Made by a program: the position numbers and the translations under genes. A DNA stretch of 61,583 nucleotides, the filler included, from Theionarchaea archaeon (GTDB lineage: Archaea; Methanobacteriota_B; Thermococci; Methanofastidiosales; SZ-28-30): the NCBI GenBank assembly GCA_018992565.1. It is 2 parts of 2 records of this genome, joined end to end, with 100 filler letters (N's around TTAATTAATTAA, not from the genome) between each part and the next. Parts side by side here need not be neighbours in the genome. Positions count along the whole stretch, not along the records: positions 30,970 to 61,583 come from JACVGW010000024.1; 1 more part is not named here. One strand, given 5' to 3'. This document shows, one piece after another, positions 1 to 61,583 of the stretch. The notes beneath the pieces are model-generated. The model made no database searches. It was not told the DNA's origin and worked only from the letters and a program-made list of their open reading frames with translations. Numbering within the stretch: position 1 is the stretch's first letter; each line of letters opens with the position of its first letter.

Positions 1-52
1 CAGACCTGCGGGTTATGAGCCCGCCGGGCACTCCTAGCTGCCCCACCCCGCT
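1..52 (-). tRNA. tRNA-Met(CAU), probably the initiator; 3' part runs off the window
   Basis: The reverse complement reads AGCGGGGUGGGGCAGCUAGGAGUGCCCGGCGGG-CUCAUAA-CCCGCAGGUC. It has a CAU anticodon, A1, and three consecutive G-C pairs at the base of the anticodon stem (initiator hallmarks). A TTTATAA box lies about 25 nt upstream. Confidence 0.93.
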
Positions 53-75
53 TTGACTCCTGTTCAATTCTTTCC

Positions 76-82
76 TTATAAA
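76..82 (-). promoter_or_regulatory. TATA box of the tRNA-Met gene
   Basis: TTTATAA on the minus strand, about 24 nt upstream of the mature tRNA 5' end. Confidence 0.7.
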
Positions 83-279
83 CTTTACGAAGAGCAAGAG
101 AAAAGAACGTATTCAGCCTCAGGTTCTTCAGAGTATGCGAGAATAGCTGCTGCCCAGTTCTACTGTAGCCTCCAGCCTTTCGGGAACACATGACGTTCAT
201 CTTCCACGTGGCTCACCACAGGGACTGCGCGAGACCGAAGGCATTATAAGGATTGCTTCTTAGGGATACTGGTGATAGT

Positions 280-510
280 ATGGTATTGGCGTTTGTACTC
301 CTCAATACGATTCCTGGTCAGGAAGAAAAAATAGCAGAGACACTCAAACAGGAAAAAGAAGTGAAAGAATGTCATGTAGTGTATGGCGAGTATGATATGC
401 ATCTGACACTGGAAACTGAGGATATCAGGGTTCTCGATGATCTCATATGCAGGCTCCGTTCTCTTGAAGGGATACAGCACACCATGACCCTGGTTGCGGT
501 AGGGGAGTGA
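280..510 (+). CDS. Stand-alone Lrp/AsnC ligand-binding (RAM) domain protein, no HTH
   Basis: MVLAFVLLN...ECHVVYGEYDMHL...GIQHTMTLV matches the AsnC C-terminal pattern. GGTGA RBS at 271-275 before ATG 280. ACCGAAG..TTATAA promoter at 234-249. Confidence 0.85.
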   Translation: MVLAFVLLNTIPGQEEKIAETLKQEKEVKECHVVYGEYDMHLTLETEDIRVLDDLICRLRSLEGIQHTMTLVAVGE

Positions 511-559
511 TAGAAAGACAGGCGTACAGTGCTGGGAACAAAAAAGAATAAAAGCGAGA

Positions 560-1630
560 TTACTTCAGAGCTTTCTCCAGACAGGCCAGAGTGGTAATGA
601 TGTCTCTTTCTTTGCAGTTACCCATGTGCCCAATTCTCATGATCTTTCCTTTGAGATGTGCCTGTCCGCCTGCTATGACAATGTTATACTCACTCTTGAG
701 AGTATCTCGTATGTCCTTTTCGGATTTGTGGTCAGGTGCATTAAAGGCAGTGACTGTGCGGGAACATATGTCCTCAGACTTCGGGAATATAGTCAATCCT
801 AGCTTTTTGAGTCCAGATCGTGTTATCTCAGCCAGTCGCTTGTGCCGTTCAATTCTCTGGGGCAGTCCTTCTTCAAACAGAATGTCCAGAGCCTCTTTCA
901 GTGCGTAGGTTAAGGTTATGGACTGGGTGTAGGGTGCCTGGTACTTGTCTTCTTTGTATTTTCTTACATTGAGGTAATAGCAATACCCTGGTCTCTTGTT
1001 GATGATATCCCACGCTTTCTCACTGACCGAGAGGAATGAAAGCCCGGGAGGGACTGCCAGACACTTCTGGGAGCCTGAAATACACAGGTCAATTCCCCAC
1101 TCGTCTACTCTGATATCATCTCCTCCCATGGAAGAGATGCAGTCCACAATCAGTGCAGCAGTACTGTCTCCCACAATATCCGAGACTGGCTTGACAGCAT
1201 TTCTCACTCCTGTGGAGGACTCATTGTGGACCATGGTCACAGCCTTAATGTCGGGTGTGAGAGCTTCCTTCACCTTTTCAGGGTCCAGAGCAGACCCCCA
1301 CTCGAAATTCAGAACCACGGGTATGCCACCATGAGCTTCCACAATCTCAGTGAACCGTTCAGAGAACTTGCCAGAGACCAGGCACAGCACCTTATCGCCA
1401 GGCCTCATGATATTAGACACTGCAGCGTCCATAGAAGATGTACCTGATCCTGAGAAGATGAACAGATCATTTTTAGTCTGATAGACTTTTTTCATCCGTT
1501 CTCCCTGTTCTACAAAAAGATCAGAAAACCACTTCTCCCGGTGGGGCATGAGAGGCTTGGACATGGCCCTCAGCACCCGGGGGTGGAGAAATGTGGGTCC
1601 GGGGATCATTAATGAGACGTCTTCATCCAT
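560..1630 (-). CDS. Class V PLP-dependent aminotransferase (alanine-glyoxylate/serine-pyruvate family)
   Basis: MIPGPT, HNESSTG, VDCISS, SGSQKCL (PLP lysine), RIGHMG motifs. Confidence 0.92.
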   Translation of the reverse strand: MDEDVSLMIPGPTFLHPRVLRAMSKPLMPHREKWFSDLFVEQGERMKKVYQTKNDLFIFSGSGTSSMDAAVSNIMRPGDKVLCLVSGKFSERFTEIVEAHGGIPVVLNFEWGSALDPEKVKEALTPDIKAVTMVHNESSTGVRNAVKPVSDIVGDSTAALIVDCISSMGGDDIRVDEWGIDLCISGSQKCLAVPPGLSFLSVSEKAWDIINKRPGYCYYLNVRKYKEDKYQAPYTQSITLTYALKEALDILFEEGLPQRIERHKRLAEITRSGLKKLGLTIFPKSEDICSRTVTAFNAPDHKSEKDIRDTLKSEYNIVIAGGQAHLKGKIMRIGHMGNCKERDIITTLACLEKALK

Positions 1631-1804
1631 GTACTGTGGTACTGTCCCTGTTCATAAAAAGGTTTCCTCCCCTTTCTTCAGCGCGACTCGCTGTCTTCAG
1701 CGAGGATTTCCTGCCTCACTCCAGTTGCCCCATGCTAGCCTCTACAGGCGCACATCACCAAAGCAAGACACAAAACCATATAAGCACGCTCACAAACAGT
1801 ACTC

Positions 1805-1999
1805 ATGGCCGAATATACTGTCAGAGTAGGTGTGCAGGGTAGAATCACAATCCCTAAGGAGATACGGGACAAAGAAGATATTGATTACAGAGATATCTTT
1901 AAAATTCATAATATGAGTGGCCTCCTCATCCTGCAAAAGGTGAGAAAGCCTGATGACAAAACAATTCCTCTTGATAGATTTCTTGATCACGGCTTCTGA
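1805..1999 (+). CDS. AbrB/MazE/SpoVT-family DNA-binding protein
   Basis: 64 aa with the VGVQGRITIPKEIRDK swapped-hairpin signature. Confidence 0.8.
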   Translation: MAEYTVRVGVQGRITIPKEIRDKEDIDYRDIFKIHNMSGLLILQKVRKPDDKTIPLDRFLDHGF

Positions 2000-2721
2000 G
2001 AATGCACTACAATCCCATTGCTGCTGATTTCCATGGGATATGTTCTGGTGCTATGATGTGTACCTCGCATCTTCATGGCCTGAATCGTCCTCTTTAATTC
2101 ACCATACTGGGGAATCAGTCGCATGACCACCACTCCTCTCGTGACATATTCTTCAAACCCATATCGCGAGACATCATGTGTATCTGCAATCTCAGTAATC
2201 ATAAGGGACGTTCTTTCCATTTCCAGAAGGAGGTTTGAGAATAGTGAGGTTGCTCTCCTGACTTCAGCCTCGTCCTTCAGCCGCAGCTGAAGCGAGGGTA
2301 TGGAATCAATGACAATTCTCTGAGCTTTCACTTCTCTACATACCTCAAAGATGTGTGCAGACAAGGCGGAGATATTCAGTCTGGCCCCCATGTTTTTCAG
2401 GGAATACTGTTCATTGGTCTTGATACTCTCCCGTGCTGAACCCACATCAATAATGGCCAGTTTCTTTTCTTTTTCCATTTTTCCAAGATCCCATCCAAAA
2501 TTGATCATTTCCTGCCTCAGATCCTTTGGTCGTTCCTCCAGGGAGACATATACGCCGTTTTCTCCAAATTCGGTGATCCCCCTGTACAGAAACTGTACGG
2601 CAAAGGTTGTCTTTCCAGATCCCGCAGTTCCTGTTATGAGACAGCAGGTACCCTTGGGAAACCCGCCACCAATAATCTCGTCAAACCCCGGCACGCCAGA
2701 CTTGGTTCGTTCCATGCTCAT
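1987..2721 (-). CDS. Single-domain KaiC-like/RAD55-family ATPase (start may be 2715)
   Basis: SGVPGFDEIIGGGFP, Walker A GTAGSGKT, YVSLEE, RIVIDS, KMRGT. Confidence 0.92.
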   Translation of the reverse strand: MSMERTKSGVPGFDEIIGGGFPKGTCCLITGTAGSGKTTFAVQFLYRGITEFGENGVYVSLEERPKDLRQEMINFGWDLGKMEKEKKLAIIDVGSARESIKTNEQYSLKNMGARLNISALSAHIFEVCREVKAQRIVIDSIPSLQLRLKDEAEVRRATSLFSNLLLEMERTSLMITEIADTHDVSRYGFEEYVTRGVVVMRLIPQYGELKRTIQAMKMRGTHHSTRTYPMEISSNGIVVHSQKP

Positions 2722-3040
2722 AGTTTGAGAAGTTCATATTTAAGTCTTTTCGTTTTGGCTACACAGAAAGTGAAAAGCCCTCTATATCACTTCTTCAGTG
2801 CTCGTGAATAGAGAACCAAAAACAAAGCACTTCATTATACCTGAAGATCATTTCTTGGAGTAGATCTCTTTCTAGGAAAAATGAATTGTACAATATCATG
2901 GATGCTGAGCGCCAGTTTTCCTCTACATGATTCCAGTCATTCTACTGTTCGTTGCCTTTAATGCTGCGCTATTTACTTTCACCAAGGGGTTCCAAGCAAA
3001 GATTTAAAAAGGGATAGAAAAAAGGAGGTTCGGTGTAGAC

Positions 3041-3274
3041 ATGGTATCAGCGTATGTCCTCATAACAATAGCTATTGGCAAGGTTAAGGAAGTTCTGGAA
3101 GAACTCGAACAGATGGAAGGAGTTGTCAAGGCAGACGTGGTGACGGGACCCTATGATGCTATAGCCCGGATAGAAGCAGAGGATCTGAGCCAGCTGACCA
3201 AGACAATTGTCCAGAAGATTCACTACATAGATGGTGTCATAGACACAACCACAGCCATAGTTGTTCAATTCTAA
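3041..3274 (+). CDS. Stand-alone Lrp/AsnC ligand-binding domain protein
   Basis: MVSAYVLI...VVTGPYDAIA...GVIDTTTAIV; GGAGG RBS upstream. Confidence 0.88.
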   Translation: MVSAYVLITIAIGKVKEVLEELEQMEGVVKADVVTGPYDAIARIEAEDLSQLTKTIVQKIHYIDGVIDTTTAIVVQF

Positions 3275-3441
3275 GAAAACCAGAAAGGTGTTCAGTCGAT
3301 ACTGCCTTTCTGCATTTTGTCTATCAGTGATGATCTGAAAGTTGAGATGTTGCAGGTTACTTGTTATGTGGCAACCTTTTGTATCTCATGATGTGAAGCA
3401 GTCAGGTACAAAAGGTTATTAAATGTGTAGACAAAAAAACG

Positions 3442-4386
3442 ATGATGTTGGACCATTATAAGTCGATTCTGGCGAAAAAAGCACTTCCTTATTACCTAGA
3501 AACCAAAACGCGCTGCATCAAGGCGGATTTGAAGGAAAGCGAGGCAGTCTTGTGGGAGGCACATGATAGAAAGGAGGCAGGCGAAGTATCTCTCCTTGAC
3601 GTGAAAATAGAGATTGCCACCCGCATACTCTCACATTGCGAATTCTGCGAAAGGAGATGTGGTGTTAATAGACCTGCAGAGCAGGGCAACTGTACTGTAA
3701 GGGAGCCCAGAATCGCGTCAGAATTCGCTCACTATGGGGAGGAGAGTGTCCTAGTTCCTTCCCACACTATTTTCTTTTCTGGCTGCAATTTTCACTGCGT
3801 TTATTGCCAGAATTGGGATATTTCTCAGGTCAAATCAGGAACATGGATTCCTCCCAAAAAGCTGGCAAAGCTCATTGAATACAGACACTTGCAGAACATG
3901 AACTTCGTGGGAGGAGATCCCACTCCCAACCTTGACTACATACTGCAGGTACTGCGGGAATGCGAGGCTCACATCCCCGTGGTGTGGAATTCTAATATGT
4001 ACTTAACTGAAGAGAGCATGCGCCTGCTGGAAGGTGTGGTGGACGTATACCTTACTGACTTCAAATATGGGAATGATACATGTGCCGGGGAGCTTTCTGA
4101 CGTCAGTGATTATTTTGCTATTGTGAGTCGCAACCACCTTCTAGGAGAACAACATGCCGATCTGATTATCCGTCACCTGGTTCTGCCGGGGCACCTGGAA
4201 TGCTGCACTCGCCCCGTATTGCAGTGGATTTCCGAGAATCTGAAATCGCCGGCGGTAAACGTCATGTTCCAGTATCACCCAGAATACAGGGCTATGAAGA
4301 ATGCAAGGATTGACAGGTATCTCACGTATGCAGAGAAACAAAGAGTCCTTGAAATAGCACAGGAGTTTACCATAACGCTCGTATGA
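3442..4386 (+). CDS. Radical SAM protein, PflX-like (pyruvate formate-lyase activating enzyme-related)
   Basis: CEFCERRCGVNR, radical SAM motif GCNFHCVYCQNWDIS, VGGDPTP, DFKYGND, IRHLVLPG. Confidence 0.88.
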   Translation: MMLDHYKSILAKKALPYYLETKTRCIKADLKESEAVLWEAHDRKEAGEVSLLDVKIEIATRILSHCEFCERRCGVNRPAEQGNCTVREPRIASEFAHYGEESVLVPSHTIFFSGCNFHCVYCQNWDISQVKSGTWIPPKKLAKLIEYRHLQNMNFVGGDPTPNLDYILQVLRECEAHIPVVWNSNMYLTEESMRLLEGVVDVYLTDFKYGNDTCAGELSDVSDYFAIVSRNHLLGEQHADLIIRHLVLPGHLECCTRPVLQWISENLKSPAVNVMFQYHPEYRAMKNARIDRYLTYAEKQRVLEIAQEFTITLV

Positions 4387-4515
4387 CATGAGAACTGCTT
4401 ACAGAATGAAATTTCTAGCTCTTCTTCAAGGTGGACACCATCTCTTCATATTCCGCTCTGGTGATTTCCGCCCGCGCATGTCGCTCCGGGCTGGACTCTG
4501 GGGCGCAGGAAGGAC

Positions 4516-5214
4516 TTAGGAAAGGTGCAGTACATCAAGAAGTAGGCTCAGATTATTCGTTTTCTTATATTCCCGGACTGCCTTAATGAGGGATTCCGAG
4601 GTTGCAGAAAACTGGGATCTTACTCGGGATGCACATTCTGTTTTCCGCAAGAACAGCTCAGAGACAAGAGAGCTGACATTTCGGGGGGTTCTGAATCCAG
4701 CCTTCTCAAAGTCTATGATCCAGCATTTCTCACCAATGAGGAGATGCTTCCCCCCCTGGATCTGCCCATGATCAACACTCAGGAGATCCAATGTATGGCA
4801 TTGTTCAAGAAAGCATCTAATATGCTTTGGTTGCACTGATGCGTTTCTAACGGGCACCCCTTCAACGTACTCGAGAACGAGGAAGTCCTTCCCTTCATGG
4901 TACAACGTGGGGCCAATTCCTCTCTCGTTCACTATTCTCAAGAAGAGAGCTTCCCTGCCCAATGAAAGGCGATGCGAGTCTCTTCTCTGGATCTTGATTG
5001 CCACCTCTTTCTGCTCCTGCATTCCGTAGATCACAATGGAGGACCACCCTTTTCCTAAGACGGGAACCCCCCATACTACATTTTTGCCAAAAGGAAGTGG
5101 GGTAATCCCCAGGTCAGCAAGGGTTCTTTCCAGTAGTACGTTTCGTTCCTTACGGGGGTAAGTGAGTACACTGAAGATATCAGGTTTCACAGTGATGGCA
5201 GGAGATAATTTCAT
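4516..5214 (-). CDS. Archaeal Ser/Thr protein kinase-like protein (RIO/Bud32-related)
   Basis: LGKGWSS Gly loop, VAIK lysine, IIDFE; atypical catalytic loop HGQI. Confidence 0.75.
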   Translation of the reverse strand: MKLSPAITVKPDIFSVLTYPRKERNVLLERTLADLGITPLPFGKNVVWGVPVLGKGWSSIVIYGMQEQKEVAIKIQRRDSHRLSLGREALFLRIVNERGIGPTLYHEGKDFLVLEYVEGVPVRNASVQPKHIRCFLEQCHTLDLLSVDHGQIQGGKHLLIGEKCWIIDFEKAGFRTPRNVSSLVSELFLRKTECASRVRSQFSATSESLIKAVREYKKTNNLSLLLDVLHLS

Positions 5215-5308
5215 TTAACTGTTTTGGATTCTGATCTCCACCTGGACAACCTAATCACCACCAACGACTCGTCCGTTCCTCAATCTGTACGCTCCAGGCT
5301 GGACAGGA

Positions 5309-6823
5309 CTACTTGTAGACTTCGGGTGGGCCCTCTGTAGCTTCTGTCATCCATGACTGGGGGTCTGAGTACCCATTCTGGGCAGCAGCATCCAGTTCTA
5401 TTGTACCAGACATCGCCTCTTCAACCCGGCTAGAAATGCGGCTGTAGGTGTCTGGGGGTGAATCTACTGAAATCTCCTGCAGGAGATAGAAATTCTTTGA
5501 GAATCCGCTGGTGAATTCCGACCCTTTATCCGAGGGATTAGGATCATTTTTTGGATCAAAATCCTCATATGCACATTTAGTAGAACTTGTTGATGTTATG
5601 ATGATCTCTGCTTCATTTTTCAGTTCATCTGCCAGAAAGCTTCCTGAGTAGCACGCATCTACTATCACAAAGATGTGGACTCCGTCTTTAAAATCACCCA
5701 GAAGCTTCGCAAGTGCTGGCACTGTGAATGTCTCTCCGCCAATGAGAACATAGCCTTTGTTCCCATGTGCTGTAATATACATCACCAGAGCGCTGTCGGG
5801 TTCCATTTCTCTGGACCACGTCTTGAGGATTCTCTCAATGTCTCTAATAGTTCTGGCCTGTTCCACAGAGAACCCTGTCTCCCTGAAGGCCCCAGCCATA
5901 GACCTTTCATCTTCTGCCATAGTATGCCTGGAGTATTCTCCTTCTTTCCATCCATTGACTACAAGAGCCTTCCCGGTGGACTCCTCTTCCTGGGCAAGCG
6001 GGGCCGCAACTCTGTTGAAGAAGATTGAAGGGGCTGGCCTTTCAATTCCTGCACTGTATGCCCAGTAGGTAGAATTCCAGTATTCCTCCTCTTCAGCCCA
6101 TAGCGAGGCTTTGTTGAGAACAGGCCACCACTCCTCGCTGTATGTGGTGAGATCCTCTGATTCAATTCCGAAGAAGACAAACCGAACAGGATGTGCAAAC
6201 TTGGCGTGGGGATCATCATCGATCCAGAAGAACCAACAATTCTCCTTCAAGGAATACGGGATCAAATGAGGTACTTCTGTGAATTCTGCATTGGAAGGAG
6301 CGTAGGGTGCAATCTGATCGCTGCTCAGAAGAGGTTCTGGCCACAAGAAAGCTATAGCCTTCTGATCTGGAGCAATTGCTTCTTCCATGACTCTCTCCAT
6401 GGCATTCAAGAGACTGGAATAGCAATTTCTGCCTTCCTGGCACACAACCTGAGTCTGTTCTCTATCAGGGCCTGCAAAAAGAACTACAATTTGTCCCTGC
6501 TGCCAGAGATTCAGCTTGGTGACCATTCTTTTTTCTGCACTGATTTCATTTTTCTCTTGATCGCTCAGAACGGTCTCAACAATGTCTCCCACACCTTCTG
6601 GGGCTTTGTTCCCCCCGAGAATTACAATATACTTGTTACTCCTGTATGGCTCGAACCCCGAAGCATCTACCAGGGCTACATCATAGTCCGCCTCCAGGAA
6701 GTCAATGAAGTCTGAATTGAGCCCTCTGTCAATGGAATTAACCAGAAGAACCACAGTCTCACTGGATGTCTCTGCAGGCAGCATTCCCATAAGTAGGAGA
6801 CAGATAAGGACTATTTCTTTCAT
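5309..6823 (-). CDS. Secreted caspase/hemoglobinase-fold (clan CD) peptidase-like protein with N-terminal surface-layer-like domain
   Basis: N-terminal signal peptide; His/Cys dyad motifs YITAHG and IVDACYSG; N-domain IVILGGNKAPEGVG...LFAGPDRE. Confidence 0.7.
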   Translation of the reverse strand: MKEIVLICLLLMGMLPAETSSETVVLLVNSIDRGLNSDFIDFLEADYDVALVDASGFEPYRSNKYIVILGGNKAPEGVGDIVETVLSDQEKNEISAEKRMVTKLNLWQQGQIVVLFAGPDREQTQVVCQEGRNCYSSLLNAMERVMEEAIAPDQKAIAFLWPEPLLSSDQIAPYAPSNAEFTEVPHLIPYSLKENCWFFWIDDDPHAKFAHPVRFVFFGIESEDLTTYSEEWWPVLNKASLWAEEEEYWNSTYWAYSAGIERPAPSIFFNRVAAPLAQEEESTGKALVVNGWKEGEYSRHTMAEDERSMAGAFRETGFSVEQARTIRDIERILKTWSREMEPDSALVMYITAHGNKGYVLIGGETFTVPALAKLLGDFKDGVHIFVIVDACYSGSFLADELKNEAEIIITSTSSTKCAYEDFDPKNDPNPSDKGSEFTSGFSKNFYLLQEISVDSPPDTYSRISSRVEEAMSGTIELDAAAQNGYSDPQSWMTEATEGPPEVYK

Positions 6824-7209
6824 ACTATAACCTCCACATTTTCAATTCTGTATGTATATATTCTATGAAAACATATATTTAAATTTTTCTCTTTTCCTAT
6901 AATATAGTGCTTTGACTGATAGTATAATCCAGAATAAAACTCCCTTTGTCAAATTGATGTGGGAATTTCAGAGATGTAGCTGTTTCCCCTTGCACTGTGT
7001 AATATAATGAAGATAAAAGTATCTATGCCACCTTATCTTATGAATAAAGCCTTGAATTACAAAATATCGGCATATTTTTTCATAATTGAGGATATCCATG
7101 CTCTGAGAAAAGAAAGGATTTAACGATTGAGTGGAGTACCTGCAGACAGACATCTTCTTGCTTCGAAAACTAAATATAGTGGCAATTCCTACAGAGCGTG
7201 GTGTTTATA

Positions 7210-7854
7210 ATGAGCGTATCAATAAAGTTGCTTGCGCATGCTGCCTTCCAGATAAGGGGAGGAGGTAAGATCATCTACACTGATCTTGAAGAGTACAGTG
7301 ACCCTGTGGAGAAGGCAGATATTATACTGGTAACCCATTCCCATACTGACCATTGTGATCCGGCCAAGATCAACCGTGTTCGTAGCCCCAGTACCGTAAT
7401 AATCGCTCCCGAAGATTGTAGATCCAAGATTAGGGATATCACTCCCCTGAAACCAGGAGAATCCATGACGATCAATGGAATAAAGGTGAAAGCTGTTCAT
7501 GCCTACAATTACAAACGATTCAGATCTCCAGGAAAGCCTTATCATCCAAAGGGGATGGGGGTGGGATACCTCATCTCAGTCGAAGGAAAAACCATCTATC
7601 ATGCTGGTGATACTGATTTCATTCCAGAGATGAAAGAGCTTGGGACCATTGATGTAGCACTCCTTCCAACAGGTGATACCTATACCATGGATGTTGTAGA
7701 GGGTGCTGAGGCTGCACTGACAATCAGTCCACACATTGCCATACCCATGCATACCTGGGGAAAAGACACCACAGAGTTCAAGAAGAGGGTAGAAGCGGGA
7801 TCCTCAACTCGAGTTGTGGTGCTCAAGGAAGGGGAAGAATACCATCTGGATTGA
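7210..7854 (+). CDS. Metallo-beta-lactamase-fold hydrolase (UlaG/YtkL-like)
   Basis: THSHTDH, YHAGDT, IPMH motifs; an alternative GTG start is at 7198. Confidence 0.9.
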   Translation: MSVSIKLLAHAAFQIRGGGKIIYTDLEEYSDPVEKADIILVTHSHTDHCDPAKINRVRSPSTVIIAPEDCRSKIRDITPLKPGESMTINGIKVKAVHAYNYKRFRSPGKPYHPKGMGVGYLISVEGKTIYHAGDTDFIPEMKELGTIDVALLPTGDTYTMDVVEGAEAALTISPHIAIPMHTWGKDTTEFKKRVEAGSSTRVVVLKEGEEYHLD

Positions 7855-8031
7855 GTGGAGCCCTGGCCGGTGTGTGCACTATCCGCCTGCAGACTCGTCT
7901 TTGCTGGCACATTTGTACTCTGTATTAGAATTCCAATCTTCTTCTTTTCTCTTGTGAAAATGTGCCTATTCGAAACCAAGAAGAATTAAATGCTCTCACT
8001 ATTCAGGAAGAGCAAAGAAAGGGAGGTGCGA

Positions 8032-8115
8032 ATGATGAATCCCCAAGTTGAAGACTACATGGATGCTACCTGCGTGGCTTCCACGGGTGGAAATATGATA
8101 TTCGATCTATTCTAG
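8032..8115 (+). CDS. Putative 27-aa small protein (MMNPQVEDYMDATCVASTGGNMIFDLF), not in the ORF track
   Basis: Strong GGAGGTG RBS at 8022-8028, AT-rich AATTAAAT upstream, T-rich tract after the TAG. Confidence 0.45.
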   Translation: MMNPQVEDYMDATCVASTGGNMIFDLF

Positions 8116-8254
8116 GCTTTGAACTTCTTTTTGTCTTTCCACTCTTTACTTTTCTTGTTCATAATTTCAATCTGCGTCTTTGAAGTGAGCCAGAAAGAGT
8201 GTGGACTACCCACTGCTTTTGACGGAACATGAACAGAGTCCACCACTTCCAAAG

Positions 8255-8270
8255 ACCAAAAATTTATATA
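8255..8270 (+). promoter_or_regulatory. BRE/TATA promoter of the RPA operon (leaderless transcript likely)
   Basis: ACCAAAAATTTATATA, ending about 21 nt before ATG 8292. Confidence 0.7.
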
Positions 8271-8291
8271 GAAATCCAACTTTACCAATGT

Positions 8292-9317
8292 ATGGACAAG
8301 AAGGAAGTTCTCTGGGAACAGTTGAAGAAGAAAGGCCTTTCTGACCATGAGATTCAGGCGAAAATGGAACAGAAACTGCAGGAAGTAGGAGGACTCTTGA
8401 CTGACGAAGGAGCTCTAACCATCATTGCAAGCGAGCTGGGAATTATCAAAGAGCAGGATTACCTGCGAATTGGAGATTTACTTGATGGCATGACTAATGT
8501 GAACATCGTGGGAAGAGTCCTGGGGTATACAGAGCCCAGAGAATTCCAGAGAAATGATGGCTCAAAGGGAGCTGTCTCCAACATCATTATTGCTGACAAG
8601 ACAGGCAAGACGGCCCTGACTCTGTGGGATCATGAAGTCAGGCTCACTGAGCAGATAGAAAGAGGAGACATCCTCAAGATTGTGGATGGCATTACGAGAG
8701 AAGGCAGGAGAGGAGTTCAGATTCAGATAGGACGAGGAAAGGTGATTGTCAATCCGGAAGACGATCCTCGCATTGAGGAAATTCCTCCTCTCTTCAAGCT
8801 GACAGAGAGACCCACAGAAAGGAAGGAGATAGCAGAACTTGAAGAAGGGAACAGGTTTTGTGAAATCAGAGCTACCATTGCCAAGCTGTACACTGTCAAG
8901 TTTTACGACGCCTGTCCTGAGTGTTATAAGCGAGTTATTTTCAAAAATAATGTATTCTTCTGCCCGAATTGCAACAAGAAGGTGGAAAAGAAGCGGGTAA
9001 TGATTTTTGAAGCCGGACTTGATGACTGTACAGGGTTCATAAGGGCAAGTTTCTTTGAAAGGAAAGCAGAAGAAATGCTTGGCACCACCTCAGAAGCGTA
9101 CTACAAGGTTAAAGATCTCATGAGTAAAGGGCATGATGCTCGTTCTGCTCAGAGACAGTACTTGAATGAGGTGCATCAAACGCTGCTGGGTCAGGAAATC
9201 GTGGTTTCCGGGGACGTCACCTACAATGAGTACACGGGGCTGACCTTCACGGTGAGAGACATCAGAGAACTTGATATTCCTCAGGAGTGCTATTCCATAC
9301 TGGAGGAATTAGGATGA
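8292..9317 (+). CDS. Replication protein A large subunit (RPA41/RPA1-like; OB folds plus Zn finger)
   Basis: GGLLTDEGALTIIASELG N-terminus, OB fold IADKTG..LTLWD, CPEC...CPNC zinc finger. Confidence 0.9.
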   Translation: MDKKEVLWEQLKKKGLSDHEIQAKMEQKLQEVGGLLTDEGALTIIASELGIIKEQDYLRIGDLLDGMTNVNIVGRVLGYTEPREFQRNDGSKGAVSNIIIADKTGKTALTLWDHEVRLTEQIERGDILKIVDGITREGRRGVQIQIGRGKVIVNPEDDPRIEEIPPLFKLTERPTERKEIAELEEGNRFCEIRATIAKLYTVKFYDACPECYKRVIFKNNVFFCPNCNKKVEKKRVMIFEAGLDDCTGFIRASFFERKAEEMLGTTSEAYYKVKDLMSKGHDARSAQRQYLNEVHQTLLGQEIVVSGDVTYNEYTGLTFTVRDIRELDIPQECYSILEELG

Positions 9318-9610
9318 GACGTGCTCCTGCTATAGAAAAAGACATTTCTGATATTACAGAAGAAGACATTCGCGTCTCTATCATTGGCACTGTTATACGA
9401 AAAGATCCTATTCAGTATTCCATGATACTTGACGATGGTACTGGTTCTATTATTGTATTGGGAGACAAGCTTTTTGAGGTGCAGACTACTGTGAGGGTCA
9501 TTGGTCGTCCTCAGATGCGGGGTGAGCCGTTGATTAGTGCCGAAATTGTACAGGATTTTTCTGACTTTGATCTTGAGCTGTATAAGAGGGTGAAGGAGCT
9601 GGAACAATGA
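9314..9610 (+). CDS. Replication protein A small subunit (RPA14/RPA3-like)
   Basis: RRAPAIEKDI..RVSIIGTV..LDDGTG single OB fold; ATGA overlap with the upstream gene. Confidence 0.85.
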   Translation: MRRAPAIEKDISDITEEDIRVSIIGTVIRKDPIQYSMILDDGTGSIIVLGDKLFEVQTTVRVIGRPQMRGEPLISAEIVQDFSDFDLELYKRVKELEQ

Positions 9611-10365
9611 AAAAGAGAGCTGCTTCTCAGAGGCTACGGCTGGACGAGGTTCACAAGGGCCAATTTGTTTCAGCAGAAGAAGACTTCGAACTGAATTATC
9701 TCATAACGGAAGATGCACAAAAGGTGTACCGGGCAAAGGTTGTAGCTACTGTGGTCTCAGAACCGTATATTTCAGATGACACTGCATACGGGAGAATTCA
9801 GCTTGATGATGGATTTGACACTATAACAGGATATGTGTTCAGGGAGACTACCGGTTTGCTGGAGCACATCGAATTAGGGGACATTGTTCAGGTTATTGGG
9901 AAAATAAGGGAATGGCAGGGCCAGAAACAGCTCACTCTGGAGGCTGTAGCGCGGGTTGACCCTAATCTCATACTGCTACACAGGCTGGAGATCCTAAAGG
10001 CCAAGCAAGAGCATGACAGAGTCCTGGAAAAAGCTCAACTTATCTACCACGAGGAGGGTGAGCAGGTTAGACAGGCCAAGGAAAGGGCAAAACAGGAAGG
10101 AATATCCCCAGACGTTGTGGAAGCTCTGGATGAGCTCAAGTATCTGGAGGAAAGAGAGGAGGAGCCTGACATTTCTAAGAGTGAAATCATGAAGAACAAG
10201 GTACTCTCTCTCATTGAGAAACACCCTGATGGCGTGGATATGGATACCATCCTGGCTGAATTTGCTGACATTTATACTGCAGAGGAAATTGAAGAATCCG
10301 TCAGGGATTTACTGAGCAGCGGAGAGATATTTGAACGCAGAATCAACATCTTTGTCAAGGTCTAG
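9607..10365 (+). CDS. Replication protein A middle subunit (RPA32/RPA2-like; OB fold plus C-terminal winged helix)
   Basis: RAKVVATVV..LDDG..VQVIGKIREW; C-terminal LLSSGEIFE winged-helix motif; ATGA coupling. Confidence 0.87.
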   Translation: MKKRAASQRLRLDEVHKGQFVSAEEDFELNYLITEDAQKVYRAKVVATVVSEPYISDDTAYGRIQLDDGFDTITGYVFRETTGLLEHIELGDIVQVIGKIREWQGQKQLTLEAVARVDPNLILLHRLEILKAKQEHDRVLEKAQLIYHEEGEQVRQAKERAKQEGISPDVVEALDELKYLEEREEEPDISKSEIMKNKVLSLIEKHPDGVDMDTILAEFADIYTAEEIEESVRDLLSSGEIFERRINIFVKV

Positions 10366-11024
10366 TAGTCCAGTACTCTCTTGATTCTTCTGAAAAATCC
10401 GAGCAGTATGGTAGCTTCTCTCTGGGTAAGGAATGCTTTAGAAAAGACTCTCTTGAGGACAATCTCCCAGATTCTCTTTCTATGGGATCTTCTCTCTATG
10501 AGGTCAGATATGGTTCTGCACTCAGCCAAGATCCTCTCTTTCATTTCATTGGAGCAAGATTCACCCCCCTGATAGGTGCTCTGATAGAATTCATACAGGA
10601 TGATACAGCAGGCAACAGCGGCATTGAGTACAGGATACTCCTGTGACGTTGAGATGGACATGACAAGATCACAGTGTTCAATCTCTTCTGCAGTCAGCCC
10701 TCTGCTTTCCCTCCCGATGACGATACCGATATGTCCTGTGCCCACAGCACTTACATCAGAAGGAGACAGCGATGTCCGGGCCAATCCCGAGGCTACAGCA
10801 GTAGTGGCAACGGAGGTATCCACCATGGCAAGGGCACGATCCAGAGTGTCCACAATGACAGCTTCTTTCAAGACATCTTCACCGTGAAGGGCCATTTTCT
10901 CTGCTCCTTCAAGGGGACATGGATTAACCAGTATCAGCTGACGTGCTCCGAAATTCTTCATGCATCGAGCAATACTTCCCACATTTCCTGCTGATTCCGG
11001 TTCCACAAAGATTACAGAAATCAT
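10362..11024 (-). CDS. trmJ: TrmJ/LasT-family SPOUT RNA methyltransferase
   Basis: VEPESAGNVGSIARCMKNFG, GRESRGL, YPVLNAAVA. Confidence 0.88.
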   Translation of the reverse strand: MISVIFVEPESAGNVGSIARCMKNFGARQLILVNPCPLEGAEKMALHGEDVLKEAVIVDTLDRALAMVDTSVATTAVASGLARTSLSPSDVSAVGTGHIGIVIGRESRGLTAEEIEHCDLVMSISTSQEYPVLNAAVACCIILYEFYQSTYQGGESCSNEMKERILAECRTISDLIERRSHRKRIWEIVLKRVFSKAFLTQREATILLGFFRRIKRVLDY

Positions 11025-11165
11025 CAAGAAAGAAGTGCAGTGTTCACATATAACTGTGGTGGTTATTGATACTGATCCACTTGAGAATTACTGCTGAATG
11101 AAGTCAACCACAAAAGAAAGAAAATGAAGATGATATCAGCAGCCTTTTCAAGAGCAGGAGACACT

Positions 11166-11666
11166 CTAGTTTTCCATGCCTGTTTCCAGCTTCTTGATTT
11201 GCTCTTCCAGGCTCCTGACCAATGAGGAATTGTCAACATAGGAGAGCTTACCATTACATCCAGGGCACCGGAAATCGTTTTCTGATGCCACATCAAAAAT
11301 GACCTTCTCACATCCATTATCGCAGGAGAAGAACATGTTATTTCGTTCGTGTTCCAGCCGTTCCATAAGTTTTTGAAGGTATTCTCTCTCCAGGCTCCTC
11401 ATGACCTCCGAAGCCTTGTTTAGATCCATCTTCCAGTAATAGATATACCAGCCGGTTTTCTTGTCTCTGGTTCTTCTGTAGGAGGCGAGGCGATTATCAT
11501 AAAGTCGGTATAGTACCTTCCTCACAGTGTTTACACGGATATTAGTCTCCTTTGCAATTTCCTCATCTGTATATTCATTGTCGTAGATCGTGGAGGCAAC
11601 TTCAACTCCACCTTCACCTAGTAATCCCTCAAGGAATTCGAAGATAACTGTACTCACGTCTTTCAT
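11166..11666 (-). CDS. tfe: Transcription factor E alpha subunit
   Basis: TDEEIA..NTVRKVLYRLY, RTRDKKTGWYIYYW, C-terminal CPGC zinc ribbon; the start could lie upstream, up to 11699. Confidence 0.95.
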   Translation of the reverse strand: MKDVSTVIFEFLEGLLGEGGVEVASTIYDNEYTDEEIAKETNIRVNTVRKVLYRLYDNRLASYRRTRDKKTGWYIYYWKMDLNKASEVMRSLEREYLQKLMERLEHERNNMFFSCDNGCEKVIFDVASENDFRCPGCNGKLSYVDNSSLVRSLEEQIKKLETGMEN

Positions 11667-11707
11667 GCTATTCACCGTTTCACTTGCATATACATGCAAG
11701 TCTAGGT

Positions 11708-12241
11708 TTAAATAATTTTTGCTTTTCTTTGTTGGTTAACAACATCGTTGATCAATTTCTCTTTTTTACTGGGAGTTATCCTCAGGTTGCCGCAAAATTC
11801 TCTGTTTAGTTGAGTTCCTTGGAAATATCTGTCCAGAAAAAGAGCCAGAGCAGCCACCTCAGAATGAGGCTGGTTGGTGACTGAGATATTGGAGTCTGCC
11901 ATGTCATAGACTTCCCGGGGCACTTTCTCTGCACCCACCACCACCAGGATGTCTCTATGTGTCCTGATTGCAGAGATTTTTTCTTCCAGAGGAAGACCGT
12001 ACATGGTCAAGTGGACAATGAGTCCTTCCCAGGTGCTGAGGACTTTTCTCCAGGGCTGAAAGGATACTGAAAAAGTGCCACCCCACCTGTCTGAGACTCT
12101 GGCAATAGTCTCCTGCAGTGTGAGGTCCTTCCTGTCCACAATGACAGTGTCAGCGCCAAATGCTCTGGCTACCAAACAGACATGGGTGGTAATTCGCTTG
12201 TCTCGCTGTGGCCTATGACCTATCCGCAGCACTGTTATCAT
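11708..12241 (-). CDS. trm56: tRNA (cytidine(56)-2'-O)-methyltransferase
   Basis: LRIGHRPQRDKRITTHVCLVARAFGA, VHLTMYG, VGAEKVP, NQPHSEVAAL. Confidence 0.95.
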   Translation of the reverse strand: MITVLRIGHRPQRDKRITTHVCLVARAFGADTVIVDRKDLTLQETIARVSDRWGGTFSVSFQPWRKVLSTWEGLIVHLTMYGLPLEEKISAIRTHRDILVVVGAEKVPREVYDMADSNISVTNQPHSEVAALALFLDRYFQGTQLNREFCGNLRITPSKKEKLINDVVNQQRKAKII

Positions 12242-12302
12242 TATTATTCAATGGAAAGCACCTATTTTAACTCTTCCTTCTGGAGTGTTTCTCGTGAGGG
12301 GA

Positions 12303-13160
12303 CTAGCCCTTTCTCAACCTGGCCACAAAGAATCCGTTGGTATTATTATGAAAAGGATAGATGCGCATTGTCTTTTCAATATCAGAATCAAACGTGTTGT
12401 GCTTCCAGTAACGCAGCCCCGGGCTGGATGTGAGGTTCTTAACGGAAATCTTCTCCAGGACTGCATCCCCCCTGGTCAAAATCCAGTCGATCACTCCTTC
12501 ATTTTCCTCTGGTGCAAAGGTACAGGTACTATACACCAGGATTCCCCCCTCTTCAAGAAGCTCCAATCCATGAAGGACCAGCTGTTTTTGAAGGGCCGCT
12601 AACCGGGTAATCCGCTTGACACTCCACATCTTCACCACTTTGTGGATTTTTCCTACCATTCCCTCGCCGCTGCAAGGTGCATCCACAAGCACCCTGTCGA
12701 CCTTCCCTTCCGGAATGAGCCTTCTCCCGTCTGCCCGTAGTACCCTGCAATTTGTGATGCCAAACCGCCTCACATTGTGACGCAGCCTGCGAATCCTTCC
12801 TCCATGAATGTCACTGGCAATAACCTGTGCAGCCCTTTGCGCGATATGGAGGGTCTTGGAGCCAGGAGCTGCGCACATATCCAGTACAGTGTGATCACTG
12901 GTAACATCCAGAGCAAGAACAGGGACCAATGATCCTGCGTCCTGTACAAAGACTGAGTTAAAAAACTTCTCCTGGATTTCTGTACTGTGATCTGTGAAAT
13001 ATAGATGGTCTGCCCAGGGAACAGGGTGTATATCAAACTCATTCCTGATCTCTTGCTCGTCCTTGAATATATACACTGCTTTCTTTGGATGCTTCTCATA
13101 TATCGAGTAATCAAGTCCCAGTTCCTGCAGCCGATCCAGAAAAACGGGAGGAAGTATCAT
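12303..13160 (-). CDS. RsmB/NOP2/Sun-family RNA m5C methyltransferase
   Basis: LDMCAAPGSKT, DAPCSGEG, YSTCT..EENE. Confidence 0.92.
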   Translation of the reverse strand: MILPPVFLDRLQELGLDYSIYEKHPKKAVYIFKDEQEIRNEFDIHPVPWADHLYFTDHSTEIQEKFFNSVFVQDAGSLVPVLALDVTSDHTVLDMCAAPGSKTLHIAQRAAQVIASDIHGGRIRRLRHNVRRFGITNCRVLRADGRRLIPEGKVDRVLVDAPCSGEGMVGKIHKVVKMWSVKRITRLAALQKQLVLHGLELLEEGGILVYSTCTFAPEENEGVIDWILTRGDAVLEKISVKNLTSSPGLRYWKHNTFDSDIEKTMRIYPFHNNTNGFFVARLRKG

Positions 13161-13237
13161 GTATCTCTTCTTTTACGGTGGGTTAAAAATCTTGTTCTTT
13201 TTTCCACCTTGTTCTTCTACTGTCGTTGATACTGATA

Positions 13238-13254
13238 ACCGAAACCTTTATATA
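13238..13254 (+). promoter_or_regulatory. BRE/TATA promoter
   Basis: ACCGAAACCTTTATATA upstream of the 13305 gene. Confidence 0.7.
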
Positions 13255-13304
13255 CTATTGCTAATCAATATGTTACTACCAGACGAACCAAAAAATTATA
13301 GGAG

Positions 13305-14141
13305 GTGGTTAGCCTGAAACAACTAGGAGCATTATGCGTACTCTGTGTGCTCAGCCTTCAGATCCTCTCTTTTGGCGGAGCCGAGATGGCGGCTGGGTCA
13401 GCCCAACAGCTGCCACTGCTGCTGAGACCAAACCTTAGATTGGACCCCGGGTCTGTAGTCCTTGTGGGACGCGAGGCACATCCACAGGATGTTGTTGCCT
13501 CTGCCTTCGTTAAGCTTGGACTCCAGTCATGGATCAATGATAGTACTACGAGAATCACATTCAAACGCCCCGATCTCAAGTTGAATTTCCTGGGCGTCAA
13601 TCCAATGGCACTGAACTCACTGGGGATGTGCACTCTTGATATGGAGAATATGCAGGAATCAGATGAAGGTATTCTTCTGGTCTCAGTGGGTGGCCCAGAC
13701 GTGAACATGATTACCAGAAAAATAAACCTGGAACTACCCCTGAAACTGGTAAAAGATCACCAAAACGACATGTGGACAATTACCTCTTTTGTTGAGGGAG
13801 AGCCCACGCAGTACGTCGGAGATGAATATGGTATTATCGCATTCTTGCCCAATCAACCATGTCTCAATGGAGAAACGTTAGAAGACGTAATTAATGGTAA
13901 CAAGCAGCTCGGAACTCTCGTGGTAGCAGGAAATGGCAGAGAAGGTACTCTGGCAGCTTCTATCTACCTGAGAGACATTCTCAATGGAACGCATCTCAAG
14001 GGGAGATGGATCTCACGGGAACTGGACAAAGTGCTCATCTGGATGGTTTCCGGAGAAAAGCAAGACCTCCATCCTGTTGTGGTGATCGTTAAGTATACAG
14101 GAGAAGATACTGCAGAATTTGTAGACATCTTCTTCTTTTAA
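13305..14141 (+). CDS. Secreted protein resembling the Thermococcales/Methanococcales S-layer N/C-terminal domain
   Basis: Signal peptide; VLVGREAHPQDVVASA, LVSVGGPDVN, VVAGNGREGTLAA motifs; AGGAG RBS. Confidence 0.6.
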   Translation: MVSLKQLGALCVLCVLSLQILSFGGAEMAAGSAQQLPLLLRPNLRLDPGSVVLVGREAHPQDVVASAFVKLGLQSWINDSTTRITFKRPDLKLNFLGVNPMALNSLGMCTLDMENMQESDEGILLVSVGGPDVNMITRKINLELPLKLVKDHQNDMWTITSFVEGEPTQYVGDEYGIIAFLPNQPCLNGETLEDVINGNKQLGTLVVAGNGREGTLAASIYLRDILNGTHLKGRWISRELDKVLIWMVSGEKQDLHPVVVIVKYTGEDTAEFVDIFFF

Positions 14142-14174
14142 TTTTTTTCTTTTTGCCTTTTCTGACCTATCTTC

Positions 14175-14696
14175 TTACTGATGGTTCACCTTCTTCAGGG
14201 TCTTGATCAATGGATTGGCCAGAACGTAGAAGATGATGGCATTGCTACCCAGGTGGATCCATCCAAAAGGATAGTATGCAGGAGGTACAAATAGTCCATA
14301 CTGCTGAAAAAGTGCCATCTTAACAGAATAGCCAAAAAGCAGTGACATGCTGGTTACCACGGTGAACACGTCAAACAGAATGGTGGCCGCTACGGCAATC
14401 AACCCGTAGGAGAGAGAACCTGTAAGCAATGGTTTTGCTGCCCATACAAAGCACGCAACCATCACAAACCCCATTGAAACAAAAATGGTCCACGGGCCGA
14501 ACCCAATATACAAGTCAGCTACCATGTTTCCCAGAAATGCTACCATGACGCCCACTTTCAGTCCATAGACCAGCACGACTACGGCTATCCATAGAGTTAC
14601 CATCTCAACGTTGGGTATGGAGGCCAGGACAATCTTGATTGCTGCTCCTAATCCAACGAAAATAGCTGTCTTTGCTAGAACTTCTCCAGTCTCCAT
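14175..14696 (-). CDS. ECF transporter S component (CbrT-like, possibly cobalamin)
   Basis: About six TM helices; IPNVE motif, GFGPWT, HLGSN. Confidence 0.8.
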   Translation of the reverse strand: METGEVLAKTAIFVGLGAAIKIVLASIPNVEMVTLWIAVVVLVYGLKVGVMVAFLGNMVADLYIGFGPWTIFVSMGFVMVACFVWAAKPLLTGSLSYGLIAVAATILFDVFTVVTSMSLLFGYSVKMALFQQYGLFVPPAYYPFGWIHLGSNAIIFYVLANPLIKTLKKVNHQ

Positions 14697-15061
14697 ACAA
14701 TTTCGTCTCCTTCCTGTACCGTATAATCTGCTGCTCCCACCTGTGCTGGCTCTCCATTGATATAGTACATCCAGTAGATGTTGTCAGAAGGATTCTGGGA
14801 TACTCCATTTACAGAGATGACAAATCCTCCCTCCTCTTCATAGGCGATGTCACATGCAGTCAGAGCGTCAAACACGTTGCTCCCCGGGGTGATTCTCCCC
14901 GGGTATTCAGTGAGAGATCCTTCCTCCAAGAGTGTAGTGTCAACTACCACCAAATATGTAATCTGAGATTCTCCAGGCCCCTTTTCCTCCCCACTCTGAC
15001 CGATACACAGGCACGATACAGCAACCACAACGAGTACTGCATGTATCAGCTTTCTATTCAT
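14675..15061 (-). CDS. DUF4430/transcobalamin C-terminal-like lipoprotein
   Basis: Lipobox-like SCLCIG; GFVISVNGV, YWMYYING, VGAADY..GDEIVW; TTTATATG box about 22 nt upstream. Confidence 0.82.
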   Translation of the reverse strand: MNRKLIHAVLVVVAVSCLCIGQSGEEKGPGESQITYLVVVDTTLLEEGSLTEYPGRITPGSNVFDALTACDIAYEEEGGFVISVNGVSQNPSDNIYWMYYINGEPAQVGAADYTVQEGDEIVWRLEKF

Positions 15062-15134
15062 ATGGATGGATTGACCATCCAACATATAAATCTTTGGGTT
15101 ACACAACCATGCAGGCGTGATACCGACATCAAGA

Positions 15135-16373
15135 CTACTGGTGAGAAATCTGGCAAGTCTCTCTACAGAGGGGGACTGTCGTACTTGCTTCAGGAAGAAA
15201 GAGAATTTCCCCTCCCACCTGGCGGACTGCATCATCCACTGCTTCCTGCACGGAATGATACGGAGTCATGAAGGCATTCCTGATGATGTCGTCCTCCAGA
15301 TCAGTCACAGCCCAGATATGGGCTCTAGTCGCCAATTCGGCGATCTTTCCCGCTTTGTGATATCCAAGTTTGTATTCCCGTGTTAGAACGTCCAGGGTTT
15401 CTCCGGGAGTCTCACTCTCCTTCAATAAGTTGTAGAATTTGTCAGGCCCTATTCCATCCCTGCATTGGGCCACCAGAATGAGAATTCCTTCATCATTCAG
15501 GGCTAATTTTCCATTTTCTATGGCCTTCTGGGCCTGGTACAAGTTCCCATCAAGTGGGTATGAAGCAGCAGCCAGGACGATATTGTACTTCCCGGTGGGC
15601 ACACAGTACACGTTTTCTGCCCATTGTGCTGCCTGGTAAAAGCTGCCGAAAATATTCCCTGAACTGCAGGCATATATACGTCGATTCTTATCCAGAACAG
15701 TATTTATTGAGAAAATATTGTTCTTTAACAGATTTACAGCCTCTTCCATCCCTTCATGAACTGGGTTCCCCTTAAGGGCTAAATTCCTGGCCTCCTTTTT
15801 CATGGCAAATGCATGATTCTGCTCGATTGTCCTGTATGATGCAAGTCCTGGCAAGAAAGACTTCCTGCCACCGGTGAACCCCGCAAAATAGTGGGGCTCC
15901 ACTGAAGTAATGGTCACCACATTGTCAAATCGGGTTAGTATTTCATCAAAATATACCTCGGTTCCCTGGGATGTAGTTCCGTAATAGGTGTGGGGATGGT
16001 CCAGTGCTTTGTGGATGTGAATTCTATCTCGTAAATCAGACAGATGGCGTCCAAATATGTAGACCAATTCCTCTTCTGTGGGTGGAGGATGGGATCCTGT
16101 GGCGACTTCAACCTCGAATTCATCATGAGGGATTCGCTCCAGGAGCGAGTCCAGCACTGCTGGTGTGGGAGTGGGTCTCTGAGCGTCGTTGACTACCAGG
16201 AGAAATTTATCATCTGTGAAAAAAGAAAGAGGGTTGGAATTTACGGGGTAATCCAGCGATTCCCGTAAAACGGTTGTCTGATTACGTTCTTCCACGCTGT
16301 TTGGTGAAGCAATGACAACCGAATCTGCTTCAATTTCCTTGAAGCCCTTTCCATAATTGACTCTTACTCTCAT
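15135..16373 (-). CDS. larA: Nickel-dependent lactate racemase family protein (LarA)
   Basis: VNDAQRPTP, ATGSH, PHYFAGFTGGRKS.LPG, NLYQAQK. Confidence 0.88.
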   Translation of the reverse strand: MRVRVNYGKGFKEIEADSVVIASPNSVEERNQTTVLRESLDYPVNSNPLSFFTDDKFLLVVNDAQRPTPTPAVLDSLLERIPHDEFEVEVATGSHPPPTEEELVYIFGRHLSDLRDRIHIHKALDHPHTYYGTTSQGTEVYFDEILTRFDNVVTITSVEPHYFAGFTGGRKSFLPGLASYRTIEQNHAFAMKKEARNLALKGNPVHEGMEEAVNLLKNNIFSINTVLDKNRRIYACSSGNIFGSFYQAAQWAENVYCVPTGKYNIVLAAASYPLDGNLYQAQKAIENGKLALNDEGILILVAQCRDGIGPDKFYNLLKESETPGETLDVLTREYKLGYHKAGKIAELATRAHIWAVTDLEDDIIRNAFMTPYHSVQEAVDDAVRQVGGEILFLPEASTTVPLCRETCQISHQ

Positions 16374-16798
16374 GTTGCTGGCTGCCCCTCTTGGGTTTGA
16401 ATCCGGATGGGCAAGGGACTGGGGAGGTTCAACTCACGAGCCAAGTTCATCATTACCAGAAATGCGTGGTGGGTCATTCTGTAAATAATTTCTTTCCCCA
16501 TTTCCGGATGAATTTGTCTGTTCTCCTTCCAGGTGTCCAGGAGTTGCTTTCTGACGTTTTCCGCTTCCTGGAACATGATGGTTCCAGTGACCTTAATGTC
16601 ACCCACGGGAGGATCATAATTAACAGCATATTCAAACTGAATCTCGAGAATGTTGGCCTTGCCAGTAGGCCCGGGAATTTGGACTTCCTGCATCTGCAGG
16701 ATACGGGGGTTTGGCGAGATCCTCATCTGTCCCTCAAGTTTGACGTTTTCTTTTCTTTCAGCTTCTAGTTTATCCATTCTGATTCCAATTACCGGCAT
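16370..16798 (-). CDS. Conserved archaeal hypothetical protein
   Basis: MPVIG..KLEAER N-terminus, ELNLPSPLP C-terminus; GAGGTG RBS; coupled to larA. Confidence 0.7.
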   Translation of the reverse strand: MPVIGIRMDKLEAERKENVKLEGQMRISPNPRILQMQEVQIPGPTGKANILEIQFEYAVNYDPPVGDIKVTGTIMFQEAENVRKQLLDTWKENRQIHPEMGKEIIYRMTHHAFLVMMNLARELNLPSPLPIRIQTQEGQPAT

Positions 16799-17090
16799 TA
16801 AAGACACCTCAGCAGCACTATCAAGAAGTAGTTTATAAAGGTTGTTGTAATTTCAGCAAGCACAACTCTGGACAATTCTTGCACACTTACTGTGGTTTTC
16901 GCAAGGCTCGTATCTCTATGAAAGGAGGAGGTCTCATGAAATTCTTCTCAACAACTTCTTCTTGATCATATATCCCACGGACTACCTTGAATGCCATCAG
17001 TTATAACACGTTCTGGCGGAGTTGAATTCAGACGAACTGACACATGTCAACGTACAAAGATTTTTATTTCTGAGATAAGAGTAAAGCCTC

Positions 17091-18209
17091 ATGAAAGTCC
17101 TTCTTCTGGGTGCAGGAATGATGGGAAGAGCACTGGCTCATGATCTCACTGGAAATGGTGTGGAAACATTCATTGCTGATGCAAATCCACAGCTGGTGGA
17201 AGCTATACGAGAGCTGACAGGGGCGGAAGGTGCTGTTCTTGATGTCACTGACAGAGATTCTGTTGTCAGACAGATGGCAGATTGCGATGTGGCTGTTTCT
17301 GCTGTTCCCTACTTCCTGAATCTTGACCTGGCATCTGCTGCAATTGAAGCAGGATGTCATTTCTGCGATTTGGGAGGAAACACTGATATTGTAACCCAGG
17401 AGCTGGCTCTACATGAGAGTGCAGAAAGAGCGGATGTCCTCATTGTCCCTGATTGTGGGTTGGCCCCTGGAATGTCCAATGTTTTGACAGCTCTGTCCAT
17501 TGAGGAATTGAATGCTTCCGAGGTTGCCATCCGTGTGGGTGGATTACCCCAGAACCCTCAGCCTCCCTTTAACTACACCCTGGTGTTCAGCGTCCACGGG
17601 CTTCTCAATGAATACATTGAGAAAGCAGTGGTAATCAGGAAAGGAGTCATACAGAAAAGAGAGTCTTTGACTGAGGTCGAAGACATAGAATTCTCTTCTT
17701 TTGGAACGCTGGAGGCTTTTCTTACTTCTGGCGGAACCAGCACGCTGGTTAACACGTTCGGGGGTCGGCTGGAAGAATTGGACTGTAAGACAATCCGGTA
17801 TCAAGGATACTGCGAGAAAATGAAGACACTGCTTGATGCAGGTTTGGGAAGTGAGGAACCTGTTTCTGTGGGGAAGTGCATGGTAAAACCCAGGGACGTC
17901 CTTGGCAGGGTACTGGAAAGAGTCCTCCCTCATCAGGATGAAGATGTCGTTCTCATGCGGATAACAGCTAGAGCGGAAACCAGAGAAATGATTCTTGAGA
18001 TGGTGGATTACTACAATCAGGAGGACGAAATGACAGCCATGGCCAGGACCACTGCGTATCCCACATCTGTCATTGCTCAGATGATGGGGAATGGGACCAT
18101 CACCGCGAGAGGTGCTCTGCCCCCCGAGAAGACTGTCCCTGGAAGACCGTTCATAGAAGAACTCAAAAAGAGAGATATCATCATAAGAGAAATTAAGAAT
18201 CCTCTATGA
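17091..18209 (+). CDS. Saccharopine dehydrogenase family / lysine 6-dehydrogenase
   Basis: Rossmann LLGAGMMG, DLGGN, DCGLAPG, VGGLPQ.P.PP, AMARTTAY. Confidence 0.88.
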   Translation: MKVLLLGAGMMGRALAHDLTGNGVETFIADANPQLVEAIRELTGAEGAVLDVTDRDSVVRQMADCDVAVSAVPYFLNLDLASAAIEAGCHFCDLGGNTDIVTQELALHESAERADVLIVPDCGLAPGMSNVLTALSIEELNASEVAIRVGGLPQNPQPPFNYTLVFSVHGLLNEYIEKAVVIRKGVIQKRESLTEVEDIEFSSFGTLEAFLTSGGTSTLVNTFGGRLEELDCKTIRYQGYCEKMKTLLDAGLGSEEPVSVGKCMVKPRDVLGRVLERVLPHQDEDVVLMRITARAETREMILEMVDYYNQEDEMTAMARTTAYPTSVIAQMMGNGTITARGALPPEKTVPGRPFIEELKKRDIIIREIKNPL

Positions 18210-18290
18210 TCTCCTCACCAAACGCTCTGGCCACCAAAATGACGCGGAGGGTACTTCGCTTGTCTCGATGTGCCCTGTGATCTTTGGGTA

Positions 18291-18980
18291 TTATATGTCC
18301 CTGTCAGTGGATGTGATACTGTCGCTAGAGAAGTGTCTTACTTCATTTTCGAAGTCTTTCAAATTGGTTACCAAAGGCAGATCGATTTCTTCAGGATTCT
18401 TCTTCTCGTGCGTCAGCCTTCTCAGGTAGAAGGCGTGGACTCCCAGTGAGGAGGGGACCTTGTAGTCGAATTTATAGTGATCACCTACATGTGCCATTTC
18501 TTCAGGGAGAATGTTCAATGTCCTGCACACTTTCCAGTAGAAATTCTCATGTTTTCTTACCTCGTTGAAATCAGACACCGCAGAGAAAATGTAGTCAAAA
18601 TAGGATTTTATTTCGGACAGAGTGAGAGAAAGAAAATCCCTGTGAGCATTGGAAGCCACAATGAGAATGTAGTCTCCGCTGAGACTCTCCAAGACTGGGA
18701 TGACATCCTCGTAGACAGCTATGTGGTGCTTGTATTTATTCAGAAGATTATGGGGCGATTCGCTCAGATCAAATCGGCGGAACCAGTAATCCAGCTGATA
18801 CCAGCGAATGTCGTCCTCTCCCACTTTCTCGTACTCCTCAAGTACAATTCTTTTGGCAGAATCCATGTCTATGCTGTGCTTGTTGGCATAAAGCTGGGGG
18901 ATTCCCTCCAGCCATACATGTTCTGTGAAGGAGGAATCCACGAGGGTTCCATCTACATCAAAAGATATAACTCGGACCAT
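18291..18980 (-). CDS. HAD-superfamily hydrolase
   Basis: FDVDGTL, ASN, HVGD...D motifs. Confidence 0.88.
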   Translation of the reverse strand: MVRVISFDVDGTLVDSSFTEHVWLEGIPQLYANKHSIDMDSAKRIVLEEYEKVGEDDIRWYQLDYWFRRFDLSESPHNLLNKYKHHIAVYEDVIPVLESLSGDYILIVASNAHRDFLSLTLSEIKSYFDYIFSAVSDFNEVRKHENFYWKVCRTLNILPEEMAHVGDHYKFDYKVPSSLGVHAFYLRRLTHEKKNPEEIDLPLVTNLKDFENEVRHFSSDSITSTDRDI

Positions 18981-19032
18981 TGGTCATGGTTCGTGTACAC
19001 CTTAAAGAAGGTTGAGGTTACACAGAAAAGAA

Positions 19033-19911
19033 TTAGATAGAATTGATTTCCTTTATCCACTCGCCTCTGCAGTGACAATCATGGGTTATTTCACCGTTGG
19101 CGAGAGAGTAGTCTTGAACCTTCCCGGCCAGCATCCCTGTACATTTTCTGCAATTTCTTACACCTCTCCTCTTTCCCACTGCTACCGGGTGGCATACAAT
19201 ATGGGCAGGAAGATGACATGTTCTGTTCAGGACTTCCACTACAGACCACATCCAGGGAGGCTTGTAGGTCCCTGTCCTCCACAGGTACTCCACCAGTGTC
19301 TTTTTATGGATAGCTACTGGGTTGAAGGAGATGACATCCACCATCTCGGCAACATCCTCTGCCGACTTTACTGCATCTTCTATGGCCTCATATTCGGTAA
19401 GAAAAGGGGGTTTAATCAAGAGATACGCTTTTATCTTCATTCCTTCTAGAGCAGCCACTGCTTTCACGAAATCTTTGAAGGTGAATCCTTTGTTGATGCA
19501 GTATTTCAGTATGCGGTCATTTGATGATTCAAGTCCCATTGCCACTTCCAATGCAATCGAATCTTTCTTCAAATAAGAATAAACAGATAATGCCTCTTCA
19601 TGAAATTCAGGTCTTGTTTCAATAGTCAATTCTCTGACTTTTTTCTTCTTTATAATGTCTAGTATTTTATTTCGTGTTGGTTCGGGGAGCTCTCTTGTAT
19701 CCAGGAAACTTCCCGAAGTGAATATTTTGATTTTTTGAAATTCCTGATCCATTATTGTCATGAACTCTGGTAGGAAGTTAGTATCTTCTGAATCCAGAGC
19801 GTATGAACACATATAACACTTGTTCCATGAGCATCCCCTGGTGGGGAGTACTACATTCAATGCAATGACTACGCGGTCATCAACACGTTCTCTTGTCATC
19901 CACCAGCGCAT
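19033..19911 (-). CDS. Archaeosine biosynthesis radical SAM enzyme (RaSEA-like)
   Basis: TRGCSWNKCYMC, KIFTSGSFLD, IETRPE, YLLIKPPFLTE, YKPPW.WS. Confidence 0.88.
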   Translation of the reverse strand: MRWWMTRERVDDRVVIALNVVLPTRGCSWNKCYMCSYALDSEDTNFLPEFMTIMDQEFQKIKIFTSGSFLDTRELPEPTRNKILDIIKKKKVRELTIETRPEFHEEALSVYSYLKKDSIALEVAMGLESSNDRILKYCINKGFTFKDFVKAVAALEGMKIKAYLLIKPPFLTEYEAIEDAVKSAEDVAEMVDVISFNPVAIHKKTLVEYLWRTGTYKPPWMWSVVEVLNRTCHLPAHIVCHPVAVGKRRGVRNCRKCTGMLAGKVQDYSLANGEITHDCHCRGEWIKEINSI

Positions 19912-20119
19912 GTGTTAGATCTTCATTCGGCTTATTAAAGGTTTCAATAGCTTCTGTTATTTTCCTGTTATGACACGAGTTATCCACCGTAAACCGAGGG
20001 CATGAGGAAGGGTCTTCAACGGGAGTATTTCAAGACACAGGGTTCCCTTTTCTTTTTCCCTTCTATGTGGACGATTCCTCAACCCAATACATTAAAAAGC
20101 AGTAGTACCTACTCCACCT

Positions 20120-20482
20120 ATGGCTCGAATACCCACCTTTGGATTGATTATGTCTGTTTTCATCATTATTGGAGCTGTCTACATAACGAGCATAATAGAC
20201 AACGAATGGATTAGATTTGGCATTCTCTTTATCGCCTTCTTCTTCGTGGCTTCTGCTTTCATGGGACTATCCTGGGAAAAAAGGATTGCGGAGCAAATAA
20301 TTCAAGAAGGATATGTTGCTGAATATGTGCAGGAATACGGTGTTGGTAACAGGAAGACATTCACAGCCTTTGTTGAGACCTTGAAGAGAAAAGGATTCAA
20401 AATGAATCCCGGCGTCGAGAAAAGACTATGGGAAGAAATAAAAAAAGAGACAGGATATAAAGGCTACCAGAATTCAGTATGA
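20120..20482 (+). CDS. Hypothetical membrane protein (2 TM helices)
   Basis: Two hydrophobic segments followed by a soluble tail; ATTAAAA box upstream. Confidence 0.7.
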   Translation: MARIPTFGLIMSVFIIIGAVYITSIIDNEWIRFGILFIAFFFVASAFMGLSWEKRIAEQIIQEGYVAEYVQEYGVGNRKTFTAFVETLKRKGFKMNPGVEKRLWEEIKKETGYKGYQNSV

Positions 20483-21081
20483 TGGAAATCCTTCAGAATT
20501 TCCCTTCGTGGATTCTCTGGCATCTTGGCGATCTTTCCTATGGGTATCAATGCAACTACTACGATTTCTTCAGGGATATCAAGTATGTACTTGAGTTTGT
20601 CTACCTGGAAGTATTCTGACAAGAGGGTGGTACACAATTCGATGCAACATGAGCCCAGCTTCAAATCCCAGGCAGTGAGCATCATATTCTGAATAGCTGC
20701 TCCCGACTCAAAAAGAAAGGATTTCGACTTTCTCGGATCTGCACACGCGATAATGATGTACGGGGGGTCCAGTATCTGGTGACGGAGCATGTCCAGCATA
20801 CCCAGAATCCTCTTTTTTACCTCGAAAGGATCCTTGAATCGTTCTTCCGCATCCGCCCTGAAAAGCATGTCCTCAGCTTCCCTCTTATACGCATCAACGT
20901 AGAGCTCCGCAATAGGCACTTTCTCTTCCTTTTCAGAGATGATCACAAATTGCCAGGGTTGGCTGTTGTTTGAGGAAGGTGCCCACCTGGCAGCATCCAA
21001 TATGACTTTGATAGCTTCTGGCCTCACAAAATCTGATTTAAAGTGACGAATAGATCTCCTCTTGCGGATGATATGTATCAC
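20464..21081 (-). CDS. Nitroreductase family protein
   Basis: RRSIRHF, ARWAPSSNNSQPW, AAIQNMMLTA..LGSC. Confidence 0.9.
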   Translation of the reverse strand: MIHIIRKRRSIRHFKSDFVRPEAIKVILDAARWAPSSNNSQPWQFVIISEKEEKVPIAELYVDAYKREAEDMLFRADAEERFKDPFEVKKRILGMLDMLRHQILDPPYIIIACADPRKSKSFLFESGAAIQNMMLTAWDLKLGSCCIELCTTLLSEYFQVDKLKYILDIPEEIVVVALIPIGKIAKMPENPRREILKDFHHTEFW

Positions 21082-21102
21082 GCCGATATAATCACCTCTT
21101 CA

Positions 21103-21906
21103 CTACCGGACGACTTCTTCTACTTCCTCATACCACTGCTTCTTGTCACCAACCTTGTCTCTCATCTTCCACTTGAAGCTCTTGGGTTCGTCTTCTATAC
21201 GTTTCTGAAGCTGCTCTATCTTCTTCACAACATTCTTCTTATCTTCTTGGGCAAGCTTTTCATAGTTCTGGGCAAAGGTTTTGATTTTTCCTAGATTCTC
21301 AGTGGCAGTTCTCCAGAATCCCCAGTCTTCAGCGAATAGTCGAGCAATATAGTCTTCATTCACGGACTCCTTATCTGAAGGACCCACATCATGCTCTCTC
21401 AGGAGAACGATAGAATCGATAATATCTTTTTCATTGATCCGGACAATCTGCAACTTCGAGAGAAACATATCAGTTAAGGTGACAGTTGGATGATCGATCT
21501 CAAGTCGGTTTCTGAAATTGACCACATGGCAAAATTTCAGTTCATCCAGAAATACATCTGAATGTATACCCAGAGTGTCTTCGTAGAAGATCAACCGTTT
21601 TGACATCTTTCCCATTCCCATTCCGGACATCATTGCCCTGATGGCAGGATCTTCCCTGTAGTCAAGGTCCAGGAATAGTTGCCGTATAGCTTTGATGTCT
21701 TTGTCGTAACCCACGAAATCGATGTCTGTGAGCATTCGACCGAGGTCATACTCCAGGTACTTGAACGTGGGGCAATGGGTTCTGATGGCAATGGCACCGA
21801 TAATCCTCAAAGGAATATGTCTCTTATCTGCCTCTTGGAGGATACGATCCCTCAGCTTGAAGAATTCGGCCTCCTGCTTTTTTAGGTTTTCAGGATCCAT
21901 AGTCAT
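21103..21906 (-). CDS. Nucleotidyltransferase-fold hypothetical protein
   Basis: IIGAIAI...LTDIDFV resembles the G-x..DxD Pol-beta motif; KLQIV.INEKD..D. Confidence 0.6.
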   Translation of the reverse strand: MTMDPENLKKQEAEFFKLRDRILQEADKRHIPLRIIGAIAIRTHCPTFKYLEYDLGRMLTDIDFVGYDKDIKAIRQLFLDLDYREDPAIRAMMSGMGMGKMSKRLIFYEDTLGIHSDVFLDELKFCHVVNFRNRLEIDHPTVTLTDMFLSKLQIVRINEKDIIDSIVLLREHDVGPSDKESVNEDYIARLFAEDWGFWRTATENLGKIKTFAQNYEKLAQEDKKNVVKKIEQLQKRIEDEPKSFKWKMRDKVGDKKQWYEEVEEVVR

Positions 21907-21908
21907 AG

Positions 21909-22859
21909 TTAACCCTCGACTTTCCAATATCTCTCTACTCCTTCTTCGGAAAACTCAATAATGAACCCTCTCAGAATTCCTTCTCCATATTCAGATCCAG
22001 GATTGACCACTGCAGTATTCCCGATCTTATCTGATGCATAGCTTTCATGGATATGACCATGTAGTCCCATCATGGGTTGATACTGCTCCTCAGCTGCTCT
22101 TATAGCTTTTGAGCCCACATGAATCATCTCGACAGTTCCTGCAGTAATGACTGGCCTCAATGTCTTGTCGAGTCTAGGAGCCAGATCAAGATGCGTATTG
22201 TACGGAGGGCAGTGGAAATTGAAAATCGATTTTGAGGGATCACTGAGTTTCTTTGCGAGCTGGTCAATTCTCTTCTTCATGTCTTTCTCACTGTACTCTC
22301 TGGGAGTATCCCAGGGTGTGGGATTCACATACTCCAGACTTATGGTCTCAAATCCCCCAACCTCCACAACCTGGTCCAGGCACCAGATGACGCCTTTGTC
22401 CTCATAGGATTTAATGACTTTGTCAATGAGAAATTCATCATCATTTCCAGGCATGGCCATGACCTGCACTTTGCTGGTGTCAACTTTTTCCACCAGGAAG
22501 CTCAGCCATTCATCAATCCTCTGGGCCATTGCATCATTCATTTTCTTATCTACGATCTTGGGATTGTTCCTCATCTCTTCCACTTCTTCTGAGCTGGTTC
22601 TAAAAGGATAACATCCAGAATCGGCAAGACGGTTCTCCATTTCTACTACCTCTTCTTCTGAGGTCAGATGCCATCCTCTGCCGTAGTAGTGAGTCTTGTA
22701 ACTACCGTCTGGTTCCTTAATTAGAGGAATCAGTGCTTTTCCAGTTAGATCTCCACACAAAAGAAGCATATCTGCCTTGTGGAATTCAGGGACATTCACC
22801 CATTTCTTCCAGATTGCTGTGCTGCCGTGCGCGTCTGTTGAAAAGAACATTCTCGCCAT
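21909..22859 (-). CDS. Calcineurin-like metallophosphoesterase (Icc-related)
   Basis: TDAHG, GDLTGK, PGNDD, HCPPY, LHGHIHES, NPGS; GGTGA RBS before ATG 22859. Confidence 0.88.
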   Translation of the reverse strand: MARMFFSTDAHGSTAIWKKWVNVPEFHKADMLLLCGDLTGKALIPLIKEPDGSYKTHYYGRGWHLTSEEEVVEMENRLADSGCYPFRTSSEEVEEMRNNPKIVDKKMNDAMAQRIDEWLSFLVEKVDTSKVQVMAMPGNDDEFLIDKVIKSYEDKGVIWCLDQVVEVGGFETISLEYVNPTPWDTPREYSEKDMKKRIDQLAKKLSDPSKSIFNFHCPPYNTHLDLAPRLDKTLRPVITAGTVEMIHVGSKAIRAAEEQYQPMMGLHGHIHESYASDKIGNTAVVNPGSEYGEGILRGFIIEFSEEGVERYWKVEG

Positions 22860-23071
22860 TTTTTCACCGCTCTTACTGTTGGTGAACAACTTATAAATGT
22901 TACTAATTGACTGAGGAGTTGGGGGAGAATACGGGATAGACAGGGAAGAATCAAAGCAGAGGGACAAGAGAACCCCCTATTCCTAGGGTTTTTTGCATAT
23001 CGACCATGTGCCATGGGGGTATCCATAACATTTTTAAGAGTGCCTATCATACAGAGGCTGGAAGTGAAACC

Positions 23072-24244
23072 ATGTTGAAATTCCTGTTGGCGGTTACCGT
23101 GATTCTGCTGGGTATCAGCGGAGGATATCAGCAGACATTTACCGGAGAAGACCTGGCTCCTGTGAAGGACATATCGTTGTGTGCAAGCAGTAGCAGCATT
23201 TATCTGGCATATACCCCACCTGACAGTAAGGAGATAACGCTGGTGCAGCTGGATTCTCAGCTTAATGAAGTGTGCACTCTCAGCATTGATGATATGACCT
23301 CTCCCTGTATCAAGTGGTACAACGACGCTGTCTATCTGGCAGGCATCAAGGGAGAAGCTGTTGTCATCAGGGTTTTTACAGATAACTTGGAACTAGTGCG
23401 GGAGTTTGTAACACCGGTAGAAGAACCGGTGGATGTGTATATTCTTCCCTGCGAGGAAGGAATTATCCTCTCGTATGTGCATCGGTTTCTGGAAGATGAT
23501 CTTCTACATCAGGACGTCTTTGTGAAGAAGTTCGATTTCTCTTTCACTGAGCTTGGTTCAGCGAGGCTTACCAGCTGGGACTACTGGGAAGAATCATGTC
23601 TTGCAGTCGTTGGAGGGAACATTGTCGTGGCCTACTCATACTACCCCCTGTCTGCTTTCATGAGCCGGTATGTCATGGTGGCCCTGCTTGATTCTGACCT
23701 CAACCACATAGCAGAAACGACATATCCCAAGGATCTTTCCATAAGTGACGAAACTCCGCTGGGTAGGAATGTGGTAGAACCCGATTTATGCGTTGTAAAT
23801 TCCCAGATTATTCTCCTGTTCCGCATAACAGACCAGAATTTTTCAGCCACCAACCTGACATGGGAAGGAGAAGTCATTGTGGTTCCTGGCAATATTCACG
23901 CAGTAGTGCTGACGAATGATTTACTTGTGGACAGAGAGGTTTACCTCACCGAGGACTACAGAGAGCACTTTGGACCCTGCGCTGCGTACGAAGGCGAGAA
24001 GATCTACTTTGTCCAATCGGTAAAGGATGGCAGCACAACAACTATAGACGTGGTGTCAGCCCCCACCTTGGAGGAGTTGAAGCCAATTCTAGAGCCTCCG
24101 CAGTCAGGAGTGTCAATATATTGGATTGCTGGCCTGGGAGTGGGAATTGTCTTCCTCATAGTACTTGTTCTCTTTGTGAGAAGGAGAAAGCGCTCAGCCT
24201 CCAGGAAAAGCAGGAAAAGAACGAAAAACAAAAAAGGTGGATGA
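23072..24244 (+). CDS. Secreted, C-terminally membrane-anchored hypothetical protein (possible beta-propeller)
   Basis: Signal peptide MLKFLLAVTVILLG; C-terminal TM helix followed by an R/K-rich tail. Confidence 0.7.
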   Translation: MLKFLLAVTVILLGISGGYQQTFTGEDLAPVKDISLCASSSSIYLAYTPPDSKEITLVQLDSQLNEVCTLSIDDMTSPCIKWYNDAVYLAGIKGEAVVIRVFTDNLELVREFVTPVEEPVDVYILPCEEGIILSYVHRFLEDDLLHQDVFVKKFDFSFTELGSARLTSWDYWEESCLAVVGGNIVVAYSYYPLSAFMSRYVMVALLDSDLNHIAETTYPKDLSISDETPLGRNVVEPDLCVVNSQIILLFRITDQNFSATNLTWEGEVIVVPGNIHAVVLTNDLLVDREVYLTEDYREHFGPCAAYEGEKIYFVQSVKDGSTTTIDVVSAPTLEELKPILEPPQSGVSIYWIAGLGVGIVFLIVLVLFVRRRKRSASRKSRKRTKNKKGG

Positions 24245-24372
24245 CTGGACGGGAAAGTCTCTTTTCAGCATACATTACTGGACCTAATTCCGAAATGATA
24301 GATTATTCTGGTTAAATTACCTGAGCATAAGCCTTATATAATCAAACGGGTTCTTCTATGCAGGTGATTTGT

Positions 24373-25629
24373 GTGGACTATGCAGTACGTGAGGAGTCTC
24401 TGGCTCCTCAGGGAAAATTGAAGATTGAATGGGCAGACCGTCAGATGCCTGTGATTAACCTTATCCGGCAGCAGTTTGAGAGGGATTTGCCTCTCAAGGG
24501 CATGACAATAGCTGCCTGCCTGCATGTTACATCAGAAACTGCAAACCTTATGCGAACTCTGAAGGCGGGAGGAGCTGTGGTTGCACTGTGTGCTTCAAAT
24601 CCACTCTCCACTCAGGATGATGTTGCAGCCTCTCTGGTGAAAGATTATGACATACCGGTGTTTGCTGTCCGTGGAGAAGATGGCAAGACCTACTATGAGC
24701 ATCTGCACCAGGTGCTGGATTTTAAGCCTACCATAACCATGGATGATGGGGGTGACCTGGTATCCACTCTGCATACAGACAGGATTGAGCTGCGAGAGAG
24801 GGTGAAGGCAGGAACTGAAGAGACTACTACGGGTATTGTCCGGTTTAGGAACATGGAAAGAGAGGGTGCTTTAAAGTATCCCATCATTGCTGTAAATGAT
24901 GCTCAGACCAAACATTTCTTTGACAATAGATACGGGACAGGTCAGAGCTCCCTGGATGGGATTTTGCGGGCCACCAATGTGCTTTTAGCTGGCAAGAAAT
25001 TTGTGGTTGCTGGTTACGGATGGTGTGGTAGAGGTGTGGCTATGCGAGCCAGGGGAATGGGTTCCAACGTTGTGGTCACTGAAGTCGATCCTCTGAAAGC
25101 TCTGGAAGCTACCATGGACGGATTTTCGGTTATGCCCATGAAGGAAGCAGCGCGGATTGGTGACATCTTCATCACAGCTACAGGAGACAAGAATGTCATT
25201 CGGGAGGAACATATGATGGTAATGAAAGATGGTACAATCCTCTGCAATACAGGTCACTTTGATGTTGAGGTTGAGAAACCTGCTCTTGAGAAGTTGGCAA
25301 GAGAAAGACGAGTTGTGCGAGAAAACCTGGAGGAGTATGTCTTGAAGGATGGGAGATCTCTGTATCTTCTGGGAGAAGGAAGACTGGTCAACTTGGCTTG
25401 TGCAGAAGGACATCCTTCTATTGTCATGGATATGAGCTTTGCAAATCAAGCTCTCTCTGCTCAGTTTATTGTTGAAAAAGGTCACACTCTTGAACCCAGA
25501 GTGTACCAGGTTCCTCCAGAGATCGATAATCGCATTGCAGCACTGAAACTGAAATCCATGAATGTGGAAATTGATGTGCTCACTCCGGAGCAGGATGCAT
25601 ACCTGAGCAGCTGGAAGGCGGGTACCTAG
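24373..25629 (+). CDS. ahcY: Adenosylhomocysteinase
   Basis: [61 protein letters not shown] before GTG 24373. Confidence 0.96.
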
Positions 25630-26709
25630 GTGTCTGGCATGGGAATAGAAATAAGCAGAGAGTGGATAGAAGCATATCTTTCCAAGAAGTATCCTGGAAG
25701 CACCTTCATTGCGCTGAACCCTATGGGTGAAGGAGTACATGGGGTGGGGTATTCTGTCGCCTTTGAATGGCAATGGAAACGGCAGAACATCATAATCAAG
25801 ACGCTTTTCTCTGAAGGATTTGGTCATGAGTACTTCTCAGATCGAGCCCAGGTACTTCTCCTGGCACACAAAGCGTACAACATGTTACCCAAGCACGTAC
25901 GATCGCTTGATGTGGTGGGAGTGGGAAAGAAAATGGTATCAGTCGGGGACTGTCAGGAGTTTTTCATCCTCATGGAGGAAGCAGAAGGAGAGACTTATTT
26001 TACTGACCTTGAAAGAATCAAGAAGGAGAAGAAACTCACTGACCAAGACCTGGAGAAGTGTGCAAAGCTCGCTGATTACCTGGCAGAAATTCACAAGGAG
26101 AAGTGCAAGAATCCTGGATTATATAAACGGAGGATCAGAGACACAGTAGGGAGCGGGGAGTGTATCATGGGGGTTCTAGATACGTATCCAGAGGTGGAAT
26201 TCACTACCTCTGATGAGATAACCGAATTCGTCCGCCTGGCCGTAACCTGGTGGGGCAAAATCAAGAACAGAGCCCATCGACTGTGTGTGGTTCACGGGGA
26301 TTACCATCCAGGAAATATCTGGTGGAATGAGAGTGAGGAAACCAACGATTTCATCCTTCTGGACAGAAGCAGGGGTATATATGGAGAACCTGCCGATGAT
26401 GTGACCTGTCTCAGCATCAACTACCTTTTTTACGGACTACGCATGAATGAAGACCGGTTCGAAGGGCCTTTCAAAGAGTTGTTTGATCTCTTTCTTGAAA
26501 GGTATCTTTCCCAGACCAAAGACCAGGAAATGTGGGAGGTTATGGCCCCCTTCTTCGCATTTCGAGCGACAGTGGTATGCAATCCCCTCTTTTATCCTGA
26601 TGTCACCAACCTCACCAGAAGGAAGTTGTTCAATTTCGCACTGAATGTCATGGAAGATGAAACCTTTTCACCACAGAACATACCTGAATACCTCAGGGAC
26701 AGATCATGA
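25630..26709 (+). CDS. Aminoglycoside/choline phosphotransferase (APH)-like kinase
   Basis: Brenner motif VHGDYHPGNI, LLDRSRG..GEPADD. Confidence 0.8.
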   Translation: MSGMGIEISREWIEAYLSKKYPGSTFIALNPMGEGVHGVGYSVAFEWQWKRQNIIIKTLFSEGFGHEYFSDRAQVLLLAHKAYNMLPKHVRSLDVVGVGKKMVSVGDCQEFFILMEEAEGETYFTDLERIKKEKKLTDQDLEKCAKLADYLAEIHKEKCKNPGLYKRRIRDTVGSGECIMGVLDTYPEVEFTTSDEITEFVRLAVTWWGKIKNRAHRLCVVHGDYHPGNIWWNESEETNDFILLDRSRGIYGEPADDVTCLSINYLFYGLRMNEDRFEGPFKELFDLFLERYLSQTKDQEMWEVMAPFFAFRATVVCNPLFYPDVTNLTRRKLFNFALNVMEDETFSPQNIPEYLRDRS

Positions 26710-27293
26710 CCTGGGTTGTGTGGCTAACAGGACTTCCAGGATCTGGAAAGACGGTAATTGCCAGGGAACTCATGGAGCTCCTCTGTGTTCCTGTTGAAAT
26801 GCTCCGTCTGGACGAGTTCAGGAAAAAGCTGGTGCCAGATCCCCAGTATACTGAACAGGAGAGGGACCTCGTTTATAATGCAGTGGGCGTCATGGCTTCT
26901 CTCCTGGCATCCCACGGCGTCAATGTGGTGGTGGATGCCACAGCTCACCGCAAGAAATGGAGAGATAGAGCACGGGAGCAGATCTCTTCTTTCTACGAGG
27001 TTTATGTAAAATGTCCATTAGAAGTGTGCATGAAGCGAGAGTCTGAACGAAAGGACAACCTCATTGTCAGTGACATATATAGGAAAGCTCTTGAGAGGAA
27101 AAGAAAGTTAGAGAAGGGAACCTCAGTTCAGAAGAGTGATGTGGGTGACGTCATTGGAGTTGATGTAATGTATGAAGAACCCGAGCATCCTGAGCTGGTC
27201 ATCGAGACAAATATAACAACCCCTGAAGAAGGCGCCAGAATGATCTATGCTATGTTGTATCCTCCTGCTGGTGAGCCTCCAGGCAGGCACTAG
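26706..27293 (+). CDS. Adenylyl-sulfate kinase-like P-loop kinase
   Basis: WLTGLPGSGKT, EVYVKCPLEVC..R, GVD..YEEPEHPEL. Confidence 0.8.
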   Translation: MTWVVWLTGLPGSGKTVIARELMELLCVPVEMLRLDEFRKKLVPDPQYTEQERDLVYNAVGVMASLLASHGVNVVVDATAHRKKWRDRAREQISSFYEVYVKCPLEVCMKRESERKDNLIVSDIYRKALERKRKLEKGTSVQKSDVGDVIGVDVMYEEPEHPELVIETNITTPEEGARMIYAMLYPPAGEPPGRH

Positions 27294-28561
27294 AACAGGC
27301 TCATTCCTGCTTTTGAAATGACAGCTTTAAACTTTCCTCTTCCCTTCTGCCGGATTCTTTCCACTTTTTCTACTTCGATCTCCACTGGTTCCTGAAATAC
27401 ATTTCTGAGCTCCTGTAGCAGCGCTTTTTCTTCCTTTTCAGGCAGAGTTCCACGGGGAACAAGTTGGATGCGAATGCAGGATTTTCTCTCCTGGATTATC
27501 TTGAACTCTCCTACATGAGGGCTCAGAAAGAAAGGAGGTATCAACCGGGTGGGAGGCACTGCTCTCCCTGAGGGCAGGACAATGAAATCATCTGCCCGTC
27601 CTTCCAGGTCTTTCATCAGGGGAAGACCTCTACCACATGAACAGGATTCCTCTGAAGGTATCCCAACATCCCCCATTCTGTACCTGATAAAGGGCATGGC
27701 CTTATTCCACAAGTTGGTGATTACTATCTCACCTCGCTCCCCGGGAGCAACAGGCTCCCCCTCTTTCAAGAATTCCACCAGTACCGAATCCGCATTAATA
27801 TGCATCTCGTGGTGCTGGCACTCCCAGGCAATGGAATAAGCTTCATATGCTCCGTACTTGTTAAGTGTACGACACCTAAACACCTTCTCAATATAGGTTC
27901 TGTAGGAGGGATATGCTACTTCACCACCCAGGAGTACAGCCTGGGGATTCAAGTCCTCGATACCTCTGTTCTTTACAACAGTGGCCATGGCCACGTAGGC
28001 CGAGGGATGTCCACCCATGAAATCAGGCTGAAAGTCCCTGGCTTCCTTCACCAGTTCCTCTTCGGGAAGAGTTCCAGATACTCCTTTCACCCGTTGAAGT
28101 ATAGTCCTTGATGACTTCTTTAGCTGGGCAGGGTCGTGGTATAGAATGAAGAATTTGTGCCAGGGTCGCAGCCCCTGTGCCAGATGATCGCGATAGGATA
28201 TGGCTGAGAAATGGCTTTGAGCTTCCCTGTCATATAAGATGGTGATCACACTGCCTGAAGTGCCAGAGGTAGTCTTCACTGTGCAGTTGTCCTGGGAGAA
28301 CCCTGGTGTAACAATTCCATGGGGAAAAACAGACTTTATTTCTTCTTTTGTTATCAGAGGAATCTTCTGCATATCTTCTACGTTCATGATGTCTTGTGGA
28401 GTAATGCCTGCATCTCGTAGTTTACGATGGTAGACAGGAGAATTGTGATAGGCAAAATCCACTAGGAACCTGATTCTCTTTTCCTGAATTCTTCTCAGGG
28501 ATTCGGAAGTCTTATACTGGTTTCTGTATATTTTCATGACAGTATGTAGTGATTTCCACAC
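27290..28561 (-). CDS. Phenylacetate-CoA ligase/CapK-like adenylate-forming enzyme
   Basis: TTSGTSG, YGAYE, MPFIRYRMGD, GRADD; GGAGGTGA RBS before GTG 28561. Confidence 0.88.
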   Translation of the reverse strand: MWKSLHTVMKIYRNQYKTSESLRRIQEKRIRFLVDFAYHNSPVYHRKLRDAGITPQDIMNVEDMQKIPLITKEEIKSVFPHGIVTPGFSQDNCTVKTTSGTSGSVITILYDREAQSHFSAISYRDHLAQGLRPWHKFFILYHDPAQLKKSSRTILQRVKGVSGTLPEEELVKEARDFQPDFMGGHPSAYVAMATVVKNRGIEDLNPQAVLLGGEVAYPSYRTYIEKVFRCRTLNKYGAYEAYSIAWECQHHEMHINADSVLVEFLKEGEPVAPGERGEIVITNLWNKAMPFIRYRMGDVGIPSEESCSCGRGLPLMKDLEGRADDFIVLPSGRAVPPTRLIPPFFLSPHVGEFKIIQERKSCIRIQLVPRGTLPEKEEKALLQELRNVFQEPVEIEVEKVERIRQKGRGKFKAVISKAGMSLF

Positions 28562-28673
28562 AAGAATCACCTCCACAGTGGTATCCATCCTTTCTCGGTT
28601 TTCCCATGATTGTGCTTCAGGAATCCTGGTGGAGGACAGCAACCTGAGAACCATCCTAAACAGATGCCATCAG

Positions 28674-29969
28674 CTAGCCACTGCTGCTGGCACTATTCCT
28701 GACCTTGGATAGTATGGGGCGGGGGCGGTTGTGTCTTCCTCGGGGAATTTCCTCACACAGGTCAAACTGGATTTCTACGTCCCGATCTTTGATGACAGTA
28801 TAAAGTTCATTCATCAATTTTTTCTGTTCCCTCTCTGTGAATTCCGATCCGGCAATGATTTCAACTCGAATCCAGTCTCTTCTTTCCTGAACAATCCTGA
28901 ACTCCTTCACTCCAGGTGCGAGCTCGAAGTAAGGTATTATCATGCGGGGATTCACTCTGTCCCCGCTGGGAAGCCAGATAAAATCGTCATCCCTTCCCAC
29001 CACCAGCTTCATCAAGGGCAGTCCCCTGCCACAGGAGCATCTGTCGTCCAGCGGCACACCTCGATCACGTATCCTGTACCGGATGAAGGGCATGGCATGA
29101 GCTTCCAGAGAGGTTACCACTATCTCCCCTTCCTCACCTGGAGCCACTGGCTCTCCTTCGCTGTCCAGGAATTCTAGGAGGAGGCTATCGCAGGATATGT
29201 GAAATCCTCTGTCCTTGCACTCCCAGGCAAATTGCACGAACTCAGCAGATCCATATTCTTCATATATGGGGGAATGAAAGACCTCTTCAATAAGTGAGCG
29301 TGCCTCTCTGGTCAGGATTTCGGCTTCAGACCGGATGAATACAGGTATTTCTACAGTTTTTCCTTTGTCTTTTAGCATCTTGGCCCATTCAATCAATATT
29401 GAAGGATAGGCGGTGACTGCATCAGGGCCAAATGCTCTCAACATGGCAACTTGCTTTTCAGGTGGCACGAACACCGAAATAAACAGGCGTCTAGTCAATC
29501 CAAGCTTCTCATAGAATTGATTTTCAATCTTGAATGATTCATAGCGAGTATAGGCCAGTTTGTGCCATGGCATGTACCCCAGCGCAGCAAAATTGCGGTA
29601 GGTTACTGCCATGTAAAACTCGTACGTGGGGGTATCATAGATCAGGTTGAGGTTCTGGCCAGTAGACCCTGATGTGGCAGCGTGGATACAGTCTGAAATC
29701 TCAAATCCTCTTGAGATAATAGCGTGAGGGTAGTTGTCCATCATATCCGCTTTGGTGAGTAGAGGTAGCTTGCGGAGATCATCCAGGGTCTCAAAATCTG
29801 AAGGCTTCAGATCATTGGTTCTCAACAATTTGTGATAAAACTCATTTCTTTCATAGACATACGTTAGAAGAGATCGCACTTTCTTTTCCTGGAGCTTCTT
29901 CAACTCTTCAGGTGATTTCCATTGGTTTTTCATGAGTTTCCCAAGGAAATATAGTTGTCTCAGTAGCAT
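28674..29969 (-). CDS. Phenylacetate-CoA ligase/CapK-like adenylate-forming enzyme (paralogue)
   Basis: ATSGSTG, YGSAE, MPFIRYRIRD, GRDDD. Confidence 0.88.
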   Translation of the reverse strand: MLLRQLYFLGKLMKNQWKSPEELKKLQEKKVRSLLTYVYERNEFYHKLLRTNDLKPSDFETLDDLRKLPLLTKADMMDNYPHAIISRGFEISDCIHAATSGSTGQNLNLIYDTPTYEFYMAVTYRNFAALGYMPWHKLAYTRYESFKIENQFYEKLGLTRRLFISVFVPPEKQVAMLRAFGPDAVTAYPSILIEWAKMLKDKGKTVEIPVFIRSEAEILTREARSLIEEVFHSPIYEEYGSAEFVQFAWECKDRGFHISCDSLLLEFLDSEGEPVAPGEEGEIVVTSLEAHAMPFIRYRIRDRGVPLDDRCSCGRGLPLMKLVVGRDDDFIWLPSGDRVNPRMIIPYFELAPGVKEFRIVQERRDWIRVEIIAGSEFTEREQKKLMNELYTVIKDRDVEIQFDLCEEIPRGRHNRPRPILSKVRNSASSSG

Positions 29970-30286
29970 CACATCACGTATGTACAGGCTGCAAATACCT
30001 TATAAATATATGTTGTCCTTTTATAACAAAATTACAGTAGCAGATTTCCTTTTGTAGCAATTCAATTCCCTCCAATGACCATTGTTGTAGTTATCTCAAC
30101 TGAATCCCTGAGCCTGCCATGAGAACTGTGGGAGCTGGGCTGATAGTCCAATACTGAGTGGATAATTGTTGGAATGCTTCTCTTGTGGACCGGGCAAGCT
30201 GCTGAGGATGATATGTGAAAATGACACACAGGAGCATCATCGTAACCTATAAAAGCACCCCAAAGAAAGTCGTCATGGTGGTTTCC

Positions 30287-30724
30287 ATGGAGATGGGTAG
30301 CACATGTCGGATCTGTGGACAGCAGTGCTGCAGAAAGACGAAAGAATTCGGGAAGATAGCTCTTTCGGAAAAGGACTATGTCAGAATACAACTTCATATA
30401 CAAGGATCTTTTGCCAAGAAGGTTTATTCTAAAAATGGATGGATATATCTCATGGAAATATTTGAGGGGAAGTGTGTATTTCTCCAGGAAGATGGGAATT
30501 GTGCAATCAACTCTTTCAAACCATTGGACTGCAAGATATACCCTTTGTTATTTCAGTATTCCGGGGGGGAGATCACCTTTTTTGTGTCGTCACGGTGCCC
30601 CTTTCATCACGAGGTAACCAGCGAGTTTGCTGAAGGAGCCGAACGAGAAGCACGGGATGAGCTCGAGGAGTGGAGTGAACAGAACCTGAAGGGGTATTCT
30701 GAGATCGTCTCGCCAAATGGGTAG
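30287..30724 (+). CDS. YkgJ-family cysteine-cluster (Zn/Fe-chelating) protein
   Basis: CRICGQQCC...KCVFL...CAI..FKPLDCKIYP...CP; start uncertain (30215-30293). Confidence 0.8.
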   Translation: MEMGSTCRICGQQCCRKTKEFGKIALSEKDYVRIQLHIQGSFAKKVYSKNGWIYLMEIFEGKCVFLQEDGNCAINSFKPLDCKIYPLLFQYSGGEITFFVSSRCPFHHEVTSEFAEGAEREARDELEEWSEQNLKGYSEIVSPNG

Positions 30725-30750
30725 GTAATTCCCTGCCAGAAGCTCCCCGT

Positions 30751-30869
30751 TCAGGAGCAGATCTCGTTTGTGACCGCCCGTTTCTTCCCCCGGGGCGTTT
30801 TCTCAATGCTGTCCACATAGTCCAGGGTGATATGGATGCCGGGGAGTGCTTCCAGTATCTCCTGGAGGA
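30751..30869 (-). CDS. 3' fragment of a third PaaK/CapK-like ligase, truncated by the gap
   Basis: Translates as LQEILEALPGIHITLDYVDSIEKTPRGKKRAVTNEICS*, similar to the C-termini of the two neighbouring ligases (VERIRQKGRGKFKAVISK). Confidence 0.7.
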
Positions 30870-30969
30870 NNNNNNNNNNNNNNNNNNNNNNNNNNNNNNN
30901 NNNNNNNNNNNNNTTAATTAATTAANNNNNNNNNNNNNNNNNNNNNNNNNNNNNNNNNNNNNNNNNNNN
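30870..30969. other. Artificial contig join: 44 N + TTAATTAATTAA + 44 N
   Basis: Palindromic linker at 30914-30925 gives stop codons in all six frames; total length exactly 100 nt. Confidence 0.95.
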
Positions 30970-30971
30970 AC

Positions 30972-31139
30972 GAGCCTCCACGGAGCTTTGATATTGGATA
31001 TTTCAAGGATAGAGAAACCTTTCTCAATCGTTTAAAAGAAAAAGCAGTTGAAAAAGGATATGAATATGAGGAAGGATTCTCACAATTTAAGCAATTGCCT
31101 CAGAATGAAAGCATGAAAGATAGTGAGAAATCCAGTTAA
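30972..31139 (+). CDS. 3' fragment of a hypothetical protein truncated by the gap
   Basis: Open frame from the gap: EPPRSFDIGYFKDRETFLNRLKEKAVEKGYEYEEGFSQ...SS*. Confidence 0.5.
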   Translation, partial: EPPRSFDIGYFKDRETFLNRLKEKAVEKGYEYEEGFSQFKQLPQNESMKDSEKSS

Positions 31140-31357
31140 GTTGCAGGAAACAGGATTTACTCATTCAATTTTGTATAGCGAACCATTGGGCAAGAAGACA
31201 TTACTAAGACCAGAGAAAGTCTATGGACAATGTACAAAGTGTTGGGAAGTCCTGACCTGTAATGGCAGTTCTCCTCATTGGGAACTTCTCCTCAAACCCA
31301 ATCGCTGGTGCGGGCCAGGTCCCAAACTCTTAAAATGCCAGTAGACTATGTGAAATA

Positions 31358-32101
31358 ATGACAACAGAACCTGAAGCTGATATTTTAGACTTTCTCCATA
31401 ATGAAGGTATCACCCTTGTAGGAATAGCTGCAGCAGATCATCTTCCATCAGTACCTGATGAATTCTCACCCCATGCTGTACTCAAGGGGGCCCAATCTGT
31501 GATTTGTTACGCAGTACCCATTCCAAAAGGAATCCTCTATGCGGGTCATCATGGTGAAGCTTTGTACTGGCGCTTCTGCAACATGGCATACAGGTCCCTT
31601 GATATCATATCTGGTAGACTTGCTTCATATTTGGAGGAAGAAAACTGTGTTACTGCCCCCGTATATGGATGCTACCCCTGGAAAGTCAGAAATCGTGAGT
31701 TCTGGGGAACCCTCCCTTTAGTGTACTGGGCTGAGAAAGCAGGTATTGGAACACTTACCAAGTGCGGCCTCCTTGCAGCTCCAGAATTTGGCACCAGAAT
31801 TCTGATGGGAGGCGTTATCACAACCAAGAGATTAAACCCAACTGAGAGAATAAGGAAAGAGCTCTGTCCCCCAGGTTGCGTTGAATGCCTGAGAGCGTGC
31901 CCTGTTACTGCAATAAGCGAAACAGGAAAGGTCGACCATAACCTATGTATTCGACATTCACACGAGAACCCGCTGCTCCAGCATCTTCTTCATGACAAAG
32001 CAGAATTCTCATTTGAAACACTGGTGAACACGGTGGGTGTAGATGATCATGGCACATACCTATGTTTCGAGTGCATGAAGGCATGTCCTCTAAACAAATG
32101 A
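31358..32101 (+). CDS. Epoxyqueuosine reductase (QueG)/reductive dehalogenase-like 2x[4Fe-4S] protein
   Basis: AEKAGIG, PEFGTRILMGGVIT, CPPGCVECLRACP, C..CFECMKACP. Confidence 0.8.
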   Translation: MTTEPEADILDFLHNEGITLVGIAAADHLPSVPDEFSPHAVLKGAQSVICYAVPIPKGILYAGHHGEALYWRFCNMAYRSLDIISGRLASYLEEENCVTAPVYGCYPWKVRNREFWGTLPLVYWAEKAGIGTLTKCGLLAAPEFGTRILMGGVITTKRLNPTERIRKELCPPGCVECLRACPVTAISETGKVDHNLCIRHSHENPLLQHLLHDKAEFSFETLVNTVGVDDHGTYLCFECMKACPLNK

Positions 32102-32173
32102 CGCACCTTTTCTTATCGCCAGATTCAGCTATCTTCTTCCATCTGGAGCACAGGATTAATGAAAAGAGAATCT

Positions 32174-33613
32174 TTATTCCTCAATGCCACACAGCTTTTC
32201 TGCAGCTTCCTCTTTCTCTTTCATGGGCACCAACCGCGAAATCATGATCCTCTGGGCCTGGGGAGACCCTGCACCATGCATCGATTCTGTCAGGTATCCC
32301 ACAGCAGCAGACCCCAGAGTAAGGTTTTCAATCAGCCGCAAAATCCGCATCCTGTTCTTGGTTTCAGATACCCCCTTGTAATACTTCTCGAGCCATTTTC
32401 CGATTTCTGGAGACTCAAAATCCTTTTCAGAAGGCATGGTGACCAGTAGCCCTCCTGCAATATCCTGTGCCAGCCGCGCGATCTCATATGGGAATCGTGT
32501 CACGTTTTGCTTGTGGACATTGGCAAGTAGTGAATTTACAGAATATGTACCGCTGGGTTCTCTGCACCCTTCTGCAGCACACGCAATGCAGCCACAATAG
32601 AGAGTATCATTCAGTTGGTTCATTTCAACAATCTTATCCCTAATGTGAGACGCTTTCTCGACTCCATTATACTCTGCAATCTTGTGGGCTGCGCCTATCA
32701 ACACATCCCCCACTCCCACTTTACATGCATAGCTCTGCCGGTGATAGCTCGCAAACTTCTCCACCAGTTCACCAGAAAAATCATATTCCTTGTACATGAA
32801 TACTCTGTCCCAGGGAACAAAGACATCATCAAAGATTATCAGTGCTTCATGTCCACCATACAACAGGTTGCCCTGGTCTCTTCCCCCCTCTATTTTCCGC
32901 ATATCGCAGGATTGACGGCCTATTACATATGTGATATCGTCCGTATCAGAGGGCACGGCAAAAGACACTGCATATTCCTTGTCTTCTTCCTGCAGTGACA
33001 TGGTGGGCATGACAATTATTTCATGGGAGTTCACTGCCCCTGTCTGATGTGCCTTCGCACCTCTCACAATAATACCATCACTTGTTTCCTCCACCACATG
33101 TACATACATATCAGGGTCGGTCTGTCTATGAGGAGGTAGTCCCCTGTCACCTTTAGGATCGGTCATGGCACCGTCGCAGGTTAAATCTTTTTCCTGAACA
33201 TACTTCAAATACTTCAAAAAGCGCTCATTATAATCAGTCCCATGTTTTTTATCAATATCGTAGGTGACAATAGATAATGCATTTAATGCATCCATTCCCA
33301 CACATCTCTGGAAACAACATCCTGTTTCACGGCCCAGCAGCCTCCCCATCTTGCTTTTCTTGACTAAATCTTCAACGTTTTGGTGAATATGGGTAAATCG
33401 ATTTATTCTCTTACCTGTAATATGCGAGGTAGCTACCATGACATCCTCATGTTCCTTGCAGTGGGCAAGTTCGTAGGTTCTGGCGACAGCCTTCATGGAA
33501 GGTCGAATAACAGGATCATCCACTACTGATTCCAACCGCTTTCCAAAGAGATACACCGCAAGGTTCAATTTTCTGAGGCTTTCCTCGTATTGATCTGCAG
33601 TCATCATGGTCAT
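32174..33613 (-). CDS. abfD: 4-hydroxybutyryl-CoA dehydratase (FAD/[4Fe-4S])
   Basis: CFQRCVGMD, GAMTDPKGDR, VRGAKAHQTG, HRQSYACK, ESMHGAGSPQAQR. Confidence 0.88.
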   Translation of the reverse strand: MTMMTADQYEESLRKLNLAVYLFGKRLESVVDDPVIRPSMKAVARTYELAHCKEHEDVMVATSHITGKRINRFTHIHQNVEDLVKKSKMGRLLGRETGCCFQRCVGMDALNALSIVTYDIDKKHGTDYNERFLKYLKYVQEKDLTCDGAMTDPKGDRGLPPHRQTDPDMYVHVVEETSDGIIVRGAKAHQTGAVNSHEIIVMPTMSLQEEDKEYAVSFAVPSDTDDITYVIGRQSCDMRKIEGGRDQGNLLYGGHEALIIFDDVFVPWDRVFMYKEYDFSGELVEKFASYHRQSYACKVGVGDVLIGAAHKIAEYNGVEKASHIRDKIVEMNQLNDTLYCGCIACAAEGCREPSGTYSVNSLLANVHKQNVTRFPYEIARLAQDIAGGLLVTMPSEKDFESPEIGKWLEKYYKGVSETKNRMRILRLIENLTLGSAAVGYLTESMHGAGSPQAQRIMISRLVPMKEKEEAAEKLCGIEE

Positions 33614-33986
33614 ATTTTGCCAGGAACCCTTATACCACTTTCCTCTCATGAAGGGGTGACTACTACTCTTTCCACACTCTACTAAGAAGTGGCTATTACT
33701 GATCTGTGGCTTGAATATGAGCTGATTTCCATGAGGATCATCTCTTCAGCATCCATTCATGATATTCTCGCCACTCTTTGTTGCATTCATTTGATTTTTT
33801 CAAGTCTCTTGTCCCTTTATCATCCCTCACTCCCTTTTTTTTCATCATAGACCACTCAGCTTTTCTTTCTATGTAATAATGTCATTTCAGTCTCTTTGTA
33901 TGACTTCAAGTTCCACACAACATTAGAAAGAATAGAATAATTATGGGCTAGATATTGGCACATCAGATAATTTTCTTGTTAATTAT

Positions 33987-34005
33987 ACCGAAAAACTTAT
34001 AAATA
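33987..34005 (+). promoter_or_regulatory. BRE/TATA promoter of the MoaD-AOR operon
   Basis: ACCGAAAAACTTATAAATA. Confidence 0.7.
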
Positions 34006-34097
34006 TCTTTTGAATTCATGAACAAGGAATCACATACTGAAGTGAATCCACCAAATTCGAGAGTCTCTGCCCTGTCAGAGACTAAAGGAGCGCATGC

Positions 34098-34394
34098 ATG
34101 ACAAACGCTATCATGTCTATTACCCTGGATTTCCCCTTCCCCGCTGTGGGGATTGATGCCCCTAGAAGATCAACCATACAGGTACCCGCAGCCACCATCA
34201 GAGACCTGGTTGAATTGCATATCCTGAAGATTGATGCCAACCTGAGAAAGTACTTTTACAGTGAGACAGGTGAGTGGAGTCCAGTCTTGAGTGTCTTTGT
34301 GAACAAGAGGAACATACTGGATCTCCAAGGCGAGAAAACTTCGCTGAAATCCGGGGACATGGTTATTGTTCTGTTTCCATACGCTGGTGGTTGA
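34098..34394 (+). CDS. MoaD/ThiS/SAMP-family ubiquitin-like protein
   Basis: VFVNKRNI..LQG..T.LKSGD.V..FP..GG with C-terminal di-glycine; AAGGAG RBS. Confidence 0.88.
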   Translation: MTNAIMSITLDFPFPAVGIDAPRRSTIQVPAATIRDLVELHILKIDANLRKYFYSETGEWSPVLSVFVNKRNILDLQGEKTSLKSGDMVIVLFPYAGG

Positions 34395-34428
34395 GATGGG
34401 AACAATGCGTCCACTAAGAGGTGAAAAT

Positions 34429-35184
34429 ATGAATCTTTTCTTGAAAAACAAAAAGAGAGTTCCTGCTTTTCTGGTGACCTCATTGCTCTTGATTTGCTTT
34501 TTTTCACAGCTGTTAGAAGGTCAGGAAAGACCGGAAATCGAATTCCGGAAAAAGGGAGGAATCCTTTTTCGGGAAGTGACCTATGATATTGTGACAACCC
34601 CTCAGGATTCTGTGGAGGTTGAGTTCTCCTTTGCCATTGATAATATTGGCACGGATCCTGTAGAAAGCATATCCTTTGATATTCTCATTCAGACAGGTGA
34701 GCTGGAGAGTGTTGCATTCAGGACAGGAGACCAGACGCTGGACCATGATGAGTCTATCATGGAGGCACATTACCTGTATGATGTATTTTTTGAACAGACG
34801 CTGATGCCCGAGAATTCAACAACGGTACAAGGTAACTATTCTCTCCTGGGCATACTGCAGCAGGACGGAGCAGACATAAAGACCAGAGTCCCACTCTTGG
34901 TTCCCATAGTTGTTGAGGCCAGTGGAAAGACCGAAATTGCCATTGCCATGGAGGGGCCTCTTGGGTTTAAGTGTGCTCAGGCTATTCCCCAGCCTGCATC
35001 AAAAGAGGTCGTGGATGAATGTCCTCACTCTACATGGGAGATGTCCATGATTCCCCCGTCTTTGCTCTTTGTCACATACAAACCTATTGGAACAACCTCA
35101 ATTTCCATCAATACGGTCATTCTCGCTGCAATCATCATCTGGGCAGGCATTGTGGCTGTGTACGGATATCGCAAGCTCAGATAA
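34429..35184 (+). CDS. Secreted/membrane-anchored hypothetical protein (beta-rich ectodomain, C-terminal TM)
   Basis: GAGGTGA RBS; hydrophobic N-terminal segment; C-terminal TM helix plus RKLR. Confidence 0.7.
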   Translation: MNLFLKNKKRVPAFLVTSLLLICFFSQLLEGQERPEIEFRKKGGILFREVTYDIVTTPQDSVEVEFSFAIDNIGTDPVESISFDILIQTGELESVAFRTGDQTLDHDESIMEAHYLYDVFFEQTLMPENSTTVQGNYSLLGILQQDGADIKTRVPLLVPIVVEASGKTEIAIAMEGPLGFKCAQAIPQPASKEVVDECPHSTWEMSMIPPSLLFVTYKPIGTTSISINTVILAAIIIWAGIVAVYGYRKLR

Positions 35185-35203
35185 GGAATAAATTTGAGTT
35201 GGA

Positions 35204-35575
35204 GTGAAAGAGATGTGCGAAAATCAAGATTCCGAGAAAATAAGGTGTGCGCACTTGTTTCTCATACCACAAGCCGCCCCAGAAACTCATCATGCTACTA
35301 TTGAAACCCCGTTGGTCAGAATTGAGGTTTACGGTGTAGACAGTTATGATGCAGGAGAGAAGCTCTCCCGTGACCTTGTTTCTTCAGGGATTGTCATGAT
35401 CGAGCTGTGCGGCTCATGGGGATATGAGGGAGCCTCCCGGATTGTCAAAGCTGTAGGAAATCAGGTTCCAGTCGGCGTTGTCATGCACCAGCAGCACAAC
35501 TGCTTCGGGCTTGCCACTGTGATGCTACAGTCCAAGAATCCGCATAACAGGCTGAATGTGCGCACCCCTACGTGA
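35204..35575 (+). CDS. Hypothetical protein, DUF6506-like
   Basis: GIVMIELCGSWG...IVKAVG.QVPVGVV motif. Confidence 0.65.
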   Translation: MKEMCENQDSEKIRCAHLFLIPQAAPETHHATIETPLVRIEVYGVDSYDAGEKLSRDLVSSGIVMIELCGSWGYEGASRIVKAVGNQVPVGVVMHQQHNCFGLATVMLQSKNPHNRLNVRTPT

Positions 35576-35590
35576 AAGGAGGTATTAACC

Positions 35591-37492
35591 GTGAAAGAAT
35601 CAAGTGAAAGGCCCTTCCAGGGAGGATACATGGGCCATTACCTGGATGTTGACTTGAATACTGAATCGTTCAAGATCAAGCCATTGGATAAAGAAATGGC
35701 TGAAAAATTCGTTGGTGGAAGAGGGTTTACCGCGAAGATAGAGTATGATGAGCTGAAACCCGGAATGGATCCCTTAAGTCCTGAAAATGTGCTGATTTTT
35801 GCTCCTGGACCTCTTACTGGCACAGGAGCTATAGGTGGAAACAGGATGACTGTTGGAGGAAAATCCCCTCTTACAGGTCTTCTGGGAGACTCATCAGTAG
35901 GAGGGAAATTTGCGGTGGACTTGAAAAAAGCAGGATATGACTATGTCATTATTAGAGGCAAGGCCAAGGCTCCTGTGGTCCTAGTGATTGATGATGGCAG
36001 TGTCCAATTCATAGAGGGAACTGAATACTGGGGAACTTCCACGTACGATACCAGTGAAGACCTATATTCCCGATTTGGCAGTGACAGATCGATAGTGGTC
36101 ATAGGCCCTGGAGGGGAGAATCTGGTCAGGTTCGCCTGTGTCATCTCCATAGGCTATAATGAAGCCCCACGCGCAGCAGGTAGAACAGGGATGGGAGCTG
36201 TCATGGGTTCGAAGAACTTGAAAGCTGTTGTTATGCACGGGTCAAACAGGATTCCAGTGGCAGATAAAAAGAGCATGAAAGAAGTCATCAAATTCAATTC
36301 AGGAATTATCAAAGAAGACCTTCAGTATCCCGTGTTCCGTAAGTATGGGACTACCAGATTCATAGGAGTTCTCAACAGAATTGGTTGCCTTGCCACCAGG
36401 AACAGACAAGATCTGGTGTTTGAGCATGCCAAGGATATTGACGGCAGAGCCCTGAGAGAAAAGTACTATGTTCGAGACGAGAAGTGTCCCTACTGTTTCA
36501 TGGACTGCGGAGTGGTAGCTCAGATTCCATCAGGGGAATTCGCCACCCGTGAGGTCAAGATGGAGTTCTTTCCTCTGGCATCCCTGGGCTCCAACTGTGG
36601 AAACAAGAATTTGGAATCGATTGTCAAGGCGAAAGAGCTGTGCGATGCTTACGGCCTGGATATCGGAGAATCAGGTGCTGTCATTGGGTTTGCCATGGAA
36701 TGCTACCAGCGAGGACTTCTTACCAAGGAAGACACGGGCGGCCTTGACCTGCAGTGGGACAACAGTCCTCATGTCATTCCTGAGCTCCTGAAAAAGATTG
36801 CATATCGTGAAGGAGTAGGTGACCTCATGGCATCAGGAGTGCGAGGACTCTCTGAAAAAGTAAAGAACGGATGTGAACGGTTTGCCCTTCAGATCAAGGG
36901 AATGGCAATGGAGGTCATGGACTGTCGTATGAATAGCGTGTACAACTCTCGTCAGAGGGTGGCCAGCAGAGGTGCAGACCACCTGAGAGGGCAGGGAGTA
37001 GGAGCAGACGATCTGGAGAAGAAGCCTCTTCCTGAAGCAATGTCTGGCCTTCTTCTCAACGAGACACACTGTGCATTGTCAAGCATGCTCGGGCTATGCA
37101 ACTTCCCGGATGTCCTGTGGTCTTCTTCTCGTGAAATTACAGACAAGAAAGCCAAAGAAGGTCGAGTGAGAGCCCTGAGTGCAGTCCTTGGTGTCGACAT
37201 GACCTGGGAAGAGCTTTCTAGGAAAGCTATACGAGTGATAAACCTAGAGCGAGCCGTCGTTGTAAGAGAAGGGATAAGGAAAAAAGACGATGAACTTCCC
37301 AAACGATTTCTTGAAGATCCCGTTCCCTCAGGTCCAACCAAAGGACAGGTCTGTATGATCTCCGATGAGTTCATCGATGAATACTATACACAACGCGGAT
37401 GGGATCTTGAGACTGGCATCCCCACTGAGTCCACATTGAAGAACCTGGAACTGGATGAGGCGGCAGCCATGGTTGCCTCCCTTGGGGCGTGA
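35591..37492 (+). CDS. Aldehyde:ferredoxin oxidoreductase (tungsten WOR/AOR) family protein, divergent
   Basis: KSPLTG, IGPGGENLVRFA, AAGRTGMGAVMGSKNLKA, CPYCFMDC, CDAYGLD, RGADHL, YY..RGWD. Confidence 0.92.
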   Translation: MKESSERPFQGGYMGHYLDVDLNTESFKIKPLDKEMAEKFVGGRGFTAKIEYDELKPGMDPLSPENVLIFAPGPLTGTGAIGGNRMTVGGKSPLTGLLGDSSVGGKFAVDLKKAGYDYVIIRGKAKAPVVLVIDDGSVQFIEGTEYWGTSTYDTSEDLYSRFGSDRSIVVIGPGGENLVRFACVISIGYNEAPRAAGRTGMGAVMGSKNLKAVVMHGSNRIPVADKKSMKEVIKFNSGIIKEDLQYPVFRKYGTTRFIGVLNRIGCLATRNRQDLVFEHAKDIDGRALREKYYVRDEKCPYCFMDCGVVAQIPSGEFATREVKMEFFPLASLGSNCGNKNLESIVKAKELCDAYGLDIGESGAVIGFAMECYQRGLLTKEDTGGLDLQWDNSPHVIPELLKKIAYREGVGDLMASGVRGLSEKVKNGCERFALQIKGMAMEVMDCRMNSVYNSRQRVASRGADHLRGQGVGADDLEKKPLPEAMSGLLLNETHCALSSMLGLCNFPDVLWSSSREITDKKAKEGRVRALSAVLGVDMTWEELSRKAIRVINLERAVVVREGIRKKDDELPKRFLEDPVPSGPTKGQVCMISDEFIDEYYTQRGWDLETGIPTESTLKNLELDEAAAMVASLGA

Positions 37493-38342
37493 TACTATTC
37501 CTCGTGTCATTGCTATCAGTGGTGGACGACTCCAAGGAAATACTGATCAATTCTTGCAGAAAGCTCTAGATGTCATAGGAGAATACGATATTGATACAGA
37601 GCTCATACCCCTGGCTGCCCATCACATTGAGATGGATCCCTGCAGCAGGTGCCCTTCCGACTGTACGGTGAGACCTGCAGTCTGTGTTACCCGGGATGAT
37701 TTCAACGGGATTTTCAAGAAGATGCTTGAAGCAGATGGCATAATCTTGGGATCACCTGTGTACTGGGGTTCAGCGCCTGCGAAGCTGAAAGAAGTCCTGA
37801 ATCGTGCAGGAATCCTCAGCGAGGGCCGGGTCTCAGCAGATAAACCCGTGTCCATCCTTGGAAATGCTCATGGATGGCCTGACAACATCAAAGGAAGAGG
37901 CTGGCCTGAGACCACCAAAGCACCCGGGCTCTTTGCGCGAAAGATCGGTGGTGCTGTGTCTGTGGCCCAGAGAGATGGGGTCCTCTTCACCATTTCAGAG
38001 CTCTGTCTGTGGCTTCTCATCAATGATTTTGTCATCTGTTCCTCCAACTACTGGGTGGATGGACTGGAGCAGGTGGGACGCTCAGCTGGAGGCGTGGGAG
38101 GCGGAGGAACCAGGATGCCTTCTAAGAACGGAAAGACTGCTGAGCATGTGAGAGACATCCTCCGGCTTGACAGGGAAGCTGTCTTGACATTGGAGCACTT
38201 TGCCGAGAACTTTGCATGGCTCGTGAATACCACTCACCCTTCGAGAGGTAACCCAGAAGAGATTTTCCGACAGTCCCGGTTATCTGCTCCACCTTGGATG
38301 AGTCCAGAAGATAGAGAACGAGTTCTAGGTGCGAACACTTGA
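37455..38342 (+). CDS. Iron-sulfur flavoprotein / NADPH-dependent FMN reductase (flavodoxin-fold) family
   Basis: VIAISG...GNT, CSRCPSDC..C...DD, ADGIILGSPVYWG; start uncertain. Confidence 0.8.
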   Translation: MRRQPWLPPLGRDTIPRVIAISGGRLQGNTDQFLQKALDVIGEYDIDTELIPLAAHHIEMDPCSRCPSDCTVRPAVCVTRDDFNGIFKKMLEADGIILGSPVYWGSAPAKLKEVLNRAGILSEGRVSADKPVSILGNAHGWPDNIKGRGWPETTKAPGLFARKIGGAVSVAQRDGVLFTISELCLWLLINDFVICSSNYWVDGLEQVGRSAGGVGGGGTRMPSKNGKTAEHVRDILRLDREAVLTLEHFAENFAWLVNTTHPSRGNPEEIFRQSRLSAPPWMSPEDRERVLGANT

Positions 38343-38352
38343 GGTTCTCACC

Positions 38353-38368
38353 TTTTTCATCTTTTTTT
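38353..38368 (+). terminator. Archaeal oligo-T terminator candidate
   Basis: TTTTTCATCTTTTTTT just after the stop at 38342. Confidence 0.5.
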
Positions 38369-38449
38369 CAGTACTGTGAAGCATTCCGACACACCTTCCA
38401 CTAATAGTTCTATCGTATATGACATACTTGTAATAATTGTTATAAGATA

Positions 38450-38467
38450 ATTGACCATTCGGTCAAT
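38450..38467. promoter_or_regulatory. Palindromic operator candidate ATTGACC-N4-GGTCAAT
   Basis: Perfect 7-bp inverted repeat 15 nt upstream of the BRE/TATA at 38483-38499. Confidence 0.55.
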
Positions 38468-38482
38468 AATTCACTATTTTTC

Positions 38483-38499
38483 ACCGAAAAATTTATAAA
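38483..38499 (+). promoter_or_regulatory. BRE/TATA promoter of the symporter unit
   Basis: ACCGAAAAATTTATAAA. Confidence 0.72.
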
Positions 38500-38550
38500 C
38501 ACTCCGGTAAACTAGATCAGAAAAAGGAAGCTTGAGGAGAGTGACAACAT

Positions 38551-38661
38551 ATGACACCACCACAAATGATACTGGTCGAGTATCTCTTGCTATTAATACC
38601 CTGGATAGTTATGGGAATGATGGCCGAGAAGTACATCATCCCAAAATTTGAGGGGTACTAA
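38551..38661 (+). CDS. 36-aa single-TM small protein, probable symporter accessory subunit (not in the ORF track)
   Basis: MTPPQMILVEYLLLLIPWIVMGMMAEKYIIPKFEGY*; GAGGAG RBS; its stop abuts the GGAGGT RBS of the symporter. Confidence 0.7.
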   Translation: MTPPQMILVEYLLLLIPWIVMGMMAEKYIIPKFEGY

Positions 38662-38673
38662 GGAGGTATTGAT

Positions 38674-40221
38674 ATGGACATGCTGTTATTAGGCTTGTTG
38701 ACGGTCTATCTGTTGGTTGTGCTGTACGTGGGATACTGGGGAATGAAACGTTCGAAGACGCTGGAAGACTATGTCCTGGCAGGGAGAAATATTCCCCCTC
38801 TGGTTCTAGCCTTCACCCTTCTGGCTACCTGGTTCAGCGGATGGGCATTCGTGGGAAACCCCGGATATATGTATGCATACGGATTTCCTGCCATGCACTG
38901 GAACCTGTTCCTGGGAGTCGGAATAATGCTTTCTATCGTATTCTTTGCTCTGCCCCTTAGAACTTCCACGGAACGGTTGAAGAGCCTGTCTATCCCAGAC
39001 TGGATTGGAGATCGATATGATTCCAAGCTTGCTCGAGGACTAGTGGCAATTTTGGCAATAATAGTCCTGATCATTTCCATGGTTTCGCAGTACAAAGCTA
39101 TAGCTCTGCTATTCGAACCCTTCCTTGGATTGACATTCCAGCAGACTACCATAATATTCGGCCTCATCGTCGTCTTCTATGCGTGTGTGGGAGGATTGTT
39201 CGCTGTTGCATACACCGACTTTCTGCAGGGTGCCATGATGCTGCCCATTGCTCTTGCCCCCATAATGGCTTTCGTCATGGTGGGCGGGACATCTGGATTC
39301 TTGGACAGCATCGCTGGAAAAGTTGAACCTTACTACACTGGATTTTCCGGAGGACTGAACACCCCGATGTATCTTCTTGCCATTGGACTAGTCTTTCTCT
39401 TGATGCACGTCAGTTCAGTGTACAACTCTGTGAGATTCCTGTTCCTGAAAAAGGAAAAAGGAGGTTTCACAAAGATGCTGTGGTACGTTCTGGCCTTGTA
39501 CTGTGTACTGTGGGTTGCAGGGTTTACCGGCTGGTTTGGAAAGGCAGTCTATCCTGATCTTGCTTCACCTGACCAGATCATGCCGCTGATGATCACCACT
39601 GTGTTCCCGAGAGCTGTGGCCCTGGTATTGACGTTGACCATTCTCGCCGCCGTTATGTCTTCGTCTGATTCGATACTGATGGCCATGGGAACTGCAATGG
39701 GAAGAGATCTATATCAGAAGTGCATTAAACCAGAGGCATCAGAGAAATCTGTCATGCAGCTGACCAGAGTAGCCGTTGTTGTTCTGGGAATTATACCCAT
39801 TATCATGCTACTGTGGAGAACACCTCAGTTCCTGGCCATATTTATGGCGATGGGAACGACTGGGTTAGGAACCGCTATTCTGGCACCAATAATACTTGGC
39901 CTGTACTGGAAGCGAGGAACAAAGTACGGTGCTCTGGCAAGCATCATTCTCGGACCCGCAACGTATGTGGCAGGGATCAAAATTGCAGGCTGGGCGTGGC
40001 CTTATGCGGGAGTGCTGGCCATTGCCCTGGCGACTGTCCTGTACGTGATAGTATCTCTGGTGACTAAACCACCTTCAGAAGAGATTATCACACTGGGCGT
40101 CACTGGCAAAGGAATATCACCTGCCAAAGCACCTGCAAAGAAGGGAAAACCCGCGACTGCGGTAAATTCTCTTGAATGGAAGAGCGTCTACATTAATCTC
40201 TTCGCCAATTCCTCCCCATAG
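38674..40221 (+). CDS. Sodium:solute symporter (PutP/PanF-like SSS family)
   Basis: DYVLAGR, ATWFSGWAFVG.PG, GGLFAVAYTDFLQG, AAVMSSSDS, LGLYWKR; about 13 TM helices. Confidence 0.93.
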   Translation: MDMLLLGLLTVYLLVVLYVGYWGMKRSKTLEDYVLAGRNIPPLVLAFTLLATWFSGWAFVGNPGYMYAYGFPAMHWNLFLGVGIMLSIVFFALPLRTSTERLKSLSIPDWIGDRYDSKLARGLVAILAIIVLIISMVSQYKAIALLFEPFLGLTFQQTTIIFGLIVVFYACVGGLFAVAYTDFLQGAMMLPIALAPIMAFVMVGGTSGFLDSIAGKVEPYYTGFSGGLNTPMYLLAIGLVFLLMHVSSVYNSVRFLFLKKEKGGFTKMLWYVLALYCVLWVAGFTGWFGKAVYPDLASPDQIMPLMITTVFPRAVALVLTLTILAAVMSSSDSILMAMGTAMGRDLYQKCIKPEASEKSVMQLTRVAVVVLGIIPIIMLLWRTPQFLAIFMAMGTTGLGTAILAPIILGLYWKRGTKYGALASIILGPATYVAGIKIAGWAWPYAGVLAIALATVLYVIVSLVTKPPSEEIITLGVTGKGISPAKAPAKKGKPATAVNSLEWKSVYINLFANSSP

Positions 40222-40226
40222 ACACC

Positions 40227-40250
40227 TTTCTTTTTTTCTTTTTTCTTTTT
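40227..40250 (+). terminator. Oligo-T terminator candidate
   Basis: Long T-rich tract directly after the symporter stop. Confidence 0.45.
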
Positions 40251-40274
40251 CTAGAGAGAAAATGAGGGAATAAC

Positions 40275-40841
40275 ATGGAATGTAAAGAAGAAAAAAATAT
40301 TAAGACTTTTGAGCCCACAATCTCCACGCGAGATTCCATCAAGCGAGTTGAAAGAGTGGGGCTCTTCAAGAGACTGACACGGAGGGGAAATTCTGAGCTC
40401 CTCCGGGGTATTGAAAGCAAACTGGTATATTACCCATTCTGGTTTTTCACCTTCGACGTGAGAGTACATCGTGCGTTCCGTCTCCCCGATAAGAAAGTCA
40501 TGATCCCTGTTGCTGTTGATGCAGTAAGTGGAAAGGCCGGCTTCCTTGAAGCAAACCTCGGTGCTCTGGTAGACAAGACAGTAGAGAAACCATATATCAT
40601 TCCCTACACGGTGGAGTACAGCAATGCGGTAAATATTGCAGAGCAGTTCTGCAAATTGTATGTAAACAGGGAGTATCATCCATTTTCTCTCCCGGACTAT
40701 ATTCTCATGGAGTACCAGCTCATACATCCCCCGTATTTTGCAGTGAACAGCACAAATGAGCCTGCAGATCAGCACTTCTTAGTACTGGTCAACGGCATAA
40801 CTGGCTCGGTAGAACAAAAAGAAGAAATCCTCTTGGATTAG
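40275..40841 (+). CDS. Hypothetical protein with internal duplication (LVYYPFW..VDAVSG / LIHPPYF..VNGITG)
   Basis: 188-aa ORF with a GAGGG RBS and two similar motifs. Confidence 0.7.
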   Translation: MECKEEKNIKTFEPTISTRDSIKRVERVGLFKRLTRRGNSELLRGIESKLVYYPFWFFTFDVRVHRAFRLPDKKVMIPVAVDAVSGKAGFLEANLGALVDKTVEKPYIIPYTVEYSNAVNIAEQFCKLYVNREYHPFSLPDYILMEYQLIHPPYFAVNSTNEPADQHFLVLVNGITGSVEQKEEILLD

Positions 40842-40915
40842 GACGACTGGGATCTCCTCATAGCCATGAGAAAACGAGGGGGCAGAAAAGAGAAAAAGAA
40901 AGAAGAGATAAGAAA

Positions 40916-42973
40916 TCAAGAAAGCATTTGCTCAAGAAGTTCGATAGCCTTCTCGTATAGATCTGCAGCTTCCAGAGCCAGTGTATTCGCTGTAACACAG
41001 TTTCCCCGTGCAAGGTGCTCCGCAGCCTCGGATAAGAGCTGCTCAGCTTTTTCCATCAGTTCTTCAGCCTCAGATACATCAATTCCTTTCTCATTGGCTT
41101 CAGACAGCAGGTCGTGTGCCTTTGCAGATAGCTTCTGGGCCTTGGAGAGGTTGTGCTGAGCAAGTGGAGACATCTGGTTATTTGTCTGAGCGGAAGCAGG
41201 CTCAGTCTCAGTCTCAGTTTCGGATGTGGTGTCTTCTAGGCTGCCGAGCTGTGCATTCAGCGCAAACTGGATGAGAAGTTCTGCATCTTCTTCAGAGATT
41301 TTCTTCCCTCTCTGGGCTTCAACTTCATGAATAAATGCGTTGAGCATGTTTACTGCAGGTGTGATATTCCCTCTGGTGTACTGCATACATGCATTCTCCG
41401 CCTTGGCGGCCAGGCTGTTCCTCAGGCCTTTGTGGAAGTCCAGTGATCTCACCAGATCTGCTAGATCACAGATTCTATCTGTGCATCCGTTCTGGTCAGC
41501 ATCCAGTCCCTGAGGATTCTCCTCGGGACACGAATCCAGCTCATCAGGTATGCCATCTCCATCCGAATCTCCGTTCCCTGAACCCTCTTTTGCAGTGAAG
41601 TATACTTCCCAGTCAGTGCCGTCCCATCCCTGCCACACCACGTATGATTTTCCTGATCCATCTGTGGCAATCTGGGGGCTCCAGTCGTCTCGTGTCTCAT
41701 TCTCTGTATGGATTGAGAGCTTCTCAGCTGTACCGGGGACTCCATCACCATCTATTGGCACCCAGTAGACCTCATCATCTCTACCATCGAATCCTTTCCA
41801 GGTCACAAATGAGTTTCCATCACTGTCTGCCACAATCTGTGGAGTGTAGTCATACTTGGATATCGTGTCCTCGTGCGTAGATATTTTCTGCACATCTCCT
41901 GGCACATCCCCGGAAACTGCAACCCAGTAGATGTCATTATCAGAGCCATCATAGCCCTGCCAGGTGATGTATGAATTCCCCGTTCCATCAGCAGCAATCT
42001 GAGGGTAGTAGTCTGTCCTTGTCTGATTGTCTGAATGGGTTGATACCTTGTATACCTGTCCAGGCGTGCCTGAATGCATGCGCACCCAGAATATTTCATA
42101 GTCCTGACCATCGTGACCCATCCAGGTGACATACGAATCTCCTGACTGATCAGCAGCAATTTGTGGGTACCAGTCATCCCTGCTGATATTATCTTCATGG
42201 ACAGATATCTTTTGCACAGTGCCTGCGTTCTCCAGTGTGTCTATTGATACCCAGTATATCTCGTCATCTGATCCATCATCACCATACCACACGACATATG
42301 AATTCCCTGATCCATCAACAGCGATCTGGGGATTCCAGTCATCGTATGTTTGATTGTCAGGATGGGTAGATATCTTCTGTACAGTGCCCGAAACACCCTG
42401 TGCATCCACCTTGACCCAGTAAATCTCATTATGATACTGGGCTCGACAGCGCCACACGACATATGAATTCCCTGATCCATCAGCAGCGATCTGGGGATCG
42501 AAGTCTTCTCTGTCTACATTGTCAGGATGGGTAGATATCTTCTGTACAGTGCCCGAAACACCCTGTGCATCCACCTTGACCCAGTAAATCTCGTTGTCAT
42601 GTCCATCATAACCTCGCCACACAACGTATGAATTCCCTGACCCGTCTAGTGCAATCTGAGGTCCCCAGTCTTGCATTCCTACGTTGTCAGGATGCGTAGA
42701 GATCATCTGGATCGTACCTGGTATGCCCTCTGCATCCACTTTAACCCAGTAAATCTCCCAGTTGTACCCATCAGACCCATGCCACACTACATAGCAGTTG
42801 CCACTAGAATCTGCAGCGATCTGGGGGTCATAATTCTGCCGGTATGTAACATCTGGATCATATGAAAGCTTCAGCACCTCTTCTGCTCCTACGTTACTGC
42901 AGAAAGAGAATCCTAAGAGAGAACCTACCATTACAAAAGTCACAAGCGCCGCTTTCTCCTTTCTCGGATACAT
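40916..42973 (-). CDS. Secreted protein with eight ~55-aa repeats (beta-propeller), a TSP3-like Ca-binding motif and a helical C-terminus
   Basis: Signal peptide; 8 copies of PQIAxDxSGNSYVxW; DSDGDGIPDELDSCP; GGAGGTGA RBS. Confidence 0.82.
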   Translation of the reverse strand: MYPRKEKAALVTFVMVGSLLGFSFCSNVGAEEVLKLSYDPDVTYRQNYDPQIAADSSGNCYVVWHGSDGYNWEIYWVKVDAEGIPGTIQMISTHPDNVGMQDWGPQIALDGSGNSYVVWRGYDGHDNEIYWVKVDAQGVSGTVQKISTHPDNVDREDFDPQIAADGSGNSYVVWRCRAQYHNEIYWVKVDAQGVSGTVQKISTHPDNQTYDDWNPQIAVDGSGNSYVVWYGDDGSDDEIYWVSIDTLENAGTVQKISVHEDNISRDDWYPQIAADQSGDSYVTWMGHDGQDYEIFWVRMHSGTPGQVYKVSTHSDNQTRTDYYPQIAADGTGNSYITWQGYDGSDNDIYWVAVSGDVPGDVQKISTHEDTISKYDYTPQIVADSDGNSFVTWKGFDGRDDEVYWVPIDGDGVPGTAEKLSIHTENETRDDWSPQIATDGSGKSYVVWQGWDGTDWEVYFTAKEGSGNGDSDGDGIPDELDSCPEENPQGLDADQNGCTDRICDLADLVRSLDFHKGLRNSLAAKAENACMQYTRGNITPAVNMLNAFIHEVEAQRGKKISEEDAELLIQFALNAQLGSLEDTTSETETETEPASAQTNNQMSPLAQHNLSKAQKLSAKAHDLLSEANEKGIDVSEAEELMEKAEQLLSEAAEHLARGNCVTANTLALEAADLYEKAIELLEQMLS
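42353..42592. repeat. Identical 75-bp direct repeat (42353-42427 and 42518-42592; 165-bp period)
   Basis: ATTGTCAGGATGGG...CCCAGTAAATCTC occurs twice, encoding adjacent propeller blades. Confidence 0.9.
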
Positions 42974-43626
42974 TTTTCCTCTTCACCTCCGTTACTCTCT
43001 TGAAGTGTTACTCCCTCAAGCACCTCTACTACTACACACATATACTTAAAGGTTTGGGTTTTAGACCATACTTGGAAAACAATGAGAAAAATAAGCCATT
43101 TACTGATTAAAATGTATTGGTATATTATTCATTATTTTCATCCATTTCTGCTGTGTGAAGGAGAAAAATCAAAGCGAGATGTGAGCTCATGTCCCCAGGA
43201 ATCTTTCTCTAAACAGCTCTTATAGGGCAATTGTCACTTCTCTCCAGAGCGGAGTGAACAAGAACCAGAAAAAGAACCTCCCTGCATTTCCTCTTCCTCG
43301 GGTTTCAAGGAAATACAAGGCGGAGATGAGCCCATATCCAGAGGCTATTGCGTATTTGATTTTCTGTTTCCCCAGTACTTATAAGAGTTGGGTTTGCAGT
43401 ATTTTGTGCAGACTTGGAACTGGGAGCTAAATGCGAGTTTCTGGAATGACTCCCAGGCATGATATTACAATCTCGAGTCAGATGATGCACCACATTAGTG
43501 GCATTTTACCATAAAAAATCAAATCTAGCAATAGTTACTGACATTTTATGTAAGCCTTCCATGTTGCTCGGAATTCTTTCAACATTATATGGAAAGATAT
43601 TTAAATGTGTTGTCCAAGTGATCCTT

Positions 43627-44328
43627 ATGAGAAAAGGACTCTCACCTATCATTGCCACTATACTTCTCATAGCAATAGCTGTTGCTGTGGGTTCGATTGT
43701 TTCCATTTATGTAACAGGTCACGCGTCAGATTATATGAACAAGGAAGGCGAACGGAGGGAACGGATTCTGGACAAGGAGGGAGAATCACTCGAGCTTATT
43801 CATGTAGAATCAGCGGGCGGAAATGTCACGTTGACTGTACAAAACAATGGAACAACAGACGTTGAAGTCACATATGTTACCATAAATGAAACAGACTATA
43901 ATCAACTTTCCCCTACCACCATGATTGATTACGGTGAGTCTCAGGATATCACAGTCGCCTTTGGTAGTACTGTAAATTCACTGGAACTTGGGAGCAGGTT
44001 GGGAAACATTTTTGTGTTTAATGCACCTTCTCCACGAATTGAAATCATCAATTCCTTTTTCAATGCAGATAACAAACTGGTTACCTTTTCTGGTGAAGGA
44101 TCCACAGATGATGGAAGGATTGTCCAGTGGGCCTGGTGTTTCAGGTGGGATGAAGCAACAGACACCTGTCTTGCAGGCTGCGACGGGTCTCCCTCAGCGT
44201 GGGGATATGGAAAAGTAACTAGTTATTCATATATTGGATGTAGTGCAGGAACCTATGCAGTCAAGCTAGTTGTAACAGATGACACAGGGATGACAGGTGA
44301 GGTTCTTGTTTACGTCAATATCCCGTGA
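43627..44328 (+). CDS. Archaeal type IV pilin-like protein with C-terminal PKD-like domain
   Basis: Class III signal peptide MRKG|LSPIIATILLIAIAV; FSGEGSTDDGRIVQWAW...YAVKLVVTDDTG. Confidence 0.85.
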   Translation: MRKGLSPIIATILLIAIAVAVGSIVSIYVTGHASDYMNKEGERRERILDKEGESLELIHVESAGGNVTLTVQNNGTTDVEVTYVTINETDYNQLSPTTMIDYGESQDITVAFGSTVNSLELGSRLGNIFVFNAPSPRIEIINSFFNADNKLVTFSGEGSTDDGRIVQWAWCFRWDEATDTCLAGCDGSPSAWGYGKVTSYSYIGCSAGTYAVKLVVTDDTGMTGEVLVYVNIP

Positions 44329-44340
44329 GGTGAGAAAAGT

Positions 44341-46233
44341 ATGACTTTATCTTGGAAGAAGCTGGTTAGCAGGAAAGGAGTTTCTCCGGTAATTAGCTTT
44401 GTGCTTATCGTAGCCGTATTGTTGTCAGTGTTCTCTTTGCTTTTCATGTGGAACCTCAGTCAGGAAGAACTGAAGACGCAGAGAGAGAGGGAGAGAATCC
44501 AGCAACTGAAACTGGTGGAGGGTGAATCCCTGGCTTATTTGACCATTCCCTCAGACACCAGCGCCTTCACAGTGTACAACAATGGTACGGTAGCTCCTGA
44601 CATACGACACGTGTACGTTGATGGAAGTGAAACAACAGGATTCACTGTCACACAGGATACAGACAATCCAAGGAAGTGGTTAATTTCTACAGGAACCATG
44701 GTATCCTCATCGATAAAAATTGAGACCAGCCTGGGAAATATCTATTCGTATGCGGGGCCTACTGCAGTGATCGACCTGCTGTCCTGGAGTGATCTGGATA
44801 CCAAGGTCATTCTCGTTCTTGACGGGTCAAAATCAAATGCGGTGGGAGCGTCCATTTCCAAGTGGGAATGGACATACACGGATGGTGGATCAGCCAGCGG
44901 GGCCAGAGTCCAGCTTGAACTTGATAAACCGGCAGAAGGGAGCAGTGCTTCTCAGGTAATCATCACGCTCACTGTCACTGACAGTACTGATATTTCAAAT
45001 TCCCCTGCTGTACGTGATGCAACTACTTCCATTACCTTGAGTATTCCTCCTGAAGGAGAGTCCGGGAGTGGGGAAGGAGATCCCGGGTTCGGAGGAGAAG
45101 GTGCTCCTGGTGGTATTTACATTTCATTGGGAGGAACTGGTGGAGGTACATCAGTTGCAGAAGGCCGTGTGATTGCTTTCAATATCAAGAATTTCTCAGG
45201 AAGAATGATACCCTTAACCTCACTGAGATTTTATGGTGTTAAGAATCCTTCAAACTACACGGCAGACGAGGTTTATATTGCACCGCCCGGTCAGGTATTG
45301 ACTGCTGCTGACATGTATTACTCTGGAGCTTCGGTTGGAGACGGGGGCATTGCGCAGTTCACCAAACCGTACTACGTTGGAGATAGAGACGAAGCCCACA
45401 TTGAGTTAAGGGCAAGCAGTGGTGCCAGACCCCAAGAAGGTCACATATTCATGATAATCATGTATGATGCTGCCACTCCTCAGAGTTACTATGTGGTGAC
45501 TGTTCCTATCAGGACTATGGACTACACCGATGACGTTGAATTCAGTGCTGTTGACGTCTTCCATGTCACAGGTAGCGGATATATCCTGCAGGGAAAGTCA
45601 CTGGATCTTAACAACAGGAAATTGATGTCTATTGGGGTAGCTTTTTCCACACCTGCCAATGCAGGTGATCCATGTGATGACAGGATGACTGAATTCAATG
45701 TGGCAGGGATTGCGTACTGGACTGGCTCCATAACGTCTGGAACCACTATTTTTCTGGGAACAGACACTGATGGAGATGGACAGGCTGATACAGGTGTAAC
45801 CTGGGATAATTCCCGGACAGTGCAGTTCGATTTCAACTTCAATGATGTTGCTCAGCGATTCTACTATTTCGTGTACCGGTTTGAAGATGGTACCTCAGTT
45901 GCTCACAAAATTCCTCGATTCACCGTTGCTTTGGCCTCGGGAGAAACAGAACGCAGAGTGGTCGATCCGTCGACGGGTGGATCGGCAAGCTGGTCAATTG
46001 ACATTACTCAGATTGACATTCTCAACACGCCATTGAACTTGAATATCACTGGGCTGCCGTGCTACTGCACTGCATCTTTCAGTCCAGTATCGCCTATGGG
46101 CATGCCCAACGCGGTGACCCTGACAGTAGACATATTGCCTGGCGCCCCTACAGGGCTGTATCCCCTTGTGATAACGGGGAACAACAACAACTGGGCAGAC
46201 TCGGTGGTAGTGTTCCTGTACCTGGGGACATGA
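44341..46233 (+). CDS. Large type IV pilin-like adhesin with PKD/Ig-like domains
   Basis: Class III signal RKG|VSPVISFVLIVAV; LDGSKS..ISKWEW..ITLTVTD; GAGGTGA RBS. Confidence 0.78.
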   Translation: MTLSWKKLVSRKGVSPVISFVLIVAVLLSVFSLLFMWNLSQEELKTQRERERIQQLKLVEGESLAYLTIPSDTSAFTVYNNGTVAPDIRHVYVDGSETTGFTVTQDTDNPRKWLISTGTMVSSSIKIETSLGNIYSYAGPTAVIDLLSWSDLDTKVILVLDGSKSNAVGASISKWEWTYTDGGSASGARVQLELDKPAEGSSASQVIITLTVTDSTDISNSPAVRDATTSITLSIPPEGESGSGEGDPGFGGEGAPGGIYISLGGTGGGTSVAEGRVIAFNIKNFSGRMIPLTSLRFYGVKNPSNYTADEVYIAPPGQVLTAADMYYSGASVGDGGIAQFTKPYYVGDRDEAHIELRASSGARPQEGHIFMIIMYDAATPQSYYVVTVPIRTMDYTDDVEFSAVDVFHVTGSGYILQGKSLDLNNRKLMSIGVAFSTPANAGDPCDDRMTEFNVAGIAYWTGSITSGTTIFLGTDTDGDGQADTGVTWDNSRTVQFDFNFNDVAQRFYYFVYRFEDGTSVAHKIPRFTVALASGETERRVVDPSTGGSASWSIDITQIDILNTPLNLNITGLPCYCTASFSPVSPMGMPNAVTLTVDILPGAPTGLYPLVITGNNNNWADSVVVFLYLGT

Positions 46234-47921
46234 GGAGAGCAATCATGAGGAGAGCACTGGTACTTGCTTTGATCGGGTTCCTACTTTTCTTTTCTTATCC
46301 TGCTCTGAGCTGGTACGGACCTTTCATTGGATTTGGATCAGGGAATGATGCTACTCACGACATGGCGCTGGGAGATGTAGATAAGGATGGCATTGCGGAT
46401 CTAGTGACAGGGAACTATGGAACGCAAAACTATGTGTATTATGGGAATGGAGACGGCACCTTTACCACAACTCATGCATTTGGGACTGGAACTGACCTGA
46501 CTCAAGAGGTTCTTCTGTGCGACGTGAATAATGATACCTGGCTCGATATTGTGGTGGGAAACAACCAACAGCAAAATTACATATACCTCAATGACACAGA
46601 TGGTACCTTTGACACAACAAGCTATCCATTTGGAACGGGATCAGATAATACGTACGGGATTGCATACGGACTTATTAATGGAGATGCCTGGCCGGATCTT
46701 GTTGTGGGGAACCTTGGCCAGCAGAATTACGCTTACCTCAGTGATGGAGTAGGAAACCCCTTTGACAGCATAGCCCCCATTCCCTTTGGTCAGGGGGAGC
46801 CATTCTACAGTAGGACATGGGATGTTGTACTCGCGGATATGAACAATGATAGTGACCTGGATGTGGTGGTAGCCAACCACCAGCAGTACAATTTTGTTTA
46901 TTTGGGAGATGGAACAGGCAGCTTCAATACAGCCTATGGGTTTGGAAGCCAGGAAGAGTTCACCCATTCTCTGGCTGTTGACTATATCAATGGCGATGGG
47001 TTTCTGGACATAGTAGAAGGGAACTATGATGGACAAAACAGAGTATACCTGGGAAATGGAACAGGCAGCATGGGAACATCTTATAGTTTCGGTCCAGTTG
47101 ATGATCGAACCCAGGTGGTGACTCTATCAGATATTGATGGTGACACATACTTGGACGTACTGATAGGAAACGGGGGAGATACGCCCTTTCAGAACAGGAT
47201 TTTCATGGGGAATGGAGATGGTACCTTCAGCGCCTTTTACAATGTAGGCAGTCCTGATATTACATGGGATGCAGTGTTTGAAGATTTCAATGGCGATGCG
47301 CTTACTGACATTGCAGTAGTGAATGTTGGACAGAACAAGATATTCCTCAATTCAGAGACTACTATGGATAACCTGGCGAGTATTTTTGATGTTAATACGT
47401 TTTTCGTAGCAGGAGACACGGCCTACTGCACAGATGTCCTGGGATCTTCAAAGATTGCTTTTGGATTGGGAAGAGGAGGTGCCTCACAGAATCCAGAAGG
47501 GAGAACGGATCTCATACTGACCCCGACTGAGCATGACACAGGAAACCTGATCATTGTAGGAGGTCCAGCTGTTAACCCTGTCGCCACGGAATTTGACAGT
47601 TACTTCGGGATAACCTATACCTTTGTGGAAAATGTGAGTTTCGAAATCCAGTGCGAAGGATATGCAATATTCCTGGATATTGCACATGACTATCCTCAGG
47701 AAGATATCTGCATTGTGTACGTGGGAGAACATGATGGAAGGAACATAATGCTGGTGTGGGGCTACGGTTGGTTTGGTACCTATGCAGGTTCAGCATACAT
47801 TGGTGAAATCAGCAACTGGTCAGTTGAACAGGGGTATCACATGCTGATGATAAGGTGGAATGATATTAATACGGATGGGCTTATTCAGTCCGGCGAGATA
47901 GCAGTGCAACACAGAAACTAG
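46230..47921 (+). CDS. Secreted FG-GAP/VCBS-repeat beta-propeller protein with C-terminal S-layer-like domain
   Basis: About 7 repeats of DxxxDGxxDLVxGN; C-terminal NLIIVGGPAVNP..WGYGWFGTYA; ATGA coupling to the upstream pilin. Confidence 0.85.
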   Translation: MRRAIMRRALVLALIGFLLFFSYPALSWYGPFIGFGSGNDATHDMALGDVDKDGIADLVTGNYGTQNYVYYGNGDGTFTTTHAFGTGTDLTQEVLLCDVNNDTWLDIVVGNNQQQNYIYLNDTDGTFDTTSYPFGTGSDNTYGIAYGLINGDAWPDLVVGNLGQQNYAYLSDGVGNPFDSIAPIPFGQGEPFYSRTWDVVLADMNNDSDLDVVVANHQQYNFVYLGDGTGSFNTAYGFGSQEEFTHSLAVDYINGDGFLDIVEGNYDGQNRVYLGNGTGSMGTSYSFGPVDDRTQVVTLSDIDGDTYLDVLIGNGGDTPFQNRIFMGNGDGTFSAFYNVGSPDITWDAVFEDFNGDALTDIAVVNVGQNKIFLNSETTMDNLASIFDVNTFFVAGDTAYCTDVLGSSKIAFGLGRGGASQNPEGRTDLILTPTEHDTGNLIIVGGPAVNPVATEFDSYFGITYTFVENVSFEIQCEGYAIFLDIAHDYPQEDICIVYVGEHDGRNIMLVWGYGWFGTYAGSAYIGEISNWSVEQGYHMLMIRWNDINTDGLIQSGEIAVQHRN

Positions 47922-47999
47922 TCTTCGTCTTTCTGAGAACAAAGTGATAGAAGAAGGCCAGGAAATTCCTTTTTTCAATGTCATAACAGTCTTGTAGAA

Positions 48000-48620
48000 T
48001 CAAATGAAATTTAGAATGTCTTTCAGACTCTCCAGGACAAAATCAGACGTTTCCACAACAGCACTGTCGTGTGGATTATATGCCAGCTTGAGACCCACCG
48101 ATTGGAATAGCGATATATCTGGAGCTGCATCTCCTACTGCTGCAAACTCACAGGGAGGAATAGACAACCTCTGTGACAGATAGATAATCACAGCATCTTT
48201 CCCATAGGGTTCTACATTAAGGATTCCTCTGAGCTGTCCCTCTACCATGATAAGATCATTGGCGTACACCAGTGATGGGTCAATCCCCAGTCGTGCACCC
48301 ACCATGTGCGCAAGCATGCTGACTCCTGAGGATACAATACACGGGACTATATTCTTTTCTTTCAGTGTGGCCACAACCATCCCAGCATGAGGTTCTAATG
48401 TGAAAGCAGAAAGTGCGTGGCAAATATCAATGAGTGTGGGAGAATTCCATAATGAAATATCCCATTCCATCCAAGTTTCGTAGTTGATACGGTTGTCAAA
48501 ATAGGCATTTCGATTGTGCCGGACTTTCTCTCTGTCTGCCCTAAAATACGCATGAAGCAGTTCCCAGGAAGATTCTGAAATGAGTGTGCCATCCATGTCA
48601 AAGGCTACTGCCCGTATCAT
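48000..48620 (-). CDS. HAD-IB family phosphatase (phosphoserine phosphatase-like)
   Basis: FDMDGTL..SSW, IVSSG, AVGDAAPD. Confidence 0.88.
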   Translation of the reverse strand: MIRAVAFDMDGTLISESSWELLHAYFRADREKVRHNRNAYFDNRINYETWMEWDISLWNSPTLIDICHALSAFTLEPHAGMVVATLKEKNIVPCIVSSGVSMLAHMVGARLGIDPSLVYANDLIMVEGQLRGILNVEPYGKDAVIIYLSQRLSIPPCEFAAVGDAAPDISLFQSVGLKLAYNPHDSAVVETSDFVLESLKDILNFI

Positions 48621-49579
48621 GTCACAGCCCTCTCTGGATTCTCAGTCTCATGTCCGCGCTTCACGTCTATGAGTGATATCTCTTCCTCTCCTGTCAGATA
48701 CGCAATCTTCCCCTTGTTGTCCATTCTGTACCCGGGGCTGGAGAAGATGCTCAACAATCTGCCGTCAAAGAAGTACTTGTATCCCTCATCGAAAACCTCA
48801 TGCGCCCTTATTACCCTGCATACCTGATGGTTCTCTAAGAATTCCTTGAACACTTTCTCGCCATACGTATAATAGATGCCTCGTGCCCAGTTAAATTCGA
48901 ACCCAGGGTACTCCTCAGAAGGATCATTCCACAGAATCTGTCCCAAAATCACGCTTTCTGCATCCAGGTCCCCTTTCTTCAAGTCAGCAATCTCCTGTAA
49001 TCTGGCAATTCCCCGGGGAATACCTCCGTGCAGCAGGAGCGTCCTTCTCAGTAAGAGAGCAGGCGAGAAGTAGGAAAAGAGAATATTGTATTCGTTGTAC
49101 ATTGGCTTTGCCTGTCGTTGGAACTGCTCCCTGCATACTGAAGAGAATCCATAATACGAGTTGACTGCTGGTGTTTCATGGTTTCCTCTGAGCAAAAATA
49201 CCTTTTTGGGAAACAGGATTTTCAGTGCCAGCAGGAAATTGATAGTTTCGAGCTGTCGTGGCCCTCTGTCAACATAATCGCCGAGAAATATAATTTTCCC
49301 GTCTTTCTTTCTTTTCCACACCTTGTATATGTACTTTAATGCCTCGAAATCCCCATGCAGGTCTCCCACAACATATGAAATTCCTCCTCCAGGTTCTATG
49401 AGAGAAGGTTCACTTTCCACCAGAGGCCTCACGTTCTGGATGAGTTCTTTCATATGAGACACGGTGGCAGTCATGACGCTCTCTGGCTCAGCCACAATAC
49501 GTGCTGCAACACTCATTGTGGTGTGGAATTTTCCAGGACTTAAACATCTTTCGACTGTCTCCTGTTCGGGGCGGGTCAA
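48617..49579 (-). CDS. PPP-family Ser/Thr protein phosphatase
   Basis: GDLHG, GDYVDRG, LRGNHE, HGG, LWNDP, RAHE, IFS. Confidence 0.92.
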   Translation of the reverse strand: MTRPEQETVERCLSPGKFHTTMSVAARIVAEPESVMTATVSHMKELIQNVRPLVESEPSLIEPGGGISYVVGDLHGDFEALKYIYKVWKRKKDGKIIFLGDYVDRGPRQLETINFLLALKILFPKKVFLLRGNHETPAVNSYYGFSSVCREQFQRQAKPMYNEYNILFSYFSPALLLRRTLLLHGGIPRGIARLQEIADLKKGDLDAESVILGQILWNDPSEEYPGFEFNWARGIYYTYGEKVFKEFLENHQVCRVIRAHEVFDEGYKYFFDGRLLSIFSSPGYRMDNKGKIAYLTGEEEISLIDVKRGHETENPERAVT

Positions 49580-50400
49580 TCTGCGGTGAATTCCCTTACA
49601 GTCATGGCTGCTCCAATCGCTGTAGCATACTCACCGTACTTGGGGACAATGAATTTCATTTCAAACATCTTGCCTCTGTCCTTCATGATGTCCACAAGTT
49701 TTTTCACCCGGATGAGCTTCCCTGTGAGCACAATGTTCTTCTGGTCACAGGAGCGTGCAGCAAACACACTCAATACCAGCAGGGTTTCTGCAATGAGATT
49801 GATTATGGCCAGCGCTCTATCTGCGTCAGAAGAATCCTCACTGAGCTTTCCAAAATTAGAAGCAGTAGCATCTGTAGGTAGAGCACCCACAGGGCCTCCT
49901 GCTATGTCTCCTACGGTCAGATCCACGTTCCTCAAGTTACCTTTCTCTGCCAGAGCTTCCAGTGTTTTTAGAGTATTGATGTTCAGAATGTGCTTGGCGA
50001 GCCCCATGAGACATCCTCCCCCAACTCCAGTTCCCCCCACATGTGTGATCTTGGTATCCTTGACTGATACAAAGGGGGTCCCTGTGCCCATGGAGACGAC
50101 CAGTGCTTCATCCAGACCAGCAAGGGCTCTTCCACCGATACCAATAGCTGATATCTCGTCAATTTTCTTCAAAGGAATGCCCAGTATTGTCGTATCAAGA
50201 GAAGCTGCCCCTCCTCCTGTTGCCACAATTGTCTCAATATCAGAGAGGCTGCAGCCCAGCGTAGCAATCAGTTTGCCAAGTGCACCTGATGCAGCTGCTA
50301 CAGGGTCTGAGGCTGTGATACTGACTACACGTATCACATTCTTACCTTTAATTGCAACTGCATCTGTGGTGGTTCCTCCGATATCGATTCCTACGATCAT
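49576..50400 (-). CDS. Type II (CoaW/Fumble-like) pantothenate kinase family protein
   Basis: GIDIGGT, TGGGA, DEISAIG.G, SMGTGT, HVGGTGVGGG, VDLTVGDI, TASNFGK, AIGA. Confidence 0.85.
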   Translation of the reverse strand: MIVGIDIGGTTTDAVAIKGKNVIRVVSITASDPVAAASGALGKLIATLGCSLSDIETIVATGGGAASLDTTILGIPLKKIDEISAIGIGGRALAGLDEALVVSMGTGTPFVSVKDTKITHVGGTGVGGGCLMGLAKHILNINTLKTLEALAEKGNLRNVDLTVGDIAGGPVGALPTDATASNFGKLSEDSSDADRALAIINLIAETLLVLSVFAARSCDQKNIVLTGKLIRVKKLVDIMKDRGKMFEMKFIVPKYGEYATAIGAAMTVREFTAD

Positions 50401-50595
50401 TATACTTCCCTCTCCCGTCCCCTATATAAAGCTAGGTATGCTCTTTCACAGGTAGCCTGATGTGAGTCATTCCTCAGAAAAATGAAGAACGCACCCTGAT
50501 CTCGATGAGATGTATCTACTGATGGCAGAAGACTACCTCTGCAGAGCAAAGAAAGCTGCAGGCCAGAACACCTCTTCTTCAGAGCAGCGATCAAT

Positions 50596-51036
50596 TCAGT
50601 CACCTGTCAGTGCCCTCCGTATTCGCGTGGAAGATATAATACCCTTCTCATCTTTCAATAAAGGAACTTCAACAATCTGCAAATCTTTCCATCCCTTTTC
50701 TCTTCTGATCTCATTGATCTCTTCTGCATTCTCTTTCACTTCGGGAGTGACTACGATAGCATCAATGTCTTCAATATTATCTGCAAACCCAATTTTGTTC
50801 CTGATTTTCTTTATAGTGTAGTCTTTCCTGTATGAATACCCTTTGCTGGTGAGATATTCCTTCAAGTCCTTCTTTCGTTTTTCATACGGGTAAATCTTTT
50901 CAGGATGCTGTTTATCGGCAATCATCTCATCGGAGCATAACCCAATGAGTACATATCCTATCTTAAAAGCCTGTTCTAGAAAGAAGTGATGGCCCTCGTG
51001 GAGATGATCAAAGGTTCCAGATGCAATAACAATCAT
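50596..51036 (-). CDS. coaD: Phosphopantetheine adenylyltransferase, archaeal type
   Basis: GTFDHLHEGH, DAIVVTPE, IN.IR..KG..L, ISSTRIR. Confidence 0.9.
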   Translation of the reverse strand: MIVIASGTFDHLHEGHHFFLEQAFKIGYVLIGLCSDEMIADKQHPEKIYPYEKRKKDLKEYLTSKGYSYRKDYTIKKIRNKIGFADNIEDIDAIVVTPEVKENAEEINEIRREKGWKDLQIVEVPLLKDEKGIISSTRIRRALTGD

Positions 51037-51099
51037 ATATCCAACCAGTGACGTATGTACTTAAGCCTTCTGGCTCATCTGATCTGAAAGAAATCCACA

Positions 51100-51819
51100 T
51101 TACTTGGCAACATATAAGACAATTCCTTTCTCTTTCACGATCTCAAAAGGGATATTCTTCAGCGAATGTGAGGTCCCCCTCATTTTTCTCACGCGCAGGA
51201 ATCGCTTCAAGTCAGAAACCTCTTCTTCCAGAGACAGTACAATAATGCCTCTGGCCAGGAATTCTTCAATACCATATCGTGAGACAAGGAAGGGGTCTAT
51301 ACTCTCCGTGGTCATCAGTGATGTCAGTCCGATTTCAAGAAGCAGTGCACTGAGTCTGAATAGCGCCCCACGAAATTCCTCAGATTCCCCGACTTTCAGC
51401 ATGAGAGCTGGAATTGAATCGAGTACAAGCCTCTTTGCTCCAATTCGAGTAGCAGCACGATGGATGTCCAGGACCAGTGCGTCAATTTCGAAATTGCTCC
51501 CAATGCGAAGCTCACTGCCCTCAGAAGCTCCAATCCGTGGAGAGGCTGCATCAATAATCATGAGGTTTCCATTTCGTTGATGTTCTGCCAGATCCCAGCC
51601 CAGTCCCAGCATTTCATCCTGAAGGTCAGCCGTCCGTTCCTCTAAGGTGATGAAAATACCTGGTTCATTTTTCTCCACGATTCCTTCCTCTAGGAACTGG
51701 GTACAAAAGATGGTCTTTCCCGTGCCTGAACTGCCACATATGAGAACATTGGTTCCCCTTGGGTAACCGCCTCCGATGATAGTATCCAGGCCTGGAATGC
51801 CAGTTGTTACTCTCTCCAC
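51100..51819 (-). CDS. Single-domain KaiC-like/RAD55-family ATPase
   Basis: TGIPGLDTIIGGG, GSSGTGKT, FITLEE, RLVLDS, KMRGT. Confidence 0.92.
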   Translation of the reverse strand: MERVTTGIPGLDTIIGGGYPRGTNVLICGSSGTGKTIFCTQFLEEGIVEKNEPGIFITLEERTADLQDEMLGLGWDLAEHQRNGNLMIIDAASPRIGASEGSELRIGSNFEIDALVLDIHRAATRIGAKRLVLDSIPALMLKVGESEEFRGALFRLSALLLEIGLTSLMTTESIDPFLVSRYGIEEFLARGIIVLSLEEEVSDLKRFLRVRKMRGTSHSLKNIPFEIVKEKGIVLYVAK

Positions 51820-52111
51820 GGCTCCTGTTGTTCTTTACCCTTTATAAGGTTTGACATCAGACAACTTCTCTTTTTCTTTGAATTTAGAATCAAAATATGT
51901 CATATTAAAGAATCAGGGACACATTAGTAGAGAATCAAAGGAATGTCTGGTGTTTCTGATCCTGGAGTTATCAGCGTGATACAGTGGTGCAGTCTCAGAG
52001 ACGGAAGAGTGTCAATTGCATCTCTCTTTCGTGGACCAGAATTCTCTGGTGAGCCTCTAACCCAACTTGAGGGGGGAAAGCTATTTATAATCTTCTCAGG
52101 AAGAGAAGGAC

Positions 52112-54526
52112 ATGCTTGACTCATCATCGAAGGACTTCGCTCTGTTTCAGAGTGTAGAGCAAGTTCTGGGAAGGAGAGAGCAGTTGAGCACAAGAGTGGA
52201 CAGCCTCTTTCACAGGTTTACCGAGCTGGTTGACCATGGTTATTATGGAATAATCCTCAATGCGTCTTACGCTCATGAAATGCTTGAGATTTCAGCAGAG
52301 CTTTCCTCGAAAAGTGGAGAAGCAACTGCTACTTTCTGCACTGTCCCGCTTCGGGACATGGGTTCTGGACTCAGGGTACTTTCATTGGAAGAAGTGTCAT
52401 CTTTTTTCTCTGGAATCGGAGTAACCTTTCCTCTCAAAGAGGAGTTGCCTCACTGTGTCGTAGTGCCTCTGTCTGTGGATGGACTCATTGGTCTTTTCTG
52501 CGTCTTCAAAAGGTCTGCGTTCTCTGGTATTGAGTTGGAAAAAATAGCCTTATTTTCTGCTCAACTGGCAAATGCAATCATTTTTCAACTTTATTTTCTA
52601 CGCGAATGCACTGTGGAGTCTTATCCTTTCGAGGAATCCAAAGCTTATTACGAAAGCATGATTCATACTACAGAAGATATGATATACGTCATCAGCATGG
52701 AAGGGGTTTTTGTTTTTGCCAACAGGAAGGCCACAGAGGTTATGGGCAGTGATATCTTGGGAAAGCGGTTTGAAGACGTGATTGTCCCGGAATTTCATAC
52801 TAAAGTGAAAAGCGAATTCGAGAAACGGAAAAGAGGTGAGGCGTCTCCCACCTACAGGGTCCAGGCTACTAATAAATCGGGTGATAAAATCTGGCTTGAA
52901 ATCAACTCAAACCCTCTTTTTAAGAATGAGGAGATCGCCGGTGTGATTGGAAGTGCCAGAGACATAACAGATCAGATGCAGATTGAACAGCAAAGGACTC
53001 ATCTCACCATAATTGCCAATGACATCCTCCAGCGGAAGAACCTGAAGGAGATCATGGACACAGTTGTCGTTGCTATTAGAGAGTATTGTGGGTTTCAGAG
53101 GGTTCTCATTTCTCTCTTAGATGAGGATTTTGAGGCCATCCACCTGGCTTTTGCAGGACTTACTGAAGAAGAAAAAGACCAAGCATACAAACGTCACCTT
53201 TCTCCGAAGCAGAGAAAAAGCATCTTTCAGGACAGGTTCAAAGTGGGCCAATCCTACTACATTCCTCATGATCAGACTCCCTGGAGGGAGAGAGGTGTAC
53301 AGAGCAGGCTGAGCCCCGCGCAGATGAAAGACTGGCATCCTGATGACTTCCTCTTCATCCCCTTGTATGGAGAGAAGAAGAAGACGATTGGATTGATTTC
53401 TGTAGACGACCCCGTTGATGGAAGAGCACCTACTGCTGAGACGCTGGCCCCTGTCGAGCTGTTTGCCACTCAGGCTGCCATTGCCATTGAGAATGCCAGA
53501 CTGTACGAACAAATCAGTCACCATGCTGAAGATCTGGAATCAAAGGTAGTACAGAGAACTCGAGCCCGGGAAGCGCTGCTGGAGACCAACTTTGCTCTGC
53601 GGGGAACAACCAGTTGGGACAAGGGAATGAAGATTATCCTTGAAGGGATTACAAAAGGTCTGGGATTTGAAAATGCCGAACTATTCTTGATCAACGAAAG
53701 TAAGAGGATTTTAGAGAACATCGCTGTGGTTGGAACAGAGAAGAAAAAAGATATTTCCTTGAATGATATGGAATATGTGGCTGCGCAGTGTGTAGCTCAA
53801 AAGAGACCGATAAATGTTAAGGATGCTTCCACAAGTGTGTCCAAACAGATAGACCCTGTCATGAATTCATTTGCCTGGGTTCCCATTATGACTCAGGACG
53901 ACGTGCTGGGAGTGATCTCGGTATATAACAGCAAGACGGAGAGGCCCATCTCAGATGAACAACTTGACGATCTCCTCTTGTTTGCCAACCAGGCAGCCCA
54001 TTTTGTGGAGAGCACACGGTTCTTGTTCAGCCCGGTGGTGGAGAACACACTCCCCACAGAAATGAAATACAAGCTGGAGTCAGGTGAGAGCTATTTAGTG
54101 GAGAGTGCCCAGCCTACAGAAGCCTTTGACATCTTTCGTGATGCCGTGACCCACGGAATACAGGGGTTCTCCATCTGTAGGATGCATCCCAAGAAGGTCA
54201 GACACAAGTTTGATCTCAAGAAGACCCCCATACTGTGGCTCTCTACCATTGAGGGAGCAGATACTGTAGATCCCAAAGACCTGGCCAAGATCAACCACAT
54301 GCTCAACGAGTTTCTAAAGCGAGCTTCTGACTCTATTCTTCTTGTGGAAGGGTTGGAGTATCTCATCATTCAGAATAGTTTTGAAAAGGTGGTCAAGGCG
54401 CTTCATTCACTGAACGATTATATCACTGTCTCCAATTCCCGCCTGCTTGTGCCTATTAACCCCAAAACACTCTCGGAAAAAGAACTCAGCATTCTTGAAA
54501 AAGAGTTCATGGTTTTCAAGAGATGA
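52112..54526 (+). CDS. Sensor protein: GAF-like, PAS, GAF, GAF and C-terminal DUF835 (inactive KaiC-like) domain
   Basis: PAS (DMIYV...WLEINSNP..GSARDIT); GAFs ending QAAIAIENARLY and LFANQAA; DUF835-like PILWLS..VDPKDL..ILLVEGLEYLIIQN.F..LNDY. Confidence 0.85.
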   Translation: MLDSSSKDFALFQSVEQVLGRREQLSTRVDSLFHRFTELVDHGYYGIILNASYAHEMLEISAELSSKSGEATATFCTVPLRDMGSGLRVLSLEEVSSFFSGIGVTFPLKEELPHCVVVPLSVDGLIGLFCVFKRSAFSGIELEKIALFSAQLANAIIFQLYFLRECTVESYPFEESKAYYESMIHTTEDMIYVISMEGVFVFANRKATEVMGSDILGKRFEDVIVPEFHTKVKSEFEKRKRGEASPTYRVQATNKSGDKIWLEINSNPLFKNEEIAGVIGSARDITDQMQIEQQRTHLTIIANDILQRKNLKEIMDTVVVAIREYCGFQRVLISLLDEDFEAIHLAFAGLTEEEKDQAYKRHLSPKQRKSIFQDRFKVGQSYYIPHDQTPWRERGVQSRLSPAQMKDWHPDDFLFIPLYGEKKKTIGLISVDDPVDGRAPTAETLAPVELFATQAAIAIENARLYEQISHHAEDLESKVVQRTRAREALLETNFALRGTTSWDKGMKIILEGITKGLGFENAELFLINESKRILENIAVVGTEKKKDISLNDMEYVAAQCVAQKRPINVKDASTSVSKQIDPVMNSFAWVPIMTQDDVLGVISVYNSKTERPISDEQLDDLLLFANQAAHFVESTRFLFSPVVENTLPTEMKYKLESGESYLVESAQPTEAFDIFRDAVTHGIQGFSICRMHPKKVRHKFDLKKTPILWLSTIEGADTVDPKDLAKINHMLNEFLKRASDSILLVEGLEYLIIQNSFEKVVKALHSLNDYITVSNSRLLVPINPKTLSEKELSILEKEFMVFKR

Positions 54527-54627
54527 GCAGAGCACATGGTGCGGACAGTGAACCGGACAGGGTCCGGTCCACTGCGTTGAATAAGTTGAAGAACAAGAAG
54601 GTTCCACATCAGGTGATCCATGACTTC

Positions 54628-56154
54628 TCAGCCTGTCTCACTGGAGAGGTGCTCAAGGAGCATGTGATTTTCCCACCTGTCTATGATTCCCATTATAGCA
54701 CTCTCATGAGCGACTTTTTCTGCCTGCTGAAGCTTATGAGATTTTTCAGCAATGATTTCCATGAGGAGGTCGCCTTTGTGGGCAGTATCTCCCATCTTCT
54801 TGTGTAATCGCACTCCCGCGCCCCTGTCTTTTGGACACCCCGCGGCTGTGGCCACTCTGACCAGAGATGGGTTATAAATCCATCTCACAATGCCCGGGGT
54901 TTCAGCATAGATTTCTGTTACATGGCTCCCTACAGGTATATCTTCAGGTGCAATATCTGGATCTCCGCCCTGGGCAGCAATGATCTCTCTCAGTTTTTTT
55001 TCAGCTTTTTTCTCCAGTGCTTTCCGAGCCATGAGTGTTCCTTCCTCTCTGGAGTGAGCCTTTCCCACCAGCGCCAGCAGAATCCCACACAAAGAGGCTA
55101 CTTTCTCCTTCAAGTCTGAATTCCCTTTGGAAGCAAATGTCCTGAGAGCTTCCTGTGCTTCCAGCGCAGGGCCTACGCAGTACCCGATGGGCTGTTCTCC
55201 CAAGGTGACTCCGCACTGTATGTTGATGTCTAGCTTCTTTCCGATGTTGACGAATTGATCCGCCAGCCTGCGGGCTTTTTCAGGCGTTTTTATCTTGGCA
55301 TCTGATCCTGTGGGAATGTCAATCACTACGTGAGTAGCCCCTACACTCTTCTTCTTGCTGAGAATTGAAGCCAGCAGCAGAGGGTCAACCCCCAGAGGAT
55401 GTTCAATCTGTATCAACAGGTCGTCTGCAGGTGCAAGGTCCAGTGCTCCTCCCCATACGAGGCATCCATTAGTCTTCTTGGTCACCCTCTCAATTTCCTC
55501 AAGGCTCAGCTCTACCGGCATGAGCATTTCTGCCCTGTCAGCTGTCCCTGCAGGAGAGGTAATGGCCCGGGATGAGGTTTTGGGGATCATCAGCCCCATG
55601 GATGCAATAACAGGCACCACCAGTAGACTGGTCTTGTCTCCTGGCACGCCTCCAACACTGTGTTTGTCACACACTACATCTCCAAACCTGATGGTATCAC
55701 CAGTTTCCACCATAGCCTGTATCAGAGACGTAGACTCTCCCATGGACAGTCCCCTCAGGTGAAAAGACATAATAAGAGCTGTCAACTCCAGATCATTCAG
55801 GTTTCTTTCTACCACATCTCCTATTATCTCTTTGATTTCTTCTGTTGTTAGTTCAACTCCTTCAATTTTCCGGCGAATGTATTCCTTTGATTTAAGTGGA
55901 CGCCGGGCATATACTTCAACCTGTTGTCCTCTCCTGACGTCCAGTTTCTCTTTAATTTCATCTAGAACTCCAATTTCGCCCGGGTGTACAAATCGTTCTG
56001 AGGTATTAATCACTGCAGTGACCGAATCAGTTTCGGTTTCGATGACGACACGATCCAGAGAATAAACACCCAATTCAAGTGCGTCCTGTGAATTAAGAAC
56101 AGCAACAGTCTTTCCACCGGTATCCAGATCGTATGGTTTAACTGTCATTTTCAT
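54628..56154 (-). CDS. AMP phosphorylase (archaeal thymidine phosphorylase family)
   Basis: N-terminal double-psi extension, DKHSVGGVPG.K, PKTSSRAITSPAGTAD, SILSKK, GPALEA. Confidence 0.92.
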   Translation of the reverse strand: MKMTVKPYDLDTGGKTVAVLNSQDALELGVYSLDRVVIETETDSVTAVINTSERFVHPGEIGVLDEIKEKLDVRRGQQVEVYARRPLKSKEYIRRKIEGVELTTEEIKEIIGDVVERNLNDLELTALIMSFHLRGLSMGESTSLIQAMVETGDTIRFGDVVCDKHSVGGVPGDKTSLLVVPVIASMGLMIPKTSSRAITSPAGTADRAEMLMPVELSLEEIERVTKKTNGCLVWGGALDLAPADDLLIQIEHPLGVDPLLLASILSKKKSVGATHVVIDIPTGSDAKIKTPEKARRLADQFVNIGKKLDINIQCGVTLGEQPIGYCVGPALEAQEALRTFASKGNSDLKEKVASLCGILLALVGKAHSREEGTLMARKALEKKAEKKLREIIAAQGGDPDIAPEDIPVGSHVTEIYAETPGIVRWIYNPSLVRVATAAGCPKDRGAGVRLHKKMGDTAHKGDLLMEIIAEKSHKLQQAEKVAHESAIMGIIDRWENHMLLEHLSSETG

Positions 56155-56246
56155 ACTATATTTCAGGAGCAACTCTTAATTAACCTTTTCCAAGATAACT
56201 TCCATTATACCCGTATTTTGCCTAGTTTCTTGAAGCTACTATTACG

Positions 56247-56263
56247 ACCGAAACTTTTATATA
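56247..56263 (+). promoter_or_regulatory. BRE/TATA promoter
   Basis: ACCGAAACTTTTATATA upstream of the 56329 gene. Confidence 0.7.
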
Positions 56264-56328
56264 CCTCTGCGTATAAGAAGTTACGCTTGCAGTAGTAGCT
56301 TCAAGCGATCATTGAAAGGAGGGACCCT

Positions 56329-58098
56329 ATGGCTAGCAGCCTTCCAGTTACTACAGAGAGAAGAGTACGAAGAAGACACCAGGAAGTAGATGAATCTGAA
56401 GAACGGAAATCAGAGTCAGAATCAGAATCAGAGCCATGCGACTTCAAAATAACAGGGAAAGGGTTGACCAGGTTTGTCCTGTCTTTTGTGGTGTTGTATG
56501 CAGTGCTGGCAGTTTCCATATTCAGTGTGTTTGCATTTCAGGATCAATCCCCTGTTCTCACTCCAGGATTGATGGAAAAGGAAGTTGCGGCAGGTGGTGA
56601 AGTACAGTTTGCTCTCAACCTGAAGAATCCCTCAATCCTGAAAAAGGAGGTAACCTTGAACCTTGAGAAGGATTTGCCTTCTGGATGGATGGCGAGCTTC
56701 TGTGATGAAACCCAGTGTTTCTTCGAGAGTTGTGCTGTGACCCTGGATTCTCTTGGAGAGAAATCCTATTTTGTCCATGTTATCACTGACACCACAGGCC
56801 AGACAGGAACGATATCCGTGGAAATGGTTCACCAGGGTGAAATTCAGAAGGATATCACTTTTACAGTTGCCACGACAAAACAGGCTGACTTCACTATACA
56901 ATTGACCAGTAGCGAGCGAGAGGATTCTGACATTGCTTTTGGTGTGCTCATTGTGAACACGGGAAATGTGGAAGACACCTTTGCCATTTCCCTGCCCCCG
57001 GGTATTGCTGCCCACGTCAGCGAGAGCGCAGTCACGGTGGGCCCCGGAGAGGAGAAGGAAGTGATTGTCTATATTGAAAGCCCCTCGTCTGTCAATACGT
57101 CACTGATTGTGACCTCCAGTGAGGGTGTTTCCAGGACCTTGTACCTGATTAATGAGCAGCCTCTAACCTACAATTTCGAGATATATGCTTCCAAGGATTT
57201 CTACATTGAGGAAGAGCAGGCTGACATCAGCTTTGACATCATTAATACAGGAGACGCTTCCGACATGTATAGTGTCAGTGCTACCTGTCTTGCTCCTGAG
57301 TGGGAGGTGATCTGTGCACCTCAGGTTATTGACATTGAGGCAAAAAAGTCAGGAAGGGTACTCATCTCAGTAACGAGGGGAAAAGGGAAGAGCGCTTCTG
57401 TCATTGCCACTGCTACGTCCACCAGCGGTCTGTCAAAGAACATAAAGTTGAATATTTTCCTGCAGGAAACCCAGGGGAAAACAGTACTGGCAGAGTATTT
57501 CACCGGTACCTGGTGCTATGTATGCAGCTACGGGGAAAGAGCCCTCAGGCAACTGGCGGAAGAAATAGAGAATCTTATCGTCCTGGTATATCATCTGAAA
57601 GACGATATTGAAACTGAAGGCAGTGCCAGGCGGGCTACAGGGTTGTATGGATTCACTGACACAGTGTCCACACTTGTGGTCAATGGAACCAAGTATGTGT
57701 ACTACTCTTCAGGCGGAGAAGGAGCCATCTATTTCAAGTACAAGAAGATTATTGAGGAGATTTTGGCAGAAGAACCTCTGAAAGCTGAAATCTACGTATC
57801 TGGACGTACTGTGGAGAATGTGGCCTACATTACATCGGAAATCCACTCATACACGTCAGGTACTTATGATGTGTACTTCGTTCTGTTCAAGAACAACTTC
57901 GAGTATCGCGGTGAAATCAAGCAGTATATCGTCAGAGATGTCTCAGGTCCACAGAGGGTCACACTCCTGGGAGAAGTCATTGTATCCACGGAGTTCATAC
58001 TACCTGCAGGTGAATCATACGAAGGGTATGGAGTGGTGGTCATCATACAGAATCCCCAAACCTTGGAAGTACTTCAAGCCACTCAATACATGTTATAG
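56329..58098 (+). CDS. Membrane-anchored protein with Ig-like (NEW3-like) repeats and a C-terminal Omp28-like thioredoxin domain
   Basis: N-terminal TM helix; repeated VxNTG..D.[FY]; VLAEYFTGTWCYVC; GGAGG RBS. Confidence 0.75.
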   Translation: MASSLPVTTERRVRRRHQEVDESEERKSESESESEPCDFKITGKGLTRFVLSFVVLYAVLAVSIFSVFAFQDQSPVLTPGLMEKEVAAGGEVQFALNLKNPSILKKEVTLNLEKDLPSGWMASFCDETQCFFESCAVTLDSLGEKSYFVHVITDTTGQTGTISVEMVHQGEIQKDITFTVATTKQADFTIQLTSSEREDSDIAFGVLIVNTGNVEDTFAISLPPGIAAHVSESAVTVGPGEEKEVIVYIESPSSVNTSLIVTSSEGVSRTLYLINEQPLTYNFEIYASKDFYIEEEQADISFDIINTGDASDMYSVSATCLAPEWEVICAPQVIDIEAKKSGRVLISVTRGKGKSASVIATATSTSGLSKNIKLNIFLQETQGKTVLAEYFTGTWCYVCSYGERALRQLAEEIENLIVLVYHLKDDIETEGSARRATGLYGFTDTVSTLVVNGTKYVYYSSGGEGAIYFKYKKIIEEILAEEPLKAEIYVSGRTVENVAYITSEIHSYTSGTYDVYFVLFKNNFEYRGEIKQYIVRDVSGPQRVTLLGEVIVSTEFILPAGESYEGYGVVVIIQNPQTLEVLQATQYML

Positions 58099-58109
58099 GA
58101 GGGATTATC

Positions 58110-58556
58110 ATGAATCGAAAGAGCGATTTGATCATAGGAATGGCATTCCTGGGAGTGCTGGGAGTGTCGTGCCTTTATGTACTGGGAGGGAACGAGAACA
58201 GCCCTGAAAGCTATTCATTCTCATCGAATTGGGTATGGAACGATTATGATAGGGTGATGCAGCAGGCTCAGGAGGAAAACAAGTATGTGATAATCGACTT
58301 TTGGGCTGTATGGTGCGATGAATGCAAGAAGATGGACAGGGTGGCCTTCAGAGATCCAGAGGTATGCCGCCTGCTGGGCAGGTGTGTGCTGCTGAAAGTG
58401 GATGTAGACGTCATCCCTGAACTGAAGTCTCAATTCCGGGTGATGGGAATGCCCACTGTGGTGATAGTGTCTCCTGAAGGTGATGAAGTGTCGAGAGCAG
58501 TGGGATATCAGACCACAGAACAGATCAAGAGACTGCTGATGGAGGTACTGGAATGA
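58110..58556 (+). CDS. Membrane-anchored thioredoxin-family protein
   Basis: IDFWAVWCDECK, V.GMPT. Confidence 0.88.
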   Translation: MNRKSDLIIGMAFLGVLGVSCLYVLGGNENSPESYSFSSNWVWNDYDRVMQQAQEENKYVIIDFWAVWCDECKKMDRVAFRDPEVCRLLGRCVLLKVDVDVIPELKSQFRVMGMPTVVIVSPEGDEVSRAVGYQTTEQIKRLLMEVLE

Positions 58557-58565
58557 GGTGGTATC

Positions 58566-59258
58566 ATGGATGACGTGGGGTTGGTTACAGCTTTCCTGTA
58601 TGGAATGCTCTCCTTTGTCACTCCCTGTATTCTTCCTCTGGTGCCAGCGTATATCACCTATATAACAGGGGTGGATTTAGAGACGCTTCAGAAAGGCGGA
58701 GTTGGCAGGAAAGTTATCTTCCTGAATTCACTGTTGTTTGTTGTGGGATTCTCGATTGTCTTCATGTTACTGGTGATCCCGGCCAACGTGGTGGGGAATT
58801 TGCTATTGCAATATCAGGTGTGGATCCAGCGCATTGCAGGGGCCATTATTGTGGTATTCGGGCTGCATATTGCAGGGATTATCAATATCGGAGTATTGAA
58901 TGTAGAGAAAAAGCTGCATGTGACTGAGAAACCACGGGGATATTTTGGGTCTCTGGTTATTGGCATGACCTTTGCTCTGGGATGGTCCCCCTGTATTGGT
59001 CCAATTCTGGCTTCGATTATTCTGATAGCTTCCACTCAGTCCATGAGTACGGGAGTACTGCTCCTGGGACTGTATTCTGCGGGGCTGGCGATTCCCTTTC
59101 TGGTGGTTGGGTTAATGATTGGTCAATTCTTGGAATACTATAAGGGTGTCTTGAAGCATACGCGGGAGATCATGCTGGTGTCAGGACTGGTGCTGGTGTT
59201 TGTGGGTGGACTGATGATTCTGGGACTGTTCCAAAGGTTTTTCAGTGTACTGGGTTAG
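58566..59258 (+). CDS. ccdA: CcdA/DsbD-type transmembrane electron transporter
   Basis: LSFVTPCILPLVP, GWSPCIGPIL, YSAGLAIPF. Confidence 0.92.
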   Translation: MDDVGLVTAFLYGMLSFVTPCILPLVPAYITYITGVDLETLQKGGVGRKVIFLNSLLFVVGFSIVFMLLVIPANVVGNLLLQYQVWIQRIAGAIIVVFGLHIAGIINIGVLNVEKKLHVTEKPRGYFGSLVIGMTFALGWSPCIGPILASIILIASTQSMSTGVLLLGLYSAGLAIPFLVVGLMIGQFLEYYKGVLKHTREIMLVSGLVLVFVGGLMILGLFQRFFSVLG

Positions 59259-59359
59259 AGAGTTTGTAGGACTAGGCAGTGTTCACATTTAACTTGTGCA
59301 ACAGAGCACAGGGACCAGAACGTTTATAATGGTCATACGGCAATCCTGCAGGTGACTCC

Positions 59360-60118
59360 ATGAAAATCGCTATTATTCAGAATGTCACACTCAATGACCA
59401 TCGGTCAGTGCACTCCCATCACGTGGCATGTGAGTTGTCCAGGCGGGGCATCGATGTGGATGTCATTGTGCAGAAAACAGAGGAGGAGCTTCAATACACA
59501 GAAAGACCGTACCGGCTGATAGAACTCCCAGGAGAAACCTATTCTATTAAGGGCCAGGTACAATTCATTTTGAAGTTATATCACTATTTAAAAGGCACGA
59601 AATATACTATTATCCATGCGAAGAATCCTTTTTCTTCTCTTCTTCCAGCAGTACTTTTGAGAAAGCTGGGGAAAATTGATTCCAGGATTATATACGATAT
59701 GAGAGGACTGTGGATTGAATTTGGTGCAGGCACAGGGAAATTCCCTTCTCTTCTAAGGCATGGACTGGAGATGGTAGAACGTGCGCTCATGAGGAGATGT
59801 GAGCACGTGGTGGCTATATCACCGGCGCTGAAGGAGGTCCTGTGCAGCGAAGGGATTCCTGGTGGCAAGGTGACAGTGATCATTGGGGCAGGAGTGGACA
59901 TTGAGAAGATACAATCGCTGGAACCTGCAGTCTTTTCTGAAGAACTGGCTGACTTGAAGCGTATTGGGTATTTGGGCACTATTAGTGTTGCCAGAGAGTC
60001 TAACAAGATCGTAGAGGCATTCAAGACTATACACCGGGACGATTGTGTGCTTCTCATGATTGGTCCTGTTATTGAGCCACAGGTTTTTGATGTCATGACA
60101 AGAGATACAGAGAAGGTC
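59360..60118 (+). CDS. Glycosyltransferase family 4 (GT-B), truncated by the gap
   Basis: ELSRRG.DVDVI, IYDMRG, VVAIS, GVD, IGYLG. Confidence 0.8.
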
Positions 60119-60218
60119 NNNNNNNNNNNNNNNNNNNNNNNNNNNNNNNNNNNNNNNNNNNNNNNNNNNNNNNNNNNNNNNNNNNNNNNNNNNNNNNNNN
60201 NNNNNNNNNNNNNNNNNN
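60119..60218. other. Assembly gap (100 N)
   Basis: Run of N; the flanks belong to unrelated genes on opposite strands. Confidence 0.95.
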
Positions 60219-61583
60219 TACTGCCGCATATGCGTCCACACGGCCCCAGCCCCACAGGCAGTCTTTGTTGGTATTTCCTTTATCAATAGCTGTGGCACCA
60301 AGGCAGTTCTTAATCTGTAATGGTGTGGCTGTGCCTCTTGCATCCAGCATGAGAGCAGCAACCCCTGCAATATGGGGGGCAGCCATTGAAGACCCAGACA
60401 TGGCCACATCGCTGCATGAGGTCCCTGCATCAGCAGCAGAAATAGACACACCGGGGGCAGCAATGTCAGGTTTGATTCTTCCATCGGTGGTGGGACCTCT
60501 GGAGTTGAAACTGGCCAGTGCATCAGATTTATCAGATGCGGTCACCGTGATCACTTTTCGAGCATCTCCTGGCGTGCCTACTGTGCAGCAGGCTCCTTCA
60601 CCACCGACTACCGTAGCCACCACGACGCCCTGGTCCACTGCCCAGTCAGATTCCTGAGCCAAGGCAGATGTGCCATCACCGCCTGCACCTCCCAGCGACA
60701 TACTGATGATGTCGGCTCCATTGTTCACTGCCCAGTCAATTCCTGCGATAATAGTGCTTTCTGAACCACTTCCCGCGCTGGTTAAGACCTTGCAGCCCAT
60801 GAGAGAAGCACCCGGAGCGACACCCTTGGGTGCATACTCTCCTGCAGCAATGGATGCGCAATGTGTGCCATGCCCATTATCATCGTAGGGAGTGCCCTGA
60901 CTATTGACGAAGTCTGCCCAGGCCACGATCTTCCCAGAGGGAAAATCACAGTGGTTGGGGTCAATACCTGTATCAATGATGCAGATCTTGGTACCCGTTC
61001 CATCGTATCCTGCAGACCAGCAATCGTCCGCATTAATCAGGGGAATACTCTGGGATAGACACATGTGGACTTCAAAGTCATCTTCCAGGAATAGAACACC
61101 CGGGTCCTCAGAGAGAGGTCTGATGTGTGCCACAGGAATCTGTAATGATGCACCCTTTCCGCTCATGAACCGATGGGTGACAGTCCCATACGTTTCCAGA
61201 TTGACTGACAAACCATCCCGGCACATAACCAAGATAGTAACCTCTCTTTCAGGGGGCATACCCTTGATTTTGTCTTTGAGGTTCCACTTGATTCTGGCCA
61301 CATCATTGGGGACTAAAGCCACATACTCTGCAGGCCCGATTTCAGTGAGATAGTCCTTGGGAACTCTGTAGGTCGTGTCGGTAACTTGTACCACTGGAAG
61401 TTTTTCAATGTTGATCTCTTTTGAGATTCTGGCCAGAACTCCTGGGCTGCAGGTAATTTCAAAGTAGTGAGAGTCTTCGTTAACGATTTCTCCCTTCATT
61501 TTCACCAGATCTCGGCCTTCGTATCCAAACGTCTGCACATGAATTGTGATTGTATGAGACTGTGCATTCACAGAAAGTACTGA
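60219..61583 (-). CDS. S8 subtilisin-like serine protease, partial at both ends
   Basis: Catalytic triad motifs IIDTGI, GHGTH, MSGSSMAAPH; the frame is open to the window end and into the gap. Confidence 0.9.

Follow-up and report, generated by a model that had tools for sequence, protein, structure and literature searches.

What reaction does the AOR/WOR-family enzyme encoded at this locus carry out, and do the genes around it belong to the same process? The locus lies in a stretch of 61,583 nucleotides (the window), which consists of three MAG contigs of an uncultured sediment archaeon (Theionarchaea-type) joined by N runs; the cluster is confined to a single contig (G000:C80). The original prediction described a dedicated uptake-and-oxidation pathway. 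Our own answer, which we hold tentatively, is a conserved, expressed two-unit module around a non-canonical WOR/AOR enzyme, with a flavoprotein as partner, an imported substrate, and a reaction that is likely not an aldehyde one. On this reading, the enzyme would act on a small molecule brought in from outside, in a reaction that has yet to be studied. ORF calling finds all eight genes as originally described, co-oriented and in two units:

33987..34003, + strand: unit 1 promoter, BRE/TATA 17-mer ACCGAAAAACTTATAAA, 94 nt 5′ of the ThiS-like start
34098..34394, + strand: ThiS/MoaD-fold protein with C-terminal Gly-Gly, "WorX"-type accessory (PF02597, 24.8 bits versus a cut-off of 22.5)
34396..35184, + strand: membrane-anchored protein, no Pfam family (alternative starts 34366, TTG, and 34429, ATG)
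35213..35575, + strand: DUF6506 protein (PF20116, 87.5 bits versus a cut-off of 27; alternative start 35204)
35591..37492, + strand: AOR/WOR-family WorL, the pyranopterin and [4Fe-4S] catalytic subunit (AFOR_N, E 3.7e-75; AFOR_C, E 7.9e-103)
37455..38342, + strand: FMN_red-family flavoprotein (E 1.4e-18), candidate electron-transfer partner
38483..38499, + strand: unit 2 promoter, BRE/TATA 17-mer ACCGAAAAATTTATAAA
38551..38661, + strand: 36-aa single-helix hydrophobic membrane peptide (ORF reading)
38674..40221, + strand: SSS-family sodium:solute symporter (SSF, PF00474, above cut-off; TIGR00813, 202.9 bits versus 184)
40227..40252, + strand: T-rich tract 3′ of the symporter stop, probable terminator (sequence reading; RNA contigs stop at 40200-40223)
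40275..40841, + strand: hyp188, a 188-aa soluble protein, no Pfam family
32174-33649, − strand: divergent gene with HpaB_N and HpaB_C matches

The cluster holds no ferredoxin-type gene, as had been noted before. The divergent gene is presumably AbfD, the name that the earlier annotation gave it, and it is not kept beside the cluster in the related locus described next.

The grouping of these genes can be judged from a metagenome contig of another organism (L094), in which seven of the eight recur in the same order. Identities are 71% for the AOR, 76% for the flavoprotein, 80% for the SSS protein, 64% for DUF6506, 46% for the membrane protein, with whose homologue the block begins, and 43% for hyp188, which is kept 3′ of the symporter; the small peptide holds its position with 25 of 35 residues identical. 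The gene absent there is the ThiS-like one, so that the MoaD-like gene, originally counted as part of the cluster, falls outside the conserved core. The predicted co-occurrence of the AOR, DUF6506, the SSS, and both hypothetical proteins holds in L094 despite different flanks (an ABC-2 transporter upstream and an OYE/Pyr_redox_2 gene downstream) and a GC content of 0.41 versus 0.47. DNA with both units linked was read from only one further population, L093 and L094 being 98.9% identical; shared ancestry or transfer en bloc might therefore explain why the symporter unit is linked. In a third MAG, the protein accessions of an AOR (85% identical) and a DUF6506 protein (80%) follow one another on a single contig of 13,564 nt, and further AOR, DUF6506, and hyp188 homologues are linked indirectly, by equal longest contigs (8598, 10839, 83477, and 8228). 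Among 40 related genomes, orthologues of the AOR, DUF6506, and the SSS were not found: the best AOR is 41% identical, the best SSS 33%, and DUF6506 exceeds its cut-off in none.

It is possible, if somewhat unlikely, that the two units are independent, an AOR-flavoprotein redox module having by chance a general importer downstream, for example of the proline or monocarboxylate type. The units do have separate consensus promoters, a T-tract lies 3′ of the symporter, and a terminator probably separates the two. Copies of the motif CCGAAAAANTTATAAA lie at 33988 and 38484, with none elsewhere in the window at two or fewer mismatches (chance expectation 0.09; two matches in 0 of 100 shuffles), so the near-identical promoters noted before are real. 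But the 17-mer has 15 occurrences genome-wide at one mismatch or fewer, exact 5′ of a histone gene and with one mismatch 5′ of thermosome, protease, and surface-protein genes. It is the organism's generic consensus for a strong BRE/TATA, and the shared promoters do not demonstrate specific co-regulation. Independence would also fit the occurrence of a small-peptide and SSS pair by itself in 6 of 9 relatives' loci, and the single other population in which full linkage was read. Against it, the 40 relatives lack both units while L094 has both, even though its flanks and GC content differ, and the two upstream regions of L094 share a 33-nt match (score 35 versus a maximum of 33 in 100 shuffles). 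Further, SSS genes adjoin other AOR paralogues in two genomes (G036 and G004), and related AOR-flavoprotein pairs, described below, lie beside transporters of other families.

RNA-library contigs identical to the window fall on six of the eight genes, in both units: the ThiS-like gene (34171-34390), the membrane protein gene (34944-35161), DUF6506 (35244-35571), the AOR (36186-36468, 36365-36702, 37010-37175, and 37194-37356), the flavoprotein (37806-37978), and the symporter, whose contigs from two runs (38524-40218 and 38526-40223) alone cover the 36-aa peptide; hyp188 has no metatranscriptome contig. The symporter transcript starts ~25 nt 3′ of the predicted unit 2 TATA box. The contig ends at the T-rich tract are a weak hint of a terminator, as mapping also skips the repeat there. 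Presence in RNA libraries, together with transcript-like boundaries, indicates that the cluster is expressed, although such libraries can hold DNA. That unit 2 contigs are bounded at the unit's own ends and are deeper (about 23 versus 2–7, contig depth being a poor measure) would again suit independent units.

Turning to the enzyme itself, the window AOR belongs to a clade of 29 of 67 tree rows (SH-aLRT 100), recovered in a second tree as 21 of 44 rows (support 100/100) and separate from AOR sensu stricto, FOR, and a GAPOR-like pair. Judged from these trees, the clade is uncharacterized, as the original prediction had supposed. The best PDB matches of the window AOR are AOR and FOR (E 1e-100 to 1e-104). 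With Pyrococcus furiosus AOR (1AOR; 349 bits), a Class I WOR, it has in common the two-domain WorL architecture, the [4Fe-4S] Cys ligands, Thr243, Glu311, and His448 (the window protein keeps T254, E325, H464, and C299/C302/C306/C503). In contrast to that enzyme, it has Phe, Phe, Met, and Gln in place of Tyr312, Glu313, Tyr427, and Tyr452 (F326, F327, M443, and Q468). According to the available part of one account, Glu313, His448, and Tyr427 are universally conserved in known AORs, with acid-base roles (PMC12096430). Glu313 is missing in all 29 clade rows versus 6 of 38 rows outside. The window protein has thus lost Glu313 and Tyr427 and, of the proton relay Glu313-His448-Tyr312-Tyr452, the greater part, and its site is lined by two Phe and a Met. 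Ordinary aldehyde oxidation is therefore probably not what it catalyzes, although loss of Glu313 in the clade does not prove that aldehyde activity is lost.

An ordinary Class I enzyme, that is, a single-subunit ferredoxin-dependent aldehyde oxidoreductase of amino-acid fermentation or aldehyde detoxification with its neighbors as passengers, seems unlikely on these grounds. Retention of both Pfam domains, the cluster ligands, Thr243, and His448, the close PDB matches, and the genome's roughly 10 AOR-family genes, typical of peptide fermenters, are what one would expect of it. So is the ThiS-like gene of the window operon, the counterpart of the accessory "WorX" that often accompanies WorL in Class I as published (PMC13328260). 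However, it would not account for the four replaced residues, the fully supported separation from AOR and FOR, or the fact that a second organism keeps seven of the genes as a block between different flanks. Relative to Class I, moreover, the cluster adds co-conserved DUF6506, membrane protein, and symporter genes and, directly 3′ of the AOR, a conserved gene for an FMN_red flavoprotein with four Cys; such a gene also follows the AOR in a 48% identical relative and in a paralogous cluster.

The flavoprotein is 295 aa long, with C63, C66, C70, and C77 invariant in 5 of 5 homologues, a long conserved insertion (SEGR...GWP...TK.PGLF), and a C-terminal extension. Among 133 genomes of the class, full-length relatives were found in only 2; in every locus read, the gene adjoins AOR-family genes; the gene lies 3′ of the AOR in every close relative with readable DNA, directly so in L094 and in L095 (44% identical). 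The latter, whose AOR is 48% identical, reads TctB-TctA-TctC, AOR, FMN_red, SDR. The paralogous cluster, on the archaeon's own contig C42, reads SacDH, Fer4, AOR, ThiS, FMN_red, LUD, ABC transporter, MFS, FMN_red; its AOR has Ala at position 313, its ThiS-like protein is 49% identical to that of the window, and it is kept in the same-genus genome G001 at 82–96% identity. Glu313-less AORs paired with FMN_red thus sit beside TctABC in one case and beside ABC and MFS transporters in the other. More distant AORs (L013 and L014) instead adjoin a Fer4 polyferredoxin gene. FMN_red/Isf-type proteins can also work alone, for example in oxidant removal. From this gene pairing, we propose that the flavoprotein is the electron-transfer partner of the AOR.

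The converse arrangement, in which the flavoprotein converts the substrate and the AOR only supplies it with electrons of low potential, drawn from an aldehyde or acid couple, is quite improbable. It draws on the only solved relative found, FLR/Cd1 (7d38, E 1.6e-9), which the available part of its description calls a flavone ene-reductase (PMC7862272), and on the insertion and extension, which exceed the needs of simple electron transfer. Isf/FMN_red proteins and FLR do share with the window protein the FMN_red fold and a compact motif of four Cys that follows the second strand. But the FLR alignment is limited to residues 17-119, the generic N-terminal 100 residues of FMN_red, whereas the insertion, the extension, and the linkage to AOR genes set the window protein apart; the four-Cys motif suggests a cluster fit for electron relay; and the remodeled AOR active site of the whole clade would be left unexplained.

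In the module that we favor, the symporter with its small subunit would import the substrate or a precursor of it, with a small organic acid as the most likely candidate, and the AOR would convert it, possibly reductively, acting on a hydrophobic or unsaturated acid. Electrons would pass between the WorL cluster, the flavoprotein cluster, and the FMN of the flavoprotein, which would stand in place of the ferredoxin or polyferredoxin WorS of known WORs; the flavoprotein need not replace WorS, however, because flavoproteins and a polyferredoxin occur together at the C42 paralogue. The ThiS-like "WorX" may serve in pterin cofactor processing. The metal could be W or Mo; a search of this 88%-complete MAG revealed neither WtpA nor ModA. 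Of the pathway first proposed, oxidation is not secure, since the acid-base residues for aldehyde oxidation, Glu313 and Tyr427, are replaced. More broadly, the two units, the co-conserved block, and the uncharacterized clade stand, whereas the promoters do not show specific co-regulation and MoaD lies outside the core.

Two known systems offer partial precedents. First, in Class III AorABC of Aromatoleum aromaticum (8C0Z), WorL electrons pass to a flavin subunit and not only to free ferredoxin (PMC13328260), the same logic as proposed here; AorABC, however, requires the polyferredoxin WorS, and its FAD subunit comes from a different family, whereas the window cluster has no WorS gene and an FMN_red protein with a Cys motif, and 8c0z (280 bits to the window AOR) groups with AOR sensu stricto. 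Second, BamB, the catalytic subunit of class II benzoyl-CoA reductase (4Z3W), is described, in the available part of the source, as a WOR-family protein whose chemistry does not involve aldehydes and whose pocket above the metal is largely hydrophobic (PMC12096430), a precedent for reading the Phe/Phe/Met-lined site in that way; BamB is distant (183 bits, in two stretches), and the window cluster has no BamC-I-type genes. The 2026 WOR classification sets classes I-V by WorL, WorS, WorN, WorABC, and membrane subunits, and its main text does not contain the words FMN, flavodoxin, iron-sulfur flavoprotein, or symporter (PMC13328260); none of its classes has such an AOR-flavoprotein pairing.

The remaining proteins are less readily placed. 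The 36-aa peptide, which matches no Pfam family, is a probable small subunit of the symporter: the short ORF and SSS gene resemble a PanF/YhdT-type small-subunit arrangement, in which a one-helix ORF likewise lies directly 5′ of the SSS gene. Unlike that type, the window transporter falls far below the PanF cut-off (182.6 versus 328), as it does for PutP (205.6 versus 515.5). The small hydrophobic ORFs that precede SSS genes in the 6 of 9 relatives' loci are unrelated. The hyp188 protein (predicted structure pLDDT 36) and the membrane-anchored protein have Atlas matches to unnamed clusters only. The latter gene, previously called a surface protein, is present, but with a hydrophobic segment near each terminus (residues 22-40 and 236-254) and no family, it is better named for its membrane anchoring. 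For the ThiS-like protein, MoaD_arch and SAMP1 models score below their cut-offs. DUF6506, whose homologues begin at the Met of 35213, is predicted to be a small alpha/beta protein (pLDDT 92). The Cys of the ELCG motif (IELCG) noted originally is the sole invariant residue across 50 DUF6506 sequences, and one possibility is that the protein is dimeric and works as an isomerase or carrier that depends on this thiol. In 172 AOR-centered loci, DUF6506 adjoins AOR only in the window's own genome and one related population, which weakens the partner role first proposed for it; beyond that survey, the same adjacency is seen, by consecutive accessions, in one further MAG.

Eight co-oriented genes had been predicted at 34098..40841, and eight plus-strand ORFs agree with that list. 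They fall into two units.

Genes of the cluster (34098..40841), in order of transcription
Unit 1, + strand: ThiS-family protein; C-terminal Gly-Gly, sequence end ...YAGG
Unit 1, + strand: membrane protein without a family; one hydrophobic segment at the N-terminal and one at the C-terminal end
Unit 1, + strand: DUF6506 protein (PF20116)
Unit 1, + strand: two-domain AOR-family protein (PF02730 and PF01314)
Unit 1, + strand: flavoprotein with an FMN_red match
Unit 2, + strand: 36-aa peptide; one helix
Unit 2, + strand: SSS symporter (PF00474 / TIGR00813)
Unit 2, + strand: hyp188, a soluble 188-aa orphan

The ThiS-like protein passes PF02597 (ThiS family; 24.8 bits, cut-off 22.5) and falls below the cut-offs of the archaeal MoaD and SAMP1 NCBIfam models (26.4 versus 49.5 and 21.2 versus 60 bits). 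For the membrane protein, Pfam at E values up to 10 returned chance-level rows only, and its Atlas matches are unnamed clusters. Our own model of hyp188, from a 6-row alignment, reached a pLDDT of 36; matches to its Atlas model were confined to unnamed clusters and to portions of HerA-like and Mrr_cat-bearing clusters. PADLOC run on four proteins gave no match.

The window consists of three MAG contigs and N spacers (188 N in total, the first being position 30870 and the last position 60218), and the cluster is contained entirely in one of them, C80. The spacers lie at 30870 and at about 60130-60218, and genes to the left of 30870 have no physical linkage to the cluster. GC content gives no sign of foreign origin (0.478 in the cluster versus 0.467 in the genome). 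The predicted lack of a ferredoxin gene holds, in that no Fer4-type ORF occurs in 33650-40900; the nearest Fer4 protein is the product of a QueG/RDH-like gene past abfD, the divergent upstream gene, whose product matches HpaB_N and HpaB_C. A gene for WorS, the polyferredoxin, beside that for WorL, the catalytic subunit, is, along with WorN or WorABC, a trait of WOR Classes II, III and IV (PMC13328260), and the cluster has no WorS gene. The upstream stretch 31358-33649 holds the QueG/reductive-dehalogenase-like Fer4 gene (+) and the HpaB/AbfD-family gene (-). Downstream, 40916-47921 is a run of surface-type genes. Their products are an SBBP/PDIAV-repeat protein of 685 aa that has a FIMAH domain (-), a protein with a PKD domain and a hydrophobic segment at its N-terminus, an orphan of 630 aa and an FG-GAP repeat protein. 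Farther on (51100-54526), a gene for a PAS-GAF-GAF-DUF835 sensor protein adjoins one for a KaiC-family ATPase.

Close orthologues of the cluster genes were found in none of 40 relatives, two same-genus genomes included, where the best AOR match is 41% identical and the best SSS match 33%, and DUF6506 rises above its cut-off in the window's own genome only. Scanning genome contigs with the single AOR as query returned no relative, and an alignment-based AOR scan reached at most 41% identity. In a large protein collection, seven other AORs are 70-87% identical to the window AOR, and the one after them is at 50%. As the original prediction required, the block is co-conserved in another organism; its flanks there are different. 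One metagenome-contig scan yielded two contigs, L093 and L094, whose mutual identity of 98.9% makes them one population. In L094, gene order is preserved through the membrane protein (46%), DUF6506 (64%), AOR (71%), flavoprotein (76%), small peptide (25 of 35 residues), SSS symporter (80%) and a hyp188 homologue (43%), with an ABC-2 transporter upstream, an OYE/Pyr_redox_2 gene downstream and a GC content of 0.41. The ThiS gene and abfD are both missing from this locus, as is the QueG-like gene. In a third MAG, the accessions of AOR (85%) and DUF6506 (80%) follow one another on a single contig, and four more homologue pairs are tied indirectly, through source contigs of equal size. Since L094 keeps seven genes without the ThiS-like one, the conserved core is seven genes and the ThiS-like gene is an accessory. 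The predicted MoaD-like component therefore stands as far as its ThiS fold and Gly-Gly end go, but it lies outside the core; it corresponds to the WorX accessory described in the available text of PMC13328260.

The AOR-family protein is a clear member of its family, with 252.5 and 345 bits to PF02730 and PF01314 (cut-offs 29.8 and 27). The cluster ligands Cys288, Cys291, Cys295 and Cys494 of PfAOR (1aor) are C299, C302, C306 and C503 here and do not vary among 13 clade members. Among PDB sequences, AOR-type enzymes and FOR match near-equally (339-352 bits), and WOR83 (235 bits), WOR5 (224) and BamB (183) score lower, these three being compared by score alone. A quick tree of 67 rows comprised the window AOR, 12 close matches, 37 sampled further matches, eight paralogues from the same genome and nine from two Pyrococcus-type genomes. 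For a careful tree, 44 rows were retained; the 23 left out were near-duplicates, the second Pyrococcus-type genome and four of the window genome's own paralogues with long branches. In both trees the window AOR falls, with full support, in a clade whose other members are uncharacterised proteins from metagenomes (29 rows of the 67, and 21 of the 44 with support 100/100). Separate from it are the AOR rows (1145 bits to 1aor), the FOR rows (1276 bits to 1b25) and a GAPOR-like pair, and two further Pyrococcus-type paralogues have no solved orthologue. The enzyme is thus placed outside the characterised AOR and FOR clades, as had been anticipated.

The active site is remodelled. Relative to 1aor, the window enzyme retains Thr243 (T254), Glu311, His448 (H464) and the four cluster cysteines, and replaces Tyr312 by Phe326, Glu313 by Phe327, Tyr427 by Met443 and Tyr452 by Gln468. 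Only Thr243 and His448 remain of the second-shell set of aldehyde-oxidising AORs (Thr243/Glu313/Tyr427/His448). Glu313 is missing from all 29 clade rows, which have Phe, Tyr or Ser there, versus 6 of the 38 rows outside; P0028, a protein with Glu313, falls outside the clade. According to the available text of PMC12096430, Glu313, His448 and Tyr427 are universally conserved in known AORs, the proposed proton relay runs Glu313-His448-Tyr312-Tyr452, and the BamB pocket is largely hydrophobic. The predicted role in oxidation is therefore not secure: family membership and the cluster cysteines speak for it, but ordinary aldehyde oxidation is doubtful, chiefly because Glu313, Tyr427 and relay residues are replaced. 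Neither WtpA nor ModA was found in the 88%-complete MAG, which has two PBP_like_2 genes.

The flavoprotein (FMN_red, 67.4 bits) carries a C-x2-C-x3-C-x6-C motif that is invariant in five of five homologues. The spacing of this compact four-Cys motif may resemble that of iron-sulfur flavoprotein (Isf), and it is a candidate cluster motif. The flavoprotein gene comes directly after that of the AOR both in the window and in L094, and again in L095, a contig with a 48% identical AOR in the order TctB-TctA-TctC, AOR, FMN_red, SDR. Of 133 genomes of the class, only 2 have full-length relatives of the flavoprotein, and beside more distant AORs, those of 41% identity or below, a polyferredoxin gene stands instead. 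A paralogous cluster in the same genome (G000:C42:1-11698) reads FMN_red, saccharopine-dehydrogenase-like, polyferredoxin, AOR and then ThiS-like, FMN_red, LUD domain, ABC transporter (SBP_bac_8), MFS, FMN_red, so that two FMN_red copies bracket it; its AOR has Ala at Glu313 and Arg at Thr243, and the cluster is kept in a same-genus genome (G001:C5:3700-16300) at 82-96% identity. The available text of the 2026 WOR classification (PMC13328260) describes no class with an FMN_red-type flavoprotein partner, and its supplements, which cover the neighbourhoods of 4,064 WorL, could hold the clade. As to L095 itself, an enolase-superfamily (MR_MLE) gene accompanies the SDR gene within 2524-11527, a pairing that hints, by family assignment, at acid-sugar or hydroxy-acid metabolism there; the AOR and flavoprotein frames of this contig look interrupted, with an AOR ORF of 567 aa and a flavoprotein match in two pieces.

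The symporter passes the models of its family (PF00474, 185.6 bits versus 22.8; TIGR00813, 202.9 versus 184) and stays below the cut-offs of the equivalog models PutP (205.6 versus 515.5), PanF (182.6 versus 328) and ActP (60.5 versus 1099), PutP being the best sub-threshold model. SSS-family genes also adjoin other AOR-family paralogues in a Pyrococcus-type genome (G036:C1:28252-30932) and in another genome of the order (G004:C3:38009-42054). Beside AOR/FMN_red pairs without Glu313 stand three different uptake systems, SSS, TctABC and ABC with MFS, and this variety supports a link of such pairs to imported small organic solutes.

The DUF6506 protein (PF20116, 87.5 bits versus 27) has the Cys of the IELCG motif, which is the sole invariant residue in 50 DUF6506 sequences. 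Among 1.84 billion representatives, a profile search retrieved only 388 proteins with E of 0.001 or below and 55 with 1e-10 or below, many of them tandem doubles of about 200 aa. The proteins P0136, P0137, P0155, P0165 and P0216 include such doubles (about 220 aa), one four-repeat form (364 aa) and fusions to a methyltransferase or an alpha/beta hydrolase; the fusion partners (methyltransferase, alpha/beta hydrolase, fragments) are uninformative on role. In six-frame ORFs of 174 loci, the DUF6506 HMM matched only the window's own genome and L093/L094. Its model is confident (pLDDT 92), and its fold matches are at background: binding-protein lobes (Z 7.0), hydantoin racemase (6.9), AMDase (6.2), allantoin racemase (6.2) and maleate isomerase (6.1). 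Foldseek against the PDB gave nothing at E of 0.001 or better, and the profile found only designed TIM barrels among PDB sequences. Against 13 Asp/Glu-racemase-family proteins, hhalign gave a probability of 13%, with the Cys one column off the racemase Cys. A half-racemase, suggested by these model comparisons, may be taken as a lead only. The family name was absent from the literature searched, and the cluster would supply the first functional context for it.

Of the readings considered, the best supported is that of a two-unit module: a non-canonical WorL and a dedicated, putative iron-sulfur flavoprotein would act together on a solute delivered by the symporter. Within it, we infer the subunit contact, the electron path, the substrate, the direction and the metal. 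A more far-reaching version, which strikes us as rather improbable, would make the clade without Glu313 a second non-aldehyde WOR branch after BamB. In that version, a pyranopterin enzyme, holding W or Mo in a hydrophobic active site, would reduce or otherwise convert an imported unsaturated or aromatic organic acid; it would draw electrons through its dedicated [4Fe-4S]/FMN flavoprotein, which would be a sixth subunit class of WORs, and DUF6506 would be a minimal dimeric two-thiol isomerase or racemase on the same substrate. By the abstract of PMC13328260, a physiological role has been defined for only five of 92 WOR clades, and section 11 of that paper names only one WOR with non-aldehyde activity.

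Fifteen DNA runs, belonging to six studies with marine, estuary, mangrove or soil-labelled samples, contain the 7-kb stretch at a word share of 0.99-1.00, and parts of it occur in four RNA libraries, read here from assembled contigs and with the caution that DNA can occur in RNA libraries. The RNA contigs are all identical to the window. Two runs of one study gave contigs at 38524-40218 and 38526-40223 with a depth of about 23, and a run of another study gave pieces spanning 38537 to 40200; the unit-2 RNA starts about 25 nt past the TATA box and ends at a T-tract. All five genes of unit 1 (ThiS-like, membrane, DUF6506, AOR and flavoprotein) carry short contigs, with depths of 2.4-7. Neither hyp188 nor 33900-34133 is covered by any, which is no evidence of silence. 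As a test case for WORs the cluster is specific, expressed and widespread in the environment, combining a remodelled active site, a flavoprotein partner beyond the published classes and a linked importer that narrows the substrate search.

The near-identical promoters that had been predicted are present at both units: the 16-mer CCGAAAAANTTATAAA occurs within the window at 33988 and 38484 only (0.09 expected by chance; two sites reached in 0 of 100 shuffles). A private regulon of the two units, which the shared motif might suggest, is rejected. In the whole 2.8-Mb genome, a 17-mer form has 15 sites (four exact and 11 with one mismatch; reversed control, 0), all 12-165 nt upstream of a correctly oriented ORF under a lenient rule (the first ORF of at least 30 aa within 250 nt). 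Exact copies precede an archaeal histone gene and the solute-binding gene of the paralogous AOR cluster; genes behind one-mismatch copies include those for thermosome, clostripain, subtilase, a very large surface protein and the paralogous-cluster FMN_red protein. Ten proteins behind these sites were scanned, two of them familyless. Because it stands before unrelated genes genome-wide, the motif is the strong consensus BRE/TATA of the organism, which argues for high expression rather than for private co-regulation. Present at the histone locus (G000:C138:31385-31703, exact) and the thermosome locus (G000:C86:13040-14725, one mismatch), it is useful as a promoter consensus for the organism. In L094, the two upstream regions carry a common 33-nt match unlike the window motif; its score of 35, where the best shuffle reached 33, hints only weakly that the units are controlled together. 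At 6654-6686 and 11059-11090 both contain TTGCTCAATTAAATAA followed by a TATA-like stretch, and this shared element may be a candidate regulator site. In the window, the unit-2 BRE/TATA is preceded at a distance of about 17 nt by a perfect inverted repeat, TTGACC ATTC GGTCAA (38452-38467), which is a possible operator and is not seen at unit 1.
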